From Desulfurococcales archaeon (lineage in GTDB: Archaea; Thermoproteota; Thermoprotei_A; Sulfolobales; Desulfurococcaceae), in contig JALVYU010000031.1 in assembly GCA_027022365.1 (NCBI GenBank), forward strand, positions 384,001 to 448,000: a stretch of 64,000 bases of DNA, given 5' to 3'. The notes beneath the pieces were generated by a model. The model made no database searches and had not been told where the DNA came from. It saw only the letters and a program-made list of their open reading frames with translations. Both the position numbers and the translations under genes were made by a program. Positions 1 through 64,000 of the stretch are shown here, piece by piece; within the stretch, counting starts at the first letter, position 1; each line of letters opens with the position of its first letter.

Positions 1-1
1 G

Positions 2-631
2 ATACAGGAGGGGCTTGACGAGAAGCTTCTCCGGCGAACCATCGCTATACTCGCCATAGTCATAGCTCTCTTCTTCCTCGAAGACGTGTTCAAGTACCCG
101 CCAGCCGTTCCCGCCATGATAGGGGCCGGGCTCCTCATGGTCTTTGTGAGGAAGAAGCTCTTGATAGAAGACATTATGAACTTCATCGACTGGACAACAC
201 TGGTGTTCTTCATGGCCATGTTCATAATAATCCAGGGAGTACAGGGGATGGGGTTGCTTGACTGGATAGCCATGAACATAATGGGCCTCACAACCGCGAA
301 GACAGGCCTTATACTAGTTATTACTTGGGTGAGCGCGTTCCTCTCGGCATTCATAGACAACATACCGTTCGTGATGAGCATGATCCCAGTAATAAAATCG
401 ATAACCACAACACTAGGAATAAACCCCCTGCCACTGTACTGGAGCCTGAGCCTTGGAGGATGCCTGGGAGGAAACGGTACAATGGTCGGAGCATCAGCGA
501 ACATCGTGGTAGTAAGCCTGGCGAGCAAGCTAGGGCACGACATAAGCTTCCGGGAATTCCTAAAGTACGGTATGACTGTCATGACAATAACAGTAGCAAT
601 AGCAACAATATACCTGCTGATAAGATACTAG
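2..631 (+). CDS. ArsB/NhaD (SLC13/IT superfamily) transporter, C-terminal part (5' end outside window)
   Basis: Frame open from base 2; hydrophobic; IDWTTLVFF, SAFIDNIPF and GGNGTMVGASANIV motifs typical of ArsB/NhaD permeases. Confidence 0.85.
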   Translation: MQEGLDEKLLRRTIAILAIVIALFFLEDVFKYPPAVPAMIGAGLLMVFVRKKLLIEDIMNFIDWTTLVFFMAMFIIIQGVQGMGLLDWIAMNIMGLTTAKTGLILVITWVSAFLSAFIDNIPFVMSMIPVIKSITTTLGINPLPLYWSLSLGGCLGGNGTMVGASANIVVVSLASKLGHDISFREFLKYGMTVMTITVAIATIYLLIRY

Positions 632-685
632 ACCACACAGTAATTCACGGCCACGAGACAATATACTGGTTCGAGGTCCTAGCCC

Positions 686-1273
686 ATGTGCTCACTTCCC
701 CCAAGACTCGAAAAAGCACTGAGAATACTCTCTGAGATTCTCTCCGGAATTGGTGCTAGGTGGGTATTAGTCGGGAGCACGGCGAGCTGTTTAAATGGTG
801 TCGAGGTCCAGCCCGAGGACATAGACGTTATCGTTGAGTCTGGCAAGGCCTACGAGGTCGACAGCGTTTTTGCCTCTCGCTTCCGGGTCTTAAGGAGGAT
901 GAAGTATAGCTCTAGCGAGGTATACTCGAGCCACTACGGGGTCTTCGAGATCCAAGGCGTCAAGGTGGAGGTTATGGCAAGCCTCAAAATATGTGGAGAA
1001 CCCGGCTGCCTAGAGGTAGAGTTCGATGAGCTTTACCGCTACTCTAAGAGCCTCAGGATAGAGGATACAGGTCTTAGGGTAGCGCCTTTAGAGTGGCAAT
1101 TAGTAGCTAATACCCTGATCCCGGGGAAGGAGAAACGCGTAGCCAAGATCCTCGAAGCCCTCAATACCAAAGGCGTGAATGTCGAGATCCTAGATAATGT
1201 GCTGGGCAAGGCCCCGCAAAAGACCAGAAAACACGTCATAGAACTCCTAAGAAACACCCACAAGATATACTAG
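686..1273 (+). CDS. Pol-beta superfamily nucleotidyltransferase domain protein
   Basis: VLVGSTA...PEDIDVIV (GS + DxD) and a third acidic residue in VKVEVM. Confidence 0.7.
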   Translation: MCSLPPRLEKALRILSEILSGIGARWVLVGSTASCLNGVEVQPEDIDVIVESGKAYEVDSVFASRFRVLRRMKYSSSEVYSSHYGVFEIQGVKVEVMASLKICGEPGCLEVEFDELYRYSKSLRIEDTGLRVAPLEWQLVANTLIPGKEKRVAKILEALNTKGVNVEILDNVLGKAPQKTRKHVIELLRNTHKIY

Positions 1274-1782
1274 TAAGAATACTTTCCCGCCTGGATAAGC
1301 AGGGCCAAGTTATTGACATTTTATTATTGCTCTACGTATATGGCTATGAGCTACTTAAGCATATCTGCATTGATCTTTTGGAAAACGTTATTGGTATATA
1401 TATCTTCCACCGAAACAGGGTCGCAATCGTATACAGCTATGTATCTACTATATAGTGGCGATAAGTATCCGAAAGGTCTTACAAGGTATTTTACGAGTCC
1501 TCTGGTTAAGTTGTCATTTTATATTAGTTTTGCCGCCCAATAAACACTATGCTCCAAAACATGCTTGCTAATCCATCTGTTGGTTTTGGAATGCTTACCT
1601 AGAATAATGGCTAGTCTTGAAACCGAGTATACTGAATACGGTTCTAGCCCTTCTTCATATATGATTCTCGGAATATCTGCTGAACCAAATGATATGAGAG
1701 CACCCATTGCGAAGGCAAGCTCGGCAAAACCATTGAGTACCGGTGTATAGCCAGTACCCCATTCTAAATGTACTCTTATTAT
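1270..1782 (-). pseudogene. Degraded ORF of unknown function
   Basis: One minus-strand frame reads protein-like (RVHLEWGTGYTPVLNG...WAAKLI*NDNLTRGLVKYLVRPFG...) across several in-frame stops. Confidence 0.35.
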
Positions 1783-1862
1783 TCATTTTGATATCTTATT
1801 CTGGATTTCTATACAGACATTTTTTACTTGGATTATGTATAATTATCTATTGGTGAATTTAC

Positions 1863-4805
1863 GTGGATTATCACATGGTTTTGGGTAGGGTTTTTAAAGA
1901 TATTTTGGCTGAGGAGTGTAGGAAGATTGGTAATAATTGCAGTATTGGCAGCAGTGTTTGCGAGATTTCTCATCCCGATTACTGTATTTCGTGGAATGAG
2001 CTGTTAGGTATTATCAAAAAGCATACTAGTGAAGACCCCTCTATTATTGCTCGAAAGCTTATTGGTGACGGACTAATTATTAGAATTAGCGACGATTGCT
2101 TTCGTTCTATATTTTTTGATTTACTTCTCAGGGCTAGTGATCTTAGGGTTAGACCTAATGATAGAAAGATGGTATTGTCTTCGTCATACAGTGTTCAGAG
2201 CCGTGAGGCACCCTCATATAGTGACCGTGTTATACTTCCCCGCAAAGAGATACGTGACGGTGAAAAATATCACGTGATTTCCAGGAAACTTTATGATACC
2301 ATAGCTAAACTATTACCTAATGACATAGTTGACGTGTTTATTGAGACAATCAGTAAATATTTTTGTAATAGAGGTTCAAGGGGATTTGATGCTTATCAAG
2401 CATACTCTATTTATGAGGCGTTGAATAAGCTTGATACATCGAGGGGTATTCTAATTGTTGCACCGACGGGTTATGGTAAAACCGAGATATTTACGGTAAT
2501 TGTATTAATTGATCTACTAAGAAACTTTAGTTCTGGGTGGAAATACATATTTGTGTATCCGAGGAAAATGCTTGAAATAGACCAGATGAGCAGGCTTGTA
2601 GAGCTTATAAGAATACTTAACCAGAGACTTTCTGGTAGAAAAATAAGGATCTATATCAGAGACGGCGATACAAACGACCTGAAGGACAAATACAATGATG
2701 CAAGACTGGGAGACCATATAAGGTTTCGAGGTATAAAATGCAGCGATAACGGAGAATTATTTATTGTGAAAACATCTACTGGACCGAGAGTTGTCTGTAA
2801 ATCGGGAGATAGAGAGGAAGAATATGATTTCATAATACCCTTCTCTGATCCTAGTACGATGACTAAGAACGCTGATATAATTGTCACTAATCTCGATACA
2901 CTATTCTTCGCGAGCTTCACCAAGCGGGGACACGACATTGATGTAAACGACATAATTAAGACAAGGCTCATAGTATTTGATGAAATACATGAATACGACT
3001 CTGTCAGGCTTGCACAGATTCATTATTGGCTGAAAATATTCTCTGCTCTCCAAGAAAAACTATTCGGTGAAAAAATCGTTGTTCCTATTCTATCCTCAGC
3101 AACAATACCTAATCCTATAAAATTTGCTTCAACACTGATAGGTGTAGATGAAAAAGAAATAATAGATCTTAGATACGATTTTATGCGCAGAAAATACAAA
3201 GACATTAAATTCAGTGGACACAGAGTAAAGATATACCTATTCATACAGACAATGCCATGGGTAAGCTGGGAAACTTACTTATCAGAGCTTTCAGCACTCA
3301 TACTTTACCTCCACAAAATCTACAGTGTAGCTAATCGACCCTATGTCCCCCAATCAATTTTCTTCGTGAACAACATTAGAGAAATAAATAGGCTCAAAAC
3401 AATAACCAGGCAAGCACTATCCCTTGGTTCACCCCTCGATATTCTATGTGTCAGGAAAGTAGAGTGCTCTGTAGAAGATTCACGTATGAAAAGAGATCAT
3501 TGTAGACACTACTACGAATACCTGACGCCTGACAATATCAAGAAGGAAATCAATGAGAGGATACAAGAAGATAGAAAGAGAGCAAACATCCTAGATCTTC
3601 TTATTGAGGGCTTGGATGTAGTATTCAGTAAAATACCTTTGAGTGAACGAGAAGAAATCTACAACAAGCTTAGGAGCAGAGAACTAGGAGTCGTATATGC
3701 AACTACTTCGCTTGAACTTGGAGTAGATTATCCCTACGTATCAATAATAGTGAATGCTGGGTTCGATAAGATAGAAAGCATGATACAGAGAATAGGGCGC
3801 GGAGGCAGAAGTTCTGAAAGTCTATGGACGATGCTCACCATAATACTTGCCAGGAATAATCCCCTAGACTACAGGTTGTTCTCCGACACAATAACCCGTG
3901 AAAAAATAATAAGAGAAGATGTAAGTAGTGAAAGAAAAATCTATATATCAAAGGATCTCTTCCCAGTTAAGACAAACATGTTACTGAAAAGCATTCTAGC
4001 CTATAGTATTATACATAGGAAATCACCCATACTCTACGGTGGAAGAACACTCAATAAACATGAGGTCTTAAAACAGACAATAAATGAAATGATCAATATA
4101 CTTAAAGACACAGGATTCAGGGAATTCGCAATAAGGGAAGCAAGAATAGTTGATGAAAATGAATACGAAGAAGTCAAGAATGGACTAATAAAATTATTAG
4201 AGATAGTAGAGCAACCAAACATTGCCAGACTCATGGAAGAGCTAAGCGTAGAATACGTATCAATAGAAAACATGATCCAGAACCTCTACGGGCTACATAG
4301 TATCCTCAGCGAGCTCAAAAACAATATCGAGGAAAAAATACAGAAGCACATGCGCGTAGAAGATCCTGGCCTCCGGAAAATAAGTAGAGTTGCTGAGTCA
4401 ACCATTAATACTGTGAAAGATTACTTGAATATATTACTGGAATATATTAATGTATTAGAGAAAATTGTCCCCGCGCAAGCCGATGATATAATCTATTATA
4501 GCCGGTTCATAGAGCTATCTGAGATATACGAGTTCGTAAATAATGCTATCAGAAGAGTAGATGAAATAATCAATCTGGACGAGAGAAACCACGTAGAAAG
4601 GGAAACAGTAGTAGCTAAGTTGAGGACTCTATTAAACACTATTATGATGTATGATTCTCAGAAATTATGGAACGACACGAGAATACTCATAGAGAAAATC
4701 CTCAGCGATATAACGAGACCCAAATACCATGTATCATTCATGCCTATTTTGAAAAAACTCGTAGAGCTAAAGAAAGATATCGAGAAAACACTTGGTAGGG
4801 TGTAG
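1863..4805 (+). CDS. SF2 DEAD/DEAH-box helicase, DpdJ/DrmA-like
   Basis: Motif I APTGYGKT, Ia YPRKML.DQ, II DEIH, III SAT, V ATTSLELGVD, VI QRIGRGGR; helical C-terminus. Confidence 0.85.
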   Translation: MDYHMVLGRVFKDILAEECRKIGNNCSIGSSVCEISHPDYCISWNELLGIIKKHTSEDPSIIARKLIGDGLIIRISDDCFRSIFFDLLLRASDLRVRPNDRKMVLSSSYSVQSREAPSYSDRVILPRKEIRDGEKYHVISRKLYDTIAKLLPNDIVDVFIETISKYFCNRGSRGFDAYQAYSIYEALNKLDTSRGILIVAPTGYGKTEIFTVIVLIDLLRNFSSGWKYIFVYPRKMLEIDQMSRLVELIRILNQRLSGRKIRIYIRDGDTNDLKDKYNDARLGDHIRFRGIKCSDNGELFIVKTSTGPRVVCKSGDREEEYDFIIPFSDPSTMTKNADIIVTNLDTLFFASFTKRGHDIDVNDIIKTRLIVFDEIHEYDSVRLAQIHYWLKIFSALQEKLFGEKIVVPILSSATIPNPIKFASTLIGVDEKEIIDLRYDFMRRKYKDIKFSGHRVKIYLFIQTMPWVSWETYLSELSALILYLHKIYSVANRPYVPQSIFFVNNIREINRLKTITRQALSLGSPLDILCVRKVECSVEDSRMKRDHCRHYYEYLTPDNIKKEINERIQEDRKRANILDLLIEGLDVVFSKIPLSEREEIYNKLRSRELGVVYATTSLELGVDYPYVSIIVNAGFDKIESMIQRIGRGGRSSESLWTMLTIILARNNPLDYRLFSDTITREKIIREDVSSERKIYISKDLFPVKTNMLLKSILAYSIIHRKSPILYGGRTLNKHEVLKQTINEMINILKDTGFREFAIREARIVDENEYEEVKNGLIKLLEIVEQPNIARLMEELSVEYVSIENMIQNLYGLHSILSELKNNIEEKIQKHMRVEDPGLRKISRVAESTINTVKDYLNILLEYINVLEKIVPAQADDIIYYSRFIELSEIYEFVNNAIRRVDEIINLDERNHVERETVVAKLRTLLNTIMMYDSQKLWNDTRILIEKILSDITRPKYHVSFMPILKKLVELKKDIEKTLGRV

Positions 4806-4809
4806 TATT

Positions 4810-7215
4810 ATGGTTTTTCCTATAAATCCGCATGATGCCGTCAGAGAGGGAATAAAACTATTAAATTTCATAAATAAGGCTACTGGCTGGGACAAGTTTG
4901 GATCAGAACCGTACATTGATACGATCAAATTACTCTATACTGATAGCAGGGAGGAAGATGAGATCACCTTCTACGATCTCTTCTATAGGCTTCCACCCTT
5001 TGAGCCCATAGCTTATCCGGATACCAGTTATGGTAATGCAAAGTTTACAGGCGATAGACTATGGGTTCTCGATGTAGTAGAGATGATTAATCATGGTAGA
5101 CTAAAAAAGATATGTAGAAGTCTTAAGAGGAGTATGTGTATTCCGTCTAGATGTGATTACAGTATTGAGGGAATTGTACGTGGAGACCGAGTGAAATTAA
5201 CCCATATCATTGTCTTCAGGATAATTGGTGATCTTGATGGAACACTTACCCTCAGATTCATCAAAGATAACAAATACTACATTATACAGTACGGGTTCTC
5301 ACCTGAAACGATCAATGTAATTAAGAGAGATATTTGTAAAGAAATAGGATGCGTTGATGAGAGATTTGTAGACATAATATCTAAGAAATGGAAAGACATT
5401 GAAAAAGCTATAATGCAAAGATATACGCCCAGATACGATATTAACATACTGAACTATATAACCTATTGTTATAATGGAAGATACATAACAACAGACCCTA
5501 TTATACAATATATGGGCGGAAAACACATTAGGTGTCCGCCTTGTCGGAATCAGAGATTTTCGAGGCTTTTCATATGTAAAGATTTTCCTGGTCTAGGCAG
5601 GTTTCACTACAGCCGCAAAATATTCCCTAAAGTATACGTAAACATAGAGCCGGAGATAATATACTCTTTTAACCAGAGAAAATCCCCGCTCACAATAGAT
5701 ATTGCCGACAAAATAAGGATTATTTCACAGGTATCCAGGTTAACCCTATATCTTCCAGGAAACAATATTCTCGAACTAGAGCCTGGTATTAAACCCTACA
5801 CAGACCTTGTCAGAACAAGAGGCCTCATAGTCTACATCGGAAAAGACTTCGTGAAAGCAATTATATCTTACTTACTGGATGTGGACAAGGAATTATTAAG
5901 GATTCTTGCAACCAAGTACATTGTACTTAAAACCAGTATGTTCAGGCTCGGCTCATCGAAATCTGATACGGGAAGAGGAATCCTCGATCACGATCAAAAA
6001 CGCATTGAATTTTATGCCGGTGAAGAACCCATCATAGACCTTGTAAACGATATATTGAAGACGCAAAATATCTTCTCAGAGAGCTTCGTAGACTATGTGG
6101 GATCTGTTTTAATGCATACTATATCACATTTATTATTAATGGAGCTCAGCAGAAGACTCGGAATAGATCCGAATAAGATCTCATACGTCTATGGTGCACA
6201 TATTCTTGGAAATGGAGACAAAGTATACTTTGCAGCCATTGTTGAGAAAGACAAGTATGGAACAATAATGTTCAATAGAGCGATTAGAGAGCTCCTCCAA
6301 GAGCTTGGGGAAGGCGATTATGAGAGAGGCTTTTACAGATTACTGAAAGATATAAATAACTATGTCGCTTCTATTGTGAAGAAATATGAACGCGAATACA
6401 GAGCCTATATAAAGGAAAACGAATGTTCTTTATTATCAAGCGATCTAAACGATCTTGAGAAAAAAGTGCTCGAATTCATTATAGACATTATAGTGGCTAC
6501 GAGGAGATATCTAGAATCTAATAACGTCTATCCTGATTTTTCCATATTTAAACATATCATAGTGTCTTTGCTAAATACTCATAACACAGAGGTATACGGC
6601 CACATCATCAACTGGATCATGTATAAGTTAAAAGGAGAGATAAAGGACAAATATGAGCTACAAGGAATAGTCGAAGACATTATTGAGAGAAAACTCGAAT
6701 CACTGCTACTATGCTACGGTCCCGATTACTGTCTCGATGGTTGTAGCCTAGACATACATTTAGAGAAGGATTGTACAAAAGCTATGACGGAGAATCTTGA
6801 AACAAGTAGGAGGCTATTTGAAGCATTCGCTCGCTTAATAGGAATAAGCGAAGATGTCATTAATTCTCCTGTGAAAGGAATAACTATCTACAGACTCATT
6901 ACGACAGCCAGGAAAAGCTTGTCCATAGAGACTTCGCATACAAATGACCAGGCAATTGACGCCCTAACTAATCTCCTCGAAAAAGGAGTGAGAGTACATA
7001 TCACGATCGATAAGAGAATTATCAAGGAGGTAGAGGATAGACTTAGAAAACTCAAAAACATGTATGGTGATAGATTCACGTACAAAGAGTCGGAAAGGCT
7101 TATGCATTATAAGACATATGTTGTAGATGACACCCTAAGAATAGAGACATCATGGAATTACTCCACTGCATCAAATATTGAGCAGGGAATGATCATTAAA
7201 AATCTCTTGGTTTAG
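4810..7215 (+). CDS. DUF1998/MZB-like domain protein fused to a C-terminal phospholipase D-family nuclease domain
   Basis: HTISHLLL...ISY..., later CLDGC..D.H...C (DUF1998-like); C-terminal HYKTYVVDD (HxKxxxxD) and ETSWN; ATG 4 nt after helicase stop. Confidence 0.75.
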   Translation: MVFPINPHDAVREGIKLLNFINKATGWDKFGSEPYIDTIKLLYTDSREEDEITFYDLFYRLPPFEPIAYPDTSYGNAKFTGDRLWVLDVVEMINHGRLKKICRSLKRSMCIPSRCDYSIEGIVRGDRVKLTHIIVFRIIGDLDGTLTLRFIKDNKYYIIQYGFSPETINVIKRDICKEIGCVDERFVDIISKKWKDIEKAIMQRYTPRYDINILNYITYCYNGRYITTDPIIQYMGGKHIRCPPCRNQRFSRLFICKDFPGLGRFHYSRKIFPKVYVNIEPEIIYSFNQRKSPLTIDIADKIRIISQVSRLTLYLPGNNILELEPGIKPYTDLVRTRGLIVYIGKDFVKAIISYLLDVDKELLRILATKYIVLKTSMFRLGSSKSDTGRGILDHDQKRIEFYAGEEPIIDLVNDILKTQNIFSESFVDYVGSVLMHTISHLLLMELSRRLGIDPNKISYVYGAHILGNGDKVYFAAIVEKDKYGTIMFNRAIRELLQELGEGDYERGFYRLLKDINNYVASIVKKYEREYRAYIKENECSLLSSDLNDLEKKVLEFIIDIIVATRRYLESNNVYPDFSIFKHIIVSLLNTHNTEVYGHIINWIMYKLKGEIKDKYELQGIVEDIIERKLESLLLCYGPDYCLDGCSLDIHLEKDCTKAMTENLETSRRLFEAFARLIGISEDVINSPVKGITIYRLITTARKSLSIETSHTNDQAIDALTNLLEKGVRVHITIDKRIIKEVEDRLRKLKNMYGDRFTYKESERLMHYKTYVVDDTLRIETSWNYSTASNIEQGMIIKNLLV

Positions 7216-7237
7216 ATTTTATAGCGCCCAATGCTTT

Positions 7238-8479
7238 CTAAACAACAATACTACAGCCCTTACGTAAAAGGTCGATGAAATAATATTCTCCCCAGCCAAT
7301 TATTCCGGTTGATAACTTGTTTAAATTTTTCATTTTAACTCCTTGTAAAGGGCTCCATTTTCCCCTGGAGGGCCATATATGTGATTTACCATATTTTAGA
7401 AGCGGCTTTGGAGGAACAAGTCCTATTTTAATAGTATTACCTCTTCTATGTTCCATGAAAATACTTCCCATTAATCTATTAATTGTCTCCAATACTATAT
7501 CTCGTGCATCCTTTTCTTCGATTAATTCTTTCAGGCTAAAACTATTAAAGACTTTCATAAAAATGATACTACACATGCTGACTAAATCGTTTAAATTAAC
7601 AAAGATACCTCCACAAGTTTTCTTATTTATATATAATATGTAATATGATAGTAGCAAGAGGTTTCCAGCAAGAAATAATTTAAACGTGTCATCAGAGAGG
7701 TTAAGTCTATCAATTATAACATTTCTTGTCTTCACTCCATCATAGACGTTTGCAAGTAGATAGACACCATTGTCTACAAGATCATCCGTTAGACAATTTA
7801 TCTCTATACTACCTCTGCGAATATCGATTAATCGAGTTAAGCTGTCGCCTCTTCTTTTAACATAGTAGACTTCGAGGACCCCACTACAAGCGGGGTAAAG
7901 ACCCATAAAGTGTGTTTCTTTTACATTTCCGAAACATTTGTGTATAGTGATTCTCCCTGTTACAAGCCCCAATGATATATCAAGTTCTGGATTCTCGGGA
8001 TCCTTTATGAATGATAATATTCTATTTGATAGAATTAGGTTATTACTATATTCTTTGTAGATTGGAAATCTATGGAGTATTGTTTTCGAGTAAAAATAAT
8101 TCTCGATATATTTTCTCTGCATACTTGTTAATTTTCCTGTATTAAAAGGTTTGAGGGAACCATACGTTAGAAGCCATTTCCTTCTCACGAGTCTCGGAAG
8201 ATCTTTAGGGTATTTTGTCCTATAGTAGGAATGCTTTCTAAGATCTATTCTGCCGGTATAAGATATGCCGATAGTTACATTGTTGATAATATCCTCTAAT
8301 AATATAAGATTATACTTTAGTCGAGTGAATGATGGGTGCTCTGGGTATCGTTGATATAGATTTTTAATAATGGTTTTTCTTCCCAGTATCTCTGATAGTT
8401 TACAGAGTGTTGTCTCTGTATCCTTCAGACGTTCTGCTAGTTTGAACCAGTCTATATAGCACTTATTACTGGAAGACAT
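7238..8479 (-). CDS. Hypothetical protein downstream of the DNA methyltransferase
   Basis: Long ORF in AT-rich island, start 14 nt after MTase stop; no recognised motif. Confidence 0.7.
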   Translation of the reverse strand: MSSSNKCYIDWFKLAERLKDTETTLCKLSEILGRKTIIKNLYQRYPEHPSFTRLKYNLILLEDIINNVTIGISYTGRIDLRKHSYYRTKYPKDLPRLVRRKWLLTYGSLKPFNTGKLTSMQRKYIENYFYSKTILHRFPIYKEYSNNLILSNRILSFIKDPENPELDISLGLVTGRITIHKCFGNVKETHFMGLYPACSGVLEVYYVKRRGDSLTRLIDIRRGSIEINCLTDDLVDNGVYLLANVYDGVKTRNVIIDRLNLSDDTFKLFLAGNLLLLSYYILYINKKTCGGIFVNLNDLVSMCSIIFMKVFNSFSLKELIEEKDARDIVLETINRLMGSIFMEHRRGNTIKIGLVPPKPLLKYGKSHIWPSRGKWSPLQGVKMKNLNKLSTGIIGWGEYYFIDLLRKGCSIVV

Positions 8480-8493
8480 CACTATACAGCCAC

Positions 8494-10347
8494 TTATAGA
8501 TCGAGTATGCATTGTTTCCTTAACAAATGTACTATTCTTTCTACTTGTTTTTCTTCTCTATCCCAGTCTATTCCTTTGTCCACATGTTTTTTCTTTGTAA
8601 TTAAATACTTAGTCTCTCTGAAGTCTTTGATAATATTATCTATTATTTGATCTATTGTGGTTGGCTCATACTTAGCCCTATTGAAGACCATAGCGTATAC
8701 TCCCCTGGTCCTAGATCTTCCAAGTTTTCCGGGGGCTTCTCCTATGAACCAATAAATGTTTACTGGTTTGAGCTTCGTGTATATTATTGTCGCGTTTATG
8801 ATTCGTGGTAATATCTTGGCGTATTTTGTGCTGGAAATACTTATGAGCAATACATAGTAGCTGGGTGTATGTTTCCACCTTGAAAGTACTTTAACGAATT
8901 GCTCATAGAACTCAATATATGCCTCTGGATCAGATAGGTTGTAGGTTTCTTGGCTCCTTGTATCTCCTGACGGCTCATCAACTAGATCTAAGAAGTAATT
9001 GTATAGGAGGGACATATCAATGTATGACTGATACCCTGGATAAGGGGGATCAGTTACTATCGCGTATACTTCTCCGTCATAAATGTATTTCGTGCTGTCT
9101 TGCCTTAGAACCATGTAGTCACCGCTAAAATCTATTTCCTTACCAAAGCATATTTTCTGGATAATTGCGAGTTTCGATGCCAGTGTTCCCCTTCCTATAC
9201 TGTATATTTTTCCATTCCTTAATCTATGTGCAAAGGGGTTCAGCTCTACGGGGTTTTCGGGTAACCAGTAGCTCTTTATTATTAGTCCTGGATTAACCTT
9301 TGCGTATGGTTGGTAATATATCGCTAAAAGAGAACATGTTCTAGCAGTATCTCCCACTATTAAACCAGCTATATCCCTACAGTTTGGTGGTGTTTTCTCT
9401 ATGAATTTTATTAAGGAGATATATTGTCTCCAAGTGAATAGTTTTGAGTACTCATATATGCCTTTATTAATTAATCTCTTTGTCTCCTTCAGCAGAGGTA
9501 TTTTCTGATCATACTTTGAAGCTAGTTCAACATATTTATTCTTAATGCTTTCTTCTTGCATAGCAAGATGCCTTCTAATAATCTCCGATGTCTTGTCACT
9601 ATCGTCTAGTAGGCTATAGAATTTTCTCTCACCACTAGTTGTTAGTATTTCAACAGCATATGCTCTATAGTTATCATGTACTTTGGGGAGTTTATCTGCT
9701 GGTAGATTTATCTTTGGCTCTCTCGGTTTTATTTCACCGTATTTCTTGATCTCTTCTTTATCGATCCATTCAAGCCTACCATTTTCCCTCAGTACAAGAT
9801 ATTTATCTATCCCGTTATTTCTCCTCTTAGATGAGACCCATAATGGTGCGCGGCAAGGTGGACAACGAGAAAGGAATACATGTATTATCTCTCCAATCCC
9901 TGGTATTCTCCAAAGATACCTCGTCTCTCTATATGCCTCCACATATCCTTTTAGGAGACAGGAGTATATGTCGAGGCAACTCGTCTTCCTAGCTAATTTT
10001 AGGGTTGACTTAACTATTAGTTCCGCTGCTCGGTCGATGTCTATGCCTACTATGTTATAGCCTAGTCTTAGTGCTTCGAATACTATTGTCCCTCCACCCA
10101 TGAAGGGGTCCAGGATCCTCTTGCCCCTCGTTGAACCCCAGCATCGATAGGGGTCCTTGAGACATGCCATCATCTCGGAAACTCTTCTCGTCGATAACGA
10201 CGCCAGTAATGCTCTGCTGAGAAGAAAGAATCTTCTACCCCACCACTTAAACACATTGTATGGATTACTACGTCTACCTTTCTCTGCTAGGATAGACCTA
10301 TATGATATTTCGGCAACTATGCTTGGAGGAAGATTCTCTATCAGCAT
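8494..10347 (-). CDS. DUF1156/COG1743-type amino-DNA methyltransferase (probably m6A) with Zn ribbon
   Basis: FKWWGRR N-terminal motif, SAM-binding LDPFMGGGT, CPPC, catalytic IVTDPPY. Confidence 0.85.
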   Translation of the reverse strand: MLIENLPPSIVAEISYRSILAEKGRRSNPYNVFKWWGRRFFLLSRALLASLSTRRVSEMMACLKDPYRCWGSTRGKRILDPFMGGGTIVFEALRLGYNIVGIDIDRAAELIVKSTLKLARKTSCLDIYSCLLKGYVEAYRETRYLWRIPGIGEIIHVFLSRCPPCRAPLWVSSKRRNNGIDKYLVLRENGRLEWIDKEEIKKYGEIKPREPKINLPADKLPKVHDNYRAYAVEILTTSGERKFYSLLDDSDKTSEIIRRHLAMQEESIKNKYVELASKYDQKIPLLKETKRLINKGIYEYSKLFTWRQYISLIKFIEKTPPNCRDIAGLIVGDTARTCSLLAIYYQPYAKVNPGLIIKSYWLPENPVELNPFAHRLRNGKIYSIGRGTLASKLAIIQKICFGKEIDFSGDYMVLRQDSTKYIYDGEVYAIVTDPPYPGYQSYIDMSLLYNYFLDLVDEPSGDTRSQETYNLSDPEAYIEFYEQFVKVLSRWKHTPSYYVLLISISSTKYAKILPRIINATIIYTKLKPVNIYWFIGEAPGKLGRSRTRGVYAMVFNRAKYEPTTIDQIIDNIIKDFRETKYLITKKKHVDKGIDWDREEKQVERIVHLLRKQCILDL

Positions 10348-10474
10348 TAATTATCCCTTTTCCAATCATAAGCCCCGGCTCAAAACCTAATATATGGTAG
10401 TATATTATGTAAGATAATATAAGATAATAATTGTCAACAACTAGTCATGAAAAATACTAAGTCGGTGCATTATT

Positions 10475-11902
10475 ATGCCGCATTTCGTGTTAAAACTGAA
10501 AAACTATGGTCCTTTCTCAAGCCTCGATCTCGTTGTAAAGCCTTTGACAATAATAATTGGAAGAAATAGCCTTGGAAAATCTATGTTATTATATCTTCTA
10601 TGAGGTCTTGGAAACATCTATCACGGAGAAATCGATCTAAGGAAAATATACGGGGAGGAGGCTTACATAGAGAAAATCAATAGGATCAGCAGGTATATTA
10701 TTGATGGGGGCCTTAGCGAGAAAGGCGTCCAGGATCTATTAATGGAGTTCATGTTTGAAGCTGTTAAGTCTTTCGATAGACTTGTTACAATGAATTTTGG
10801 CGAGGTTCTCGCTAAAACCTATTGTGTTAATTCGCTTGACGATCTCGTGAAGAGGGGATAGAGGGAGGCGACAATAAGTCTTAGAGGTCCTTATGGCGAG
10901 TTAGAAATCACTATTAGGAACGGGAAGGCTGAAGCATCATGGATAGATGTTGCCATTGAAGAAGCATTGGCGGATATCGCGGATAACATGGTTGAATATG
11001 ATAAAGACAAGAAGACCCTAAAGATAAACATTGGAGATAATAAGCCGTTAGCCATGAGTATGCAGAACTATGAAGATGTTAGATTATTCGTGGCTGAAAA
11101 AGTGGTTCCAGCAGTGATTGAGCATATAATAGGCTTCTCTCATTTCCACGAGGATAAAGTTATACTCGTAGATGGTAGAGCAGGTATTATGAGGGCTCTG
11201 AACAGGCTTTACAGCATCCTTACAGAGCAGCAGCTTGCCTTTCTCAGCATGGTAGATAGAGAGTTTTTGAGGAAAACTAGAAGCTTGTTCGAAGACTATT
11301 TCGTCGGAGAATACGATGTAGAGACGGACCTGCTTAAAGACATTTACAGGGAATTTGGTATATTAGACATTGTTCCTAGATACGAGGCAGGTATTAGAAA
11401 AATCTACGTGAAGCTATGGACAGGCATCTATCAGTCTCTCGAAGAATCCCCAGCAGGAATTAGAGAAATACTGCCTCTGGTCATTAGTTTAATCAGCACT
11501 AGGCTGAAAAACATCTATGTCGAAGAGCCTGAGGCCCATCTTCATCCAGGAGCGATATGGGCTTTATCCAAGATCATAGGATACGCTGTCTCTCAGAGGA
11601 AGACAAACATATATATGACAACGCATAGTGACTACCTCGTCTACTGTATAAACATACTTATACAAGTACACCGAGTAATTGGGAGGAAACATCTTCAAGA
11701 AGAACTGAGCAAGATAAACATAGATCCGAGAGTAGGCATAGACCCCGACACTGTTTCAGCATATCTTCTGCGCCGTGAAAACGATAATGTTGTCGCCGAT
11801 AACCTTGTAATAGGCGAGGAAGGTATTGATGAAAAACACTTCTCAGACATCATAACAGAGCTTGCAGTGAGGAGAGAATACATTGACACGATTGCAAGGT
11901 AG
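10475..11902 (+). pseudogene. ABC/AAA_15-type ATPase interrupted by two nonsense codons
   Basis: ATG 10475, KNYGPF, Walker A GRNSLGKS; in-frame TGA 10601-10603 and TAG 10859-10861; same frame continues to Walker B/D-loop VEEPEAHLHP and H-loop TTHS. Confidence 0.85.
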
Positions 11903-12320
11903 GAAGACCAAGTCATCAAAGCCGATAATAATAGACCTAGACAAAGTAATTGACAAGAAAAAACTCGGTGAAAACAAAAAGTATGCCGATAAAATATTCG
12001 TCTACAATGAACAGATCTTTGTCATAGAGGAAGCGAAGAAACCCAAACTAAAAGACGTAGACCAAGTAATCGAGACAATCAAATCCCTCAAATCTAGGCA
12101 CCCCGCCTACGAGCAGGTGATCAATATCATAGAGAAACACTGCAGTCATATAGAAGATCATATACACGGAATAGTTCACGGACTCAAAAGCGTCGACTCT
12201 ATGGTAGCGAAATATGCCTCGGAGAATAAGGAGACGATAGTCCCAGTAAACTGCAATGAAAAACTATGGTGCACAATCAACCAACTCACAAAGAACAAGA
12301 ATTATCAAAACAGTCCTTAA
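11883..12320 (+). CDS. Small putative PD-(D/E)xK nuclease-like partner of the ATPase
   Basis: YADKIF...VIEEAK...DVDQV pattern; overlaps ATPase stop. Confidence 0.5.
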   Translation: MTRLQGRKTKSSKPIIIDLDKVIDKKKLGENKKYADKIFVYNEQIFVIEEAKKPKLKDVDQVIETIKSLKSRHPAYEQVINIIEKHCSHIEDHIHGIVHGLKSVDSMVAKYASENKETIVPVNCNEKLWCTINQLTKNKNYQNSP

Positions 12321-12522
12321 CTCTATTTTGTTATTACAGTAATTATGAGAAACGCCGTTCTATGGTCTAGAGCCCATATCCAACACCTACTACGATACAC
12401 CATCACTCTACATCGGGTTATTTGTATTATTTCAAGTACATAGTCTATGCTGAAGGCATTATAAGATCCTATGGGTGGAAAGATTAATTGTTCTTAAATG
12501 ATTCATAGATATTTAAATGGTG

Positions 12523-12752
12523 ATGAAATTGTCTAGAGTCATAAGGGTAAGATATGAAGGGGGGTCCTTAAGCCTCTTAAGCCTTTAGGATTAATGGAGG
12601 GGGAGGAACTTATCGTAGAGGTAAAAGAGATGCTTGGTAAAAAGAGAGGGGTAAGGAGGTTCTTTGGAATAATAAAGACCAAGGACTCTAAACCGGGAAG
12701 AGAGGAAGACTATTATGGACATCTCTCGGAAAGATGTCATATTTCTAGATAG
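12523..12752 (+). pseudogene. AF2212/DUF104-family antitoxin with frameshift in a G6 run
   Basis: SRVIRVRYEG|GVLKPLKPLGLMEGEELIVEV matches the paralog at 13501; one G missing at ~12559-12564. Confidence 0.75.
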
Positions 12753-13177
12753 TATTTTCGTTATTCTTGGAGGTTCTATCGCTAGGGACATTATAGAGGG
12801 TTCTTCGAGGTTTGCAATTAATTCGGTAGTCTTTAGTAAGATATCGTTTAATCTCTTGAAACTACTATATGAAGAAAAATTCGGAGAATACCGCTTCTAT
12901 AATATGAAATCAAGCCTATTGGCGCGAGATTACGATGTTTTTAAAAGGTTATGAAATAGCTTGGTCTTTCCTGGATGAACTATATAGTAAGGACAGATTG
13001 GTGTTTATCTCCATAACCATGCAAGTAGTAAGCGACGCTGCTGAAATAGCTACAAAATATAGACTACTGCCCAATAACGCACTAATAGCAGCAACATGTA
13101 GGCACTACGATATAAACAGCATAGTAACTTTCGACGAAGACTTCAAAAAAGTACCATGGCTCAAAGTGATTCCCTAG
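12715..13177 (+). pseudogene. vapC: VapC/PIN toxin, frameshifted
   Basis: VIFLDS in 12715..12954; LLPNNALIAATC...IVTFDEDF in 12935..13177; frames join at the TTTTTAAAA run near 12938-12946. Confidence 0.8.
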
Positions 13178-13302
13178 TTCCATGAGAATATTATCGATCA
13201 GGATTATCAACGGTGAAGTAAAAGGACTATAATTCCCTACTCAGATTCAAAAACTATGACTCCCCTATAGAATAAACAAGACCAATGCAGGGAATTTATG
13301 AA

Positions 13303-13351
13303 TAGCGAGCCTACAGGGATTTGAAACCAGATCCACTATTTCCAGAGGCTG
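13303..13351 (-). other. Possible decayed tRNA 3' half (att-site relic)
   Basis: Minus strand cagcctctggaaatagtggatctggtTTCAAATCCCtgtaggctcgcta resembles anticodon arm, T-loop and acceptor strand of an archaeal tRNA (Arg-like ...GGGCCCGCCA). Confidence 0.35.
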
Positions 13352-13500
13352 ATGGATAAATACTTAGTTTTATTGCATAGAGTAAAGCGGGATCTGCAAC
13401 AATGCCAGGAAAATGATTTAGTAAATTTGTGGCTGCAAACTTATTCCATCACAACATGCTTTAATCCTTCGCAACTATAAATATAGTCGGGTGTAACTGC

Positions 13501-13698
13501 GTGTCTAAAGTTATTAGGGTTAAGTACGAGAATGGTATATTGAAGCCTTTAGAGCCAGTAGATCTAGAGGAAGGAGAAGTAGTCTTGGTTACCATTAAGC
13601 GTGATATAAGGAGAGTGCTCAAGAAATATCGAGGGATTCTAGGAAGAACATCAATTAGAGAACTCCTAGAAATCGAGGAAGAGGCTCATATTCAATGA
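13501..13698 (+). CDS. AF2212/DUF104-family antitoxin
   Basis: MSKVIRVKYENGILKPLEPVDLEEGE signature; ATGA overlap with PIN gene. Confidence 0.9.
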   Translation: MSKVIRVKYENGILKPLEPVDLEEGEVVLVTIKRDIRRVLKKYRGILGRTSIRELLEIEEEAHIQ

Positions 13699-14157
13699 GG
13701 CTAGCTTACATTGATACTAGCTTCATACTTAGCATCCTCCTGGAAACCGAGAAGAGCGGTCTGGCCGAGCAAATCTTAGAAGCACACAGCGACCTACAAT
13801 TCATGATTTCAGGAATTGCAGTTAATGAAACCCTCTATGTCGCAACTTATGAGTACTACAAGCAGAAAGGAATGATTAGGGGGAGATACGGTTTAAGAAA
13901 GTTAATTGCGAAGCAAGGGTATCCTAAATAAGGTAATAGATACAGTAGTCTCCTTCCTAAAAGATCTAAACGTCGAAATGGTAAGTGACTATTTCGACTA
14001 TAACGAATATTTCCAAATAATACAAGATTTTAAACTCCTTCCTAATGATGCCTAGATAGCATTAACTTGTCGGCACTATGGCATCAACATCATCTTAACT
14101 TTCGATGAGGACTTCAAGAGGGTTTCATGACTTAAGATTATCCCACAGAGGGGATAG
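13695..14157 (+). pseudogene. vapC: VapC/PIN toxin with frameshift and nonsense codons
   Basis: AYIDTS...NE; TAA/frameshift ~13929-13932, TAG 14053-14055 (LLPNDA*IA), TGA 14128-14130 (TFDEDFKRVS*LKIIP). Confidence 0.85.
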
Positions 14158-14760
14158 ACTAAATCAATATTATCACAAACATATAGAGAGTCCATGGTGT
14201 TTTACAATTTTAATTCTTGTTTATAATTACAAACTGAATACCTCATCCTAGAATGACGGGTTTTCATTATCAATTAGCCTGGTATTTTTTAGCTTCCGAT
14301 TTCCCTACATTCTTAATAGCATGCCCTAATAACTTTATAATACCCGCTCCTCGGCATCCAGTCCCTATTTTATAAATATCATTGCAAACAAGCCGTGGCA
14401 TGTATAGTCTCCATGTGGAATCTACGCCGAGAAAATAACGGTAATAAATGGCGGGCAGGCTGGAAAACTCGGTGATCTATGATTAGAAGGTGTTAATGGT
14501 ATAGTTGCTTTTGAAGAGAGGTGGGGAGAATACTTAAGTAGCGGGCCTACTGGGGGTTACGGCTCAAGGATCATTTGCCGATGGCGGGAAAACAAAAGCC
14601 ATGAGTATCTTGTCAATAAAGCCTTGGAGTTTGGAGTTGTTCTAGGAGTGGCTTATAGTTGATGGGGCGGGACATGGGTATTGTCCTGAGAGCTGTAAAG
14701 TCCTTGTGGCTGTAGGTTTGGGTTATGGATATGGGTTGTCTTCCGGTCCTGGATCGAGGA

Positions 14761-15684
14761 CTATGTCTTCTTGCTAAGCTCATAGAGTGCTGCGGCTAAG
14801 TATGATATGAGGCCTGCGTAGCTAGTGGTCTTGCTAATTAGTTCTTTGCGGCAACCGGCGAGCCTAAGGCCTCTTCTTACTGCTAGGTCTTCGGGGAGGA
14901 ATATGTCTAGGTTGCCTGTGTAGGCCATGTAGGCTAGCTTGGCTGTCCAGGGCCCAACGCCTCTTAGCCCGATTAGCTCATCGATAGCCCTCCTAGGCGG
15001 TAGTCCCCCTATTTTTTCGAGATCGTATCCCTGCCTGACAATGGCTTCGGCTATCCCGATCACGTACTCGGCCTTCCTCCTACTGAGCCCTATGTTTCTG
15101 AGTTTTTCGGCGCCTGCGTCAAGCACTTTCAATGGTGTTGGGAAACCGTAGAGTGTCCTGTTCTTGCTGATGCTTATTTTTTCGCCGAGACGCTCGACAA
15201 GCTTGGATGTTATCCGTAGGGCCAAGTATATGGGTAACTGTTGGTTCACGATGGCCTTTACCAGCGACTCCCACATACTCGGGTTTAGGGCTGGCCTCAG
15301 GCCAGGGTACTCCTCGATCATCCTTCCTAGGCCGGGGCATATCTCTATAATCGTGGATGTATCGGGGTATACATATTCTGTGTTCAAGACATGCTTGACT
15401 ATTTTTACAGCGGTTTCGGGCGGACCACAGATTACGTGTATTTTTATTAGCGGCTCCCACCCCTCGCTAAGAATCGTTGCCTCATACGCTACCTCTTCCT
15501 CAACACCCCACGTAACTAGTCGTGCGCAGGATCTCGACTCCTCATCATAGATGCACGGCGTCGGCCTGTTCTTCAGCGTGAATTGCTTCAGGTGCGGCGT
15601 TATTGTGTAGGGTGCCCGCGGCTTAATCACTATCACTGGCTCCTCGTCATGGACATCTCTAGTAGTCACTATGTCTCGCCTCAC
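14761..15684 (-). CDS. alkA: DNA-3-methyladenine glycosylase II (HhH-GPD family)
   Basis: WESLVKAIVNQQ, FPTP, GLSRRKAEY, HhH LRGVGPWTA, PEDLAVRR. Confidence 0.85.
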   Translation of the reverse strand: MRRDIVTTRDVHDEEPVIVIKPRAPYTITPHLKQFTLKNRPTPCIYDEESRSCARLVTWGVEEEVAYEATILSEGWEPLIKIHVICGPPETAVKIVKHVLNTEYVYPDTSTIIEICPGLGRMIEEYPGLRPALNPSMWESLVKAIVNQQLPIYLALRITSKLVERLGEKISISKNRTLYGFPTPLKVLDAGAEKLRNIGLSRRKAEYVIGIAEAIVRQGYDLEKIGGLPPRRAIDELIGLRGVGPWTAKLAYMAYTGNLDIFLPEDLAVRRGLRLAGCRKELISKTTSYAGLISYLAAALYELSKKT

Positions 15685-16111
15685 AGAACACTATGTGGTT
15701 GACGAGTAATTATCTTAAGGCCGTTATGGAGCTGGGAGAACCTAGTATCCAGGACGGTTGAAGCCAAAGTATTGTTCCCCTGTAAATCCCGACCTAGCAA
15801 TTACGGTTCCCCCATAAGCCTCGGCTTTCACTGGTTACCACGGCTTAGAAGCATACTTCACGGCCAATTATCGTTCCAGCTGTCGGCTTGGATGAACGGG
15901 AAAAATACATAGTCTCGAGAATAACTAAATTGCATGCTTAGCTTTCGTACACATCCCGGAAATAGATACTGAATATACCGAATCTTTCAGAGCTATATGT
16001 TCTACCATGCATAGCGTGTTCGCCTTGAGGAGGGGAATACTGGGCTGAGGGTTCTCCCAAGAATTATTAATTGGAAAAACTGTCTGGGTCTATGTGCCTG
16101 GCTTGCGTACA

Positions 16112-16867
16112 CTACTTCCTGAGCTTTACGGGCTGTTTCTTCTTTAGCCCGCTGTAGAGTAGGCTGAACGATAACGCGAAGAACAGGATGGAGGAGGCCA
16201 GTGTGATGATGCTGAGCAGTGATAGTTTGTGGTATGTCTTGACCGCTATTCCTATCAATGCTATTGTCGCAGCCATTATTATCAGGCTAGTAATGATGTT
16301 TTCGCGAGGGGTTCTGAGAACCACCTTGTTGCCGCGGGGATCAACGGGTCTGCCGCAGTGGGGGCACTTGAAATACTCTATCCTAGAACCACATATGGGG
16401 CATGTATCAAGCCCTACCGGGAGAGAATGGTTGTTCCCACACTTGACTACATGAAGGGAGAGGTCGCCACCGCACCACGGACATGTTAAACGATTATTGA
16501 AGCGACGATAAACATTTAATAGGATTGTTCTCACAATGCTGGGCTTACCCCTTACTAGTAAGAACAGATTCGGTTTAAGCCTGGCAGCCCCTGTATAGTT
16601 GCTGGGTGTTTCTGTACTAATTATAACATATTCTTCGCCACTAGTAGCAGAATATCCGTGATAACTATTGATCATATCGGTTGCCAGGGCGGCTAACTCC
16701 TCAGCTTTTTCCTGATCAATGTTCTTGCCCCAGTACAGCGGGTATCCATCGAGAACAACGACGTATTCGTCCACACCGTCTATACTGGAGATATAATCGT
16801 TAATAGCTTTTAGGGGATCAGTGCTGTTAGTGGCTAAACGACTCATCACGTTCACCCATTTATCCAC
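16112..16867 (-). CDS. Roadblock-like domain + double zinc ribbon + two C-terminal TM helices
   Basis: SIDGVDEYVVVLDGYPL...AEELAALA (Roadblock-like); CPWC, CGNNH, CPIC, CPHC; two hydrophobic helices then basic tail. Confidence 0.7.
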   Translation of the reverse strand: MDKWVNVMSRLATNSTDPLKAINDYISSIDGVDEYVVVLDGYPLYWGKNIDQEKAEELAALATDMINSYHGYSATSGEEYVIISTETPSNYTGAARLKPNLFLLVRGKPSIVRTILLNVYRRFNNRLTCPWCGGDLSLHVVKCGNNHSLPVGLDTCPICGSRIEYFKCPHCGRPVDPRGNKVVLRTPRENIITSLIIMAATIALIGIAVKTYHKLSLLSIITLASSILFFALSFSLLYSGLKKKQPVKLRK

Positions 16868-16957
16868 CGATCAGCTACTATGATCTACGATTATTGAGAC
16901 TAGTTAAGCTAGTTCTACTTAGGAGAAAAAAGTAAAATAAAAATATTATAGGTTTTT

Positions 16958-17479
16958 TCACCTGACAATAACCTTTATAATTAGCGGCTCTTCCGGCGAT
17001 TTCATAGGCTCTACCTGTATCCGTACATTAGCCTTTGCGTTTTTCTTCCTGAGCACCTTCCTGATGACATAGGCGGCTATGAAGGACTCAGGTGATAGTG
17101 TGAACTTTATACCTTTCCTCTGTAGTAGGAGTGCTACCGGCTTAAATACGCTGTCATACACCTTTATAGTATAGACACTACCGGATGATGCCTTGTCCCC
17201 TGACACTTCCACCTCAACTTTTTCACTTACCCCTGTCAGCTTGAAGATTTTAGGTATATCCTTCTCTAGATCCTCTACATCGCCGAGCTCCACTCCGAGA
17301 TCCTTCAGCATCTCATCCGCTATTTTCGTGACTTCCCGAAGTATCAGCTGCGTGAGCGCTGCTGAGCCGGAGCCTAGTACCTTCGAGAGCGCTAATTGAT
17401 ACATTGCTATAATGGCGTTTATAGTACCGGTTGGGATCTCCTTCTTATCCGACAAATCAAATCTTCCCTCGCTCGCCAT
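16958..17479 (-). CDS. V4R/TRAPP-like alpha/beta domain protein
   Basis: Helical N-half (ALSKVLGSGSAAL), then VEVE...YTIKVYDSVF...LSPESFIAAYVIR pattern of archaeal V4R-like proteins. Confidence 0.5.
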   Translation of the reverse strand: MASEGRFDLSDKKEIPTGTINAIIAMYQLALSKVLGSGSAALTQLILREVTKIADEMLKDLGVELGDVEDLEKDIPKIFKLTGVSEKVEVEVSGDKASSGSVYTIKVYDSVFKPVALLLQRKGIKFTLSPESFIAAYVIRKVLRKKNAKANVRIQVEPMKSPEEPLIIKVIVR

Positions 17480-17504
17480 GATTATCGACCTAACGCCCCT
17501 CTTA

Positions 17505-17867
17505 TTAGAGGGCCGCCTTTATCCTGGGAAGCTGTTTCTTAAGTTCATATCTAAGTCTCCCGAGCACTGCACCACGCTCAGCAATTAGTGCTACAATGTT
17601 TTCCCCTATGTCCGACACGAGAGCTATGGAGCCAGTGAATTCAAGGGTAGCTATTTCCGGCTTACCAAGTTCCAGCTCCTTGCCCAACGTCTCGATCGAA
17701 CCCATTGCCGCGGTCAGCATCGCCGCCAAAGCTTCTTCATCGAATGATCCACTCGCCATGATACTCTCGATCATGAATCCCTCCTTGCTTATTACAAATA
17801 CACCCTGTACATGGGGTATACGGGATAGATCAGTTAATACTCGTTTGAGCGGTGTAACTCCAGCCAT
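17505..17867 (-). CDS. Roadblock/LC7 (MglB-like) domain protein
   Basis: VLTDLSRIPHVQGVFVISKEGFMI...EALAAM...ELELGK...LGRLRYE. Confidence 0.92.
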   Translation of the reverse strand: MAGVTPLKRVLTDLSRIPHVQGVFVISKEGFMIESIMASGSFDEEALAAMLTAAMGSIETLGKELELGKPEIATLEFTGSIALVSDIGENIVALIAERGAVLGRLRYELKKQLPRIKAAL

Positions 17868-18020
17868 TTACTTCACCTGTTAGAGAAACTAACTTTGGTA
17901 GTCTCTTAATGCGGTGGTCGCTTATTAAGATTTTCGTTTTAATAATCAGCTGTGATTCAAATGGATTTTTATATAATAGATTATAACATATAAATAACTC
18001 TGTAAATTAAATAAGATTAA

Positions 18021-18836
18021 TTATGTTAAATCATATATGAAGATCCTAGCTCTTTTGATCACTCCTTTGTGTTGCGATATGATTTTATTAATTATATCTT
18101 TTATTCCTTCAAATGACCCTATTTTAAGATTATTTACGGAGGAATCGGAGAATACACGTAATCCTACTTTATTGCTCCGCTTAATTAGCCACACACATGT
18201 GGAGCCTAGCCTTATAATTAATACAACATTGTTTTTCTCGGAGAGGATCCTATCAATAACTCTTAACAAATCATCGGACCCTGTCTCGATTAAACGATAA
18301 TCCCTACGTAATAATATATTCGCCCTATAAGTAACGTCTTCGAGCTGCATGGAAGCCTCATGGCTATAAACGAGTCTATCACCACTAGTTTCCTCGACTT
18401 TCTGATCGGATGAACCAAGCATCTCTATTATTTCGTCCCTAAGCCGATTAATCTTGAATTCTAGGATATATTCCTCGGGCGTTCCTCCTAATACTTGGAA
18501 ATTGCTATGTAACATTTCTCGGTCGATCTCGAACTCATGCCTGCTTAATTTAAATACTTCTATAAAGCCCTGCTGACTCCTCATTATGTTGTAGAAAACT
18601 TTGCTATCTGGTTTAATCGGAGTATTTTCTCTAAGTAAAACAATTACGGCGTTATAGCTAATCGATAAATACCCTAGAGCTGAGACGTTGTAATCATACG
18701 GGTTATGGTAGAATCGTAGAATGATATCCTTATCGCTATGTACGAAATCGATCATGTAAAGATAATACTTTAAGAGTTCATAGGTACTATAGTACTCTTT
18801 CAATTTATAGAATCGGCCTGTAAGCATTGATATCAT
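18021..18836 (-). CDS. Hypothetical protein (possibly DUF2226-like), first gene of Roadblock cluster
   Basis: 271-aa AT-rich ORF; GFIEVFKLS..EFEID segment recalls DUF2226-type proteins that accompany archaeal Roadblock genes. Confidence 0.5.
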   Translation of the reverse strand: MISMLTGRFYKLKEYYSTYELLKYYLYMIDFVHSDKDIILRFYHNPYDYNVSALGYLSISYNAVIVLLRENTPIKPDSKVFYNIMRSQQGFIEVFKLSRHEFEIDREMLHSNFQVLGGTPEEYILEFKINRLRDEIIEMLGSSDQKVEETSGDRLVYSHEASMQLEDVTYRANILLRRDYRLIETGSDDLLRVIDRILSEKNNVVLIIRLGSTCVWLIKRSNKVGLRVFSDSSVNNLKIGSFEGIKDIINKIISQHKGVIKRARIFIYDLT

Positions 18837-19363
18837 ATTGTATATCCCTCATTTTCTAACACATTGAATTAATAATTCTGTCATTCGCAAACTATCTTAC
18901 TAAGATATGTCTTATCTTCAAATATATTTTTCTCATGATCTATATATCTATGAATTCCTACCCAATAAAATAGATAATTTATATGATTTCGATCAATAAT
19001 ACATAATGTTCTGGACAATTATATACATAATTATATAATACTATATCTAGACATGTATTATGCATTCAAAACATTAATAAAGCCACACTAATCAAAACGT
19101 ATCGAAAAAGTGCGTACAATGACCACTTATATTCGTTTTGACTTTCATTTATGAATATAAAATTTATTGAGATATCAGGTTAAAGAACCTAATATAACGT
19201 ACAGCAATAACTTAGTAATTAGTTAATAAATATATGAGATCTTGATTTTTTAATAACGAATTATGGATAAAGCACGTGATATATTTTTGTATGTTGTTTT
19301 CTTAACTAATTTTAGATCAGGTATAATATTTTATTATGAAGATAATTATTGAACTGTTGAGAG

Positions 19364-19903
19364 GTGAATTCTTTGGATAATGATGTTGATAATAGCTATA
19401 AGAGGGTCTTATTACTCGTTACGAAATACGTTCTGGTAATGGTTATCGTTGCTTTGATCGTTGGCGTGGTTTATAGGGAGTATAGTAAAACGATGCTACA
19501 GGGATTGCCTCTGGAGAAGACTATTCTCGCCTCTTACTACCTCAGCTTATCGCATGGCCACATAATAGTCGTGTGCGTGGTTATACCAGTAGTGCTCCTA
19601 GTACTCACGCACCTTGTGGCGAGGACAGGGCTTGGACACCCGGACTACCGCTCGCTGAGGAGGGCATTGATAATATATCTCGTAGGGGCTACCGGTGCCG
19701 TAGCACTCCTGGTCTACAAGGGCCTGGGGATAATATACTTCTACTCACAAAACCCGTCAGCAGGCCTCACCATGGCGGACAACATGCTGTTCCTGAGGAG
19801 CCACGCACTCAGAGAATCACTGTATGGGATCATCCACCTCCTACTCGGCATAGGCCTAGCGTGGTATGCTATATCATTGCTAAGAGCGACGAGAACTAAA
19901 TAA
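19364..19903 (+). CDS. DUF2871-family membrane protein
   Basis: GVVYREYSK...LSLSHGH and GIIH motifs, four TM helices. Confidence 0.7.
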   Translation: MNSLDNDVDNSYKRVLLLVTKYVLVMVIVALIVGVVYREYSKTMLQGLPLEKTILASYYLSLSHGHIIVVCVVIPVVLLVLTHLVARTGLGHPDYRSLRRALIIYLVGATGAVALLVYKGLGIIYFYSQNPSAGLTMADNMLFLRSHALRESLYGIIHLLLGIGLAWYAISLLRATRTK

Positions 19904-20030
19904 ATAGATTTAACTCCTGTGTATTCCCAGCAATATGTTCGTCGTGGTACCGCTGATGATCCTCGGTTATAGGCTATATATCCTGTAAGCCGTTAATACC
20001 AGTGAATAGTAGTTAGCAGGCGGCCGTGGG

Positions 20031-21062
20031 CTAAAATCTGAGTAGTAGCGATGACAGAGTGTATCCTATTCCGCCGCCTAGGTAGTCGAAGCACAGCACG
20101 ATAGTTGAGATCTCTCGGGCACGGCCAGTATACGAGACCAGTGTATTGATGAGTGGTTCGAGCGGGCTGGATGAAACAGCTAGAGCGATTAATACTAGGA
20201 AGAATATAGTCGGCCCAATCCTCACGAAGACGAATGAAGTAAACAATAGTACAACTAAGGTATAGACCCCCATTAACATAGAAACTGTTCTCATACTTGC
20301 CAGCTTCTTAATACCCTTCCTGCTGATCATGAACTGGATAGACATATATGTGGCTGTCTCGAGCTCAACTGCTAAGAAGACTAGGAAACCAGGTATGCCT
20401 TGTCTTGCTCCGAGCTCAAATACCATTCCCATCCAGAGGTACTGTAGGAGCCAGTTAAGAGTTGCTAGTGCTGCGAGAGGAGCGGCTTTCCTGATTAGTG
20501 CTGGATCCCCAGAGAAGAACTTGGGCTTTATCTCGGCACCGCCAAGACGGGCGAAATATAGGAGTAGAATGAACCCGAAAGCTGTGGATACCGATAAGAC
20601 TGCGAGGAAGACTATCTTATTCGGCGTTATATATGTGAGTATCGGGGCTATGAAGAATGCTGCGGCCTCAGCTCCAGAGATTAGTGAGAAGAATTTCGAG
20701 GGATCCCTTAGGTGCTTGGACCAGCTTACCTCTAGATTGTATATGTATCCTCCAGTATAGATGCCAAGTAGCGCAGAGACCGATATTCCTATGAGGTAGA
20801 TCGTGACGTTATTGAGAAGCAGAGCTAGCGTTATCGTTGAGAAGAGGAAGAATAGGTGGACAAATGGCAGCGTCTTGAAAAGTCGTTCGCTATGAAGTAG
20901 TAATGGTACGAATCCCCGCGTAACTATGACGATGCCATAAATGGTTCCGAAAACCGGGGCGGCATTAGTGTATGCAAGGAAGTTTGTCGAATATATGGCG
21001 AAGGCGCCAATTATCGTAATTAGGAAATCCAAATAAACAAGGCCGGGTGATTGATCCCTCAA
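20031..21062 (-). CDS. Multi-pass membrane protein, MFS-like transporter
   Basis: About 11-12 hydrophobic segments in two halves. Confidence 0.6.
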   Translation of the reverse strand: MRDQSPGLVYLDFLITIIGAFAIYSTNFLAYTNAAPVFGTIYGIVIVTRGFVPLLLHSERLFKTLPFVHLFFLFSTITLALLLNNVTIYLIGISVSALLGIYTGGYIYNLEVSWSKHLRDPSKFFSLISGAEAAAFFIAPILTYITPNKIVFLAVLSVSTAFGFILLLYFARLGGAEIKPKFFSGDPALIRKAAPLAALATLNWLLQYLWMGMVFELGARQGIPGFLVFLAVELETATYMSIQFMISRKGIKKLASMRTVSMLMGVYTLVVLLFTSFVFVRIGPTIFFLVLIALAVSSSPLEPLINTLVSYTGRAREISTIVLCFDYLGGGIGYTLSSLLLRF

Positions 21063-21461
21063 CCCAGTAGCCCCGCCAAGCCATGATGCTGATAATGGTT
21101 TTTGGCTTGTTCTATGCTTGTACTATGGAAATAACTCGTAGATATTCATTGATAATCATGAGGAATATTGTTGGGCCAAATAATTCCTCGTACAAAAATG
21201 ATTGTTTCGCCCAGGATCGCCGTATTCCCAACATCGGCAGAGACTATTGCTTAATGATAGTTGTCAATGTTAACTAGTCATCTGCTCGTGGGAATTGTAT
21301 CACCGATTAAGTGATTAGTGGTATTGACCATATTGATGCTCGTTATCACGAGTATTGTTTATGGTCTGTGTTCCTCAATTCAATCGGTACTTATATATTT
21401 TTACTAAACAATAATAATCTATTATACCCGGGATAACTCCGACTGGCAAGGGGCTTTTGTC

Positions 21462-22085
21462 TTGGTATTATCTAGTACATTGGTACGTAAGGACTTTAAG
21501 GCATCGATCGATCTGGAGGATGTTTTGGAGAAGAAGATCATGTTCTGGAGAAAGATATACTATAGAGAGAAAGAAAACAGAAGAATCAGCCCTAATACGG
21601 CACCACATCACAAGAAGCACCTCGGCTCGGCTGGTTATCCAATCAGTATCATGAGGCCAACATTTACTTTGATTGATCAAAGTGATCCCATCTATATTAG
21701 AACATACAGAATGATCGTGCGGGGAATCCTTGACTATAGCGTTTCGCTTATGAAGATACTTATGAAGGCTTCTGGCAAAAGCCTCGGGTACAGGCTTGTC
21801 GATAACGGGGATATTAGGTCGATCGATGACCTCGTCGATATATTCTTTAGACAACGGATAGGGTTACTAGACATAGTTGACGAATCAATAAATGTTATGA
21901 GGATAAACCTATACGAGTGTATGAGCTGCTACGGGACAAGATATATTGGTGTGTCACTATGTGATTTCGAGGCAGGCGTTATCGAAGGCGTTCTCGAGAG
22001 GCTATACGGTAAAAACACTACTATAGAGAAGTACTGCTGGGGACTAGGATATCATTTCTGCGGGTTCGAATCATATTTCGAGTGA
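21462..22085 (+). CDS. corQ: V4R-domain protein, CorQ-like CO regulator component
   Basis: GKSLG, YECMSC, LCDFEAGVIEG, EKYCWGLGYHFCGF; directly upstream of HTH gene and CODH cluster, as for Thermococcus CorQ. Confidence 0.7.
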   Translation: MVLSSTLVRKDFKASIDLEDVLEKKIMFWRKIYYREKENRRISPNTAPHHKKHLGSAGYPISIMRPTFTLIDQSDPIYIRTYRMIVRGILDYSVSLMKILMKASGKSLGYRLVDNGDIRSIDDLVDIFFRQRIGLLDIVDESINVMRINLYECMSCYGTRYIGVSLCDFEAGVIEGVLERLYGKNTTIEKYCWGLGYHFCGFESYFE

Positions 22086-22091
22086 TAATGT

Positions 22092-23237
22092 ATGACCTGG
22101 AGATGCATGCTCATAAGGATCTCGTCTCACTGCAACGGGGGATGCATTAACTGCCCATTTGTCTCCTCGAGCTCGAAGGAGAAGCAGATACTACCATATA
22201 GGGTCTTCGAGCACTTCATAGAAGTACTGGACAGACTAGAATTCAATGAGGCTGTTTTCCTCTGCCCTAACCCACTAACAGTCCCCCATGTCGAGAAGTT
22301 TATCGAGAAAGCAGGCGAGATAGCTCGGAGAACATATATGGTTATCCCTCTGAGGGCGATCCAGGTTTTGCGTAGGAGTACCGCCGAGAATCTCGACGAG
22401 ATCTTCCTCCTAGCGACCGATAAAGCCGAGGCATCCCTGGCGGAGAAGTACTTGAAATCACTTGTTAGCCAGGGAATGGAGAACATATCTGTGTACTTGG
22501 GCGTTAGGAGGATCGAGAATCTTCTAGATAATGTCGCCAGTTTTAGGGCGATCCTTGAGAAATATAATATTAGGCTGAGGATCGGTGAGCTCCCATATAT
22601 TGACCTTAACACTCTTAAGATAACGAATTATCTGAGAATGAAGGGCTACGAGGTAGGGTTGCCGCATGGCTACATGCTGGGCTATACTGCGTCTGTATGC
22701 TTCATAGACGGCTACGCGGTCACTGTTCTCGAGAAACCAGTAACGCTTGAGTGCAGGAAGATCTATATAGACTTCTACGGCCGTGTCTCGAAGTGCCCAT
22801 ACCTTGTTGGCCGCATGAGCATGTACTTGGACGATATAGACATACGCTCCCTTAGGAGGATCATGTACTCGCGGTGCCCGATCAAGGGGAACCTAATAGA
22901 TCTCATACCTGTGATTGATATAGGGTTCCTAACAGGCGATAACAACGTGTTAATACCCAAGGATATCATCGTGTTGCTGGAGATACTCGCCAACATGCGG
23001 TCTTTTAGGCAGGCATGCGAGCTCCTAGGATATAATCCCTCAACATATATATCCAAGATAAGAGCCCTGGAGAAGAAGCTGGGATACAGGTTGATCGACT
23101 CCTACAAGGGCGGTAATAGGAGGGGCTACACGGAGCTGACGCCCCAGGCCATGAAAATCATTAAGAGATACCGTGAGCTCAGAGAACATATATCCAAGAA
23201 GCTCTTTGATGAGGGATACGTTAATTTTATGATCTAG
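22092..23237 (+). CDS. corR: CorR-like regulator: radical-SAM-like domain + C-terminal ModE/LysR-type winged HTH
   Basis: N-terminal CNGGCINC; C-terminal SFRQACELLG...IRALEKKLGYRLIDSYKGG..GYTELTP. Confidence 0.7.
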   Translation: MTWRCMLIRISSHCNGGCINCPFVSSSSKEKQILPYRVFEHFIEVLDRLEFNEAVFLCPNPLTVPHVEKFIEKAGEIARRTYMVIPLRAIQVLRRSTAENLDEIFLLATDKAEASLAEKYLKSLVSQGMENISVYLGVRRIENLLDNVASFRAILEKYNIRLRIGELPYIDLNTLKITNYLRMKGYEVGLPHGYMLGYTASVCFIDGYAVTVLEKPVTLECRKIYIDFYGRVSKCPYLVGRMSMYLDDIDIRSLRRIMYSRCPIKGNLIDLIPVIDIGFLTGDNNVLIPKDIIVLLEILANMRSFRQACELLGYNPSTYISKIRALEKKLGYRLIDSYKGGNRRGYTELTPQAMKIIKRYRELREHISKKLFDEGYVNFMI

Positions 23238-23342
23238 CCGTTTTCTATGATCTAAACAATATCTTCTTGGCCGATACCCTGTCCTGCAAACACGACTCCA
23301 CCTTAAAACATTATTAACATAGAGTATTCAAGGTGTAGCTAG

Positions 23343-23963
23343 GTGTCGCTAAGCCCAAGTGATTATGTTATATTCATAGATCCTGCACGTTGCATGGGAT
23401 GCAGGGCCTGCGAAACAGCATGTGCTGTCGAGCACTCAGTATCTAAGAATATATTCGGCGCAGTGCTCGAGAAGCCCCTCCCCGTGCCGAGGATCAGGGT
23501 TGTAACCGTCGACGGACTCCTATACGCGCCTATGAGGTGCCAGCACTGCAGGGACGCTCCATGCATGAATGTGTGCCCGACCAAGGCAATCCACAGATCA
23601 CGTGAGGGATTCGTGGTACTTGACCCTAACAAGTGCATAGGATGCCTCATGTGCGTGCTCGCATGTCCCTTCGGCCACCCCCGATACGACCCCGACACGA
23701 AGACCGTTGTTAAATGCGACTTCTGCATCGAGAGGATAAGGAGAGGGGAGGTCCCGGCATGTGTCGAGGCCTGCCCAACAGGGGCTCTAAGGTATGGGAG
23801 GCTCGAGGAGTTCCTCGAAGAGCTGGCGGCGGCTAAGGCAAGGGAGATGGTTAGCGGTAAGCCGATGCCGGGCATAGTCGTCTATAAGCCGGTCATAGAG
23901 GCAGGAGAGACGCCTAAGCCCATGGATGTAAACTCCATGTATAAGCCCGTGTCCTGGAGGTGA
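23343..23963 (+). CDS. cooF: 4Fe-4S electron-transfer subunit of CODH
   Basis: CMGCRACETAC, CQHCRDAPC..VCP, CIGCLMCVLACP, KCDFC...PACVEACP. Confidence 0.93.
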   Translation: MSLSPSDYVIFIDPARCMGCRACETACAVEHSVSKNIFGAVLEKPLPVPRIRVVTVDGLLYAPMRCQHCRDAPCMNVCPTKAIHRSREGFVVLDPNKCIGCLMCVLACPFGHPRYDPDTKTVVKCDFCIERIRRGEVPACVEACPTGALRYGRLEEFLEELAAAKAREMVSGKPMPGIVVYKPVIEAGETPKPMDVNSMYKPVSWR

Positions 23964-23971
23964 GCCTCTAC

Positions 23972-25882
23972 ATGAGTAGTAGATGGGATTATCTTAAGAG
24001 GAAAGTCCCCGCGAAACAGGTTTCCATAACCCCCGGAGTATCCGAGATGATCGAGAAGGCGGAGGAGGAGGGCGTAAAGACAGCGTGGCACAGGTATTTG
24101 GAGCAGCAGCCCCAGTGCTCGTTCGGCCTCCTCGGAATATGCTGTAGGAACTGCAACATGGGGCCGTGCAGAATAGACCCGTTCGGCTACGGCCCCCAGA
24201 GAGGTGTCTGCGGCGCGACGGCAGACACGATCGTGGCCAGGAACATCGTTAGAATGATCGCTGCCGGCGCAGCGGCCCATAGCGACCACGCCAGGGACGT
24301 CTTGAAGGTCTTTAAGCTGACGGCTGAGGGAAGGATTAAAACCTACAAGATCACTGACCCGGATAAGCTCGTCTGGCTAGCCACAGCCCTAGGGGTGGAG
24401 GTAGGGGATAGGAGGATCGAGGACATAGCCGTTGATGTAGCCAATATCCTCGAGAAAGAATTCGGGAAACAAGGCGATGAACCCCTGAGCCTCGTCAAGG
24501 CGCTCGCTCCCAAGAAGAGGCTGAAGGTATGGATGAAGGCAGGCATTGTTCCCAGGAACATTGACCGTGAGGTCTGTGAGTGTATGCATAGGACCCACAT
24601 GGGAGTGGATGCTGACCCCGTGAGTCTTCTCCTCCATGGAGCGAGGACGAGCCTCGCCGATGGCTGGAGCGGATCGATGATGGCGACACTGCTCAGCGAC
24701 ATATTGTTCGGGACGCCGAAGCCGGTCAAGTCGGTCATGAACCTCGGCGTCCTCAAGGAGGATATGGTCAATATAATTGTTCATGGCCATAACCCCATAC
24801 TCTCCATGAAGATCGTTGAGACCGCGATGAGGGACGATATACAGGAGTACGCCAGGAAATACGGTGCGAAAGGAGTAAATGTTGCGGGAATGTGCTGTAC
24901 AGGGAACGAGGTGCTCATGAGGCTGGGCGTCCCGATCGCCGGTAACATGCTGATGCAGGAACTAGCAATAATAACCGGCGCCGTCGAAGCCATAATCGTC
25001 GACTACCAGTGCGTGATGCCGGCCATCGTAGACGTGGCCGGGTGCTACCATACAAAGATCATAACCACCGAGCCCAAGATGCACATACCGGGCGCAGTAC
25101 ACGTCGAGTTCGAGCCGGAGCACGCCGACGAGATAGCAGAGAAAATCGTCAAGATAGCTATCGAGAACTACCCGAACAGGAGCAGGGAACGCGTACGTAT
25201 CCCGAAGCACAAGGTAGAAGTCGTCGCCGGGTTCAGCGTCGAGGCAATAGTCGAGGCCCTCGGAGGAACCCTGGATCCTCTCGTCGACGCCCTGAGGAAC
25301 GGCACGATCAAGGGTATTGTAGGCATAGTCGGGTGCGTCAACCCCAAGGTCAAGCACAACTACAGCCACGTAGTGCTCGCCAAGAAGCTGATCGCTAACG
25401 ACATACTCGTTGTCGGAACGGGCTGCTGGTCCATAGCCGCGGGTATACATGGGCTATTATCTCCGAGCGCCGCCGAGATCGCGGGTCCGGGCCTCAGAAA
25501 GATATGTGAAGCCCTCAAGATACCGCCGTGCCTACACATGGGAAGCTGCGTTGACTGCTCAAGAATACTCATAGCATTAAAAGCCCTCGCGGAGGCACTC
25601 GGGGTAGACATAGCGGATCTCCCCGCCGCGGGCTCGGCCCCCGAGTGGATGAGCGAGAAAGCAGTAAGTATAGGGACATACTTCGTAGCGTCAGGCCTAC
25701 TCGTACACCTAGGGACGATACCGCCCGTAATGGGCAGTAAAAAGGTGACAAAGCTCCTGACGGAGGACATAGAAGACGTCGTAGGAGGCAGGTTCTACGT
25801 AGAGCCCGATCCCGAGAAAGCGGCGGACACTATAATCGAGGTAATAAGGGAAAAGAGGAGAAGACTAGGGTGGCCGGTCTAG
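23972..25882 (+). CDS. cooS: Anaerobic Ni,Fe carbon monoxide dehydrogenase catalytic subunit
   Basis: D/B-cluster QPQCSFGLLGICCRNCNMGPC; HSDH; C-cluster ligands HGHNP, CCTGNE, DYQC, GCVN, TGC, GSCVD; SEKA; RBS GGAGGTGA at 23956-23963. Confidence 0.97.
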   Translation: MSSRWDYLKRKVPAKQVSITPGVSEMIEKAEEEGVKTAWHRYLEQQPQCSFGLLGICCRNCNMGPCRIDPFGYGPQRGVCGATADTIVARNIVRMIAAGAAAHSDHARDVLKVFKLTAEGRIKTYKITDPDKLVWLATALGVEVGDRRIEDIAVDVANILEKEFGKQGDEPLSLVKALAPKKRLKVWMKAGIVPRNIDREVCECMHRTHMGVDADPVSLLLHGARTSLADGWSGSMMATLLSDILFGTPKPVKSVMNLGVLKEDMVNIIVHGHNPILSMKIVETAMRDDIQEYARKYGAKGVNVAGMCCTGNEVLMRLGVPIAGNMLMQELAIITGAVEAIIVDYQCVMPAIVDVAGCYHTKIITTEPKMHIPGAVHVEFEPEHADEIAEKIVKIAIENYPNRSRERVRIPKHKVEVVAGFSVEAIVEALGGTLDPLVDALRNGTIKGIVGIVGCVNPKVKHNYSHVVLAKKLIANDILVVGTGCWSIAAGIHGLLSPSAAEIAGPGLRKICEALKIPPCLHMGSCVDCSRILIALKALAEALGVDIADLPAAGSAPEWMSEKAVSIGTYFVASGLLVHLGTIPPVMGSKKVTKLLTEDIEDVVGGRFYVEPDPEKAADTIIEVIREKRRRLGWPV

Positions 25883-25929
25883 CGGCTGAAAAACCGGTAG
25901 GATTCACATCTTACTAAAAGTGATGAATA

Positions 25930-26727
25930 ATGAAAATTCTTGTATCGGGGAAGGGCGGCGTCGGGAAAACCTCAATATCAGCTATGCTCTCACTGATTTT
26001 TTCCCGTAACGGCTACAACGTACTAGCCCTCGACACAGACTCAGTGCCCAATCTCGCGTCGAGCCTAGGTATACCTATAGGTGAAGCAGAGAAAATTGTG
26101 CCGCTGGCGAAGAACGATAAGCTCGCAGAGGAGAGGACGGGTGCCAGGCCGGGAGAGGGCTGGGGCATACTCTTCTCACTAACGCCTAGTGTAGACGATA
26201 TAGCCGACAAGTACGGAGTTAAGATCAATGATAGATTGAAGCTGGTGGTCGTTGGAAGCATAGATATGAGCAAAGAAGGATGCCTATGCCCTGCAATAGC
26301 CCTGGCCAAGGCATTTCTAATACACGTAATGACGCGTAGCCGTGAGGTCATCATTGTAGACGCAGAAGCGGGAGCAGAGGTGTTCGGCAGAGGACTCGCT
26401 GAGAAATTCGACCTAAACATCACGGTCTCCGAGCCCACCATTAAATCACTGGTAATTGCTAGAAAACTCATTAGAATGGCTGACGAGCTTGGTATCAGGA
26501 ATAATATCTTGGTTGTAAACAAGGTCACCGATGAACTCACGGTCGCCCGTTCTATCAAGAAGGTATTCAATTATGAAAGAGTTGATTATCACATCGTCCG
26601 GTACGACCCTGAAGTTATGAAGCTGGAAATGCTTGGAGAAGGCCTAGATAAATTGGGTCCCAACTCAATATTTTTTAAGGACGTCCATTCTCTATATGAG
26701 AAAATCCTCAAATTAAAGAGGAAGTAA
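25930..26727 (+). CDS. cooC: CODH nickel-insertion ATPase
   Basis: GKGGVGKT, GCLCP, DAEAGAE..GRG, NKV. Confidence 0.95.
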   Translation: MKILVSGKGGVGKTSISAMLSLIFSRNGYNVLALDTDSVPNLASSLGIPIGEAEKIVPLAKNDKLAEERTGARPGEGWGILFSLTPSVDDIADKYGVKINDRLKLVVVGSIDMSKEGCLCPAIALAKAFLIHVMTRSREVIIVDAEAGAEVFGRGLAEKFDLNITVSEPTIKSLVIARKLIRMADELGIRNNILVVNKVTDELTVARSIKKVFNYERVDYHIVRYDPEVMKLEMLGEGLDKLGPNSIFFKDVHSLYEKILKLKRK

Positions 26728-26749
26728 CAAAGCCCCGGGGGTGACGAGC

Positions 26750-26953
26750 ATGTGTGAGTCGAAGGCTATAGAATTAACGGAAGCAGGTGAAAAACTACTG
26801 CTCGACGACGTTGCCCTGCTGGAGAACAAAGACGACGCGATAATACTCTATAATATCGAGGGCAAAAAGATCGAGCTGCCCAAGGATCAATACGTGATAG
26901 CACGGATAGACTTCCTGAAACACAAGATCTACTTCAGAAGATACGGAAAATGA
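26750..26953 (+). CDS. cooT: CooT nickel-binding accessory protein
   Basis: MCES start (Cys2), LLDDVALL, C-terminal DFLKHKI. Confidence 0.85.
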   Translation: MCESKAIELTEAGEKLLLDDVALLENKDDAIILYNIEGKKIELPKDQYVIARIDFLKHKIYFRRYGK

Positions 26954-26966
26954 GGTTTAACTAACA

Positions 26967-28898
26967 ATGACTTTACTCCAATATGTTTTTCTCCTCCCAA
27001 TAATTTTCCTGTCCGTATCAACTGTTTCAACATTTTACATAAGAGGAAGAACGGCGTCGATCATATCCTCAATACTATCACTCGCGGCATGCCTCTCTAT
27101 GTTGTTTTTATCAATCAATGTTTTTCTATACTCTAAGACGTACAGGTATGATTTTATTTACTGGCCGTTTCCCTCCCGCACTATGAACGGTTTTGCAGTA
27201 TTCAGGATCAGAATAGATGCGTTATCGGCTTACTTCATATTCATAATCGGCTTAATAGGAGCTATAGCCACGATCTACGGTTTAAAATACATAAACAAGT
27301 ACTCGACCGAGCACATGGGGTTTTTCTCGCTTAACTACTCGCTCTTCATTCTTTCAATGTACATGGCCGTCATCGTATCGGATCTATTCTGGTTTATAGT
27401 GTTCTGGGAATTAATGACGCTATCGTCACAGTTCCTAGTATCTTTCGAGAAGGAGAAGAAGAGAGCTATTTGGGCGGGATACAAGTATTTTACAGTGACC
27501 AAGATCGGGTCGGAGTTCATCATTATCGGGTCACTGATAGCGGTCTTTGTATTGAATAACTTCAATACCTCCTTTAGAAGCATCTCCATAAATGCCGCGG
27601 AGCCTCTGGGGTTCATAACGGTTTTACTAATGTTCATAGGCCTCGCGGTGAAGGCCGCAGTAGTGCCTTTTCACACATGGCTGCCGGACGCCCATCCCGA
27701 AGCACCATCCCATGTCTCGGCACTTCTCAGCGGGGTCATGATCAAGATCCCTATTTACATGATGATTAGATTATTCTACGAATTCACTGCTCCAGGGCTT
27801 GTTTGGGGCATTATAGTCTCTACAATTGGGGCCGCTACACTTACGGTAGGGACTATGTATGCTTTAAAACAGACTGACTCGAAGAGGCTTCTAGCGTATC
27901 ATAGTGTCGGGCAGATCGGGTACATTGTGCTGGGGCTCGGCGCATCTCTCCTACTGGTTTCTCTAAAAGACTACCTATTGGCCGGCGTAGCCCTGATCGC
28001 CTGCCTCTACCATCTAGTCAACCACGCGTTGTTCAAGTCCGCATTATTCCTTACAGCAGGCTCTGTCGAGTATGCTACTGGTCTCCGCGACCTGAACAGG
28101 CTGGGCGGGCTAGCCAGGTATATGCCCTACACCGCTCTAGCAGCCCTTATAGCTTCATTATCTATCTCGGGCATACCCCCGTTCAACGGGTTCGTGAGCA
28201 AGTGGCTAGTATATTGTTCCACGTTCTTGGCTGGAGGATTGTTATTGGTTTATGGAGTGCTCGCACTCTTTATAAGCTCGGTAACCTCGGCGAGCTTCAT
28301 AAAATTCTTTACAACAATGTTTACGAGGGAGGCCTCGAGGATCAATGCATCGGGGGTCAGGGAAGTCCCTCGTTCTATGAGCTCTTCCCAACTAGTATTA
28401 GGTATTCTATGTATTGTGTTCGGGGTATTCCCGCTGGTACCGCTCAGCCTTATTTTACCGGTGCTGGGTGTTGAAGCACCACACATCTATGATGTTATCG
28501 GCAGATCGGTCTCTATCAACATAGGCTATATAGGTATCGGGTCGTCTGCACACTTCTATCCACTAGTGATCGCTGTGATACTCTCTGCTTTCCTGCCTCT
28601 CATCTATGTCGTGGTGGTCAAGGGGGCGGATGCCAGGTATGAGCCGTGGACGTGTGGATCGCTTGTCGAGAAGAGGAAGTTATTGTATCCGGCTAGATCC
28701 TACTATAAGGACTTCGAGGAAGTTTTCGGGGAGATATATTCTGTGGGCGATTATTTCTATAAGATGATCGTAGGGATCATCCCGCGGAGGGTTTACTCTG
28801 CTTTCAAGCGTTTTGTAGGTCTGGCTGAGGATCCCGTGGTCATGTACATGGTGATGCTGGCCATCATCGTGATCGCACTGCTTGTGATGGGTGTTTAG
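26967..28898 (+). CDS. Membrane-bound hydrogenase antiporter-like subunit (HyfB/HycC/MchA-like)
   Basis: FWELM, PFHTWLPDAHPEAPSHVSALLSG, KRLLAYHS, NHALFKS, PPFNGFVSKW, EPWTCG. Confidence 0.92.
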   Translation: MTLLQYVFLLPIIFLSVSTVSTFYIRGRTASIISSILSLAACLSMLFLSINVFLYSKTYRYDFIYWPFPSRTMNGFAVFRIRIDALSAYFIFIIGLIGAIATIYGLKYINKYSTEHMGFFSLNYSLFILSMYMAVIVSDLFWFIVFWELMTLSSQFLVSFEKEKKRAIWAGYKYFTVTKIGSEFIIIGSLIAVFVLNNFNTSFRSISINAAEPLGFITVLLMFIGLAVKAAVVPFHTWLPDAHPEAPSHVSALLSGVMIKIPIYMMIRLFYEFTAPGLVWGIIVSTIGAATLTVGTMYALKQTDSKRLLAYHSVGQIGYIVLGLGASLLLVSLKDYLLAGVALIACLYHLVNHALFKSALFLTAGSVEYATGLRDLNRLGGLARYMPYTALAALIASLSISGIPPFNGFVSKWLVYCSTFLAGGLLLVYGVLALFISSVTSASFIKFFTTMFTREASRINASGVREVPRSMSSSQLVLGILCIVFGVFPLVPLSLILPVLGVEAPHIYDVIGRSVSINIGYIGIGSSAHFYPLVIAVILSAFLPLIYVVVVKGADARYEPWTCGSLVEKRKLLYPARSYYKDFEEVFGEIYSVGDYFYKMIVGIIPRRVYSAFKRFVGLAEDPVVMYMVMLAIIVIALLVMGV

Positions 28899-28900
28899 CC

Positions 28901-29794
28901 GTGGTGTGGCTCAATACTCTCTATGGTGTACTTAATGCCTGCTTCATATTATTGGTGGGCCCACTCATAGACGGCGTTGAGAGGAAGATCCGTGCAAGGC
29001 TCCAGAACAGGAGGGGGCCCTCGATACTGCAGACATGGTATGACCTAGTAAAGCTGCTTAGAAAACCCGCTGCCAGAACAGGTGTTCCCTCAACGCTTTT
29101 CAGGTTATCCGTCTACATAGGATTTGTAAACCTATTGATAGTCTCGCTTTTCATCCCCTCGATACTCTGCGGCGGTATGGGTTTCTTCGGTGACCTGATC
29201 CTCTTCATATACCTTTTATCGTCTTCCAAGGTATTCGTCCTAATAGGGAGCTACAGCTCCGGTAGCCCTTACGCCTCGATAGGCTCTACTAGGGAAGTAT
29301 CGCTGAGCATGGCGTCGGAGCTGGTGCTGGCCGAGATAATTGCGCTGATCGCTCTGTCCAGGAGCAGTCTTTTACTGAGCAATGTTTTCCCTGTTACAGC
29401 GGTTTTGAGGCCATCGGTTCTCATCGGGCTGGGAGTACTGGGTATTATAGTCTATATCGAGCACTCTAGATTACCCTTCGAAATCGGTGAGGCCGAGCCC
29501 GAGCTCGCCGGGGGATACACCATAGAGTATGCTGGCAGAGACCTAGGATTCATCCTATGGTCGAACACTATAAGGAGAACACTACTGACGACTTTCCTGA
29601 TAGACCTGATTATCCCGCTCGACGTATTATACCACCTGGTCATCTACCCCGTCCTCTTGTTCTCGATAATGATTGTTTTCACAGCTATCGAGACTGGTTG
29701 GGGAAGGCTCAGGATAGATATCTCCCTCAAATACGTCAAGAGGTTAAGCTATGTCATGTGGGGTGTGATCCTGCTTGCGCTCATCGGGTATTAA
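28901..29794 (+). CDS. Hydrogenase membrane subunit (HycD/NuoH-like)
   Basis: ERKIRARLQNRRGP...DLVKLL, PFEIGEAEPELAGG..IEY. Confidence 0.92.
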   Translation: MVWLNTLYGVLNACFILLVGPLIDGVERKIRARLQNRRGPSILQTWYDLVKLLRKPAARTGVPSTLFRLSVYIGFVNLLIVSLFIPSILCGGMGFFGDLILFIYLLSSSKVFVLIGSYSSGSPYASIGSTREVSLSMASELVLAEIIALIALSRSSLLLSNVFPVTAVLRPSVLIGLGVLGIIVYIEHSRLPFEIGEAEPELAGGYTIEYAGRDLGFILWSNTIRRTLLTTFLIDLIIPLDVLYHLVIYPVLLFSIMIVFTAIETGWGRLRIDISLKYVKRLSYVMWGVILLALIGY

Positions 29795-29798
29795 TCAA

Positions 29799-31481
29799 GT
29801 GAGGCCCAGGAACAAGTACGAGCTCATGATTGATCTGAGGCGCTTCGGCGAGCCCCGTCTCAGGGGTAAGTACTTGTTTCTATCCAGGATAAAGAGCGGT
29901 AGATTAAGGGATCTAGTTGATTATCTCCACTGGAGGCTAGGGGGATATTATTCGACATCCATAGGCGTTGATGAGAGGCCTCTTGACGGTTACTTCCACG
30001 TCTACCACGTCTTCGTCCTTGAAGAATACGGGGTGTACGTACTGGTTGATCTCATCGCCGACCCCGGGCATCCCGTCGTCGAATCAATAACTCCCGTTGT
30101 ACCCGCCGCTAATTGGGCTGAGAGGGAGATAATGGATTTTATAGGGGTCAAGTTCAGAGGGCACCCCGAACCCCATAGGCTCATACTTCCTGATGACTGG
30201 CCTGAAAACGTCTACCCGTTGAGAAAGGATTACCCGTACGATGACAAGCTCCCTACAAGCGATAAAATAGCTAAGCTTGTACGCGAATCCTCGCCAGCTA
30301 CATGGGAACCTGAAGCCCCTGGGGATCATACCGTTATACCGGTTGGCCCTTATCACCCAGCCCTCCACGAGCCCGAGTACTTCGAGCTATTCGTTGAGGG
30401 CGAGAAGATTGTTGATGCTAGGTATAAGGGCTTCATGGTTCACAGGGGGATCGAGAAGATCGCCGAGTCCAGGCTATCATACAACCAAGTGTCTTTCATA
30501 GCGGAGAGAATCTGCGGTATCTGCGGCTTCACGCACAGTACTGCGTACTGCCAGGCCGTGGAGGAAGCAGCGGGGATCGATGTGCCTGAGAGAGCGGAGT
30601 ATATTAGGAGCATACTCCTCGAGATCGAGAGGATCCATAGCCACTTCCTATGGATGGGCGTCGCCTTCCACCTCCTAGGCTACGATACAGGCTTCATGAT
30701 AATGTGGAGGCTGCGCGAAAGCATCATGGATCTAGCCGAGGAACTGACGGGGAGCAGGAAGATGTATGGAGCGAACATCGTCGGAGGGATCAGGGATAAA
30801 TGGGATATCAGGGACGATAAAGCGGCCTTGATCAAGAGAATGCTGGACGAGATAAGGGAGGAATACCTGAAGTACATCCCAAAGATCATTTCCCTGGAGG
30901 AGATCAAGAAGAGGACACGGGGAGTAGGAGTATTATCGAGGAGCGATGCAAGGAAGTACAGCGTCCTCGGCCCACACGCAAGGGCGTCCGGGATAAAAAC
31001 AGATGTACGCAAGTACAGGCCATACGCCGCCTACAAGTACGTCAACGTCGAGATCCCAGTACTAGATGACGGAGACATATACGCGAGAATGATTGTCAGG
31101 CACGAGGAGATCCTGGCATCAATCGATCTAATACATAGGCTTCTAGACAATATCCCTAAAACCCCCCTCCACGCCGACACCAGCTATATCCCTGAGAGAA
31201 GACATGGGATCGGGTGCACCGAGGCCCCGCGGGGCGAGGACCTGCACTTCGTCATAACCGGGAGGGACAACAAGCTCTATAGGTGGAGGCCTAGGGCCCC
31301 GACATATAATAATCTCCTATCAGTCCCAGCCATGCTCCGCGGGGAATACCTCGCGGACGCACCAATAATAATTGCAAGCATAGACCCGTGTTTCTCCTGC
31401 ACAGACCACGTCGTAGTCGTAGACCTTAGATCCGGTAGGAGGAGGCCCTTGAGAACAAGAGGAGTTGTAGGGGGGCGGTGA
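29799..31481 (+). CDS. Group 4 [NiFe]-hydrogenase large subunit (HycE-like, NuoC+NuoD fusion)
   Basis: WAEREI.D..G..F.GHP; GPYHP; HRGIEK; L1 ERICGICG; L2 DPCFSCTDH plus C-terminal extension. Confidence 0.95.
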   Translation: MRPRNKYELMIDLRRFGEPRLRGKYLFLSRIKSGRLRDLVDYLHWRLGGYYSTSIGVDERPLDGYFHVYHVFVLEEYGVYVLVDLIADPGHPVVESITPVVPAANWAEREIMDFIGVKFRGHPEPHRLILPDDWPENVYPLRKDYPYDDKLPTSDKIAKLVRESSPATWEPEAPGDHTVIPVGPYHPALHEPEYFELFVEGEKIVDARYKGFMVHRGIEKIAESRLSYNQVSFIAERICGICGFTHSTAYCQAVEEAAGIDVPERAEYIRSILLEIERIHSHFLWMGVAFHLLGYDTGFMIMWRLRESIMDLAEELTGSRKMYGANIVGGIRDKWDIRDDKAALIKRMLDEIREEYLKYIPKIISLEEIKKRTRGVGVLSRSDARKYSVLGPHARASGIKTDVRKYRPYAAYKYVNVEIPVLDDGDIYARMIVRHEEILASIDLIHRLLDNIPKTPLHADTSYIPERRHGIGCTEAPRGEDLHFVITGRDNKLYRWRPRAPTYNNLLSVPAMLRGEYLADAPIIIASIDPCFSCTDHVVVVDLRSGRRRPLRTRGVVGGR

Positions 31482-31484
31482 TAA

Positions 31485-31988
31485 ATGAACAGGATCAAGG
31501 TGCTCCTCGAAAATCTTAGAAGAGGAGTCGTGACGGAGCAATACCCCTTCAAGCCCATCAGAGTCCCGGAGAGGCTGAGGGGCAAACCAGTAATAGACCC
31601 TGATAAGTGCGCTGGCTGCGGGGCATGCGTTAATGCATGTCCTCCAAACGCGCTTACAATGCGTGACGATAAGCACAGCTCGATGAGGTTCATAGTGTTA
31701 TTCATTGGTCGATGCATCTACTGCGGGAAATGCGAGGAGGCCTGCCCGTTCGGCGCTATAAGGCTTACAAGGGAGTTCGAGCTGGCCGCTGAGAATAGGG
31801 AGGACCTCTACCAAGTGGTAGGGCTGAGACTGTATCACTGCCCATTGTGCGGCGAGCCCTTCACGACTGTGAGGCTGATCAAGAGGGTCGTGGAGGCCCT
31901 GCCCGAGGAGCAGAGGGCAGCGGCCACCTTATGTCCCAGATGCCGCGAATCAGTTACGGCCCACTACAGGAGCTATGCCCGGAGGTAG
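31485..31988 (+). CDS. Hydrogenase Fe-S subunit (HycF/NuoI-like)
   Basis: YPF...RGKP, CAGCGACVNACP, CIYCGKCEEACP, CPLC...CPRC. Confidence 0.93.
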   Translation: MNRIKVLLENLRRGVVTEQYPFKPIRVPERLRGKPVIDPDKCAGCGACVNACPPNALTMRDDKHSSMRFIVLFIGRCIYCGKCEEACPFGAIRLTREFELAAENREDLYQVVGLRLYHCPLCGEPFTTVRLIKRVVEALPEEQRAAATLCPRCRESVTAHYRSYARR

Positions 31989-31994
31989 GTATCC

Positions 31995-32573
31995 GTGAAA
32001 CTGTATCGGAGGAGCCTATGGGTCTTCCACCTGAACAGCGGGAGCTGTAATGGGTGTGATATAGAGATACTCAACGCCCTAGCCCCTAGACAGGACGCTG
32101 AGAGGCTGGGCGTAAAGCTTGTCGGGTCGCCGAGACACGCGGACGCAATACTTTTCACCGGCCCGGTCACGAGGGAAGCCCTGCCCAGTGTTGTCAGAGC
32201 CATTCAGGCGGTGCCGGAGCCGAAGATCGTCTTGGCCGTGGGCGCGTGTGCCTGTGGGGGAGGTATCTGGCACGACAGCTACTGTGTCCTAGGGGGGATA
32301 CAGGGGCTCTACAGGGTATTGAAGAGCATGGGTGTAGCGCCTCCGAAGACGATCTATGTGCCTGGATGCCCCCCTAAGCCCGAGGCGATAATTCACGGCA
32401 TAATGCTGGCCAGGGGGCTTGCGGGACAGAGGCAGGCTAGATCCGAGTACTTCGAGGAGCAGGGCCCGGCGGTGAAGGCCGAGGAGGATCTCCACAGGTT
32501 ATTCCATAAGTGCTTCCCGGGACGCCTGCCGCCTAAGACCGCCCGGGTCGAGTGGGGGGTGACACGCTATTGA
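31995..32573 (+). CDS. Hydrogenase small subunit (HycG/NuoB-like)
   Basis: GSCNGCDIE, SPRHAD, GACACGGG, VPGCPP. Confidence 0.95.
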   Translation: MKLYRRSLWVFHLNSGSCNGCDIEILNALAPRQDAERLGVKLVGSPRHADAILFTGPVTREALPSVVRAIQAVPEPKIVLAVGACACGGGIWHDSYCVLGGIQGLYRVLKSMGVAPPKTIYVPGCPPKPEAIIHGIMLARGLAGQRQARSEYFEEQGPAVKAEEDLHRLFHKCFPGRLPPKTARVEWGVTRY

Positions 32574-32854
32574 ATACTAGCTGGTTCTTGTCGTTGTACA
32601 TACCGGTTATCACCTGTGTCTTCATAGCGGCGATAACGCTGTACATGTACAGGATACTCCGGGGCCCGACGATACCCGACATGGTGCTGGGTATCGACTG
32701 TATGAGCTACGACCTAGCCGTCTTTATAGCACTGGTATCGCTGTACTACGATACGTCCTTCCTCATCATAGGCTCCCTCATGATCTCTCTATGGGCGTTC
32801 ATGTTCGACGTATACATCTCGAAGTACTACTTGAAGAAGGAGCTGGGTGATTAG
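32570..32854 (+). CDS. mnhF: Mrp/Mnh Na+/H+ antiporter subunit F
   Basis: YRILRGPTIPD.VLGID. Confidence 0.88.
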   Translation: MNTSWFLSLYIPVITCVFIAAITLYMYRILRGPTIPDMVLGIDCMSYDLAVFIALVSLYYDTSFLIIGSLMISLWAFMFDVYISKYYLKKELGD

Positions 32855-32855
32855 A

Positions 32856-33230
32856 ATGCTCGGCGAGATAATTCAGCAGATAGTGTTCGGTATAGGTGTG
32901 TGCCTAGTAACCATTGGCGCCGTATTCGATCTATTGGCGGCGCTCGGCCTGGTGAGGTTCCCGTGCTTCTACGTCAGAATGCATGCGGCGACCATAGGGG
33001 TTATAGGCGGGGCCGTCGTCCCCCTGATCGGCGTCTCCCTCATCAGCCTCGTCTCCGACCAGCTCGGCCCCTACAGGTTCATGTTTGCGGGTATATCGTT
33101 CTTCACGGCACTGCTGATAATGATCACGGCCCCCGTCGGGACGCACATACTCGCCAACGCTGCACATAAGCTGGATCTATCGCCTAAGGAACCCATTATA
33201 GTTGATAAGATGGGGGAGGATAAGCGTTGA
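32856..33230 (+). CDS. mnhG: Mrp/Mnh antiporter subunit G
   Basis: GLVRFPCFYVRMHAAT, TAPVGTHILA. Confidence 0.9.
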   Translation: MLGEIIQQIVFGIGVCLVTIGAVFDLLAALGLVRFPCFYVRMHAATIGVIGGAVVPLIGVSLISLVSDQLGPYRFMFAGISFFTALLIMITAPVGTHILANAAHKLDLSPKEPIIVDKMGEDKR

Positions 33231-33475
33231 TCTATCCGTTGCTACTCCTATGCTTCTTCTCGACGGCGGGGATGATCTCGTCGTACCTGGCTATACGAGA
33301 GAAGGACTTGCTGAGGGCGATAGCGTTGTCGGCTGTCCAGTCAGTAGCATTCGCCCTGCTCTACGCGGTGCTGCTAGCACCCGATATACTCCTCGTGTAC
33401 CTCGCGGTCGGCCTCGGGATATACCCGATCATACTCATCTATACAGTAAAGAAGACGAGGAGGTATGAGGAATGA
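33227..33475 (+). CDS. Mrp/Mnh small subunit (DUF4040/MbhD-like)
   Basis: KDLLRAI...LLAPD; three TM. Confidence 0.85.
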   Translation: MIYPLLLLCFFSTAGMISSYLAIREKDLLRAIALSAVQSVAFALLYAVLLAPDILLVYLAVGLGIYPIILIYTVKKTRRYEE

Positions 33476-34269
33476 GGAGGGGCATCTCTAGGTCTTCACT
33501 AGTGATAGTCTCGCTCGCACTAGCTCTCTCACTGATACTCGTCTACTTCGCGGCGATGGGAGGCCTAGGCGGCCACCCCTCCGCATCAATAGTGGGCATA
33601 GGCCAGTTCATAGTAAACAACACGTACAACGTGTTTAACAGAACATACTGGGCAGGGAGCCCGGAGGCGGTGACGTCCATTATATGGGATTACAGGGGCT
33701 TCGACACCATTTTCGAGACAACCGTGCTCTTCGCGGCGGTTATGGCGGCCCTCCTCCTAGTCCCCGGAGGCATCAGGGGCCGCATACAAGGGTCTGGAAA
33801 GGACGAGGGGTTGACACTGATTGTTAAGACGGCTTCGAAGATAATATCGTGTATAGTGGTCGTCCTAGCGCTGAACCTGGCCCTGAGGGGATACATATCT
33901 CCCGGAGGAGGCTTCGCGGGCGGCTCATCCTACGCTATAGCCCCGCTGCTTCTGATCGCCGGGTTATCGGTTTTCTACCTTGTACGGCTGGGGTACAGGT
34001 TGTCCCGCGCCATCGGTCTCAGAACCCTTGGGCTGGTGGGCCTAGTTGTTGTTTCGTCCCTACCGCTGCTCTACATGGGCTACATTATCCAGAACCAGGC
34101 AAAGCCCGGCTCGATGTTCCCGGGCTACCCTGTTTTCCTGGGCCCGCTCTACCTCGGCGGATCCCTTATCTACATGAATGTCTTCGAGTTCCTCGTCGTC
34201 TCGATGGAGTTCATCATAATATTCATAGCGATGTTCCTGCTCGACAGGGGGTGTGGCGGCAGTGCTTAG
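33472..34269 (+). CDS. mnhB: Mrp/Mnh antiporter subunit B (MnhB/MbhE-F-like)
   Basis: VTSIIWDYRGFDTIFE, SPGGGFAGG. Confidence 0.88.
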   Translation: MRRGISRSSLVIVSLALALSLILVYFAAMGGLGGHPSASIVGIGQFIVNNTYNVFNRTYWAGSPEAVTSIIWDYRGFDTIFETTVLFAAVMAALLLVPGGIRGRIQGSGKDEGLTLIVKTASKIISCIVVVLALNLALRGYISPGGGFAGGSSYAIAPLLLIAGLSVFYLVRLGYRLSRAIGLRTLGLVGLVVVSSLPLLYMGYIIQNQAKPGSMFPGYPVFLGPLYLGGSLIYMNVFEFLVVSMEFIIIFIAMFLLDRGCGGSA

Positions 34270-34663
34270 CTGGATACTGGTCTTGTACGTCTACCTTACA
34301 CTCTTCGTGACGGGCGGCATCGCGGTTTACGGAGTTGTCGCGAAGAGGAATATAGTTAAGAAGATCATTGCCCTGACGATCTTTAACGACGCCGTAAACA
34401 CGGTAGCGATATTTATAGGATACCGCTTAATACCCCGCCCGCTCCCACCGATCATGCCAACGATCCATCCTAATAGGCAGATCTACTCGGCATTCATATC
34501 GTCATCGGTTGATCCCCTCCCCCAAGCACTCGTAATAACGGCCATAGTAATAGGTGTAGCCGTCACATGCTTCCTCGCGTTCCTCGCCATAAGGCTCTAT
34601 GATAGGTTCGGCACGACGGATTACCAGGAGATTAAGAGGCTGGTCAGAGGTGGTAAGAGATGA
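34253..34663 (+). CDS. mnhC: Mrp/Mnh antiporter subunit C
   Basis: NIVKKII, DPLPQALVITAIVIG. Confidence 0.92.
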   Translation: MAAVLSWILVLYVYLTLFVTGGIAVYGVVAKRNIVKKIIALTIFNDAVNTVAIFIGYRLIPRPLPPIMPTIHPNRQIYSAFISSSVDPLPQALVITAIVIGVAVTCFLAFLAIRLYDRFGTTDYQEIKRLVRGGKR

Positions 34664-35148
34664 GGAGATACATTGTCTTGTTCATATTCTACTTCATAAT
34701 CTACTTGTTGCTCTCAGGGGGAACATACTTCACGGACGTCTTCTTCGCCGCCGTAGTTGCCGCCATAGCCTCGGCTCTCACCGCTAAGCTGCTGGTGAGG
34801 AACGAGGAGAAGCTCGAGCTACGCCGCTTATATTACCTACTAAAGTATTTCTTCAGGTACATGCTCGTCGATGAGATCCGTGCACACATCGATGTCGCGC
34901 GCCGTGTATTGACGGGGGAGATCAGGCCTGGCATTGTAGCGGTTCCCTACTATGTCGGCTCCGACTACGCGAAGACATTGATCGCGAACTCTATAACCAA
35001 TACTCCTGGAACCGTCGTGGTCGGCATAGATGATCGTGAGAAGCTCATGTATGTTCACTGGATCGACGTGAAGGCCCTAGATCCCTCTACGTGCAGGATG
35101 TATATCTCGAGGGTGTTCGAGGAATACGCTATGAAAATATTTGAGTAG
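34660..35148 (+). CDS. mnhE: Mrp/Mnh antiporter subunit E
   Basis: AHIDVA, IRPGIV, ANSITNTPGT, YVHWID. Confidence 0.92.
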   Translation: MRRYIVLFIFYFIIYLLLSGGTYFTDVFFAAVVAAIASALTAKLLVRNEEKLELRRLYYLLKYFFRYMLVDEIRAHIDVARRVLTGEIRPGIVAVPYYVGSDYAKTLIANSITNTPGTVVVGIDDREKLMYVHWIDVKALDPSTCRMYISRVFEEYAMKIFE

Positions 35149-35162
35149 GTGGTGCGTTAGAC

Positions 35163-36725
35163 ATGGTTCCGGCTGTAGACCCGTTACTAGGCCTGGTCGT
35201 GCTCGTACTTGCCCTCGGGGGATTCACGACCCCCCTGATAAGCCGTCTGTCAAGGAATAGATACGCCGTGAGGACGTACCCGCTGATATACTGTGCCGCG
35301 TCATTGGCGATGGCATCGCTGATCATGGAGCATGTATGGGTGGCTGGAGAGCCTGTCGTCTACCTGCTCGGCGGCTGGAGGCCGCCGGTCGGGATACTCT
35401 ATATTGCTGACGGGCTCAGCGCCTTGCTCGGCGTCGTAACCTCGCTGGTTATGCTCCTCATAATGATATATAGTACGGGATATCTCGAGGGCTCCGGGAG
35501 AGAATACACCTACTATTCCCTGATGCTCCTCCTCGAGGCGGGGATGCTTGGATGCATTTACACGGGCGACGTCTTCCATCTCTTCGTCATGCTGGAGGTG
35601 ACCAGCCTGTCCGCGTACGCGCTGGTAGCGTATATCCGTGACAAGCGCGAGGCCCTCTACGCGTCCTACAAGTACGCCATCTACGGCGGCCTCGCCACGA
35701 CAATATATTTCCTGGCGGTGCTGTTCATCTATGGGGGCGTGGGATCCCTCACGATAGGGGATATACATTTGAGGATGGCCGCCTACATGTCCCGGTACGC
35801 TAGGCCGGTCTTCCTGTGCGGGCTCGTATTCACTATCCTCAGCTTCACCGCGTTCCTCTACAAGGCGGCCGTCTTCCCCCTCCACTTCTGGCTCCCCGAC
35901 GCCCATCCGGAGGCGCCGTCTCCTGTATCGGCGGCCCTCTCCGGCCTCGTCGTCAATATAGGTGTCTACGGGATCGTTAGGTTCGCCTACACAATATACC
36001 ATGGCCTCCCCGACCCCGGACTATACAGTTTATCCCTCATGATCACAGGGGGGCTCGGGTGCCTGTCAAGCCTTGTCGGGGCGGTATTGATGGCCAGCTA
36101 TAAGGATGTTAAGAGGATAATAGCCAGCAGCACGATCATGAACATAGGGTTCATGATGATGGGGTACTCGACGGGTTCACCGCTAGGCATAGCCGCCTCA
36201 ACACTCCACCTAATGAACCACTCGTTCGCCAAGAGCCTCGCGTTCCTCTCAAGCGGCGTCCTCATCAAGTCAGCGGGATCAAGGGTTCTCGAGAGGCTCC
36301 GGGGGCTCGGCCGGGCACTGAGGTATGCCGGGATCCCGTTCGCCATATCCCTCCTCTCACTAGCCGGCGTACCGCTCTTCAACGTGTTCGTGAGCGAGTA
36401 CTTGCTGGCAGCATCCTTCATCCACACCGGGAAATGGGTGTTCCTCTGCTTCTTCATGGCATCCTACATCATAAGCACGATCGTCTACCTGAGGATACTC
36501 TACGAAGTATGCCTAAAGACCCCCGCCGCCCCCACAACCCATAGAAGCGGCAGGGAATGGATCCCCGTCGCCGCCATGCTCACCGCCCTATCAATAACCT
36601 GTATAATCACAGGAATACTCAGCGGATACATAATAAGCAAAATAATCATGCCGGCAAGCCAGTGTCTCTACACAAACACAGAATACCTAGAAACAGTGAA
36701 AAAATACCTACTAAACATACACTGA
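35163..36725 (+). CDS. mnhD: Mrp/Mnh antiporter subunit D
   Basis: GGWRPPVGI, TGDVFHLFVMLE, PLHFWLPDAHPEAP. Confidence 0.92.
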   Translation: MVPAVDPLLGLVVLVLALGGFTTPLISRLSRNRYAVRTYPLIYCAASLAMASLIMEHVWVAGEPVVYLLGGWRPPVGILYIADGLSALLGVVTSLVMLLIMIYSTGYLEGSGREYTYYSLMLLLEAGMLGCIYTGDVFHLFVMLEVTSLSAYALVAYIRDKREALYASYKYAIYGGLATTIYFLAVLFIYGGVGSLTIGDIHLRMAAYMSRYARPVFLCGLVFTILSFTAFLYKAAVFPLHFWLPDAHPEAPSPVSAALSGLVVNIGVYGIVRFAYTIYHGLPDPGLYSLSLMITGGLGCLSSLVGAVLMASYKDVKRIIASSTIMNIGFMMMGYSTGSPLGIAASTLHLMNHSFAKSLAFLSSGVLIKSAGSRVLERLRGLGRALRYAGIPFAISLLSLAGVPLFNVFVSEYLLAASFIHTGKWVFLCFFMASYIISTIVYLRILYEVCLKTPAAPTTHRSGREWIPVAAMLTALSITCIITGILSGYIISKIIMPASQCLYTNTEYLETVKKYLLNIH

Positions 36726-37200
36726 CACACAATTAAAGAAGCCAAATAACCCCCAAGCAGATGAAAAACAATAAAGCACAGAACACCCCTCCCAAAAACC
36801 ACCCTCCACCCTCATCCCAGCAACAAAAACAACGCCAGACCAGACAATACCAGACCCAAAGAAGCCATAGAGAGCTCATCCACGGATCAGGCCATAACAC
36901 AATAACACGGGAGCCACTACTACAGAAGTACAGCCTCCCCGCAGAAACAGATGAAGCGAGAACACATAACTAGAAGCCGAGATCACACGTCAAAACCGGG
37001 ACAACCCCCATATAATTATATTAATATGTAATACAGAAAAACAACAAACACCACAGCCCACACAATATAGGAACGCCTCATCCGTAGTATAAGGACAGCG
37101 TAAGGCGAAGAAACAAAACATCAATATGCAGAATAAAAGAGTTGTCCTAACCACTAAATAAGAACGTTGGAATCAAGGTAGTACTGCTTACGGTTATATT

Positions 37201-37896
37201 TTATTCCCTCGCGGCGACAACACTTTGCCCCCCACCATTTCTCGGAGACTTAGAGTCCCCAGTTATCTTCCATAAAGGTTTAACGATAATATTCCTCCCA
37301 ATGATAAGGCCCGCAAAATACTTTAGAAGCCATATCAACCTATATAGCCTAACATAGTCTTCGTCAGAACCGCACCTGAATAAATAATAGTAGCAAAAAT
37401 AATCAGAGCACCGCCTAAATCTAAGCTTAACAAAATTACAGCTAACATCATCAAATTCAGACAAGTCTATCCTCGAACCAAACTCTGTTTTCTCCATTAT
37501 ATCCCTTATACTAGACACAACATTCCTTAGATCAATAAAACCCTGGCTCCTAATCCTGTTACTACTCACAATCTCATATCCAAGAAGGAGACCATCATAT
37601 TTACCATGCACCAGATCACCAAGCTTAACACTCCTGACAAAATACTTGTCGAAAAAAACCAAATACTTATTCAGATCCAAAACATCGTAGACAGTAACAT
37701 AATCAACCCTGTCATATAATGAGACAACAGACAAGAAAGTTAAACCCACATCGAGAAAACCATACTCACTGCTAAAAACACCGTACTCACAATAACCCCC
37801 ATAACAGCCATTAAACCAGCACCTAAAAATCTTCTCTAAAAAATCATCAATAATCATATTCTTACTTGCCATCTTGAAACCTACAATATACATCAA
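37201..37896 (-). CDS. Hypothetical protein
   Basis: 231-aa ORF; weak E...D V...YEI pattern only. Confidence 0.55.
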   Translation of the reverse strand: MMYIVGFKMASKNMIIDDFLEKIFRCWFNGCYGGYCEYGVFSSEYGFLDVGLTFLSVVSLYDRVDYVTVYDVLDLNKYLVFFDKYFVRSVKLGDLVHGKYDGLLLGYEIVSSNRIRSQGFIDLRNVVSSIRDIMEKTEFGSRIDLSEFDDVSCNFVKLRFRRCSDYFCYYYLFRCGSDEDYVRLYRLIWLLKYFAGLIIGRNIIVKPLWKITGDSKSPRNGGGQSVVAARE

Positions 37897-38213
37897 TGAA
37901 AAACCCTCATTACATTTAGTAATAGTAAATTAATCCCTTCAGGTGTCACATGCATGGGCAAAACTTTATTCTTACATTACTTTCTATATTAATCTCAAAA
38001 TCTTATAGTTACTTTTATATCAATATCAACGTATTGTTAGACTTATTTGTCGGAAAAAATGATACGTGGAATCGTATGGAGCAAGACTAAATGTCATCCT
38101 TTATATAGTTTTTTATCATTTTACACAGAATTTTTATCGAAAAAGGTTTATTTTTATGAATTTTTATAGAAAATATCCACAAGTTATTTTAATCTAAAGT
38201 ACATGGTGGTATC

Positions 38214-38672
38214 GTGTATAGATCGAATGCATTAACAAACATATTCTATACCATTATCAATAAGAAGGACTATGTTAATGCATTGAATCAGCTTAGAAAT
38301 ATACAAGTTTATGGAACAACCATGACTTCTTATCGTAAGATCCATTCACTAATTACGGATGTCGTCGATAAGGTATTATCGTTTGAGCAAGCAGGACAAG
38401 GATCAAGTATTACTAACGAGAAGGTTTCTATGATTGTTTCGGAGTTAGTGAGAGTCTCGCTCCTTGTACTGTATCAGATGAGGCGTGGATTGATTAATCG
38501 AACAGTGGCAGAAGGTTTGCACAGTATTTTAAACACCATTACGTCTACCCTCCAGAATTACCTTAGGAGCAGGGATTCAAAGTATATTGAGCTTGCAAAG
38601 AAACAGGTTGATGCATTAAAGATCATTATTGACGGTATACTGGCACTCCATTATGAAAAATTCAAGAAATAA
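38214..38672 (+). CDS. csm2: Type III-A small subunit Csm2
   Basis: Helical, TSYRKIH, YQMRRG, IDGILALHY; first gene of the csm operon. Confidence 0.75.
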   Translation: MYRSNALTNIFYTIINKKDYVNALNQLRNIQVYGTTMTSYRKIHSLITDVVDKVLSFEQAGQGSSITNEKVSMIVSELVRVSLLVLYQMRRGLINRTVAEGLHSILNTITSTLQNYLRSRDSKYIELAKKQVDALKIIIDGILALHYEKFKK

Positions 38673-38691
38673 GGAGGAGGTGGTAGGTATC

Positions 38692-39654
38692 TTGTCCCAG
38701 GAGAAAGGTTGGATTCGTAGGAGGATCCTAGGTGTATTAACTATAGATTATAGGCTCGTGAATACCACTGGATTACTCATAAGATCTCCGTCCGCAAAAG
38801 CCGTTATCGGTGGACACGATATACAGCCAATGATTATTAAGAAGAAATACGTATTCAGGGAACCTACGGGGGAGGGCGGAGGGAAAACCGAGGGCGTTGA
38901 GGTTGAGGTCCCATTTATTCCCGGATCGAGTATAAAGGGTAGAATGAGGAGTCTTCTAGAACTATATGAGGGTGCACGCCTTTATTTTGATGGTAAAATC
39001 CACATCCATGTTAGGGATCTCAATAGACAGGATAGGTGCAATGATCTAGATCATGCCCTGGATAATCTGTTCGGCTCCCCCTCTATCCAGGTTAAAAATG
39101 TAGCGGAGAAAAAGGATCTACTGAAAGATATTCAGGATAAGATCGCTCCTACTAGGCTTATCGTTGAAGACGTGTTCCCATCGGAGAAATACGTGCTGGA
39201 GTTGCTGAATCGATACGGTGTTGTCAGCAAAGAGGATTTCCTCGAGGAGAAATCCGAGAATAGAATCGACAGAATAACAAGCGCTGCTGACCCTAGGTTT
39301 ATATTACGGGTTAAGCCTGACGTTGAGTTCGCGGGTAGAATGACACTATTACTCTTCGATGTCGACTACAAGTATGATAAGATCAAGGAGTACCTGGATC
39401 TTCTATTGACAGGCTTCAAGCTTATCGAAGACACGTATCTCGGCGGCAGCGGGACACGTGGATATGGTAAGGTAAGATTCAAGGACTTAGTGATAAGGCT
39501 TAGAACACCCGGCTACTACCTAGGTAAAGAAGACGAGATAGAAATTGTAAAAGCCGGTAGCATTGATGAGCTATTAAAGACTAAGGATAAGGTACTAAGC
39601 AAGATCAATGAATATATTGTAAAATATGTCGACGAAGAGCAGTTGTCTGGATAA
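38692..39654 (+). CDS. csm3: Type III-A backbone RNase Csm3 (Cas7)
   Basis: TGLLI...IGGHD, PFIPGSSIKGRMRSLLE, KSENRIDR...ADPRF..RV, YLGGSGTRGYG. Confidence 0.95.
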   Translation: MSQEKGWIRRRILGVLTIDYRLVNTTGLLIRSPSAKAVIGGHDIQPMIIKKKYVFREPTGEGGGKTEGVEVEVPFIPGSSIKGRMRSLLELYEGARLYFDGKIHIHVRDLNRQDRCNDLDHALDNLFGSPSIQVKNVAEKKDLLKDIQDKIAPTRLIVEDVFPSEKYVLELLNRYGVVSKEDFLEEKSENRIDRITSAADPRFILRVKPDVEFAGRMTLLLFDVDYKYDKIKEYLDLLLTGFKLIEDTYLGGSGTRGYGKVRFKDLVIRLRTPGYYLGKEDEIEIVKAGSIDELLKTKDKVLSKINEYIVKYVDEEQLSG

Positions 39655-39671
39655 GGGGGAGCCTAAAGGAA

Positions 39672-40730
39672 TTGATATACTGGTACAAACTACATTTTAC
39701 TTCACCGGTCCACGTCGGTGAGCGTGGAATAGGAGTTGAATCAGTAAGCAACGTCATACACTCAACAACTATTCATGGTGCATTGATAAACGCCCTACTA
39801 TTGCTGAACAGAATCAATCCACGGGACGTGAGAAACATAGATCTAAGGCTTAACACACCAGCACCAATACTCGATATAGAAGGTTCGACCGAGAAGCTCT
39901 TATGGCTGAGAGGCCTCCATATTCTCTGGGCAGAGAAGCTCAGACAGTATCTCAAAGACGATGTACGATTATACAATGAGCTCATTAAGAAGCTTAAGAG
40001 CACATTCCTTGTAACAAGCTCGTTCCTCGATCACGATATACTCGAGTGTCGCGTCGAGATGCATGGGGCAAATAGTCGTGATGAGGAAATCATGATCAGG
40101 TGCGGCGGCGATGAATATAGACTATTAAGTATTGGCGGGTACTTCGGGAACATCATATTAACTAACGATATCGGCGACACAGAGATCGCGGGGATAGCGG
40201 AGCACGAGATAAGGCCTAGGAACAGAATTGATAGAATAACAAGTGCCGCCGAGCCATACCATCTCGGACTGATAAGGTTTCATAAACCATTATTGCTTGG
40301 AATCAAGAATAATTCAAGCATATTATCTCGAAACGATATCGAGGCAGCACTAAGGTTTCTCGGCGATACAGGTATAGGCGGGGAGAGAACATATGGTTTC
40401 GGCAAGTTCTCATTCGAGAAAACAGACGGTATAAGGGTAAACAATGATGATCAAGCTAAGCACGTCGTAGTGCAGGGACTCTATTCTCCCCCGCCAGAAA
40501 AACTCGGTGAAATACTAGGGAATTCAATATACCAGTTAATGATATATGGCTTTAGAAGCGGATATACGGGCATTGTCCGCAAACCCGTGCCCGTGCTCCG
40601 TGAGGGTAGCATCATATATTGTGACGGGGAATGCAACGGCAGAACAGTTATTGATCGCGAGCCCCTGGGAACCATCATAAGATCATTTAATCCCATCACG
40701 ACCCCTTTCAAGACCAGCGATAATACTTAG
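39672..40730 (+). CDS. csm4: Type III-A Csm4 (Cas5)
   Basis: HFTSPVHVGE, IHSTTIHGAL, RNRIDR, LGDTGIGGERTYGFG, EGS. Confidence 0.92.
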   Translation: MIYWYKLHFTSPVHVGERGIGVESVSNVIHSTTIHGALINALLLLNRINPRDVRNIDLRLNTPAPILDIEGSTEKLLWLRGLHILWAEKLRQYLKDDVRLYNELIKKLKSTFLVTSSFLDHDILECRVEMHGANSRDEEIMIRCGGDEYRLLSIGGYFGNIILTNDIGDTEIAGIAEHEIRPRNRIDRITSAAEPYHLGLIRFHKPLLLGIKNNSSILSRNDIEAALRFLGDTGIGGERTYGFGKFSFEKTDGIRVNNDDQAKHVVVQGLYSPPPEKLGEILGNSIYQLMIYGFRSGYTGIVRKPVPVLREGSIIYCDGECNGRTVIDREPLGTIIRSFNPITTPFKTSDNT

Positions 40731-40740
40731 GTGTTACTCC

Positions 40741-41931
40741 ATGAAGTCGAATCTATTCACTAAATACGTACTGGAAGCAAGCGTGGTGTCCGAGGTTTTC
40801 ATCTGGAGCGGTAATGATGTACTGGTTGGTTACGATATAGTCTTTGTGAATGATAGGGCTTACTTAATCGACCATGATCTGATGGCCTCTAAATTGCTCG
40901 AAACAAGTAGCCGGAATATTCTTGGTGAACTGAAGAACGTTTTAGACAGGGGATTAAGTCTTCTGGGATTTTTGAAAAAATATGGCATTAGGGTTGATGA
41001 TATATCGCGGGATACCCTCCCCGTAAAGGATCGAAGGATATTAATGGAAACCTATAGATATGTGAAGGATCATATACGAATGAAAAACAAACCCTATATC
41101 CCGGGATCGGAGATCAAAGGGGTATTGAGAACGGCATTACTTAACTTCTTCGTCAGTACTGGGAAAATACCGAGAAAAACAATTGATGAAATCATGCAAG
41201 GTCTCGATGAAAAGATAATTAAAGAAAAAAATGCTGGATGGGGTGTTGAGAAAATATTTAAGATGATCCTATCATATGAAAACTATAGTAGACGGGTACA
41301 GCAACACTATGTTGATATCCTTCATTACCTACATGTTTCCGACCCTTTAGAGATGAGGAGCAGATACGCCGTTGACACCATAGCCGTTGTTAAACGCACT
41401 GATCCCGGAAAAACCACCGCTATACAGCCCATTATCGGGCTCGAAGAAGGATCGAGGTTTATCTATGAGGTAAACCTGTACAGGCCTATTAGAGAAGATG
41501 CATCCGGATATAGTACTGAAATCGGTAAGTTATTGGAGAAGTACAACAAGGTATATACCGTCTTCTTCGACGCATTAAGGTATTTCTCATTGAAGCTAAT
41601 AGATTATGAGATAAGGCAGTTGAGTAAGCTACCCAGTGCGCGCCAATTCGTAGAGAGGCTTAAGAGCTGGAGAGGCGAAGTCGAGGCCGGGAAAGCCTAT
41701 TATTTCAAGATCGGGTTCGGCGCCGGAATGTATTCTAAAACTATTTATCTTAGCCTTAACAGGAAAGAACAGGCCCAGCTCATAGATATTATGTCTAGGA
41801 AAATAAGGCGGAGGACCAGGGGAAAAATCCATGTATGGGATACACTGACCTTAAAACTAGTTGGTTCACGGTATCCTAGTGAAATCGTCCCCTTCGGCTG
41901 GGTAAGGTTTTCATTTAAAAACATTTCATGA
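40741..41931 (+). CDS. csm5: Type III-A Csm5 (Cas7-like)
   Basis: FIWSG, PYIPGSEIKGVLRTA, LHVSD, IGFGAGMYSKT, PFGWV. Confidence 0.92.
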   Translation: MKSNLFTKYVLEASVVSEVFIWSGNDVLVGYDIVFVNDRAYLIDHDLMASKLLETSSRNILGELKNVLDRGLSLLGFLKKYGIRVDDISRDTLPVKDRRILMETYRYVKDHIRMKNKPYIPGSEIKGVLRTALLNFFVSTGKIPRKTIDEIMQGLDEKIIKEKNAGWGVEKIFKMILSYENYSRRVQQHYVDILHYLHVSDPLEMRSRYAVDTIAVVKRTDPGKTTAIQPIIGLEEGSRFIYEVNLYRPIREDASGYSTEIGKLLEKYNKVYTVFFDALRYFSLKLIDYEIRQLSKLPSARQFVERLKSWRGEVEAGKAYYFKIGFGAGMYSKTIYLSLNRKEQAQLIDIMSRKIRRRTRGKIHVWDTLTLKLVGSRYPSEIVPFGWVRFSFKNIS

Positions 41932-41945
41932 AACGGTGAGCAGTA

Positions 41946-44855
41946 TTGAGTAATTACCTGTATGAATTAATATACAGCGCCCTCCTCCACGATATCGGTA
42001 AGATCAAGAACAGGGTTGAGAAGAGAGGGTTCCACGAAAAGCACAGCGTCGAATTTCTAAGCCTATACGCCGACATGTTCAAAAAGATCGGTACTAGATT
42101 CGATGTTATCGAAAAACTGGTGTTATGTCATCATATCAGCCGCAGAGATCGTAGGGGTAGAGAGGAGCTCCATATATGTAGCAATCTTAGTGATGAGGAG
42201 CAAAGCCTCCTAGGGACGCTTCGCGAGGGGGATCACAAAGCCGCCCCCGACAGGATCACCAGAGAGAATCCTCTCGGCGGTGGAGAAGGCTCGAAGAAGC
42301 TGTTGAAGCTGGTCTCGCCTCTATGGGTTAAAAACTATTACGACCTGACAAAGAACAATGATAAGCCTATAAATATTGAAGACTATGCGGAGAACATTAT
42401 AGCTAATAGCAGGATCTGCTATAATCCTGTACCATTGACTGTTCTTAGCAAGTACGGTTCAGGTGTTTCAACAATCATTAACTCTTACCAGGCCAGTCAA
42501 TGCACTGATGAACAGTATCTTAATGAGTATTATAGGTTGATCCTTAGGGATCTCGAGGACAAGTTCGACAGGCTGAGGGAACTCGTGATCCACGACTACA
42601 TGGATAAAGACACGGTTCTAGCCTCCCTAATCAACTATATAAGGTACTCGCTACTACTCGTACCCGATGACGTCTATAATACATTGTTTCCTGATACAAG
42701 TCTCGCGGTACACTTAATACTGTCTTCGGCCCTCGCTTCTTCATACTATATCGGGGGATCAGATAAGATACGGGTTGCACTCTTAGATCTAAGCGGTATC
42801 CAAAACTATATTGCCTCGTACGCTAAGACCAGCGGCGTGCTGAGACAGATAAGAGGCCGTTCCCTACTCCTACAACTCGTAATGCGTGCATCCGCTGAAT
42901 ACATACTTGATAGACTAGGATTGCCTCCAGTCCATCTCATCCTCCTACGAGGAGATAACGCGTTATTCATTCTGCCCGAGAAGATCAACGACGAGGATAG
43001 CGGCAAACTATTCCTCGACGCCGCAAGAGAGATCGAGGAGAGCATCTATAGGATCTTCCACGGCGACATATATGTTGCAGCAGCAGTATCGGAGCCATTC
43101 ACCCCCCTATATAGCATGCCATGGAAACCCGATTTCGGCGAGAAAGGCTTCTCCAAAGCACTCATCGAACTCGGCGAAAAACTAAGCCTTGACAAGATGA
43201 GGAAGTTCTCACGAATAACCAGCTCGCTAAGCGAACACGTAAGCCTCGATGACAATGATCAAAAAAGTGTAGATGAGTGCGAACTATGTAGAGCAACGCT
43301 ATACAAGGATAAACTCGTCGACATAAGAAAGTATGGTAAAGCCTGTGGACTTGACTACCTAGATGCAGAAAAAGCCTGTCTAGCATGTCTATTCTCCCAT
43401 ATAGCCGGCTACGCTGCCGAGAATCTCAGCTTCATAATAGAGATCCGCGACAAGAAAATAACCGAGAAAATATTCAATGACCTTCTGTCCGGGGAACTAC
43501 CCTCCAAGTTCAGGATCGAGGACTATAAGATAGGTATAATACCATTAGTAGGGCTTGACCGTACATATATACTTATATCATTCCAGGAAAAGAACGCGGA
43601 AAAACATAGTAGTAAAAACGTTGATGAAGAATGGAGGAGACTATATAACTTCCTAATAAACATTGTTATTGATAAAGTCCTCAAAACATACGGATATGAA
43701 ACATATTCTTCAGGAATAAAAACTATCCGTATAACTGTAATGAAGATTAATGACCCGCTCAATTCTATTCCAAAGCAAGAATATTGTGGGGCAAGACTAC
43801 CGACTATGTTAGGTCATGGTATCCGTGTAGTATATAGCTTCACAACATTGTTCACTAACTTTACCACAAAAGGAATGAATGATCTAGGTGAACTCGCGGA
43901 AGTTGATAAAGAAAAAGAGACCTATCTATCATGGATAAAAATCGATATTGACAGGATGGGTGAGAACGGATTATATCTTATTGGAAGTATTAGTCGTTAT
44001 ACTACATTATCGGAGCTCGTCAATTTCTTCACTAACATGCTGGGGTACGAGCTATTAAAGCAGAAATCAAAGCGCTTGGATGGCGGGGAGGAAGGAATAT
44101 GGAGGAAATCTATTGTGGTCTTCAGCGGCGGAGACGATACTCTTATTATATCACGCTTTGTCGAGGGACTCTATTACTTGTACTACTACCATGACTGGTT
44201 CAAGAGGTTCTTCGGCGAAATAAGCGGTAAAGAACCATTGACCGTCTCAGCAGGCATGTTTGTATCGGAGGCAGATTATCCGTCATACCTGGCTTATAAG
44301 GAGGCCTTAAGGCTATTAGAAAAGGCTAAGGACGAGGGAAGAAATAGGATCAGCACGTCTATCCTCGATCTACACGTACCATCAGCAAAGGATACCGTCT
44401 CCTCAAAGCAGCCGAAGAAAACCCTTGAATGGGATAAATTCAAGAATATCATCTCATTATCCACGGATACCACTGTAACAAGTTTCGTCAAAGAACACAA
44501 GGTACTAGCGTTCAAAATAGCGTCTTTAATGGAAAATATCAGCGCCGCATCATACGGCATCCTCAATAGTATAGCGTCCGGATCCCCTATACGGAGGGAA
44601 CAATACAGGGAACTCGCAGAGAAGATCGTTGCATACACTTATGTCTATAAGAAGTTCGAGAAAACAAGTACGGGTGGCTCATCGCTCAAACAAGTACTCG
44701 ACACCATAACGAATAAGCTAGGGGTAGGTGATGCTACGCCGAAAAACCTGATCGATCTAATGGTCAAGGACAAGATAGACGAGATACTGCTTATAACATC
44801 CAGCGTTTACAGGGCATTATCCTTAATCCTACTGAGGATCAAGGAAAACATCTAG
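41946..44855 (+). CDS. cas10: Cas10/Csm1 with HD nuclease and intact cyclase Palm domain
   Basis: ALLHDIGK, DTSLAVHL, DLSGIQNYI...RGRS, CELC...CLAC, KIDIDRMG, SGGDD. Confidence 0.96.
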   Translation: MSNYLYELIYSALLHDIGKIKNRVEKRGFHEKHSVEFLSLYADMFKKIGTRFDVIEKLVLCHHISRRDRRGREELHICSNLSDEEQSLLGTLREGDHKAAPDRITRENPLGGGEGSKKLLKLVSPLWVKNYYDLTKNNDKPINIEDYAENIIANSRICYNPVPLTVLSKYGSGVSTIINSYQASQCTDEQYLNEYYRLILRDLEDKFDRLRELVIHDYMDKDTVLASLINYIRYSLLLVPDDVYNTLFPDTSLAVHLILSSALASSYYIGGSDKIRVALLDLSGIQNYIASYAKTSGVLRQIRGRSLLLQLVMRASAEYILDRLGLPPVHLILLRGDNALFILPEKINDEDSGKLFLDAAREIEESIYRIFHGDIYVAAAVSEPFTPLYSMPWKPDFGEKGFSKALIELGEKLSLDKMRKFSRITSSLSEHVSLDDNDQKSVDECELCRATLYKDKLVDIRKYGKACGLDYLDAEKACLACLFSHIAGYAAENLSFIIEIRDKKITEKIFNDLLSGELPSKFRIEDYKIGIIPLVGLDRTYILISFQEKNAEKHSSKNVDEEWRRLYNFLINIVIDKVLKTYGYETYSSGIKTIRITVMKINDPLNSIPKQEYCGARLPTMLGHGIRVVYSFTTLFTNFTTKGMNDLGELAEVDKEKETYLSWIKIDIDRMGENGLYLIGSISRYTTLSELVNFFTNMLGYELLKQKSKRLDGGEEGIWRKSIVVFSGGDDTLIISRFVEGLYYLYYYHDWFKRFFGEISGKEPLTVSAGMFVSEADYPSYLAYKEALRLLEKAKDEGRNRISTSILDLHVPSAKDTVSSKQPKKTLEWDKFKNIISLSTDTTVTSFVKEHKVLAFKIASLMENISAASYGILNSIASGSPIRREQYRELAEKIVAYTYVYKKFEKTSTGGSSLKQVLDTITNKLGVGDATPKNLIDLMVKDKIDEILLITSSVYRALSLILLRIKENI

Positions 44856-45390
44856 CGAAACAAAACCCATAAAGCAATGTATCAAATTACCATCACTACT
44901 TTTTATACCCAACAGTAATGCCTACTTTCTAGCACCACGCTCAGCCCCACTAATTATTTCCTTCACCTTATGGGAGAACTTCTTTATCATCGAATACTAG
45001 AATCTTTTTCAAATGGTATCTTTAACTTATCCTTTATGTATCCATTTATTATTAGTAGGCGGTATCTATTTGAATTAAAATAAGCTATTAGATTGACCAG
45101 AATATTCTATCATAAAATCCGTATTTTTACTCGTCCCAGGTTTTCTTAAGATATTCTCTGCCTAGCCCGTGGCATTTAAAATACTCTATAGTATCCTCGC
45201 TGTGAAGTAGCCATTTTATTTAGAAGACCTTAAGAGCACCTAATTAGAGCATGTATGGGTATTGTTCTCCTAGGGATAAATTGTTTATATTGTTTTTGTA
45301 ATTGAGGCTAACAAGTTGTTTGTGGAAAGGACTAAAAATTCTAAAAACCATATATATGTTTAGATCTTCTACTCTGCTGGTGTAGCATTA

Positions 45391-46890
45391 ATGTCAGGTC
45401 TGAAGATACTACTTATTGCCCCTTGGGGATACCCCCCTCTATGGAGGACTAGTAATTATCAATTGAATAATGTGTGGATTGCCGGAAGAACATTTAGTGG
45501 TCGTTGTACGGGTTGTAGTAGTTCTCTCTGCCTCTACTTCACATTAAAGTCGAGTAGCAAGATTGCTGACACATGGCTACTTGTCATAGGATCTGACTCA
45601 GTTATAAGTCCTGAAAAACGTTGGCCTATAAGAGAAAATGTAGAAAAATGGTTTAATGATATAAAGAAACAATTATTCGATACAACCAAGTGTGAGGAAA
45701 TTAGTAAAAAGAGTGAATGGCTTGAAGACATATATGTAGAAGTCGTACCCAGTATAGGCCAGTATTATGGATATTACTTCAAGGGAGACATTATTGAAGT
45801 ATTCGTCGAAGCATACCGTGCTATAACCAACTATATGGAAAAACTGAAACCAAGTATCATAGTACTAGATACCACGCACGGCCTAAACATATTAACAATA
45901 GCTACGCTTTACGCTACAATAGCAGCTTCAATAATATATAATAAGAAAGTCTATATTTTCAACTCAGAGCCCTATCCACCAGGCACAAGAACTAAGGCTT
46001 GCGTCAAAGGAGAGAAACCTGTTCCTATTGATAATACACCCGAGTTAAACATACATGACATATCGACTCTGCAATGGATTATAGATTATTTAAGGGCACT
46101 AAACTTTCTAAGGTATCTTAATGAAAAGCCTTTAGCAAAAATGATCAGAGTCATTGAAGGCATAGAAAATCCGCTCATAAATAAGCTTGTCACAAATATG
46201 ATCTGCATGATTGAGGCATTAAGGACTGGATTACTTGGACTAATATATAATAACAGTAAGTTTTCCAACGGAGAAAACATATCATTCACAATAAGAAGTA
46301 TTGTTGAAAAACTAAAAGAACTACCCAAAATACAGAGGGATAAACCATGGACAAAGCCCATAGTCAGAGACAAGAACGTCGAATACGAACTAAGCATTAA
46401 GGATATCCCGATAAGATATATACCAATACTCGATGCTCTAAGAAAGATCATTGGGGAATTAGAAGGGCTCGCAGAGATTGAATCGTTAAAAGAGTTTACG
46501 AAGCAAATTGCTATACTGCTTGACAGTAAAGGATACTGGGAGAAGAAGCAGATCATTGTACATGAGGCATTCGATCTATTAGATATTGTTGAGGAAATAT
46601 ATGAGAATGAAAAGACAACCGAGATCGATAGAGAATTACTCAGAAAGTACTGGAAGAAAAGGAAAGGTATAAAGGACGATAGGGAAGGAGCGTCGGCGGA
46701 GTCAAGTCACGAGCTCGTTTCGCCCAGAAATTTCGCCGCTCATGCTGCTTTAAACCATAATGTGCTTGAGAAGATCAAGACGAGTGATGATGGAAAAGAT
46801 ATTGTTGAAATAGTTTACAACTACACTGATCTCAAGAAAACAATCAAGCAAATCGGCGATAAAACTAGTCTGATGAAATGTATATCTTGA
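45391..46890 (+). CDS. csx1: CARF-HEPN ribonuclease Csx1 (MJ1666 family)
   Basis: APWGYP..W, DTTHGLN, NSEP, HEPN RNFAAH. Confidence 0.92.
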   Translation: MSGLKILLIAPWGYPPLWRTSNYQLNNVWIAGRTFSGRCTGCSSSLCLYFTLKSSSKIADTWLLVIGSDSVISPEKRWPIRENVEKWFNDIKKQLFDTTKCEEISKKSEWLEDIYVEVVPSIGQYYGYYFKGDIIEVFVEAYRAITNYMEKLKPSIIVLDTTHGLNILTIATLYATIAASIIYNKKVYIFNSEPYPPGTRTKACVKGEKPVPIDNTPELNIHDISTLQWIIDYLRALNFLRYLNEKPLAKMIRVIEGIENPLINKLVTNMICMIEALRTGLLGLIYNNSKFSNGENISFTIRSIVEKLKELPKIQRDKPWTKPIVRDKNVEYELSIKDIPIRYIPILDALRKIIGELEGLAEIESLKEFTKQIAILLDSKGYWEKKQIIVHEAFDLLDIVEEIYENEKTTEIDRELLRKYWKKRKGIKDDREGASAESSHELVSPRNFAAHAALNHNVLEKIKTSDDGKDIVEIVYNYTDLKKTIKQIGDKTSLMKCIS

Positions 46891-47061
46891 TAATGGGATC
46901 CCTGCTGGAAGGAAATCAGTATACATGTTAGTAGACGATCTAGGGATGGGTGTCTTTATTGGTAAACAGTATCTCTAATACTGTATTTCAATTGGTGCCT
47001 CAGTGAGTTTGAGGAAGCTGTTCAACATCATTGATTGATGCTCTGTAAAAACATGTTTTTC

Positions 47062-47895
47062 TCACTGCTTCTCTATGCTTAGCAATGTTTTTGCGAGCCT
47101 GACGGCTTCTGGTAGTGGTCTGCCGTTTATTGTTAGGCCCAGCCTATCGGTTACGGCCCATATCTCCTGGGGCAGCTTCTTCTCTGTGAGTAGCAGGCTG
47201 AGGATCTTCTTCATGTTGTCTGTTAGCTCCAGCTCTATCACTGGTATTTCGATTATTCTTCTCATGTACTCGTGTATGTAGTACGCTGTATCTATTCCGA
47301 GGATGCTCGAGGCCAGGAGGAGGAACCCTGTCTCTGGCTTGAATCCCGCGGTGAGGTTTACTAGGACTCTGTCGTAGTCTCTGCTCTTGGCCACTCTCCA
47401 GGCGATCTTCTCGATGAGGTTCAGGATCCCTCTCCAGAAATCCCTGCCGAAGCCCTCGACCATGACCGCCTCGACGCCTCCGACCCGGTGGCCCTTCCCA
47501 AGGTACTCGTCCCCGAGGCCATGCCTCCCCAGGTACTCCATGATTATCCTCGACGCAAACATGCTCGTACCCGTATCGGTCGGGTACAGGACGATATCGT
47601 GGATCACGCCGCTGTAACCCCTGCTTATCAGCAGGTCTACGTATCCCATGAAGGAGTTCAGCTCGGCGGAGGCCCGACGGGGATCAGACTGCACATACGC
47701 CAGGACATCCCTGAAAACACTGGACGATACACGGGCGTGCTCGCCCGCGTCCTTGTCCCAGAACGAGTCGGGCGCCGCGCGGGACCACTCCCTGAGCCTC
47801 TCCGCGTGCTTCCCGAGTATATCGTATTCAACAGCGTCTCGAGCCGCATTCCTAATAATACTGGTCCCAACCGTTGTCAAGTGGAGAAACCTCAA
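47062..47895 (-). CDS. crn1: CRISPR-associated CARF protein, APE2256/Crn1 ring-nuclease family
   Basis: TTVGTSIIRN, SAELNS, PTDT, NLTAGFKPE, YYIHE; TTG start after GGTGAT RBS. Confidence 0.8.
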   Translation of the reverse strand: MRFLHLTTVGTSIIRNAARDAVEYDILGKHAERLREWSRAAPDSFWDKDAGEHARVSSSVFRDVLAYVQSDPRRASAELNSFMGYVDLLISRGYSGVIHDIVLYPTDTGTSMFASRIIMEYLGRHGLGDEYLGKGHRVGGVEAVMVEGFGRDFWRGILNLIEKIAWRVAKSRDYDRVLVNLTAGFKPETGFLLLASSILGIDTAYYIHEYMRRIIEIPVIELELTDNMKKILSLLLTEKKLPQEIWAVTDRLGLTINGRPLPEAVRLAKTLLSIEKQ

Positions 47896-48599
47896 GAGAT
47901 CACCACCAACCAGTAGTATTGTTCTAGTAGGAATAAAACATTGTCCGTCTCCCACAGGCCCACCCAGCCCCATATACCCTCTACGTGGACGCTGATCCCC
48001 AGGGCGTCTCCAGGGATCTTGATCTTTTTCAATTATTGGATCTCTGGCGGATGTAAACCGGGGAGTTACCAGGCACCATAGCCCCCAAACACACAACCAG
48101 AACAAAAAAGACGAAATACAAATCATAAAATCACAGCTGAGCCCTCAAACCCTTCCAGAGAGAATATCTCCCATGATCGCGCCACAGCCACATACACTCG
48201 TCAGGAACACCTATTCAGCAAAAACGAACACCAAGCCACAGATAAACACCAACATGAACGACAACAACGTTCCACAGCCTCCCCATAAAAACCCAAGAGA
48301 AAAACTGGTTACCCCTCCCCATCGTTCACAAAACGTTCGTTTCCCCAGTTCATTTTAACTGTTCATTTACGCCGGGAGAACATTGAGGAAAAATAATGCT
48401 GGATACAGCTGAGCTGTATAAACAACCGGACACGAAACAATTCTTCACCCACACCCCGAGCCGTTCAAATACTCGTCCACAGCCCGAGAAACAACTATTA
48501 TAGGGGGCGTTCACGAACAACAGTTCACAAACAATAAATTCGCCCACGTTCACATTTTTACGAACACCTCATCTGTTTCCTCTAATCAAATTTACAGAA

Positions 48600-48624
48600 G
48601 AATATACTGGAGAAAAATTGAAAG
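48600..48624 (+). repeat. Solitary CRISPR-repeat-like unit of a second family
   Basis: GAATATACTGGAGAAAAATTGAAAG ends in canonical crenarchaeal ATTGAAAG; opposite orientation to array 1. Confidence 0.4.
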
Positions 48625-48647
48625 AGAGCCCTGAAAGACCATATTAC

Positions 48648-49000
48648 CTCCAGTTTATTCTTGTTTGTCTCTCGGATAAACACCACCACGTACCCCTTGA
48701 TCAATAATCCGGTGCTCAACCTCTTTCAGTTCTATTTGTTTGTTTCATACCCATGACTTTCAGTTTTCTTTGTTTGTATCGATCACGCTTTGAATACCTT
48801 TCTTACGGGCGTATTCCCAGAACTCATAGCTTTCAGTTATTTGTATTTGTTTCCCTTCAAATCCCGACTACTGGGCGAATAATCCCGAATACGAAGAGAT
48901 AATCTTTCAGTTTTTTGTGTTTGTTTCTGGATGGTTCTCAATTAGCTTCTGGAACGAATACAAGTATATCATCATCCTTTCAGTTCTTTTTGTTTGTTTC
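48648..49000 (-). CRISPR. CRISPR array 1: 6 degenerate 24-nt repeats, 5 spacers
   Basis: Repeats (+ strand consensus CTTTCAGTTNTNTNTGTTTGTTTC) at 48648, 48723, 48757, 48830, 48904, 48977; spacers 51, 10, 49, 50, 49 nt; leader on the right. Confidence 0.92.
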
Positions 49001-49129
49001 TGTTCTTGTTTGTTTATTTGGTTGTTTTAATATTTTATGTTTTGCTCTGGTGTTTTCCCCAACGATCCATTGGCCCGGTGAGAGCCACCATAAACCGGTT
49101 GGTATAGATCAGCGATAAAGTGTTAAGCA
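49001..49129 (-). promoter_or_regulatory. CRISPR leader 1
   Basis: Abuts first repeat; near-identical inverted copy at 52689-52818. Confidence 0.88.
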
Positions 49130-49145
49130 TAGGCTAACACAGAAT

Positions 49146-50057
49146 ATGGTGGGGGTTGTCTTGGTTTTGTTTGGGGACTTGTTTGGTGGTAGGTGGTTGT
49201 TTGAGTCGGGTGTTTCCGGGTATTTTTTGCTGCGTGTTGTTGTTAGGGTTGTTTGTGATGGTGGCTGGGTGGTTCTGCCTCCTTTTACGGGGAAGGTTGT
49301 GAAGTCATTACTTATCCGTGGTTTTGGTGGGCTGGATAGTGTTTTTGGCGGTGTGTTTAACCCTAAGCCGATCCATGTCTCGCCCCTGCTTGTTGGTGGT
49401 AGGTGGTTGTGGAAGCGGGGCGGTGAGAGGGGGGTTCTCCGTGTCCGGTGCGGGTCTGAGGCGGTCTTCTATGTTGGGTGTACTGAAGATGTTGCGGGGA
49501 TGGTTTTTAGTGGTGTTGAGGGGCTGAGTGGTGCTGAGCTATTTAATGCCCGCTGGGAGCTCGTCTCCCTGGATATTGAGAGGTATGATCTCCCCTCGGA
49601 GGACCTGGGCATCGGGATCGATGGGCATGACAGGGTTGTCGTGGAGTTTAAGAGCCCCGCCATACTCGTCGATCCCTATAAGGCCTCGCCCAGCAACCCG
49701 AGGTTCCTGCCGCTTGCAGGGGTCTTGTTCTCGTACAATATAGGTGATCTGCTCCGTATGAGGAGGCGGGAGCATAGATGGGAGTCGAGGTTCTGGGCCG
49801 CTGTCGATATTGTCAATGCTGTCCTGCACGAGCATAGACGTATACTGGACAACATATATACCGTCACGTATAACTATGATGGCAGGATAGGCTACGGGGT
49901 CGGCGGCAGGGCGGTCTACTATATCGTTAAGAGGATTATAAGGGAGAAGCCCTGGGTCAAGGCGTTCCTGGAAAACATAATCGTGCATGCAAGGATCATG
50001 GGCGTAGGCTCGAGCAGGGCGAACGGATTCGGCCACGTATCTATAAGGCTAGAGTGA
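49146..50057 (+). CDS. cas6: crRNA-processing endoribonuclease Cas6 (true start may be ~49197)
   Basis: LPPFTGKVVKS, VSPL, VEFKSP, C-terminal GVGSSRANGFG glycine loop. Confidence 0.93.
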   Translation: MVGVVLVLFGDLFGGRWLFESGVSGYFLLRVVVRVVCDGGWVVLPPFTGKVVKSLLIRGFGGLDSVFGGVFNPKPIHVSPLLVGGRWLWKRGGERGVLRVRCGSEAVFYVGCTEDVAGMVFSGVEGLSGAELFNARWELVSLDIERYDLPSEDLGIGIDGHDRVVVEFKSPAILVDPYKASPSNPRFLPLAGVLFSYNIGDLLRMRRREHRWESRFWAAVDIVNAVLHEHRRILDNIYTVTYNYDGRIGYGVGGRAVYYIVKRIIREKPWVKAFLENIIVHARIMGVGSSRANGFGHVSIRLE

Positions 50058-50075
50058 CAACCGCCTCATCACCGC

Positions 50076-50816
50076 CTACCCGGCCACGAGGCCCCTGGGT
50101 AATGGCACGTACTCGGCCCTGATCCTCCCCCTATAGCTGTACGTTATCTTGTACATGGGTGCTGCGCGGACGTAGCCTATGATGCTTTTCTCGCCTATGA
50201 AGGGATTGTTTCTCGTGACTAGGACGGCGCTGTAGTCTCTCACGTCTACCCCCATCTCCTTCATGTCGCCTATGTTTACCGGTATGGTTGAGTGGCCCTT
50301 ATACAGTGGGCCCGCCTCTACGATCTTGTCTGGACGGATAATCCTTGCCCTGATTATCCCCCACCGCTTCTTACCGATCCTAATGTATCTCGGCAGGGGC
50401 TTTTGGGGGTCGTGTATGATTATGGTCTTGTACAGGGAGCCGGGCCCCACCGCGTAGTAGTGTACCTGCAGGGGGTGTACCAGCTTCGGCTTAGCCTTCT
50501 CTGGGATCGCCAGTGTCTCCGGCGTCGGCGACAGGAATATCCTTGTATAGGACACGTGGATCGGCTCCGCCGGGTAAACGTAGAAGCCTTCCCTGATGGC
50601 CTCTGAAACCACCCTGTAGCTCGGGGGAATGGTTCTCCCCATGATGGTCTCCGAGCTGTAGCCTAGGAACCCGTAGATCAGCGGGTAGTTGTGTATGAAG
50701 GGGTGCGTACGGATCATGGGGCCCGGGGACAGTGTTGATTCCTTTATGCTCTCCTGCATCTTGGAAAACACTAGTAGTCCGTGGACTTCGAGGTAGGCTA
50801 TGCTTACCGTGCGCAT
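50076..50816 (-). CDS. csc1: Type I-D Cas5 (Csc1)
   Basis: LEVHGLLVF, PFIHNYPLIYG, YVYPA, LPRYIRIGKK. Confidence 0.85.
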   Translation of the reverse strand: MRTVSIAYLEVHGLLVFSKMQESIKESTLSPGPMIRTHPFIHNYPLIYGFLGYSSETIMGRTIPPSYRVVSEAIREGFYVYPAEPIHVSYTRIFLSPTPETLAIPEKAKPKLVHPLQVHYYAVGPGSLYKTIIIHDPQKPLPRYIRIGKKRWGIIRARIIRPDKIVEAGPLYKGHSTIPVNIGDMKEMGVDVRDYSAVLVTRNNPFIGEKSIIGYVRAAPMYKITYSYRGRIRAEYVPLPRGLVAG

Positions 50817-50819
50817 CTC

Positions 50820-52652
50820 CTACTTCTTCCCCTTCTTCTTTCCTTCCCTGCCAGCCAGCTTTGCGAGCTCGTCATGCTTTGCCTTGGCGTCACTCCACGC
50901 CTCCCTGGCAATATTTTTGAGGTCGGCCTCTCTCCTCACCGTCTCTGCGATGCCGCTGCTTATACAGTATTTGGCGTACGGCGTGGCCTTCCCGATCTCC
51001 CTGATGTAGCCCTTATAGATCGTCAGTGCCTCCTCAGGGGTCTTCGGGGCGGAGGACAGTATTTTAAGGGCCGCCTCATAGCCGCTCCCCACCTCGTAGG
51101 GAGCCGCTATCAGCCCAGCGATCTCAACTGCTACTCTGCCGAAGTGCGTCTGAACGGCGCCGAGGCGATCGATGGTGGCGAGGCTGTAGAGTACTAGTAG
51201 GAGCTCGTTCCACGTCAGGTTCTTCAGGGCGATCTTGCCGACGAACAGTACTCCGGGCTTCACAGCGCGGTCCTGGAGGAGCGCCTGCCCGGTCACGTGG
51301 AGCGCCTCGTCCACCGCGTTCCTCGTGAAGGTGAATGTAGCGTCTTCCTCCCTAACAACAGCGTAGTAGACGTCCCCCTCGACCCTGCTCTTCACATTAT
51401 AGTCTCCGCCCTGGACGGCGAACCCGTAGATGAGGCAGGCCGGGCATCTCCCACAGTACCCGACGCCCTTGGATCCGCCTGTGACGTTTACTATGCACTG
51501 CCACCCGCCGCCCAGCAGCTCCTCGAGAACCGCTGATGTCTCCAGCGTGTAGCTTATCCTGTCGAGCACCACGAGGGCTTGGGCCCCGGCTTTCTCGGCG
51601 TACTCTACTGCTTCCCGGCTGTGCAGCCTAACGTGTGTGGACATGAGCTTCTGCACGGTGTATATGTTGATCAGGCCCGGCCTCCCGGCCTCCACGGCGT
51701 CCCCCCTACCGTACCCGTAGAAGGTGATCCGGGCCGGGAGCTTGACGAGGTCTCCGCCGCCACTCCCGCTCTCCTCAACCTTGCCTACTACGGGCACATC
51801 CAGTGCCTCAAGGTGCTTCTCGATGCCGGGTATCGGCGTCGCCGTGGAGAGTATTGTCAGCGAGCCGCTCTCCGCGAACAGCTTGACCAGTGCCAGGCTG
51901 GAAAGGTAGTCCAAGAGACCCCAGGAATGGTACTCGTCGAAGAAGACGATCGGCTTGCTGCCGAGCCGTAGATTAACCGTTCCCAGCCTGGCAAGCCTGT
52001 CCTTCAAGCCCGTGATTCGGGGCTCCACCCCCTCGAGAATACTGGATATATAGCGCGCCGTCCTCTCGTAGTCGCCGTAGACGCCGAGCAGGACGTAGTA
52101 AAAGAGATCAGGGGTGGCGAGCACGACGCTGTAGTCCGGGTCAATCCTCATCAGCTCACCGCTGATCCTTACGAGCATGTCGAGGTGCCCCAAACCCCTA
52201 AAACCACCAGTCTCGCCGAGCTCCCCCAGGATCCTCCCGCTGATACGGGCCAAGACGAGCTTCTCGCCGCCCGGCCCCACATACAGCCGGAAAACCCTGT
52301 CCCTCCAATCACCGAACACGCTCAAACCATATCCTAGAGCCCTCTCAACAATATTCCCGACACTCCTGAACTGGTCATCCAGCAACTCATTACTAGGATA
52401 AAGACCTAGGCAGCCAAACCCCCTCAAGCCAGCCTCCCGGAAAACCTCATAGCCGAGGAGAAGACACAAAGACTTACCCGCACCAGTAGGAGCAGAAACA
52501 AGGACAACCCCAGGCCCAACACCACCAGAGACAAAACCACCTATAATGCTGAGAACACGCTCCTGAAAACCCCTAAGCCAAAAAGAACCAAACCTCTTAC
52601 CGCTCTTACTAACAAAAACACCTCCAACAGACAAATCATGCACCAACACCAA
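50820..52652 (-). CDS. In-frame chimera: truncated type I-D Cas3' helicase (N-part) + truncated Cas7/Csc2 (C-part)
   Basis: APTGAGKS, YPSNEL..DQ, TPD, FFDEYH, STATP, then WQC...CGRCPACLIYGFA...KSRV...RNAVDE...VKPG..F...RLGA..T.FG; no helicase motifs V/VI. Confidence 0.85.
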   Translation of the reverse strand: MVLVHDLSVGGVFVSKSGKRFGSFWLRGFQERVLSIIGGFVSGGVGPGVVLVSAPTGAGKSLCLLLGYEVFREAGLRGFGCLGLYPSNELLDDQFRSVGNIVERALGYGLSVFGDWRDRVFRLYVGPGGEKLVLARISGRILGELGETGGFRGLGHLDMLVRISGELMRIDPDYSVVLATPDLFYYVLLGVYGDYERTARYISSILEGVEPRITGLKDRLARLGTVNLRLGSKPIVFFDEYHSWGLLDYLSSLALVKLFAESGSLTILSTATPIPGIEKHLEALDVPVVGKVEESGSGGGDLVKLPARITFYGYGRGDAVEAGRPGLINIYTVQKLMSTHVRLHSREAVEYAEKAGAQALVVLDRISYTLETSAVLEELLGGGWQCIVNVTGGSKGVGYCGRCPACLIYGFAVQGGDYNVKSRVEGDVYYAVVREEDATFTFTRNAVDEALHVTGQALLQDRAVKPGVLFVGKIALKNLTWNELLLVLYSLATIDRLGAVQTHFGRVAVEIAGLIAAPYEVGSGYEAALKILSSAPKTPEEALTIYKGYIREIGKATPYAKYCISSGIAETVRREADLKNIAREAWSDAKAKHDELAKLAGREGKKKGKK

Positions 52653-52688
52653 GACAAGACAACCCCCACCTTATTCTCTGTTAATTAT

Positions 52689-52818
52689 TGCTTAACACTT
52701 TATCGCTGATCTATACCAACCGGTTTATGGATGCTCTCATTGGGCCAGTGGATCGTTGGTGGGAGTACCCAGAGCAAAACATAAAATATTAAAACAACCA
52801 AATAAACAAACAAAAACG
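52689..52818 (+). promoter_or_regulatory. CRISPR leader 2
   Basis: Abuts first repeat; identical 42-nt and 45-nt blocks shared with reverse complement of leader 1. Confidence 0.88.
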
Positions 52819-53065
52819 GTTACAAACAGATAGAACTGAAAGTTTATCCGTTATCCCCTTGATCTCCTTATCTATTTTTCCTATCTCTACTGTTACAAAC
52901 AGATAGAACTGAAAGTCATTATATCGCTCTTGCTCTTCAGCAGCGCCTTCAGCTCGTCCCTCATAGAAACAAACAGATAGAACTGAAAGCGTCTACGGCA
53001 TGAGCATATGGGAGACCCCGGAGCACGAGACCCTCTACACGGATACAAACAGATAAAACTGAAAG
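52819..53065 (+). CRISPR. CRISPR array 2: 4 repeats (G(T/A)(T/A)ACAAACAGATA(G/A)AACTGAAAG), 3 spacers
   Basis: Repeats at 52819, 52892, 52966, 53042; spacers 49, 50, 52 nt. Confidence 0.95.
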
Positions 53066-53125
53066 TGTTCCTGTTTTCGGGCTTCGTGATACTAATAATA
53101 GGGTGGGTGCTCCATATCACTTGGT

Positions 53126-54277
53126 GTGATGGTTAAGGATTGGTGGCGTGAGTGGGTCGTTATGGGTGGCCGGATAGCTCTTCTCCATGCGTTCATGGAT
53201 ATTCTCGGCGGCGGCGAGTATCTTATGTTGCAGATGGCTGTTGCTCTGCGTAGGGTGAACTATGACTTGGACCTGTACACGGTCACGCCTCCTCCGTGGC
53301 GGGATATTGAGCGGATATTCGGGATAAGGGATCCGGAGAAGCTGTTCCGCCGTGTCCATGTCCATGAGGAGCTGAACCCGTTCCGGTTTGGGCGCGGCAG
53401 GTTTGTCCGGCTGAAGCGTCTCCTAGCCTATCATGGCTTCTTCAAGATGTTTAACCGTGAGCGCCTTAGGGACATGTATGACTTGATCGTGGACACGCAG
53501 AGCAATACGGCGTCACCGGTTGATCTCGCCTACATACACTACCCTGTGATAGCGGAGACGTACTCGAAGAAGACCCCCCTCTACGACGCCTACAGCGTCC
53601 TTGTCAAGCTACTCTACCGTCTATGGTTCGGCAAACCTATGAGCAGATTAATAGCAACCAACTCATCTTGGACGGCGAGAATCATAAAGAAATACTATGG
53701 GGTCGAGGCACATGTCCTGCACCCGCCCGTGGACACGAGCGCTTTCCAGGGGAGATGCGGTGGTCCTAGGGAGAAAATAATAGTCACACTATCGCGTCTG
53801 ACCCCGGAGAAGAACATCCCGGCAGTATCCGTAGTCGCATCCATGCTGCCGGGGTACCGCTACATAGTCATGGGGAGGCCCGACGACCGCCGCGTATACG
53901 AGGAGCTCGTCGGGATCCCGGGGCTCGAGGTCCTAACAGATCTGCCCAGGGAGGAAGTGGCGGGGATACTCTGCAGGGCAAAATACTATGTACACCCCCC
54001 GTTCAGGGAGCACTTCGGCATAGCCGTCGTGGAGGCCATGGCGGCAGGTCTGGTTCCATTCGTCTACTATGACAGCGGCTCCTGCACCGACATAGTCTCC
54101 CGTGTCGATAGCCGCCTATGCTATAAGGACGTATCAGAAGTGCCGCGCATGATAAAGTGGATCGAGGAGAAAGGCCTATGGGAGGAGCTGAGCGTGAAGG
54201 CCGGAAGAGCGGCAGAGATGTTTAGTGTGGAGCGCTTCTACGACCGTGTGGCGAGGTTCTTCTCAACACTCTTATAA
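53126..54277 (+). CDS. GT4 glycosyltransferase (ALG11-like motifs)
   Basis: GGGE, YIHYP, NSSWT, HPPVD, SRLTPEKN, EHFGIAVVEAMAAG. Confidence 0.92.
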   Translation: MMVKDWWREWVVMGGRIALLHAFMDILGGGEYLMLQMAVALRRVNYDLDLYTVTPPPWRDIERIFGIRDPEKLFRRVHVHEELNPFRFGRGRFVRLKRLLAYHGFFKMFNRERLRDMYDLIVDTQSNTASPVDLAYIHYPVIAETYSKKTPLYDAYSVLVKLLYRLWFGKPMSRLIATNSSWTARIIKKYYGVEAHVLHPPVDTSAFQGRCGGPREKIIVTLSRLTPEKNIPAVSVVASMLPGYRYIVMGRPDDRRVYEELVGIPGLEVLTDLPREEVAGILCRAKYYVHPPFREHFGIAVVEAMAAGLVPFVYYDSGSCTDIVSRVDSRLCYKDVSEVPRMIKWIEEKGLWEELSVKAGRAAEMFSVERFYDRVARFFSTLL

Positions 54278-54340
54278 CCTCCTAGCAAGAACTATATTTG
54301 AACAGCTTATTCATCACCATAATAGACGAGATGAATAGTT

Positions 54341-54949
54341 TTGCAGAACGACTACCTGTCATGGCGTGAGGGCCTAATAGACCGTACAGAGTACCTTGAC
54401 ATACTCTACGCGCTGAAGAGCATCGGCGCCGGAAGAGATGATCCCGTGTTCGAGCTCTGCGCTGGGGCGGGGGGCCTTATACGCTTCCTCCGCGGCAAGG
54501 GCTACAGGCGTGTCAGCGGCTGTGATATCCGCGGCGACGGCGGAGCTGTCCTTACATGTGATCTGAATAAGGGGTTGCCGGGCTACGCGGTGGCGAAGTA
54601 CTATGTTTTCCAGCACTGCCTGGAGCACCTGGATCAGGAGGCCGCGGAGAATATTTTGAGGGAGTGTATGAGGCGGGGCGAGGGCGTTGTTGGCATTCTG
54701 CCGGGCCACATGGTCGGTGACCCGACACACGTCGTGAACCACTACCACTACGAAGAAGTTATGAAACTAGCTAGAGCGAGCAAAGCAGAGTATGTCGTCG
54801 TAGTACCCGATATGGCGAGCTACGTCCACCCGGAGAGCCGGGACTGGCTCCTGGTGCTCAGCCACCACCCCTTCAAGCTGAAGAGACCATGGTGGTTTGT
54901 TCTAGCACATCGATTTATGAGGCGGATGCTCGGGGCGGCGACAAGATGA
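54341..54949 (+). CDS. Class I SAM-dependent methyltransferase
   Basis: FELCAGAG, GCD, QHCLEHL, DPTHV. Confidence 0.85.
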   Translation: MQNDYLSWREGLIDRTEYLDILYALKSIGAGRDDPVFELCAGAGGLIRFLRGKGYRRVSGCDIRGDGGAVLTCDLNKGLPGYAVAKYYVFQHCLEHLDQEAAENILRECMRRGEGVVGILPGHMVGDPTHVVNHYHYEEVMKLARASKAEYVVVVPDMASYVHPESRDWLLVLSHHPFKLKRPWWFVLAHRFMRRMLGAATR

Positions 54950-55845
54950 AGAAGCACGCTGTATTCATAATAGGTTTCCCACGCACCGCTACAACTGGTC
55001 TGTATCAGGACATATGTGTTCGTGCACGTGGTTCAATGACTGTAGCGAGATATAGATCGCCTATATGCATTCACGAGCCGTTCAACCCGGAGGTCGTGGA
55101 AGATATACTCGAAAGAGGTGTGCACAGGCACGACCGTGTCGGCGGGGTCATCAATACATATGATCTCCTGCCTCCGGAAATACTCGGGGAAATAAGGAGC
55201 AATGCGGACTGGCTGGAGGGCTTCATGAAGCACGGGGAGCCCTACTTGGGCCGAGGCTGGCGCAGGATCCTCGACAAGCTATTGGAGTATGCCGAGAAAA
55301 ACAACATGTTATTGATAATCAAGGACGTGTATGCCTGGCCCCGTTTAGGGGAGCTGATAAGAATATATGGTGACCGCGCAGTATTCGTTGTTCCTCTGAG
55401 GAACAGATTCTATGTTCTCCGCAGCCTCAGGAGATGGTTAGAGAGAAGAAGCCGCGTGAAATTATTCAGATGGGCTGATCCAAGGAAGCTCATAGATGCT
55501 AGAAGAGTTGTTAGATATATACGGTACTATATACGTTCACGCCGTGTTATTCAAGCAAACCATATGTTTAGTCTCGCACATTTCTTCAAGTTTTTCTACA
55601 GGCGTATACTTGATAATAGCCTGCCCCCACACGTATTGCTGGAGCTGTATCTTCATAGTACGTACAGCATATATGAGGGACTATGTAGAGCATTCGCTAC
55701 ATGTATTATAAGGCCGGACAGGTTATGCGAAGGAACAAGCACGGGCAGGGTCTTTCCAACAGCGAGAGTTATATCCCCGGTCTTCGAGGACAAGCTAGGC
55801 GATGAACAGCTGAAAGCCGTGGAGCAACTGGTAATTATGGACTAA
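54946..55845 (+). CDS. PAPS-dependent sulfotransferase-like protein
   Basis: IIGFPRTATT (5'-PSB-like loop), HEPFN, IIKD, VPLRN; ATGA overlap. Confidence 0.7.
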   Translation: MKKHAVFIIGFPRTATTGLYQDICVRARGSMTVARYRSPICIHEPFNPEVVEDILERGVHRHDRVGGVINTYDLLPPEILGEIRSNADWLEGFMKHGEPYLGRGWRRILDKLLEYAEKNNMLLIIKDVYAWPRLGELIRIYGDRAVFVVPLRNRFYVLRSLRRWLERRSRVKLFRWADPRKLIDARRVVRYIRYYIRSRRVIQANHMFSLAHFFKFFYRRILDNSLPPHVLLELYLHSTYSIYEGLCRAFATCIIRPDRLCEGTSTGRVFPTARVISPVFEDKLGDEQLKAVEQLVIMD

Positions 55846-56476
55846 ACAATAATAGAAAGTCACGGATATTCCTCTTATTGCGAGTTCCGGCGAGGAGATT
55901 TTCTGGTCTACGGAGGGTCTAGGTGGACATAGTTGCTTCTTCCACGCTCACCGCTATAACACGGTGTTCTATGCGTTCTTCCTACTCCTCCGGTAGTGTT
56001 TGAGCTGTTGATGCTGAGCACTCTTATCTCTCGTTCCACGGCCATACGGGTTCCTGCGCCGTGCCCCGATCTTTCCAGAGTACTGGCCTGGACAAGAAGC
56101 GCTGAAGCATACTTGGCTGTACCGGGGCACCGGTTCCAGGGGCTCGCTGATCAGGCGCTTCGATGGAGAGCGGCTATACACTGCTGTATCGGGGCGGCCG
56201 TCCGACTTGGCGATCTAGGGCTAGATACGCAATGAGATACTGTTACAGGCCTGTATAACGACGGCTAATAGAAACGCGCGGGCCCTGAGACTGTAGTGGC
56301 TTTCACTGTTTTTCTCGAGAGGGTTGTTTCTACTATGATTTCGGTGTTTCTATGTAGATGTGTTGCTATTGCCTACGTGTGTTCCTTGTTTTCTTTGTAG
56401 TGAAATAGATATCTTTATTTTGGACATATATCTATTGATATATTCTGGTCGGAGATATCTGCCTAGGTGTCATGAT

Positions 56477-57481
56477 ATGGGTGCTGATCAAGACAGGTTC
56501 GCGATAGTTGTTGAGGGCCTGGTCAAGCGTTACGGCAGGATCGTGGCCGTCGATGGTGTTAGCTTCCGCGTCGGGTACGGCGAGGTATTCGGCTTCCTCG
56601 GGCCTAATGGTGCGGGCAAGACCACTACGATCCACGTGCTGGCCACTCTCCTCCGCCCTGACGGCGGCCGTGTACTAGTTGCTGGCCGTGACGTTGTCCG
56701 TGACCCGGTGGGTGTCCGTAGGAGTATAGGCGTCGTCTTCCAGGACCCGAGTCTTGACGGCGAGCTGACCGGTTATGAGAACCTGTATCTTCATGGCAGG
56801 ATCTATGGTTTGAGGGGTGGTTTGCTGGAGGAGCGTATCAAGGAGATGCTTAGGTTCGTCGAGCTCTGGGAGCACAGGGACAGGCTTGTCAAGTACTATA
56901 GTGGTGGTATGAGGCGCCGCCTAGAGATAGCGCGCGCCCTCCTCCACGGGCCCCGGATACTCTTCCTCGACGAGCCCACCCTCGGCCTCGACCCCCAGAC
57001 CAGAGCCCATATCTGGGACTATATCAGGAGGCTGCGCCGCGAGATGGGCGTCACGGTCTTCCTTACTACACATTATATGGAGGAGGCCGAGGCCCTGTGC
57101 GACCGGATAGCGATAATCGATCACGGCAGGATAATAGCCGAGGGATCGCCTGAGGAGCTGAAGCGGATGGCGGGGAACGATATCGTCTACCTCAAGATCA
57201 GGGAGGCGAGGCCAGGGGTATGCGGTTTCTTCGAGGATCTGGCCACGGAGTGCAGGGAGCTCCCCGGGGGAAGGATCGCGTTGAAGGTTGGGGACGCCGT
57301 GAAGTCCCTCCCCGGGATACTCCTCAGGGCCCGGGACAGGGGCTTGGAGGTGCTGGAGGCCAGCTATCATAGGCCGAGACTTAACGATGTCTTCCTATTG
57401 CTAACGGGTCGCGAGATCAGGGAGGAGGGCCCCATGGACATGATCAAGGCAGTGGTCATGAGTAGGAGGTGGAGGCGTTGA
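56477..57481 (+). CDS. ABC-2 exporter ATP-binding protein (DrrA-like)
   Basis: GPNGAGKTT, YSGGMRRRLEIA, FLDEPT, TTHY. Confidence 0.95.
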   Translation: MGADQDRFAIVVEGLVKRYGRIVAVDGVSFRVGYGEVFGFLGPNGAGKTTTIHVLATLLRPDGGRVLVAGRDVVRDPVGVRRSIGVVFQDPSLDGELTGYENLYLHGRIYGLRGGLLEERIKEMLRFVELWEHRDRLVKYYSGGMRRRLEIARALLHGPRILFLDEPTLGLDPQTRAHIWDYIRRLRREMGVTVFLTTHYMEEAEALCDRIAIIDHGRIIAEGSPEELKRMAGNDIVYLKIREARPGVCGFFEDLATECRELPGGRIALKVGDAVKSLPGILLRARDRGLEVLEASYHRPRLNDVFLLLTGREIREEGPMDMIKAVVMSRRWRR

Positions 57482-58254
57482 GCAAGGCACTGGACGCCCT
57501 CATAGTCATGGCTTATCGCCAGCTGAAGCGCTTCAGGCGTGGGAGGGCGAGGATAGTCTCCAGCATCGTCAACCCGATCATCTGGATTGTTTTCTTCGGG
57601 CTTGGATGGAGCAATGTCTTCAACTTCCCGATGGCCAGGACGATATTTGGGGGCCTAGACTACCTGTCGTTCCTCACGCCGGGAGTCGTTGCCATGTCGG
57701 TGTTTACGGCGTCTTTCATAGGCGGGATAACCGTTATCTGGGACAAGCAGTTCGGCTTCCTCAAGGAGGTACTGGTGGCGCCGGCGCCCCGCTGGGCAAC
57801 AATACTCGGCAGGATAATAGGTGACTCCCTAATAGCCGTGCTCCAGGGACTCATAATACTGGGCCTGAGCTTCCTGGTGGCCCACAGCCTGAACCCGTGG
57901 GGGGTGCCGGCCTCGATACTCTACATGCTGATACTAGGCCTGGCCTTTACCGGGGTAGGCGTGTCGCTCGCACTAAGGATCACGAGCATGGAGGCCTTCC
58001 AGATGATCATAAGCTTCCTCATGCTACCACTAGTATTCCTCAGCGGGGCATTCTACCCGCTCAAATACATGCCGGACTGGATGAAGATACTGGCATACGT
58101 TAACCCGCTAACCTACACCGTGGACGGGATAAGGTACTGGCTGACAGGAGTATCGAGCTTCAACCCGTACCTCGACCTAGCAGTACTATCGGGTCTGGCC
58201 ACGATAGCCGTAGCAGTGGCCGCCAAGCTGTTCAGCAGAGCGACACTGGACTAG
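57469..58254 (+). CDS. ABC-2 exporter permease (DrrB-like)
   Basis: DKQFGFLKEVLVAP, FLSGAFYP, NPLTYTVDG. Confidence 0.93.
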   Translation: MEALSKALDALIVMAYRQLKRFRRGRARIVSSIVNPIIWIVFFGLGWSNVFNFPMARTIFGGLDYLSFLTPGVVAMSVFTASFIGGITVIWDKQFGFLKEVLVAPAPRWATILGRIIGDSLIAVLQGLIILGLSFLVAHSLNPWGVPASILYMLILGLAFTGVGVSLALRITSMEAFQMIISFLMLPLVFLSGAFYPLKYMPDWMKILAYVNPLTYTVDGIRYWLTGVSSFNPYLDLAVLSGLATIAVAVAAKLFSRATLD

Positions 58255-58370
58255 CCGGGCCGGCAGGGAAAAGATGGATATGATCATAGAAGCTGTTTTT
58301 CCTCCCTCCACCAACATACTTCTCCCGGGAAACACGGTGGCTGGAGCGGTGTTATCAGCTGAACCACATG

Positions 58371-59228
58371 CTATGCCGTACCAGTGTTTTCCCTCACTGA
58401 GATATATAGTGCAGATAGGATCATCGCCATGCCTATGATCTGGGGGAACGTGACGTGTTCGTGGAGCAGTATTACCGAGAATACTGTGGCGAACACAGGC
58501 TCTAGGAGGAAGATCATCGCCGTTGCCGCGGGATCCACGTATCTTTGCCCATATGCCTGCAGGATGAACGCCCCGTCAGCACATGCAACCGCCAAGTAGG
58601 CTATGACAAGCATTACATCGGGCGTGATTCTTGGCGGACCATATATGAGGAGAGCCGGGACTAGGAAGAGCGTGCTGGGCACGAGCTCCGCGTACGTGAA
58701 TGCTATGGGGTCCCTCGGCTTGTACTTGTCGATCAATATTATCTGGGCCGCCCACATAATGGCTCCCAGGAGGACTAGGGTGTCGCCAAGCCCGAAGCCT
58801 CCCCCGGGACTGGTTAGGAGGTAGAGGCCTGCAATGCTTAGGGCTAGGCTCGATGCGAGCCTCCAGCCATACCTTCTCCCCGCCACCGCCACGTAGATGT
58901 GGACGAAGACAACGTTGAGGCCGGTTATGAAGGCCGAGTTGCTCGCTGTAGTGTATCTTGTCCCCCATCCCTGGAGCCACAGGCCTAGAGCGAAAGCTAT
59001 TCCTGTGGCGAGGCCTCCCCGGACACTATCCCCTAGATCCCAGCTTCTGCGAACCCCTAGAACTACGTAGGGAGCGAGGACGGTGGCCGCTATGAGGCTT
59101 CTCAGCCATACATACGTCATAGGATCAACTGTGTCCACCACTACCTTTATCCCGGGGAAACTGCTGCCCCACAGCAGGACAGTCCCTAGCAGCGCCGCTA
59201 TACCTAAGAGTCTCTTGTCCCTGCTCAA
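58371..59228 (-). CDS. EamA/DMT-family transporter
   Basis: LLWGSSF, TTASNSAFITG, GD.LVL, IFLLEPVFA. Confidence 0.93.
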   Translation of the reverse strand: MSRDKRLLGIAALLGTVLLWGSSFPGIKVVVDTVDPMTYVWLRSLIAATVLAPYVVLGVRRSWDLGDSVRGGLATGIAFALGLWLQGWGTRYTTASNSAFITGLNVVFVHIYVAVAGRRYGWRLASSLALSIAGLYLLTSPGGGFGLGDTLVLLGAIMWAAQIILIDKYKPRDPIAFTYAELVPSTLFLVPALLIYGPPRITPDVMLVIAYLAVACADGAFILQAYGQRYVDPAATAMIFLLEPVFATVFSVILLHEHVTFPQIIGMAMILSALYISVRENTGTA

Positions 59229-59395
59229 CAGACATCATCACGTATTATGAGAGGCCTTCTCCCGACTAATAATGATGACGTGGTGGCCCAAGAGGCTTTG
59301 TAGGATGGGAGAATTGACGTGTTATGGCCTACTCGTGGATGATCGTTGGAGATAAAAAATATTATGTTGGACGCCATGCTACGTGGTTTTGGCTG

Positions 59396-59959
59396 TCAGA
59401 AATCCCAGGGTTCCATTGGGGGCGAGTAGTTGAACCTAAAGACTATGCAGCTATCATTGATTCTCTCGGCGGAGCAGTATATTTCGTCGTAGAAGTCGAG
59501 GATGGGGTATACCTCGTCGTGTGCGAAGATATATGTTTCCTCATCCCTAGCCTTTATCTCTATGTCCGTGACTATCAGCCTTTCGAAAGGCTTGATCATC
59601 CCGCTGATCTCTACGTCATCTGTATGCATGGAGAGTATCTTGTCTATTATCTCGTTTACCTCGGTATCGTATATGTGGCCGAAATAGTAGTCCCCGATCG
59701 TTATCCGCAGAAACGCTGTCAGGAGGGATAGCTCGTAGGGGGTGAGCCAGTGGAAGTGGAGCACGGTCTCCGCAGTGGTTTTCCTGAAGACTTTCTCCAG
59801 GTCCTGGAGTAGATCTCCCGGCACGTTTCTCCCTATCTTCTCCCGTACTACCTCGTACACGGTCTTGGATACTTTCTTCTTCATGACCCCCTTGATCTCG
59901 CTGACTGCTTCATCGTCGAGGAATGGCCCGGCAGAGACTAGTCCTGACACGGCATGCAC
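59396..59959 (-). CDS. Hypothetical protein
   Basis: 187-aa ORF with coding-like composition; no motif. Confidence 0.6.
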   Translation of the reverse strand: MHAVSGLVSAGPFLDDEAVSEIKGVMKKKVSKTVYEVVREKIGRNVPGDLLQDLEKVFRKTTAETVLHFHWLTPYELSLLTAFLRITIGDYYFGHIYDTEVNEIIDKILSMHTDDVEISGMIKPFERLIVTDIEIKARDEETYIFAHDEVYPILDFYDEIYCSAERINDSCIVFRFNYSPPMEPWDF

Positions 59960-60128
59960 CGAGAAACTAGTTATTGGTAATACACATTATATCTGTTATG
60001 TATTATTAAACAGTTTCTTTACACAATAAACGTTATCGGAGCTCCGATAACTTGTTGCTAGATCCTTATCAATGATACAGATAGCTGAACAAAAAATACA
60101 TAGGGGCGAGAAGCCCCAATGATAGATG

Positions 60129-62088
60129 CTATCGCCTCCGCCGAGCAACCAGTAATGTTATGATCAGCGTCGCCGATCCGGCTATGCCGATAACGATGAG
60201 TGGAGCGGGGAACCGGCTCGACATATGTGTCGTCGCTGCTACTGGAGAGCTACTCTGTGGGGGGCTACTCGTGGTGGGCCCGCTTATCGGCTGAGACATA
60301 GTTTTGCCGGCGGTGGACGTTGTGCTTTCCTGGCTGGTCGTTGATGTCTGTTTGCTAGCTGCTTGGGTCTCCGTACCTGTGCCGGGGTGTTTTGTGATCG
60401 TTGTCTCGGCTGGTTTTGGAGGCGTTATCTGCCCGCCATTGTTCAGCGTCGCTATTTCCTCTGCTCCAGTCTCTCCGGCTATCCTGTAGGCTGTAGCCTC
60501 GATTATTGCCTCGATGTTTTCCCTGTAGTTTTTGAGGGCTTTGACCGGGTCGTTGCCTGCTCCGATGCTGTATAGTGTCTTTATGAAACTGTTTGTAACC
60601 TCCGAGAAGAGGTTGTCAAGCGCGTCCGCCCTGTAGCCGGGATCCATGGCCTTGGGGTTTTGGAGCATCCATAGGTATGCTAGCCTATAATCGATCGCCA
60701 CGACTAGCGTGCTGTTGTTTCCTAGCTTGGCGGGCGGTAATGGTGCTGGTGGGGCGTTGCTGTACGTGATATTCGTGTCCGTGGTGTTGAGCTGCGGCGG
60801 CGTGGAAAGATCTAGTATGGCGTAGCTCACCCCATCCGGCTTCGGTGCATTGCCTAGGGCGTGGGCTGGGAGCGCTACCTGGAGGTCTCCGCCCGCAATG
60901 GGTAGGGGCGAGTCCTTGTAGACCCACATCAGCATTACTGTGGATCCGAGTGTATGGTCTGCCTGTATCTGGATGAACGCGTTGTTCTCTGCGATTATTT
61001 TCTGGAGGAGCAACGAGTCGTTTGTCTCGATGTATCTTGTCAGGGCTTCTTCTAGCTGGCTCTCCGTGTTATTGTATAGTTTTTCCTCGGGGCATACCTG
61101 GAGCGATGGATGGCCCGGGAACCACACATTTATAACTGGGCCTATAGCGCTAGCCTGCACCGGGTCTACTTTTACGGGCAGGCCTAAATAGGTTACGTTA
61201 TAAGTGGTTAAATATTCCTAGTCCGAGGGTTTTCTCAGCCAGCCCTATGATTGCCTCGGGGTTGCTTGAGTTCACTGCCTCCCTGGCTTGCTCGACGAGC
61301 GTGTCGAGGAGGCTCTTGTCCTGGATGATCCTGTCAATCCTCATGGTCACGTTCCTATAGGTTCCGTAAAGGATACCTGTTAGGTCGAGGCTCTCGTCCG
61401 CTAGTGAGAAGTACCCTAGGCTGCGCCACCCGCCCCTGTACCAGTAGTAGGCGTGCCAGTTACGCATGTTTATGAGGAACTCTGCCGTGATATTATACGT
61501 CGTTAGCGGCTGTTGTAGGTAGGCGTATGCTGCGTAGTATAGTCTCATCTCGAGCTCGAAGTAGGTCGTGTTGACGTACTTGTAGATAAACACCGTTTCC
61601 GCGGGACTCAGTACGAGCGGTGCTCCGCCGGAAACGTATTGTTTGATCGGATAGAGAACCTTCACGTCCACGAATAACGCGTGATCAGGGCTGCTGACAT
61701 ACTATGTCCTCACATCCTTGACCACTATGTTATCCGTCCTCGTGCTTCCCAGCACTTCTATCTGATAAGCTACCTCGTGTACGACGGTCCCATTGGGGAG
61801 GCTTAGATCAGAGCTGTAGGAGCCCGTGAAGCAGTGGAGCAGCGGCTCCACGGACTGGGCACTACCCGCTGCCCCGCCTGGGTTCACGCTCGGAACTCGA
61901 TGGTCTTCTGTGAGATAGTAGAGCATTGCCCCAACGTACTCGTTCTCCGTCGTGACGACTATATAGGGGCCCTGCCCTGCCTGGGCATATGCTGTGGTTG
62001 TGCCTGTTAAGGGGATGATTAGTCCTGCTACGAGGATAAGCACGGCTGTCAAGGCCAATATATTTAGGAGGATATGTATGAACAACAC
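60129..62088 (-). pseudogene. Secreted, C-terminally anchored surface (glyco)protein split into three ORFs
   Basis: Signal peptide, in-frame TAG at 61702-61704, frameshift near 61200-61220, Thr/Ser-rich linker, TM helix + RRRR. Confidence 0.75.
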
Positions 62089-62252
62089 CTCCAGCGTGCT
62101 CCGGTAGAACTAGTATGCGGCGCCAATAATATGTTTTTCCCACCAAGAAAGGGGCGGGGGAGGAGGAAAACCCTTAAAAACACTATCTAACACCAGGAAC
62201 ACCCGAGCAGAAGAGATCCTGTGGTCCACTCCTCCAAACAGGGTAAGCGCCC

Positions 62253-63266
62253 ATGGAGACGGCTGTGCCGGCACGCCATTACCAGCGGGTGGGAGTCCTC
62301 GCCGAGTGCATGGTGTGCGAGCGCGGCTGCAAGATACCGGTCGATGGCAGGGGGTATTGCCGGAACCGGGTGAACAGGGGTGGCAGGCTCTACTACATGT
62401 TCTACGGGTGCCTGAGCGCGCTGGAGCCGCGGCCTATAGAGGTTAAGCCTCTATATCACTACTATCCCGGCACGTACACGTTGACGTACTCTGGATACGG
62501 ATGCAATTTCCCCTGTCCATGGTGCCAGAACTGGGGGCTTAGCAAAACAGACCCCTCTACCATGCCCTACACCTACGTCTCACCGGAAGAGCTGGTGGAG
62601 AGAGCTGTCAGGGCTGGCTGTAGAGGCGTCTGCGCCAGCTTCAATGAGCCGACGATCCATCTAGAATACGTCTTAGACGTGACGGGGGAAGCGGTGAGGG
62701 AGAACCTCTACTCCTGCATAGTGACCAACGGATACATGAGCTTGGCGAGCCTCAAAGACATGCTGGAGGCGGGCATCACGGGCTACAGCATAGATATCAA
62801 GGGCTGCCCAGAAACCTACAGGAGATTCCTTGGGGCGGACCCAGAGATAGTTTATAGGAACGCCAAATACATCCTCAGCCGTGGAGGACACGTCGAGATG
62901 GTTTACCTAGTTGTGCCGGGAGCTAATGATTGGGGCGAGTGCGTGGACTACGTGCTCTCGAGGCACGCCGACCTCCTAGGAGAAGAGACGCCTCTCCACA
63001 TAAACAGATACTACCCCGCATACATGTACCGGGAACCCCCGACACCCGTTGAGAAGCTCCTCGAGATCAGGGATAAGGCCATGAGGGAATACAACATAAA
63101 ATACGTCTACGTCGGGAACACAAGTCTCCACGAGCTACAGGACACGGTCTGCCCGAGATGCGGTAAGAAGCTCATTGTAAGGAGGCCTGGATACGTAGAA
63201 GTGAAAACAACCAGTGATTACCGGTGCCCAAGGTGTGGGGAGAAGATCCCAGTATACTGTGGATGA
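62253..63266 (+). CDS. amrS: AmmeMemoRadiSam system radical SAM enzyme (PflA-like)
   Basis: CMVCERGC...GYC..R, PIEVKPLYHYYPG, GCNFPCPWCQN, FNEP, TNG, YVYVGN, CPRCG x2. Confidence 0.9.
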   Translation: METAVPARHYQRVGVLAECMVCERGCKIPVDGRGYCRNRVNRGGRLYYMFYGCLSALEPRPIEVKPLYHYYPGTYTLTYSGYGCNFPCPWCQNWGLSKTDPSTMPYTYVSPEELVERAVRAGCRGVCASFNEPTIHLEYVLDVTGEAVRENLYSCIVTNGYMSLASLKDMLEAGITGYSIDIKGCPETYRRFLGADPEIVYRNAKYILSRGGHVEMVYLVVPGANDWGECVDYVLSRHADLLGEETPLHINRYYPAYMYREPPTPVEKLLEIRDKAMREYNIKYVYVGNTSLHELQDTVCPRCGKKLIVRRPGYVEVKTTSDYRCPRCGEKIPVYCG

Positions 63267-63301
63267 AAGTGGATAGGAAAACCTGTATGTTTCGAATATA
63301 C

Positions 63302-64000
63302 CTAGCCGGCGAGGGATCTTATTATTTCCACTACTTTCACCGGATCCTCCCCCAGCACTCTGATCATGGGTTCTCTAGCATAGTCTCCATGATCATAGAT
63401 GATGTCCGGGACCCTCCCAGTCTCCTTTACGGCTTCGCCGAGGATCCATGGTATCGATGACCCCTCCACTTTCTTCACATCCATGGGCTCCACGCGCCTA
63501 TCCACATAACAGATGCTGTACCCCTTCTCCCTGGCTCTCTCCACCAGCCTCTCATCATACCTTATGTTCGCGGCCGCACGTATCCTCGGATCATATCTCT
63601 GAGCAGCCAGCACTAGTCTCGCCATATGGCTTGAGGCACCAAACCTTATCATGCCGTGAACAACTGGCCTGTTTATTCCCCTTGTTATTCTGCCCTCGAC
63701 CCCGGCGACGTCACGTACTGTGCGGGCGTAGAGGGCTGGGAGACTATAAACTATGTTTGTGCCGACCTCCGGTACCAGGTTGTTCGCTCCCGGTATCCCG
63801 AGGAACATCCTGACCGCTTCCTCGAGGAGCGATAATACCCTGTATTTCTCCGCAGGGATCCATATCCATGCCGCGGGGTTGACTGGCCCGTGGCCGCGGC
63901 CTATTGGTAGGCTGTACTTTATCGCTGTTGTTATGAATTCCTTGGCTTTCCCCACGGCTTCCACTAGGCCGTAGTTCTTGGCTAGTAGCGCCGTTATCGC
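63302..64000 (-). CDS. thiDN: Bifunctional ThiD kinase / ThiN thiamine-phosphate synthase, C-terminal part
   Basis: ThiD end AKEFIT.AI...IGRGHGPVNP, then ThiN PEVGTN...GRI...FGASSHMAR...EPMIRVLG. Confidence 0.9.
   Translation of the reverse strand, partial: AITALLAKNYGLVEAVGKAKEFITTAIKYSLPIGRGHGPVNPAAWIWIPAEKYRVLSLLEEAVRMFLGIPGANNLVPEVGTNIVYSLPALYARTVRDVAGVEGRITRGINRPVVHGMIRFGASSHMARLVLAAQRYDPRIRAAANIRYDERLVERAREKGYSICYVDRRVEPMDVKKVEGSSIPWILGEAVKETGRVPDIIYDHGDYAREPMIRVLGEDPVKVVEIIRSLAG

Follow-up and report, generated by a model that had tools for sequence, protein, structure and literature searches.

Four genes in a low-GC island of a Desulfurococcales archaeon probably form a single DISARM-type cassette for methylation-based defence, a reading to which we assign a probability of about 0.6. 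The source DNA is contig JALVYU010000031.1 of assembly GCA_027022365.1, positions 384,001–448,000 of the forward strand, and this stretch of 64,000 nt is referred to as the window. The genes are arranged as two convergent pairs. On the forward strand are a YprA/MrfA-family SF2 helicase (P0001, window 1863–4805, 980 aa) and a protein in which a DrmB-like module is joined to a PLD nuclease domain (P0002, window 4792–7215, 807 aa). On the reverse strand are an orphan fourth component (P0003, window 7238–8512, 424 aa) and a DUF1156-type methyltransferase (P0004, window 8494–10347, 617 aa). Alignments place the likely start of P0002 at the ATG at 4810 and that of P0003 at Met12 (window 8479), so that the latter is probably 413 aa long. 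The four proteins align end-to-end with homologues from other genomes at 20–63% identity and without stops, and are therefore the products of real, intact genes. An earlier note had described four intact open reading frames in two convergent pairs with stop codons 22 nt apart, and this was confirmed from the ORFs and the sequence: 22 nt separate the TAG of P0002 (7213–7215) from the reverse-strand TAG of P0003 (7238–7240). No terminator-like site was found between these convergent stops and no Rfam family in window 1–16000.

The cassette, which is rare and mobile, lies in a variable island of a Thermoproteota archaeon from a hydrothermal vent, as seen from its low GC content and from its absence in a genome of the same genus. 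The AT-richer island of the earlier note is real, with a GC content of 0.34–0.41 across approximately 1300–14200 versus 0.47–0.50 on both sides. When window 1–18000 was compared by blastn to the same-genus locus (G404:C7, L058), positions 1964–3320 of L058 corresponded to window 1–1356 (87%) and positions 4524–5274 to window 12419–13167 (85%). In place of window 1357–12418, L058 has approximately 1.2 kb of unrelated DNA. This variable segment holds the cassette and an adjoining two-gene ATPase module, and a tblastn search of L058 for all four cassette proteins found none. The cassette is also missing from 16/16 other sampled genomes of the same family, and a full-length relative is present in 2 of the 401 sampled genomes of the phylum.

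The flanks of the cassette, where scanned, hold an NTase-like gene, an AAA_15 ATPase and a 145-aa protein. Defence-type neighbours include an AriA-like ATPase, a Cas_APE2256 gene in one related locus (L003) and, in another (G083), a canonical DUF1156 gene with a 1064-aa ORF next to it. There is no tRNA in the window, and neither an integrase among the ORFs scanned nor flanking direct repeats were found. Searches of viral contigs and plasmids found no relatives, and a search of phages, for which the orphan was the only query, found none either. Small ORFs farther out look VapBC-like by eye.

P0001 is a YprA/MrfA-family SF2 helicase, a DrmA-like motor that is encoded apart from the DUF1998 module. 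The assignment as a helicase, made in the earlier note, is borne out by the Pfam matches to DEAD, Helicase_C and ResIII, which include no DUF1998 part, and by a profile search of PDB sequences, in which YprA/MrfA (6znp) came top at 91 bits, followed by Lhr. The C-terminal ~280 aa match no Pfam family. The Walker A motif (APTGYGKT, residue 200), DEIH (residue 373, window 2979) and motif VI (QRIGRGGR, residue 642) are kept across 14 homologues. The further suggestion that this helicase is closer to DpdJ is weakly backed. On the one hand, DpdJ is the best family-specific match in PADLOC (68 bits, followed by DrmA at 52 bits; both matches are partial). On the other hand, the split architecture and the four-cysteine cluster are traits of DISARM (PMC12458937). 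The DpdJ match spans RecA1 with its insert and covers approximately 260 of the 1487 positions of the PADLOC model. The NCBIfam model NF041067 (DpdJ), which has a cut-off of 800 bits, is matched with 53 bits at positions 154–423 of 1482, and a helicase homologue from a distant clade reaches 86 bits with DpdJ.

P0002 can be divided into two parts: residues 1–687 (window 4792–6852, forward strand) are a DrmB-like OB-CON-DUF1998 module, and residues 688–807 (window 6853–7215, forward strand) are a single-HKD, Nuc-like PLD nuclease domain. As the OB-CON-DUF1998 “canopy” is joined to a single-HKD PLD nuclease, P0002 combines DrmB and DrmC in a single polypeptide. The AF2 model on which this is based has a pLDDT of 78 and a pTM of 0.75. 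Its only non-PLD matches at Z ≥ 8 among 48,161 chains in VIA-align were MrfA (6znp_A; Z 11.2, rmsd 4.3, 244 aligned, model 38–684 to chain 490–749) and DrmB (7s9w_B; Z 9.0, rmsd 5.2, 290 aligned, model 51–686). Foldseek, used with the whole model, returned PLD matches only, and the likeness to DrmB and MrfA surfaced only with VIA-align. Consequently, the DUF1998-PLD protein that the earlier note had proposed is upheld for its DUF1998 part by structure and not by Pfam, where PF09369 matched 0/7 family members including P0002. In the alignment, the N-terminal part has an invariant cysteine cluster (C226, C248, C251 and C262), an HTxxH motif at residues 442–446 and a four-cysteine cluster (C641, C647, C651 and C661; window 6712–6774). 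The nuclease domain is matched by Pfam PLDc_2 (33.3 bits, cut-off 27) and by the PADLOC model for DrmC (33.5 bits); with the NCBIfam equivalog model for DrmC it reaches 16.5 bits, where the cut-off is 133. Its profile matches Nuc in the PDB (1byr, E 1e-4), and Foldseek and VIA-align link it to Zucchini, Nuc, BfiI and SauUSI at Z 9–12. The HxK(x)4D motif is at residues 772–779 (window 7105), and H772, K774, D779 and N789 are invariant.

Among solved structures, MrfA/YprA of the MrfAB repair pair is the best relative of the P0001 core as well as of the P0002 OB-CON-DUF1998 module, and this would suit a housekeeping DNA-repair module in which a MrfA/YprA-like helicase works with a nuclease and the methyltransferase is unrelated. 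We consider such a role highly improbable. MrfA is a single chain with an exonuclease partner and no methyltransferase and is not island-borne, and the cassette differs in each of these respects. The same genome already has, elsewhere, a canonical one-piece DUF1998 helicase (767-aa frame, PF09369 58 bits). Furthermore, the gaps in the distribution of the cassette within its genus and family, the low-GC DNA, the defence-type neighbours and the linkage to a methyltransferase family described below all argue against housekeeping and agree with a defence cassette.

The helicase and the PLD fusion recur in 15 distinct loci, with a fourth gene of ~400–480 aa in 14/15 and a methyltransferase in 12/15; identities among the methyltransferases go down to ~22%. 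The helicase/PLD pair therefore does co-occur with the methyltransferase, as the earlier note had supposed. For two of the three loci without a methyltransferase, the contigs end inside or just beside the locus. L006 has the helicase, the PLD protein and the orphan on a contig that starts just 1.6 kb before the helicase, and shows no methyltransferase in this upstream stretch or in the 10 kb downstream. The genes around the cassette are unrelated between loci. The P0002 homologue in L004 is named GXO43_01650 in its source. Pairwise distances correlate between families, with r values of 0.87 for helicase and PLD, 0.76 for helicase and methyltransferase and 0.77 for PLD and methyltransferase, which were reached in 0/5000 permutations and to which shared host ancestry could contribute. 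These data indicate that the four families have stayed together even though the loci are deeply diverged and their flanks differ.

The gene order bears on a second explanation, in which two independent systems stand back-to-back: a methylation-independent helicase-nuclease pair (P0001 and P0002) and a Type II-like restriction-modification pair with the orphan as a fast-evolving restriction endonuclease. Restriction enzymes typically have no detectable homologues, and the orphan, too, is without a detectable family. The methyltransferase and the orphan make a separate co-directional pair, overlapping or nearly so, in the window, in L001 and in L004, and L006 shows that the helicase, PLD protein and orphan can be kept without a visible methyltransferase. 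Even so, two systems are quite unlikely. The orphan adjoins the PLD gene and not the methyltransferase in L006 and L010, and in L003 the methyltransferase and the orphan have opposite orientations. In a distant clade the fourth gene adjoins the helicase-PLD genes in 8/8 loci, following the PLD gene in 7 and preceding the helicase in G083, and it overlaps the PLD gene where coordinates were read. There, in 6 of the 7 loci that have a methyltransferase, the helicase-PLD genes stand between this gene and the fourth gene. In addition, the methyltransferase both co-occurs and co-diverges with the helicase-PLD pair, and the model of the orphan shows no nuclease fold.

What the model of P0003 does offer is a weak lead. 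With a pLDDT of 75 and a pTM of 0.82, it is predicted to contain tandem OB-like barrels and a winged helix, and nothing in the fold searches matches it strongly (Foldseek E 7.6e-3; VIA-align Z 5.2 to a HIN tandem OB and Z 3–4 to winged helices). The protein is fast-evolving, and its gene is invariably a neighbour of the helicase-PLD genes. No family was found for it in Pfam, PADLOC or NCBIfam and there are 6 relatives among 1.84 billion representatives, in keeping with its description as an orphan in the earlier note. Its family profile found nothing significant among PDB sequences, and hhalign found nothing when P0003 was compared to the helicase, PLD and methyltransferase profiles. Comparison with the fourth gene of the distant clade gave E values of 0.13–0.35, that is, no demonstrable homology, and PADLOC gave no match for six other fourth-gene proteins. 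The idea that P0003 corresponds to a C-terminal part detached from DUF1156 proteins is unsupported (hhalign E 0.43–0.85). A LAGLIDADG-type assignment came from ESM Atlas clusters at 0.88, below the 0.9 mark, and was dropped because the fold search did not echo it.

P0004 is a shortened DUF1156-type methyltransferase, the kind used by the BREX-related Hma/MANTIS systems. It is HmaB/MtsC-like and a predicted amino-methyltransferase of the alpha-class order I-TRD-IV, where the equation of MtsC with DUF1156 is taken from the descriptions in three papers (PMC12839542; PMC11232893; 10.64898/2026.09.23.753747). The motifs comprise WWGRR at residue 35, DPFMGGG at 80 (window ~10090–10110), CPPC at 162 and DPPY at 433 (window 9040–9051). 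Pfam matches P0004 to N6_N4_Mtase (37 bits), and no C5 or PglX-like match was found in Pfam or PADLOC. The Pfam DUF1156 model is sub-threshold, with matches in 2/4 members, a best E of 0.018 and 12.3 bits for P0004 versus a cut-off of 24. The DUF1156 assignment in the earlier note is instead carried by profile-profile comparison: hhalign of 10 family members versus 10 bona fide DUF1156 proteins gave a probability of 100 and an E of 9.5e-41 over 544 columns, aligning positions 5–583 of the family profile to 5–682 of the 914 in the DUF1156 template. The P0004 family is without the last ~230 profile columns of canonical DUF1156 proteins, their C-terminal third. Against PDB sequences, the family profile matched only motif-I stretches of other methylases.

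Canonical DUF1156 enzymes require an AAA+ ATPase and MtsB for activity, according to passages of 10.64898/2026.09.23.753747. A genome-wide search for DUF499 (PF04465) gave 0 matches in an assembly that is 99.97% complete, with the expected matches in control genomes. MtsB (DUF3780) is a co-regulator of the Type-2 systems only, and no small gene resembling it was recognised among those of the island. As neither partner is seen, P0004 might be inactive alone. Its missing C-terminal domain and loader would be at home in a third explanation, in which the helicase-PLD complex senses DNA structure only, in the form of free ssDNA and 5' tails as proposed for DrmAB, and the methyltransferase is regulatory, vestigial or a decoy. 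In the DISARM sections of PMC9142583, the DrmAB heterodimer is activated by a 5' overhang and picks such DNA via a trigger loop, and phages without methylation sites are still restricted. The lack of a visible methyltransferase in L006 fits as well. The same sections report, however, that methylated DNA lowers both the ATPase activity of DrmAB and targeting by DISARM. Furthermore, the SAM-binding motif I and the catalytic DPPY are invariant in four close methyltransferases, with DPPY also in the 10-member consensus, and the gene is retained in most loci despite deep divergence. A purely structural sensor is, in our estimate, unlikely.

The cassette proteins gave no full-length match to any PADLOC or NCBIfam model, and so no named system was matched in full. 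The earlier note had called the system undescribed, and this holds for the main texts of the literature searched, where no description of the cassette was found; the supplements of PMC12458937 and PMC12839542 may list its clade. We regard it as a candidate unnamed variant of the DISARM type, with a function and mechanism that we infer. DISARM comprises DrmA-DrmB-DrmC with either DrmMI/DrmD or DrmMII/DrmE, as PMC9142583 and PMC12458937 summarise from Ofir et al. 2018. In DISARM, as in the cassette, a YprA-family helicase is encoded apart from an OB-CON-DUF1998 protein, a split that is consistently seen only in DISARM (PMC12458937). Both also have the four-cysteine cluster in the DrmB-type module, a PLD nuclease after that module, and a methyltransferase and an extra protein of unknown function in the locus. 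In contrast, DrmC is a separate gene after drmB in DISARM, whereas the cassette has the two fused in 807 aa, and no four-helix bundle is evident between the cysteine cluster and the PLD domain in the P0002 model. The methyltransferase is of the DUF1156/alpha class instead of a PglX-like DrmMI or a C5 DrmMII. There is no SNF2 gene in the island, no SNF2 DrmD and no recognisable DrmE, and the DISARM HMMs gave weak partial matches to the cassette, none at threshold.

The Dpd system shares with the cassette the DpdJ-like features of the helicase and an associated PLD nuclease (DpdK), and the legend to Fig. 1 of Bell et al. places both in a “DISARM-like clade”. In DpdJ, a single ~1480-aa chain, the four-cysteine cluster has been lost (PMC12458937), whereas the cassette is split and has kept it. 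None of the ORFs in the island is dpdA/B/C or another 7-deazaguanine gene; the earlier note's statement that dpdABC, drmD/E and DUF499 are absent holds for the island and, for DUF499, for the whole genome. With Hma, MANTIS (Gao_RL) and DUF499-centred BREX-related systems, the cassette has the DUF1156-type methyltransferase in common, described in passages of PMC11232893 as HmaB and of PMC12839542 as an N6-MTase. The effector side of Hma/MANTIS is likewise an SF2 ATPase with an HKD/PLD nuclease. These systems have the DUF499/MtsA (HmaC) AAA+ ATPase, which the genome with the cassette lacks, and join PLD and SF2 helicase in one protein (HmaA/MtsD). In the cassette, the two are separate proteins, with a YprA-type helicase and with the PLD on the DUF1998 module.

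If the four genes form one cassette, the methyltransferase would N6-methylate adenine in a short host motif and so mark self. The helicase and P0002 would form a DrmAB-like heterodimer on single-stranded or 5'-tailed parts of unmethylated invading DNA and translocate, driven by ATP. The tethered PLD domain would have to pair with a second copy to make one active site and would then cut the DNA. That DrmB and DrmC are fused speaks for a direct physical action of the PLD nuclease on the helicase complex; DrmC of DISARM is reported to be non-essential in the passages of PMC9142583 on this system. More speculatively, the orphan may be a DNA-binding adaptor that either supplies target recognition or replaces the AAA+ loader (DUF499/MtsA with MtsB). 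A bolder version, possible though doubtful, is that of an archaeal immunity lineage in which a DUF1156 methylase has been freed from its AAA+ loader and coupled, via a fast-evolving OB/winged-helix protein, to a DISARM-type helicase with a nuclease-bearing canopy. Here, the YprA motor and the orphan would together license self-methylation and drive restriction, a coupling that, if true, is not seen in DISARM, BREX or MANTIS.

The cassette suggests that the DISARM/Dpd helicase-nuclease cores and the BREX-related DUF1156 methylases, two families commonly regarded as separate, exchange defence parts. It does so for hyperthermophilic archaea, a group in which tests of defence systems are few. As a compact system of four proteins, it could be used to ask how a YprA-type motor distinguishes methylated from unmethylated DNA, and whether a DUF1156 methylase can work without an AAA+ loader. 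Since the family is rare, both in the phylum and, for the orphan, among sequence representatives at large, it is missed by standard annotation. A minor observation comes from the distant clade, where a possible move of the C-terminal domain from the helicase to the PLD protein was considered: in the long members of both families, hhalign aligned this helicase domain to the PLD protein N-terminus with a probability of 22% and an E of 9.5e-4 over 59 columns.

The cassette consists of four open reading frames, each of which lies exactly where the earlier note had placed it: the helicase P0001 (1863-4805, + strand, 980 aa), the DUF1998-like/PLD protein P0002 (4792-7215, + strand, 807 aa), the orphan fourth protein P0003 (7238-8512, - strand, 424 aa) and the methyltransferase P0004 (8494-10347, - strand, 617 aa). 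As was also claimed, the stop codons at the convergent junction are separated by 22 nt (TAG at 7213-7215 and a reverse-strand TAG at 7238-7240), and the genes lie in an AT-richer island with a GC content of 0.34-0.41 over approximately 1300-14200 versus 0.47-0.50 on both sides. Because each of the four products can be aligned from one end to the other with homologues in other genomes, the genes are real and intact. The cassette is a DISARM-like variant whose methylase is of BREX-related type and whose fourth protein is new. The observation in the note is confirmed as a whole, and the interpretation attached to it, a hybrid in which methylation marks self and a helicase-PLD complex restricts invaders, is supported in substance: only the parts list, folds and linkage are observed, whereas the activities of the proteins are inferred.

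P0001 carries DEAD, Helicase_C and ResIII domains (Pfam), and its 14 homologues keep Walker A, DEIH and motif VI. In sequence searches its best solved relatives are YprA/MrfA (6znp) and Lhr, and a profile of the 14-member family again places YprA/MrfA at the top (91 bits). Matches to DpdJ, over RecA1 (68 bits in PADLOC, 53 bits in NCBIfam), and to DrmA (52 bits) are only partial, the curated cut-offs in these collections being approximately 800.

In P0002, the sole Pfam domain is a C-terminal PLDc_2 (33.3 bits), and Pfam DUF1998 is absent from the protein and from six homologues. Its AlphaFold model (pLDDT 78, pTM 0.75) was compared with 48,161 PDB representatives, and the only non-PLD matches with Z >= 8 were MrfA and DrmB. 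Here, residues 38-684 resemble the OB-CON-DUF1998 module of MrfA (6znp_A, chain 490-749; Z 11.2, rmsd 4.3, 244 aligned) and residues 51-686 resemble the DrmB subunit of DrmAB from DISARM (7s9w_B; Z 9.0, rmsd 5.2, 290 aligned). The 4-Cys cluster is retained (C641, C647, C651, C661) and a second, invariant cluster is present (C226, C248, C251, C262); in Dpd helicases, as Bell et al. (PMC12458937) describe them, there is one chain and the 4-Cys cluster is lost. Residues 688-807 form a Nuc/Zucchini/BfiI-like single-HKD domain with invariant H772, K774, D779 and N789. P0002 thus joins a DrmB-like module and a DrmC-like nuclease in one chain. That the cassette is a repair module is very unlikely.

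In P0004, motif I (DPFMGGG, residue 80) lies well ahead of motif IV (DPPY, residue 433), and Pfam DUF1156 is found below threshold only (12.3 bits, two of four family members). A profile of 10 cassette methyltransferases was aligned using hhalign with 10 bona fide DUF1156 proteins (881-1021 aa) taken from same-phylum genomes, giving a probability of 100 and an E-value of 9.5e-41 over 544 columns. As the match runs from 5-583 of the cassette enzyme to 5-682 of the 914-residue template, P0004 is a genuine DUF1156 enzyme that is shortened and without the C-terminal third. DUF1156 methylases are components of Hma, MANTIS and DUF499-centred BREX-related systems (PMC12839542; PMC11232893). According to the MANTIS report (10.64898/2026.09.23.753747), the methylase there has a flexible C-terminal domain and can neither be loaded nor act without the AAA+ MtsA and MtsB. 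P0004 is missing that C-terminal part, and a whole-genome search of the window's genome found no DUF499. The cassette also falls outside the definition of DISARM in methyltransferase type, in DrmD/DrmE and in a separate DrmC. A description of the helicase/DUF1998-PLD/DUF1156/orphan combination was not found in the main texts of the literature searched.

P0003 has no Pfam or PADLOC family, NCBIfam gives two chance-level rows (E 0.04-0.07), and its profile retrieves 6 proteins among 1.84 billion representatives. The model (pLDDT 75, pTM 0.82) weakly matches OB-type barrels of HIN, RPA, BRCA2 and LEF-3 (Z 4-5.2) and, over residues 271-368, a winged helix (Z 3-4), a likeness that we treat as a lead for DNA binding and no more.

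Taken jointly, the reading we favor, with a probability of roughly 0.6, is that P0004 would mark host DNA, while P0001 and P0002 would form a DrmAB-like complex engaging unmethylated invader DNA, in line with the DrmAB biochemistry of PMC9142583. The tethered single-HKD domain would pair with a second copy and then cut, and P0003 would serve as a DNA-binding adaptor. An unlikely alternative for the same helicase, nuclease and methylase is a structure-sensing effector, in which methylation would not be for self-marking.

Related loci were drawn from species genomes, from metagenome contigs and from 401 sampled genomes of the phylum. Merging duplicates (L001+L008; L003+L005+L009; L012+L013; L016+L017) and excluding L002, a 2-kb helicase fragment, gave 15 distinct loci, which fall into two clades. 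Clade A (window, L001, L004, L003, L006, L010, L019) has helicases of 916-1007 aa and PLD proteins of 807-871 aa; clade B (L011, L012, L014, L015, L016, L018, L020 and genome G083) has helicases of 711-805 aa and PLD proteins of 971-1015 aa. A fourth gene of 405-481 aa adjoins the helicase-PLD genes in 14/15 loci, the exception, L019, being cut; hhalign did not demonstrate that the clade A orphan is homologous to the fourth gene of clade B (E 0.13-0.35). The methyltransferase family is present in 12/15; among the three exceptions, the contigs of L014 and L019 stop at or within the locus, and that of L006 begins 1.6 kb upstream. Gene order varies, the methyltransferase being inverted in L003 and, in clade B, placed either upstream in divergent or downstream in convergent orientation, and the fourth gene lying upstream of the helicase in G083; flanking genes differ and are unrelated from locus to locus. 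Pairwise distances of the helicase, PLD and methyltransferase families correlate (r 0.87, 0.76, 0.77; 0/5000 permutations as high), values that shared host ancestry may inflate. A further unlikely reading is that the genes belong to two independent systems, in which case the orphan would be a restriction enzyme.

Compared with clade A (window 1863-7215), clade B (L011-L020, L054) has helicases approximately 250 aa shorter and PLD proteins approximately 170-215 aa longer at the N-terminus, which suggests a shifted gene boundary; hhalign of the clade A helicase piece with the clade B PLD-protein piece gave a probability of 22%. At L016/L017 (1268-2878 and 3035-5266), the 536-aa methyltransferase shares 30-34% identity with the methylases of clade A but only 22-24% with those of clade B, and the helicase is of clade B (37-45% identity), an apparent methylase swap. 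Canonical and cassette-type DUF1156 methylases stand side by side in the complete same-phylum genome G083 (L054, G083:C1:729000-748000), where the module comprises a 470-aa fourth gene, 739-aa helicase, 971-aa PLD protein and divergent 612-aa methyltransferase. Approximately 1.5 kb away is a canonical DUF1156 gene (1021 aa) with an adjoining 1064-aa gene. The surroundings of L003 (Desulfurococcaceae) are a defence neighbourhood too, since a Cas_APE2256 gene (9226-10110; Pfam E 6.4e-34) directly follows the cassette. More remote modules in three genomes (L055, L056, L057) pair a related helicase (685-964 aa) and PLD protein (719-881 aa) with short DUF1156-like methyltransferases (one or two per module, 357-489 aa), and L056 and L057 also carry an adjoining 428-473-aa gene without assigned family; these hint at a wider superfamily in the phylum.

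The cassette is rare: a full-length relative was found in only 2/401 sampled phylum genomes, and in 16/16 other same-family genomes sampled the cassette was not found. In the same-genus genome G404, collinearity with the window extends over 1-1356 and resumes at 12419, with approximately 1.2 kb of other DNA replacing 1357-12418 and no match to P0001-P0004. No tRNA, integrase or flanking repeat was found at the island borders. Hydrothermal-vent metagenomes of four studies contain near-identical DNA, and one of these studies may be the source of the window; from another study, a 19-kb contig runs through the left flank and into the cassette as far as 9403.

An AAA_15/AriA-like ABC ATPase gene (10475-11902, + strand) and a 145-aa gene (11883-12320, + strand) adjoin the cassette and are 51% and 50% identical to a 499-aa/142-aa pair flanking the L001 cassette. 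The ATPase frame contains an in-frame TGA at 10601-10603; as 4/4 other runs have G at 10603 (TGG), the gene is broken in the window only or the assembly is in error. A 19-nt inverted repeat (603-621/10685-10703, 95% complementary) brackets the cassette 10 kb apart. Contigs of metagenome runs X3 and X9 diverge from the window right after 601, and those of X3 after 10591 and 10603, with loose ends that have no copy elsewhere in the window; repeat and departures may reflect chance or an alternative arrangement. Contigs of 3/4 runs join 13135 to 14107, so 13136-14106 (971 bases, with small ORFs at 13501-13931 that look VapB/VapC-like by eye) is a presence/absence variant between populations. In G404, the homologue of the 307-aa gene on the right flank (14761-15684) is probably a pseudogene, since its match (G404:C7:16360-17272) falls into three fragments and contains in-frame stops.
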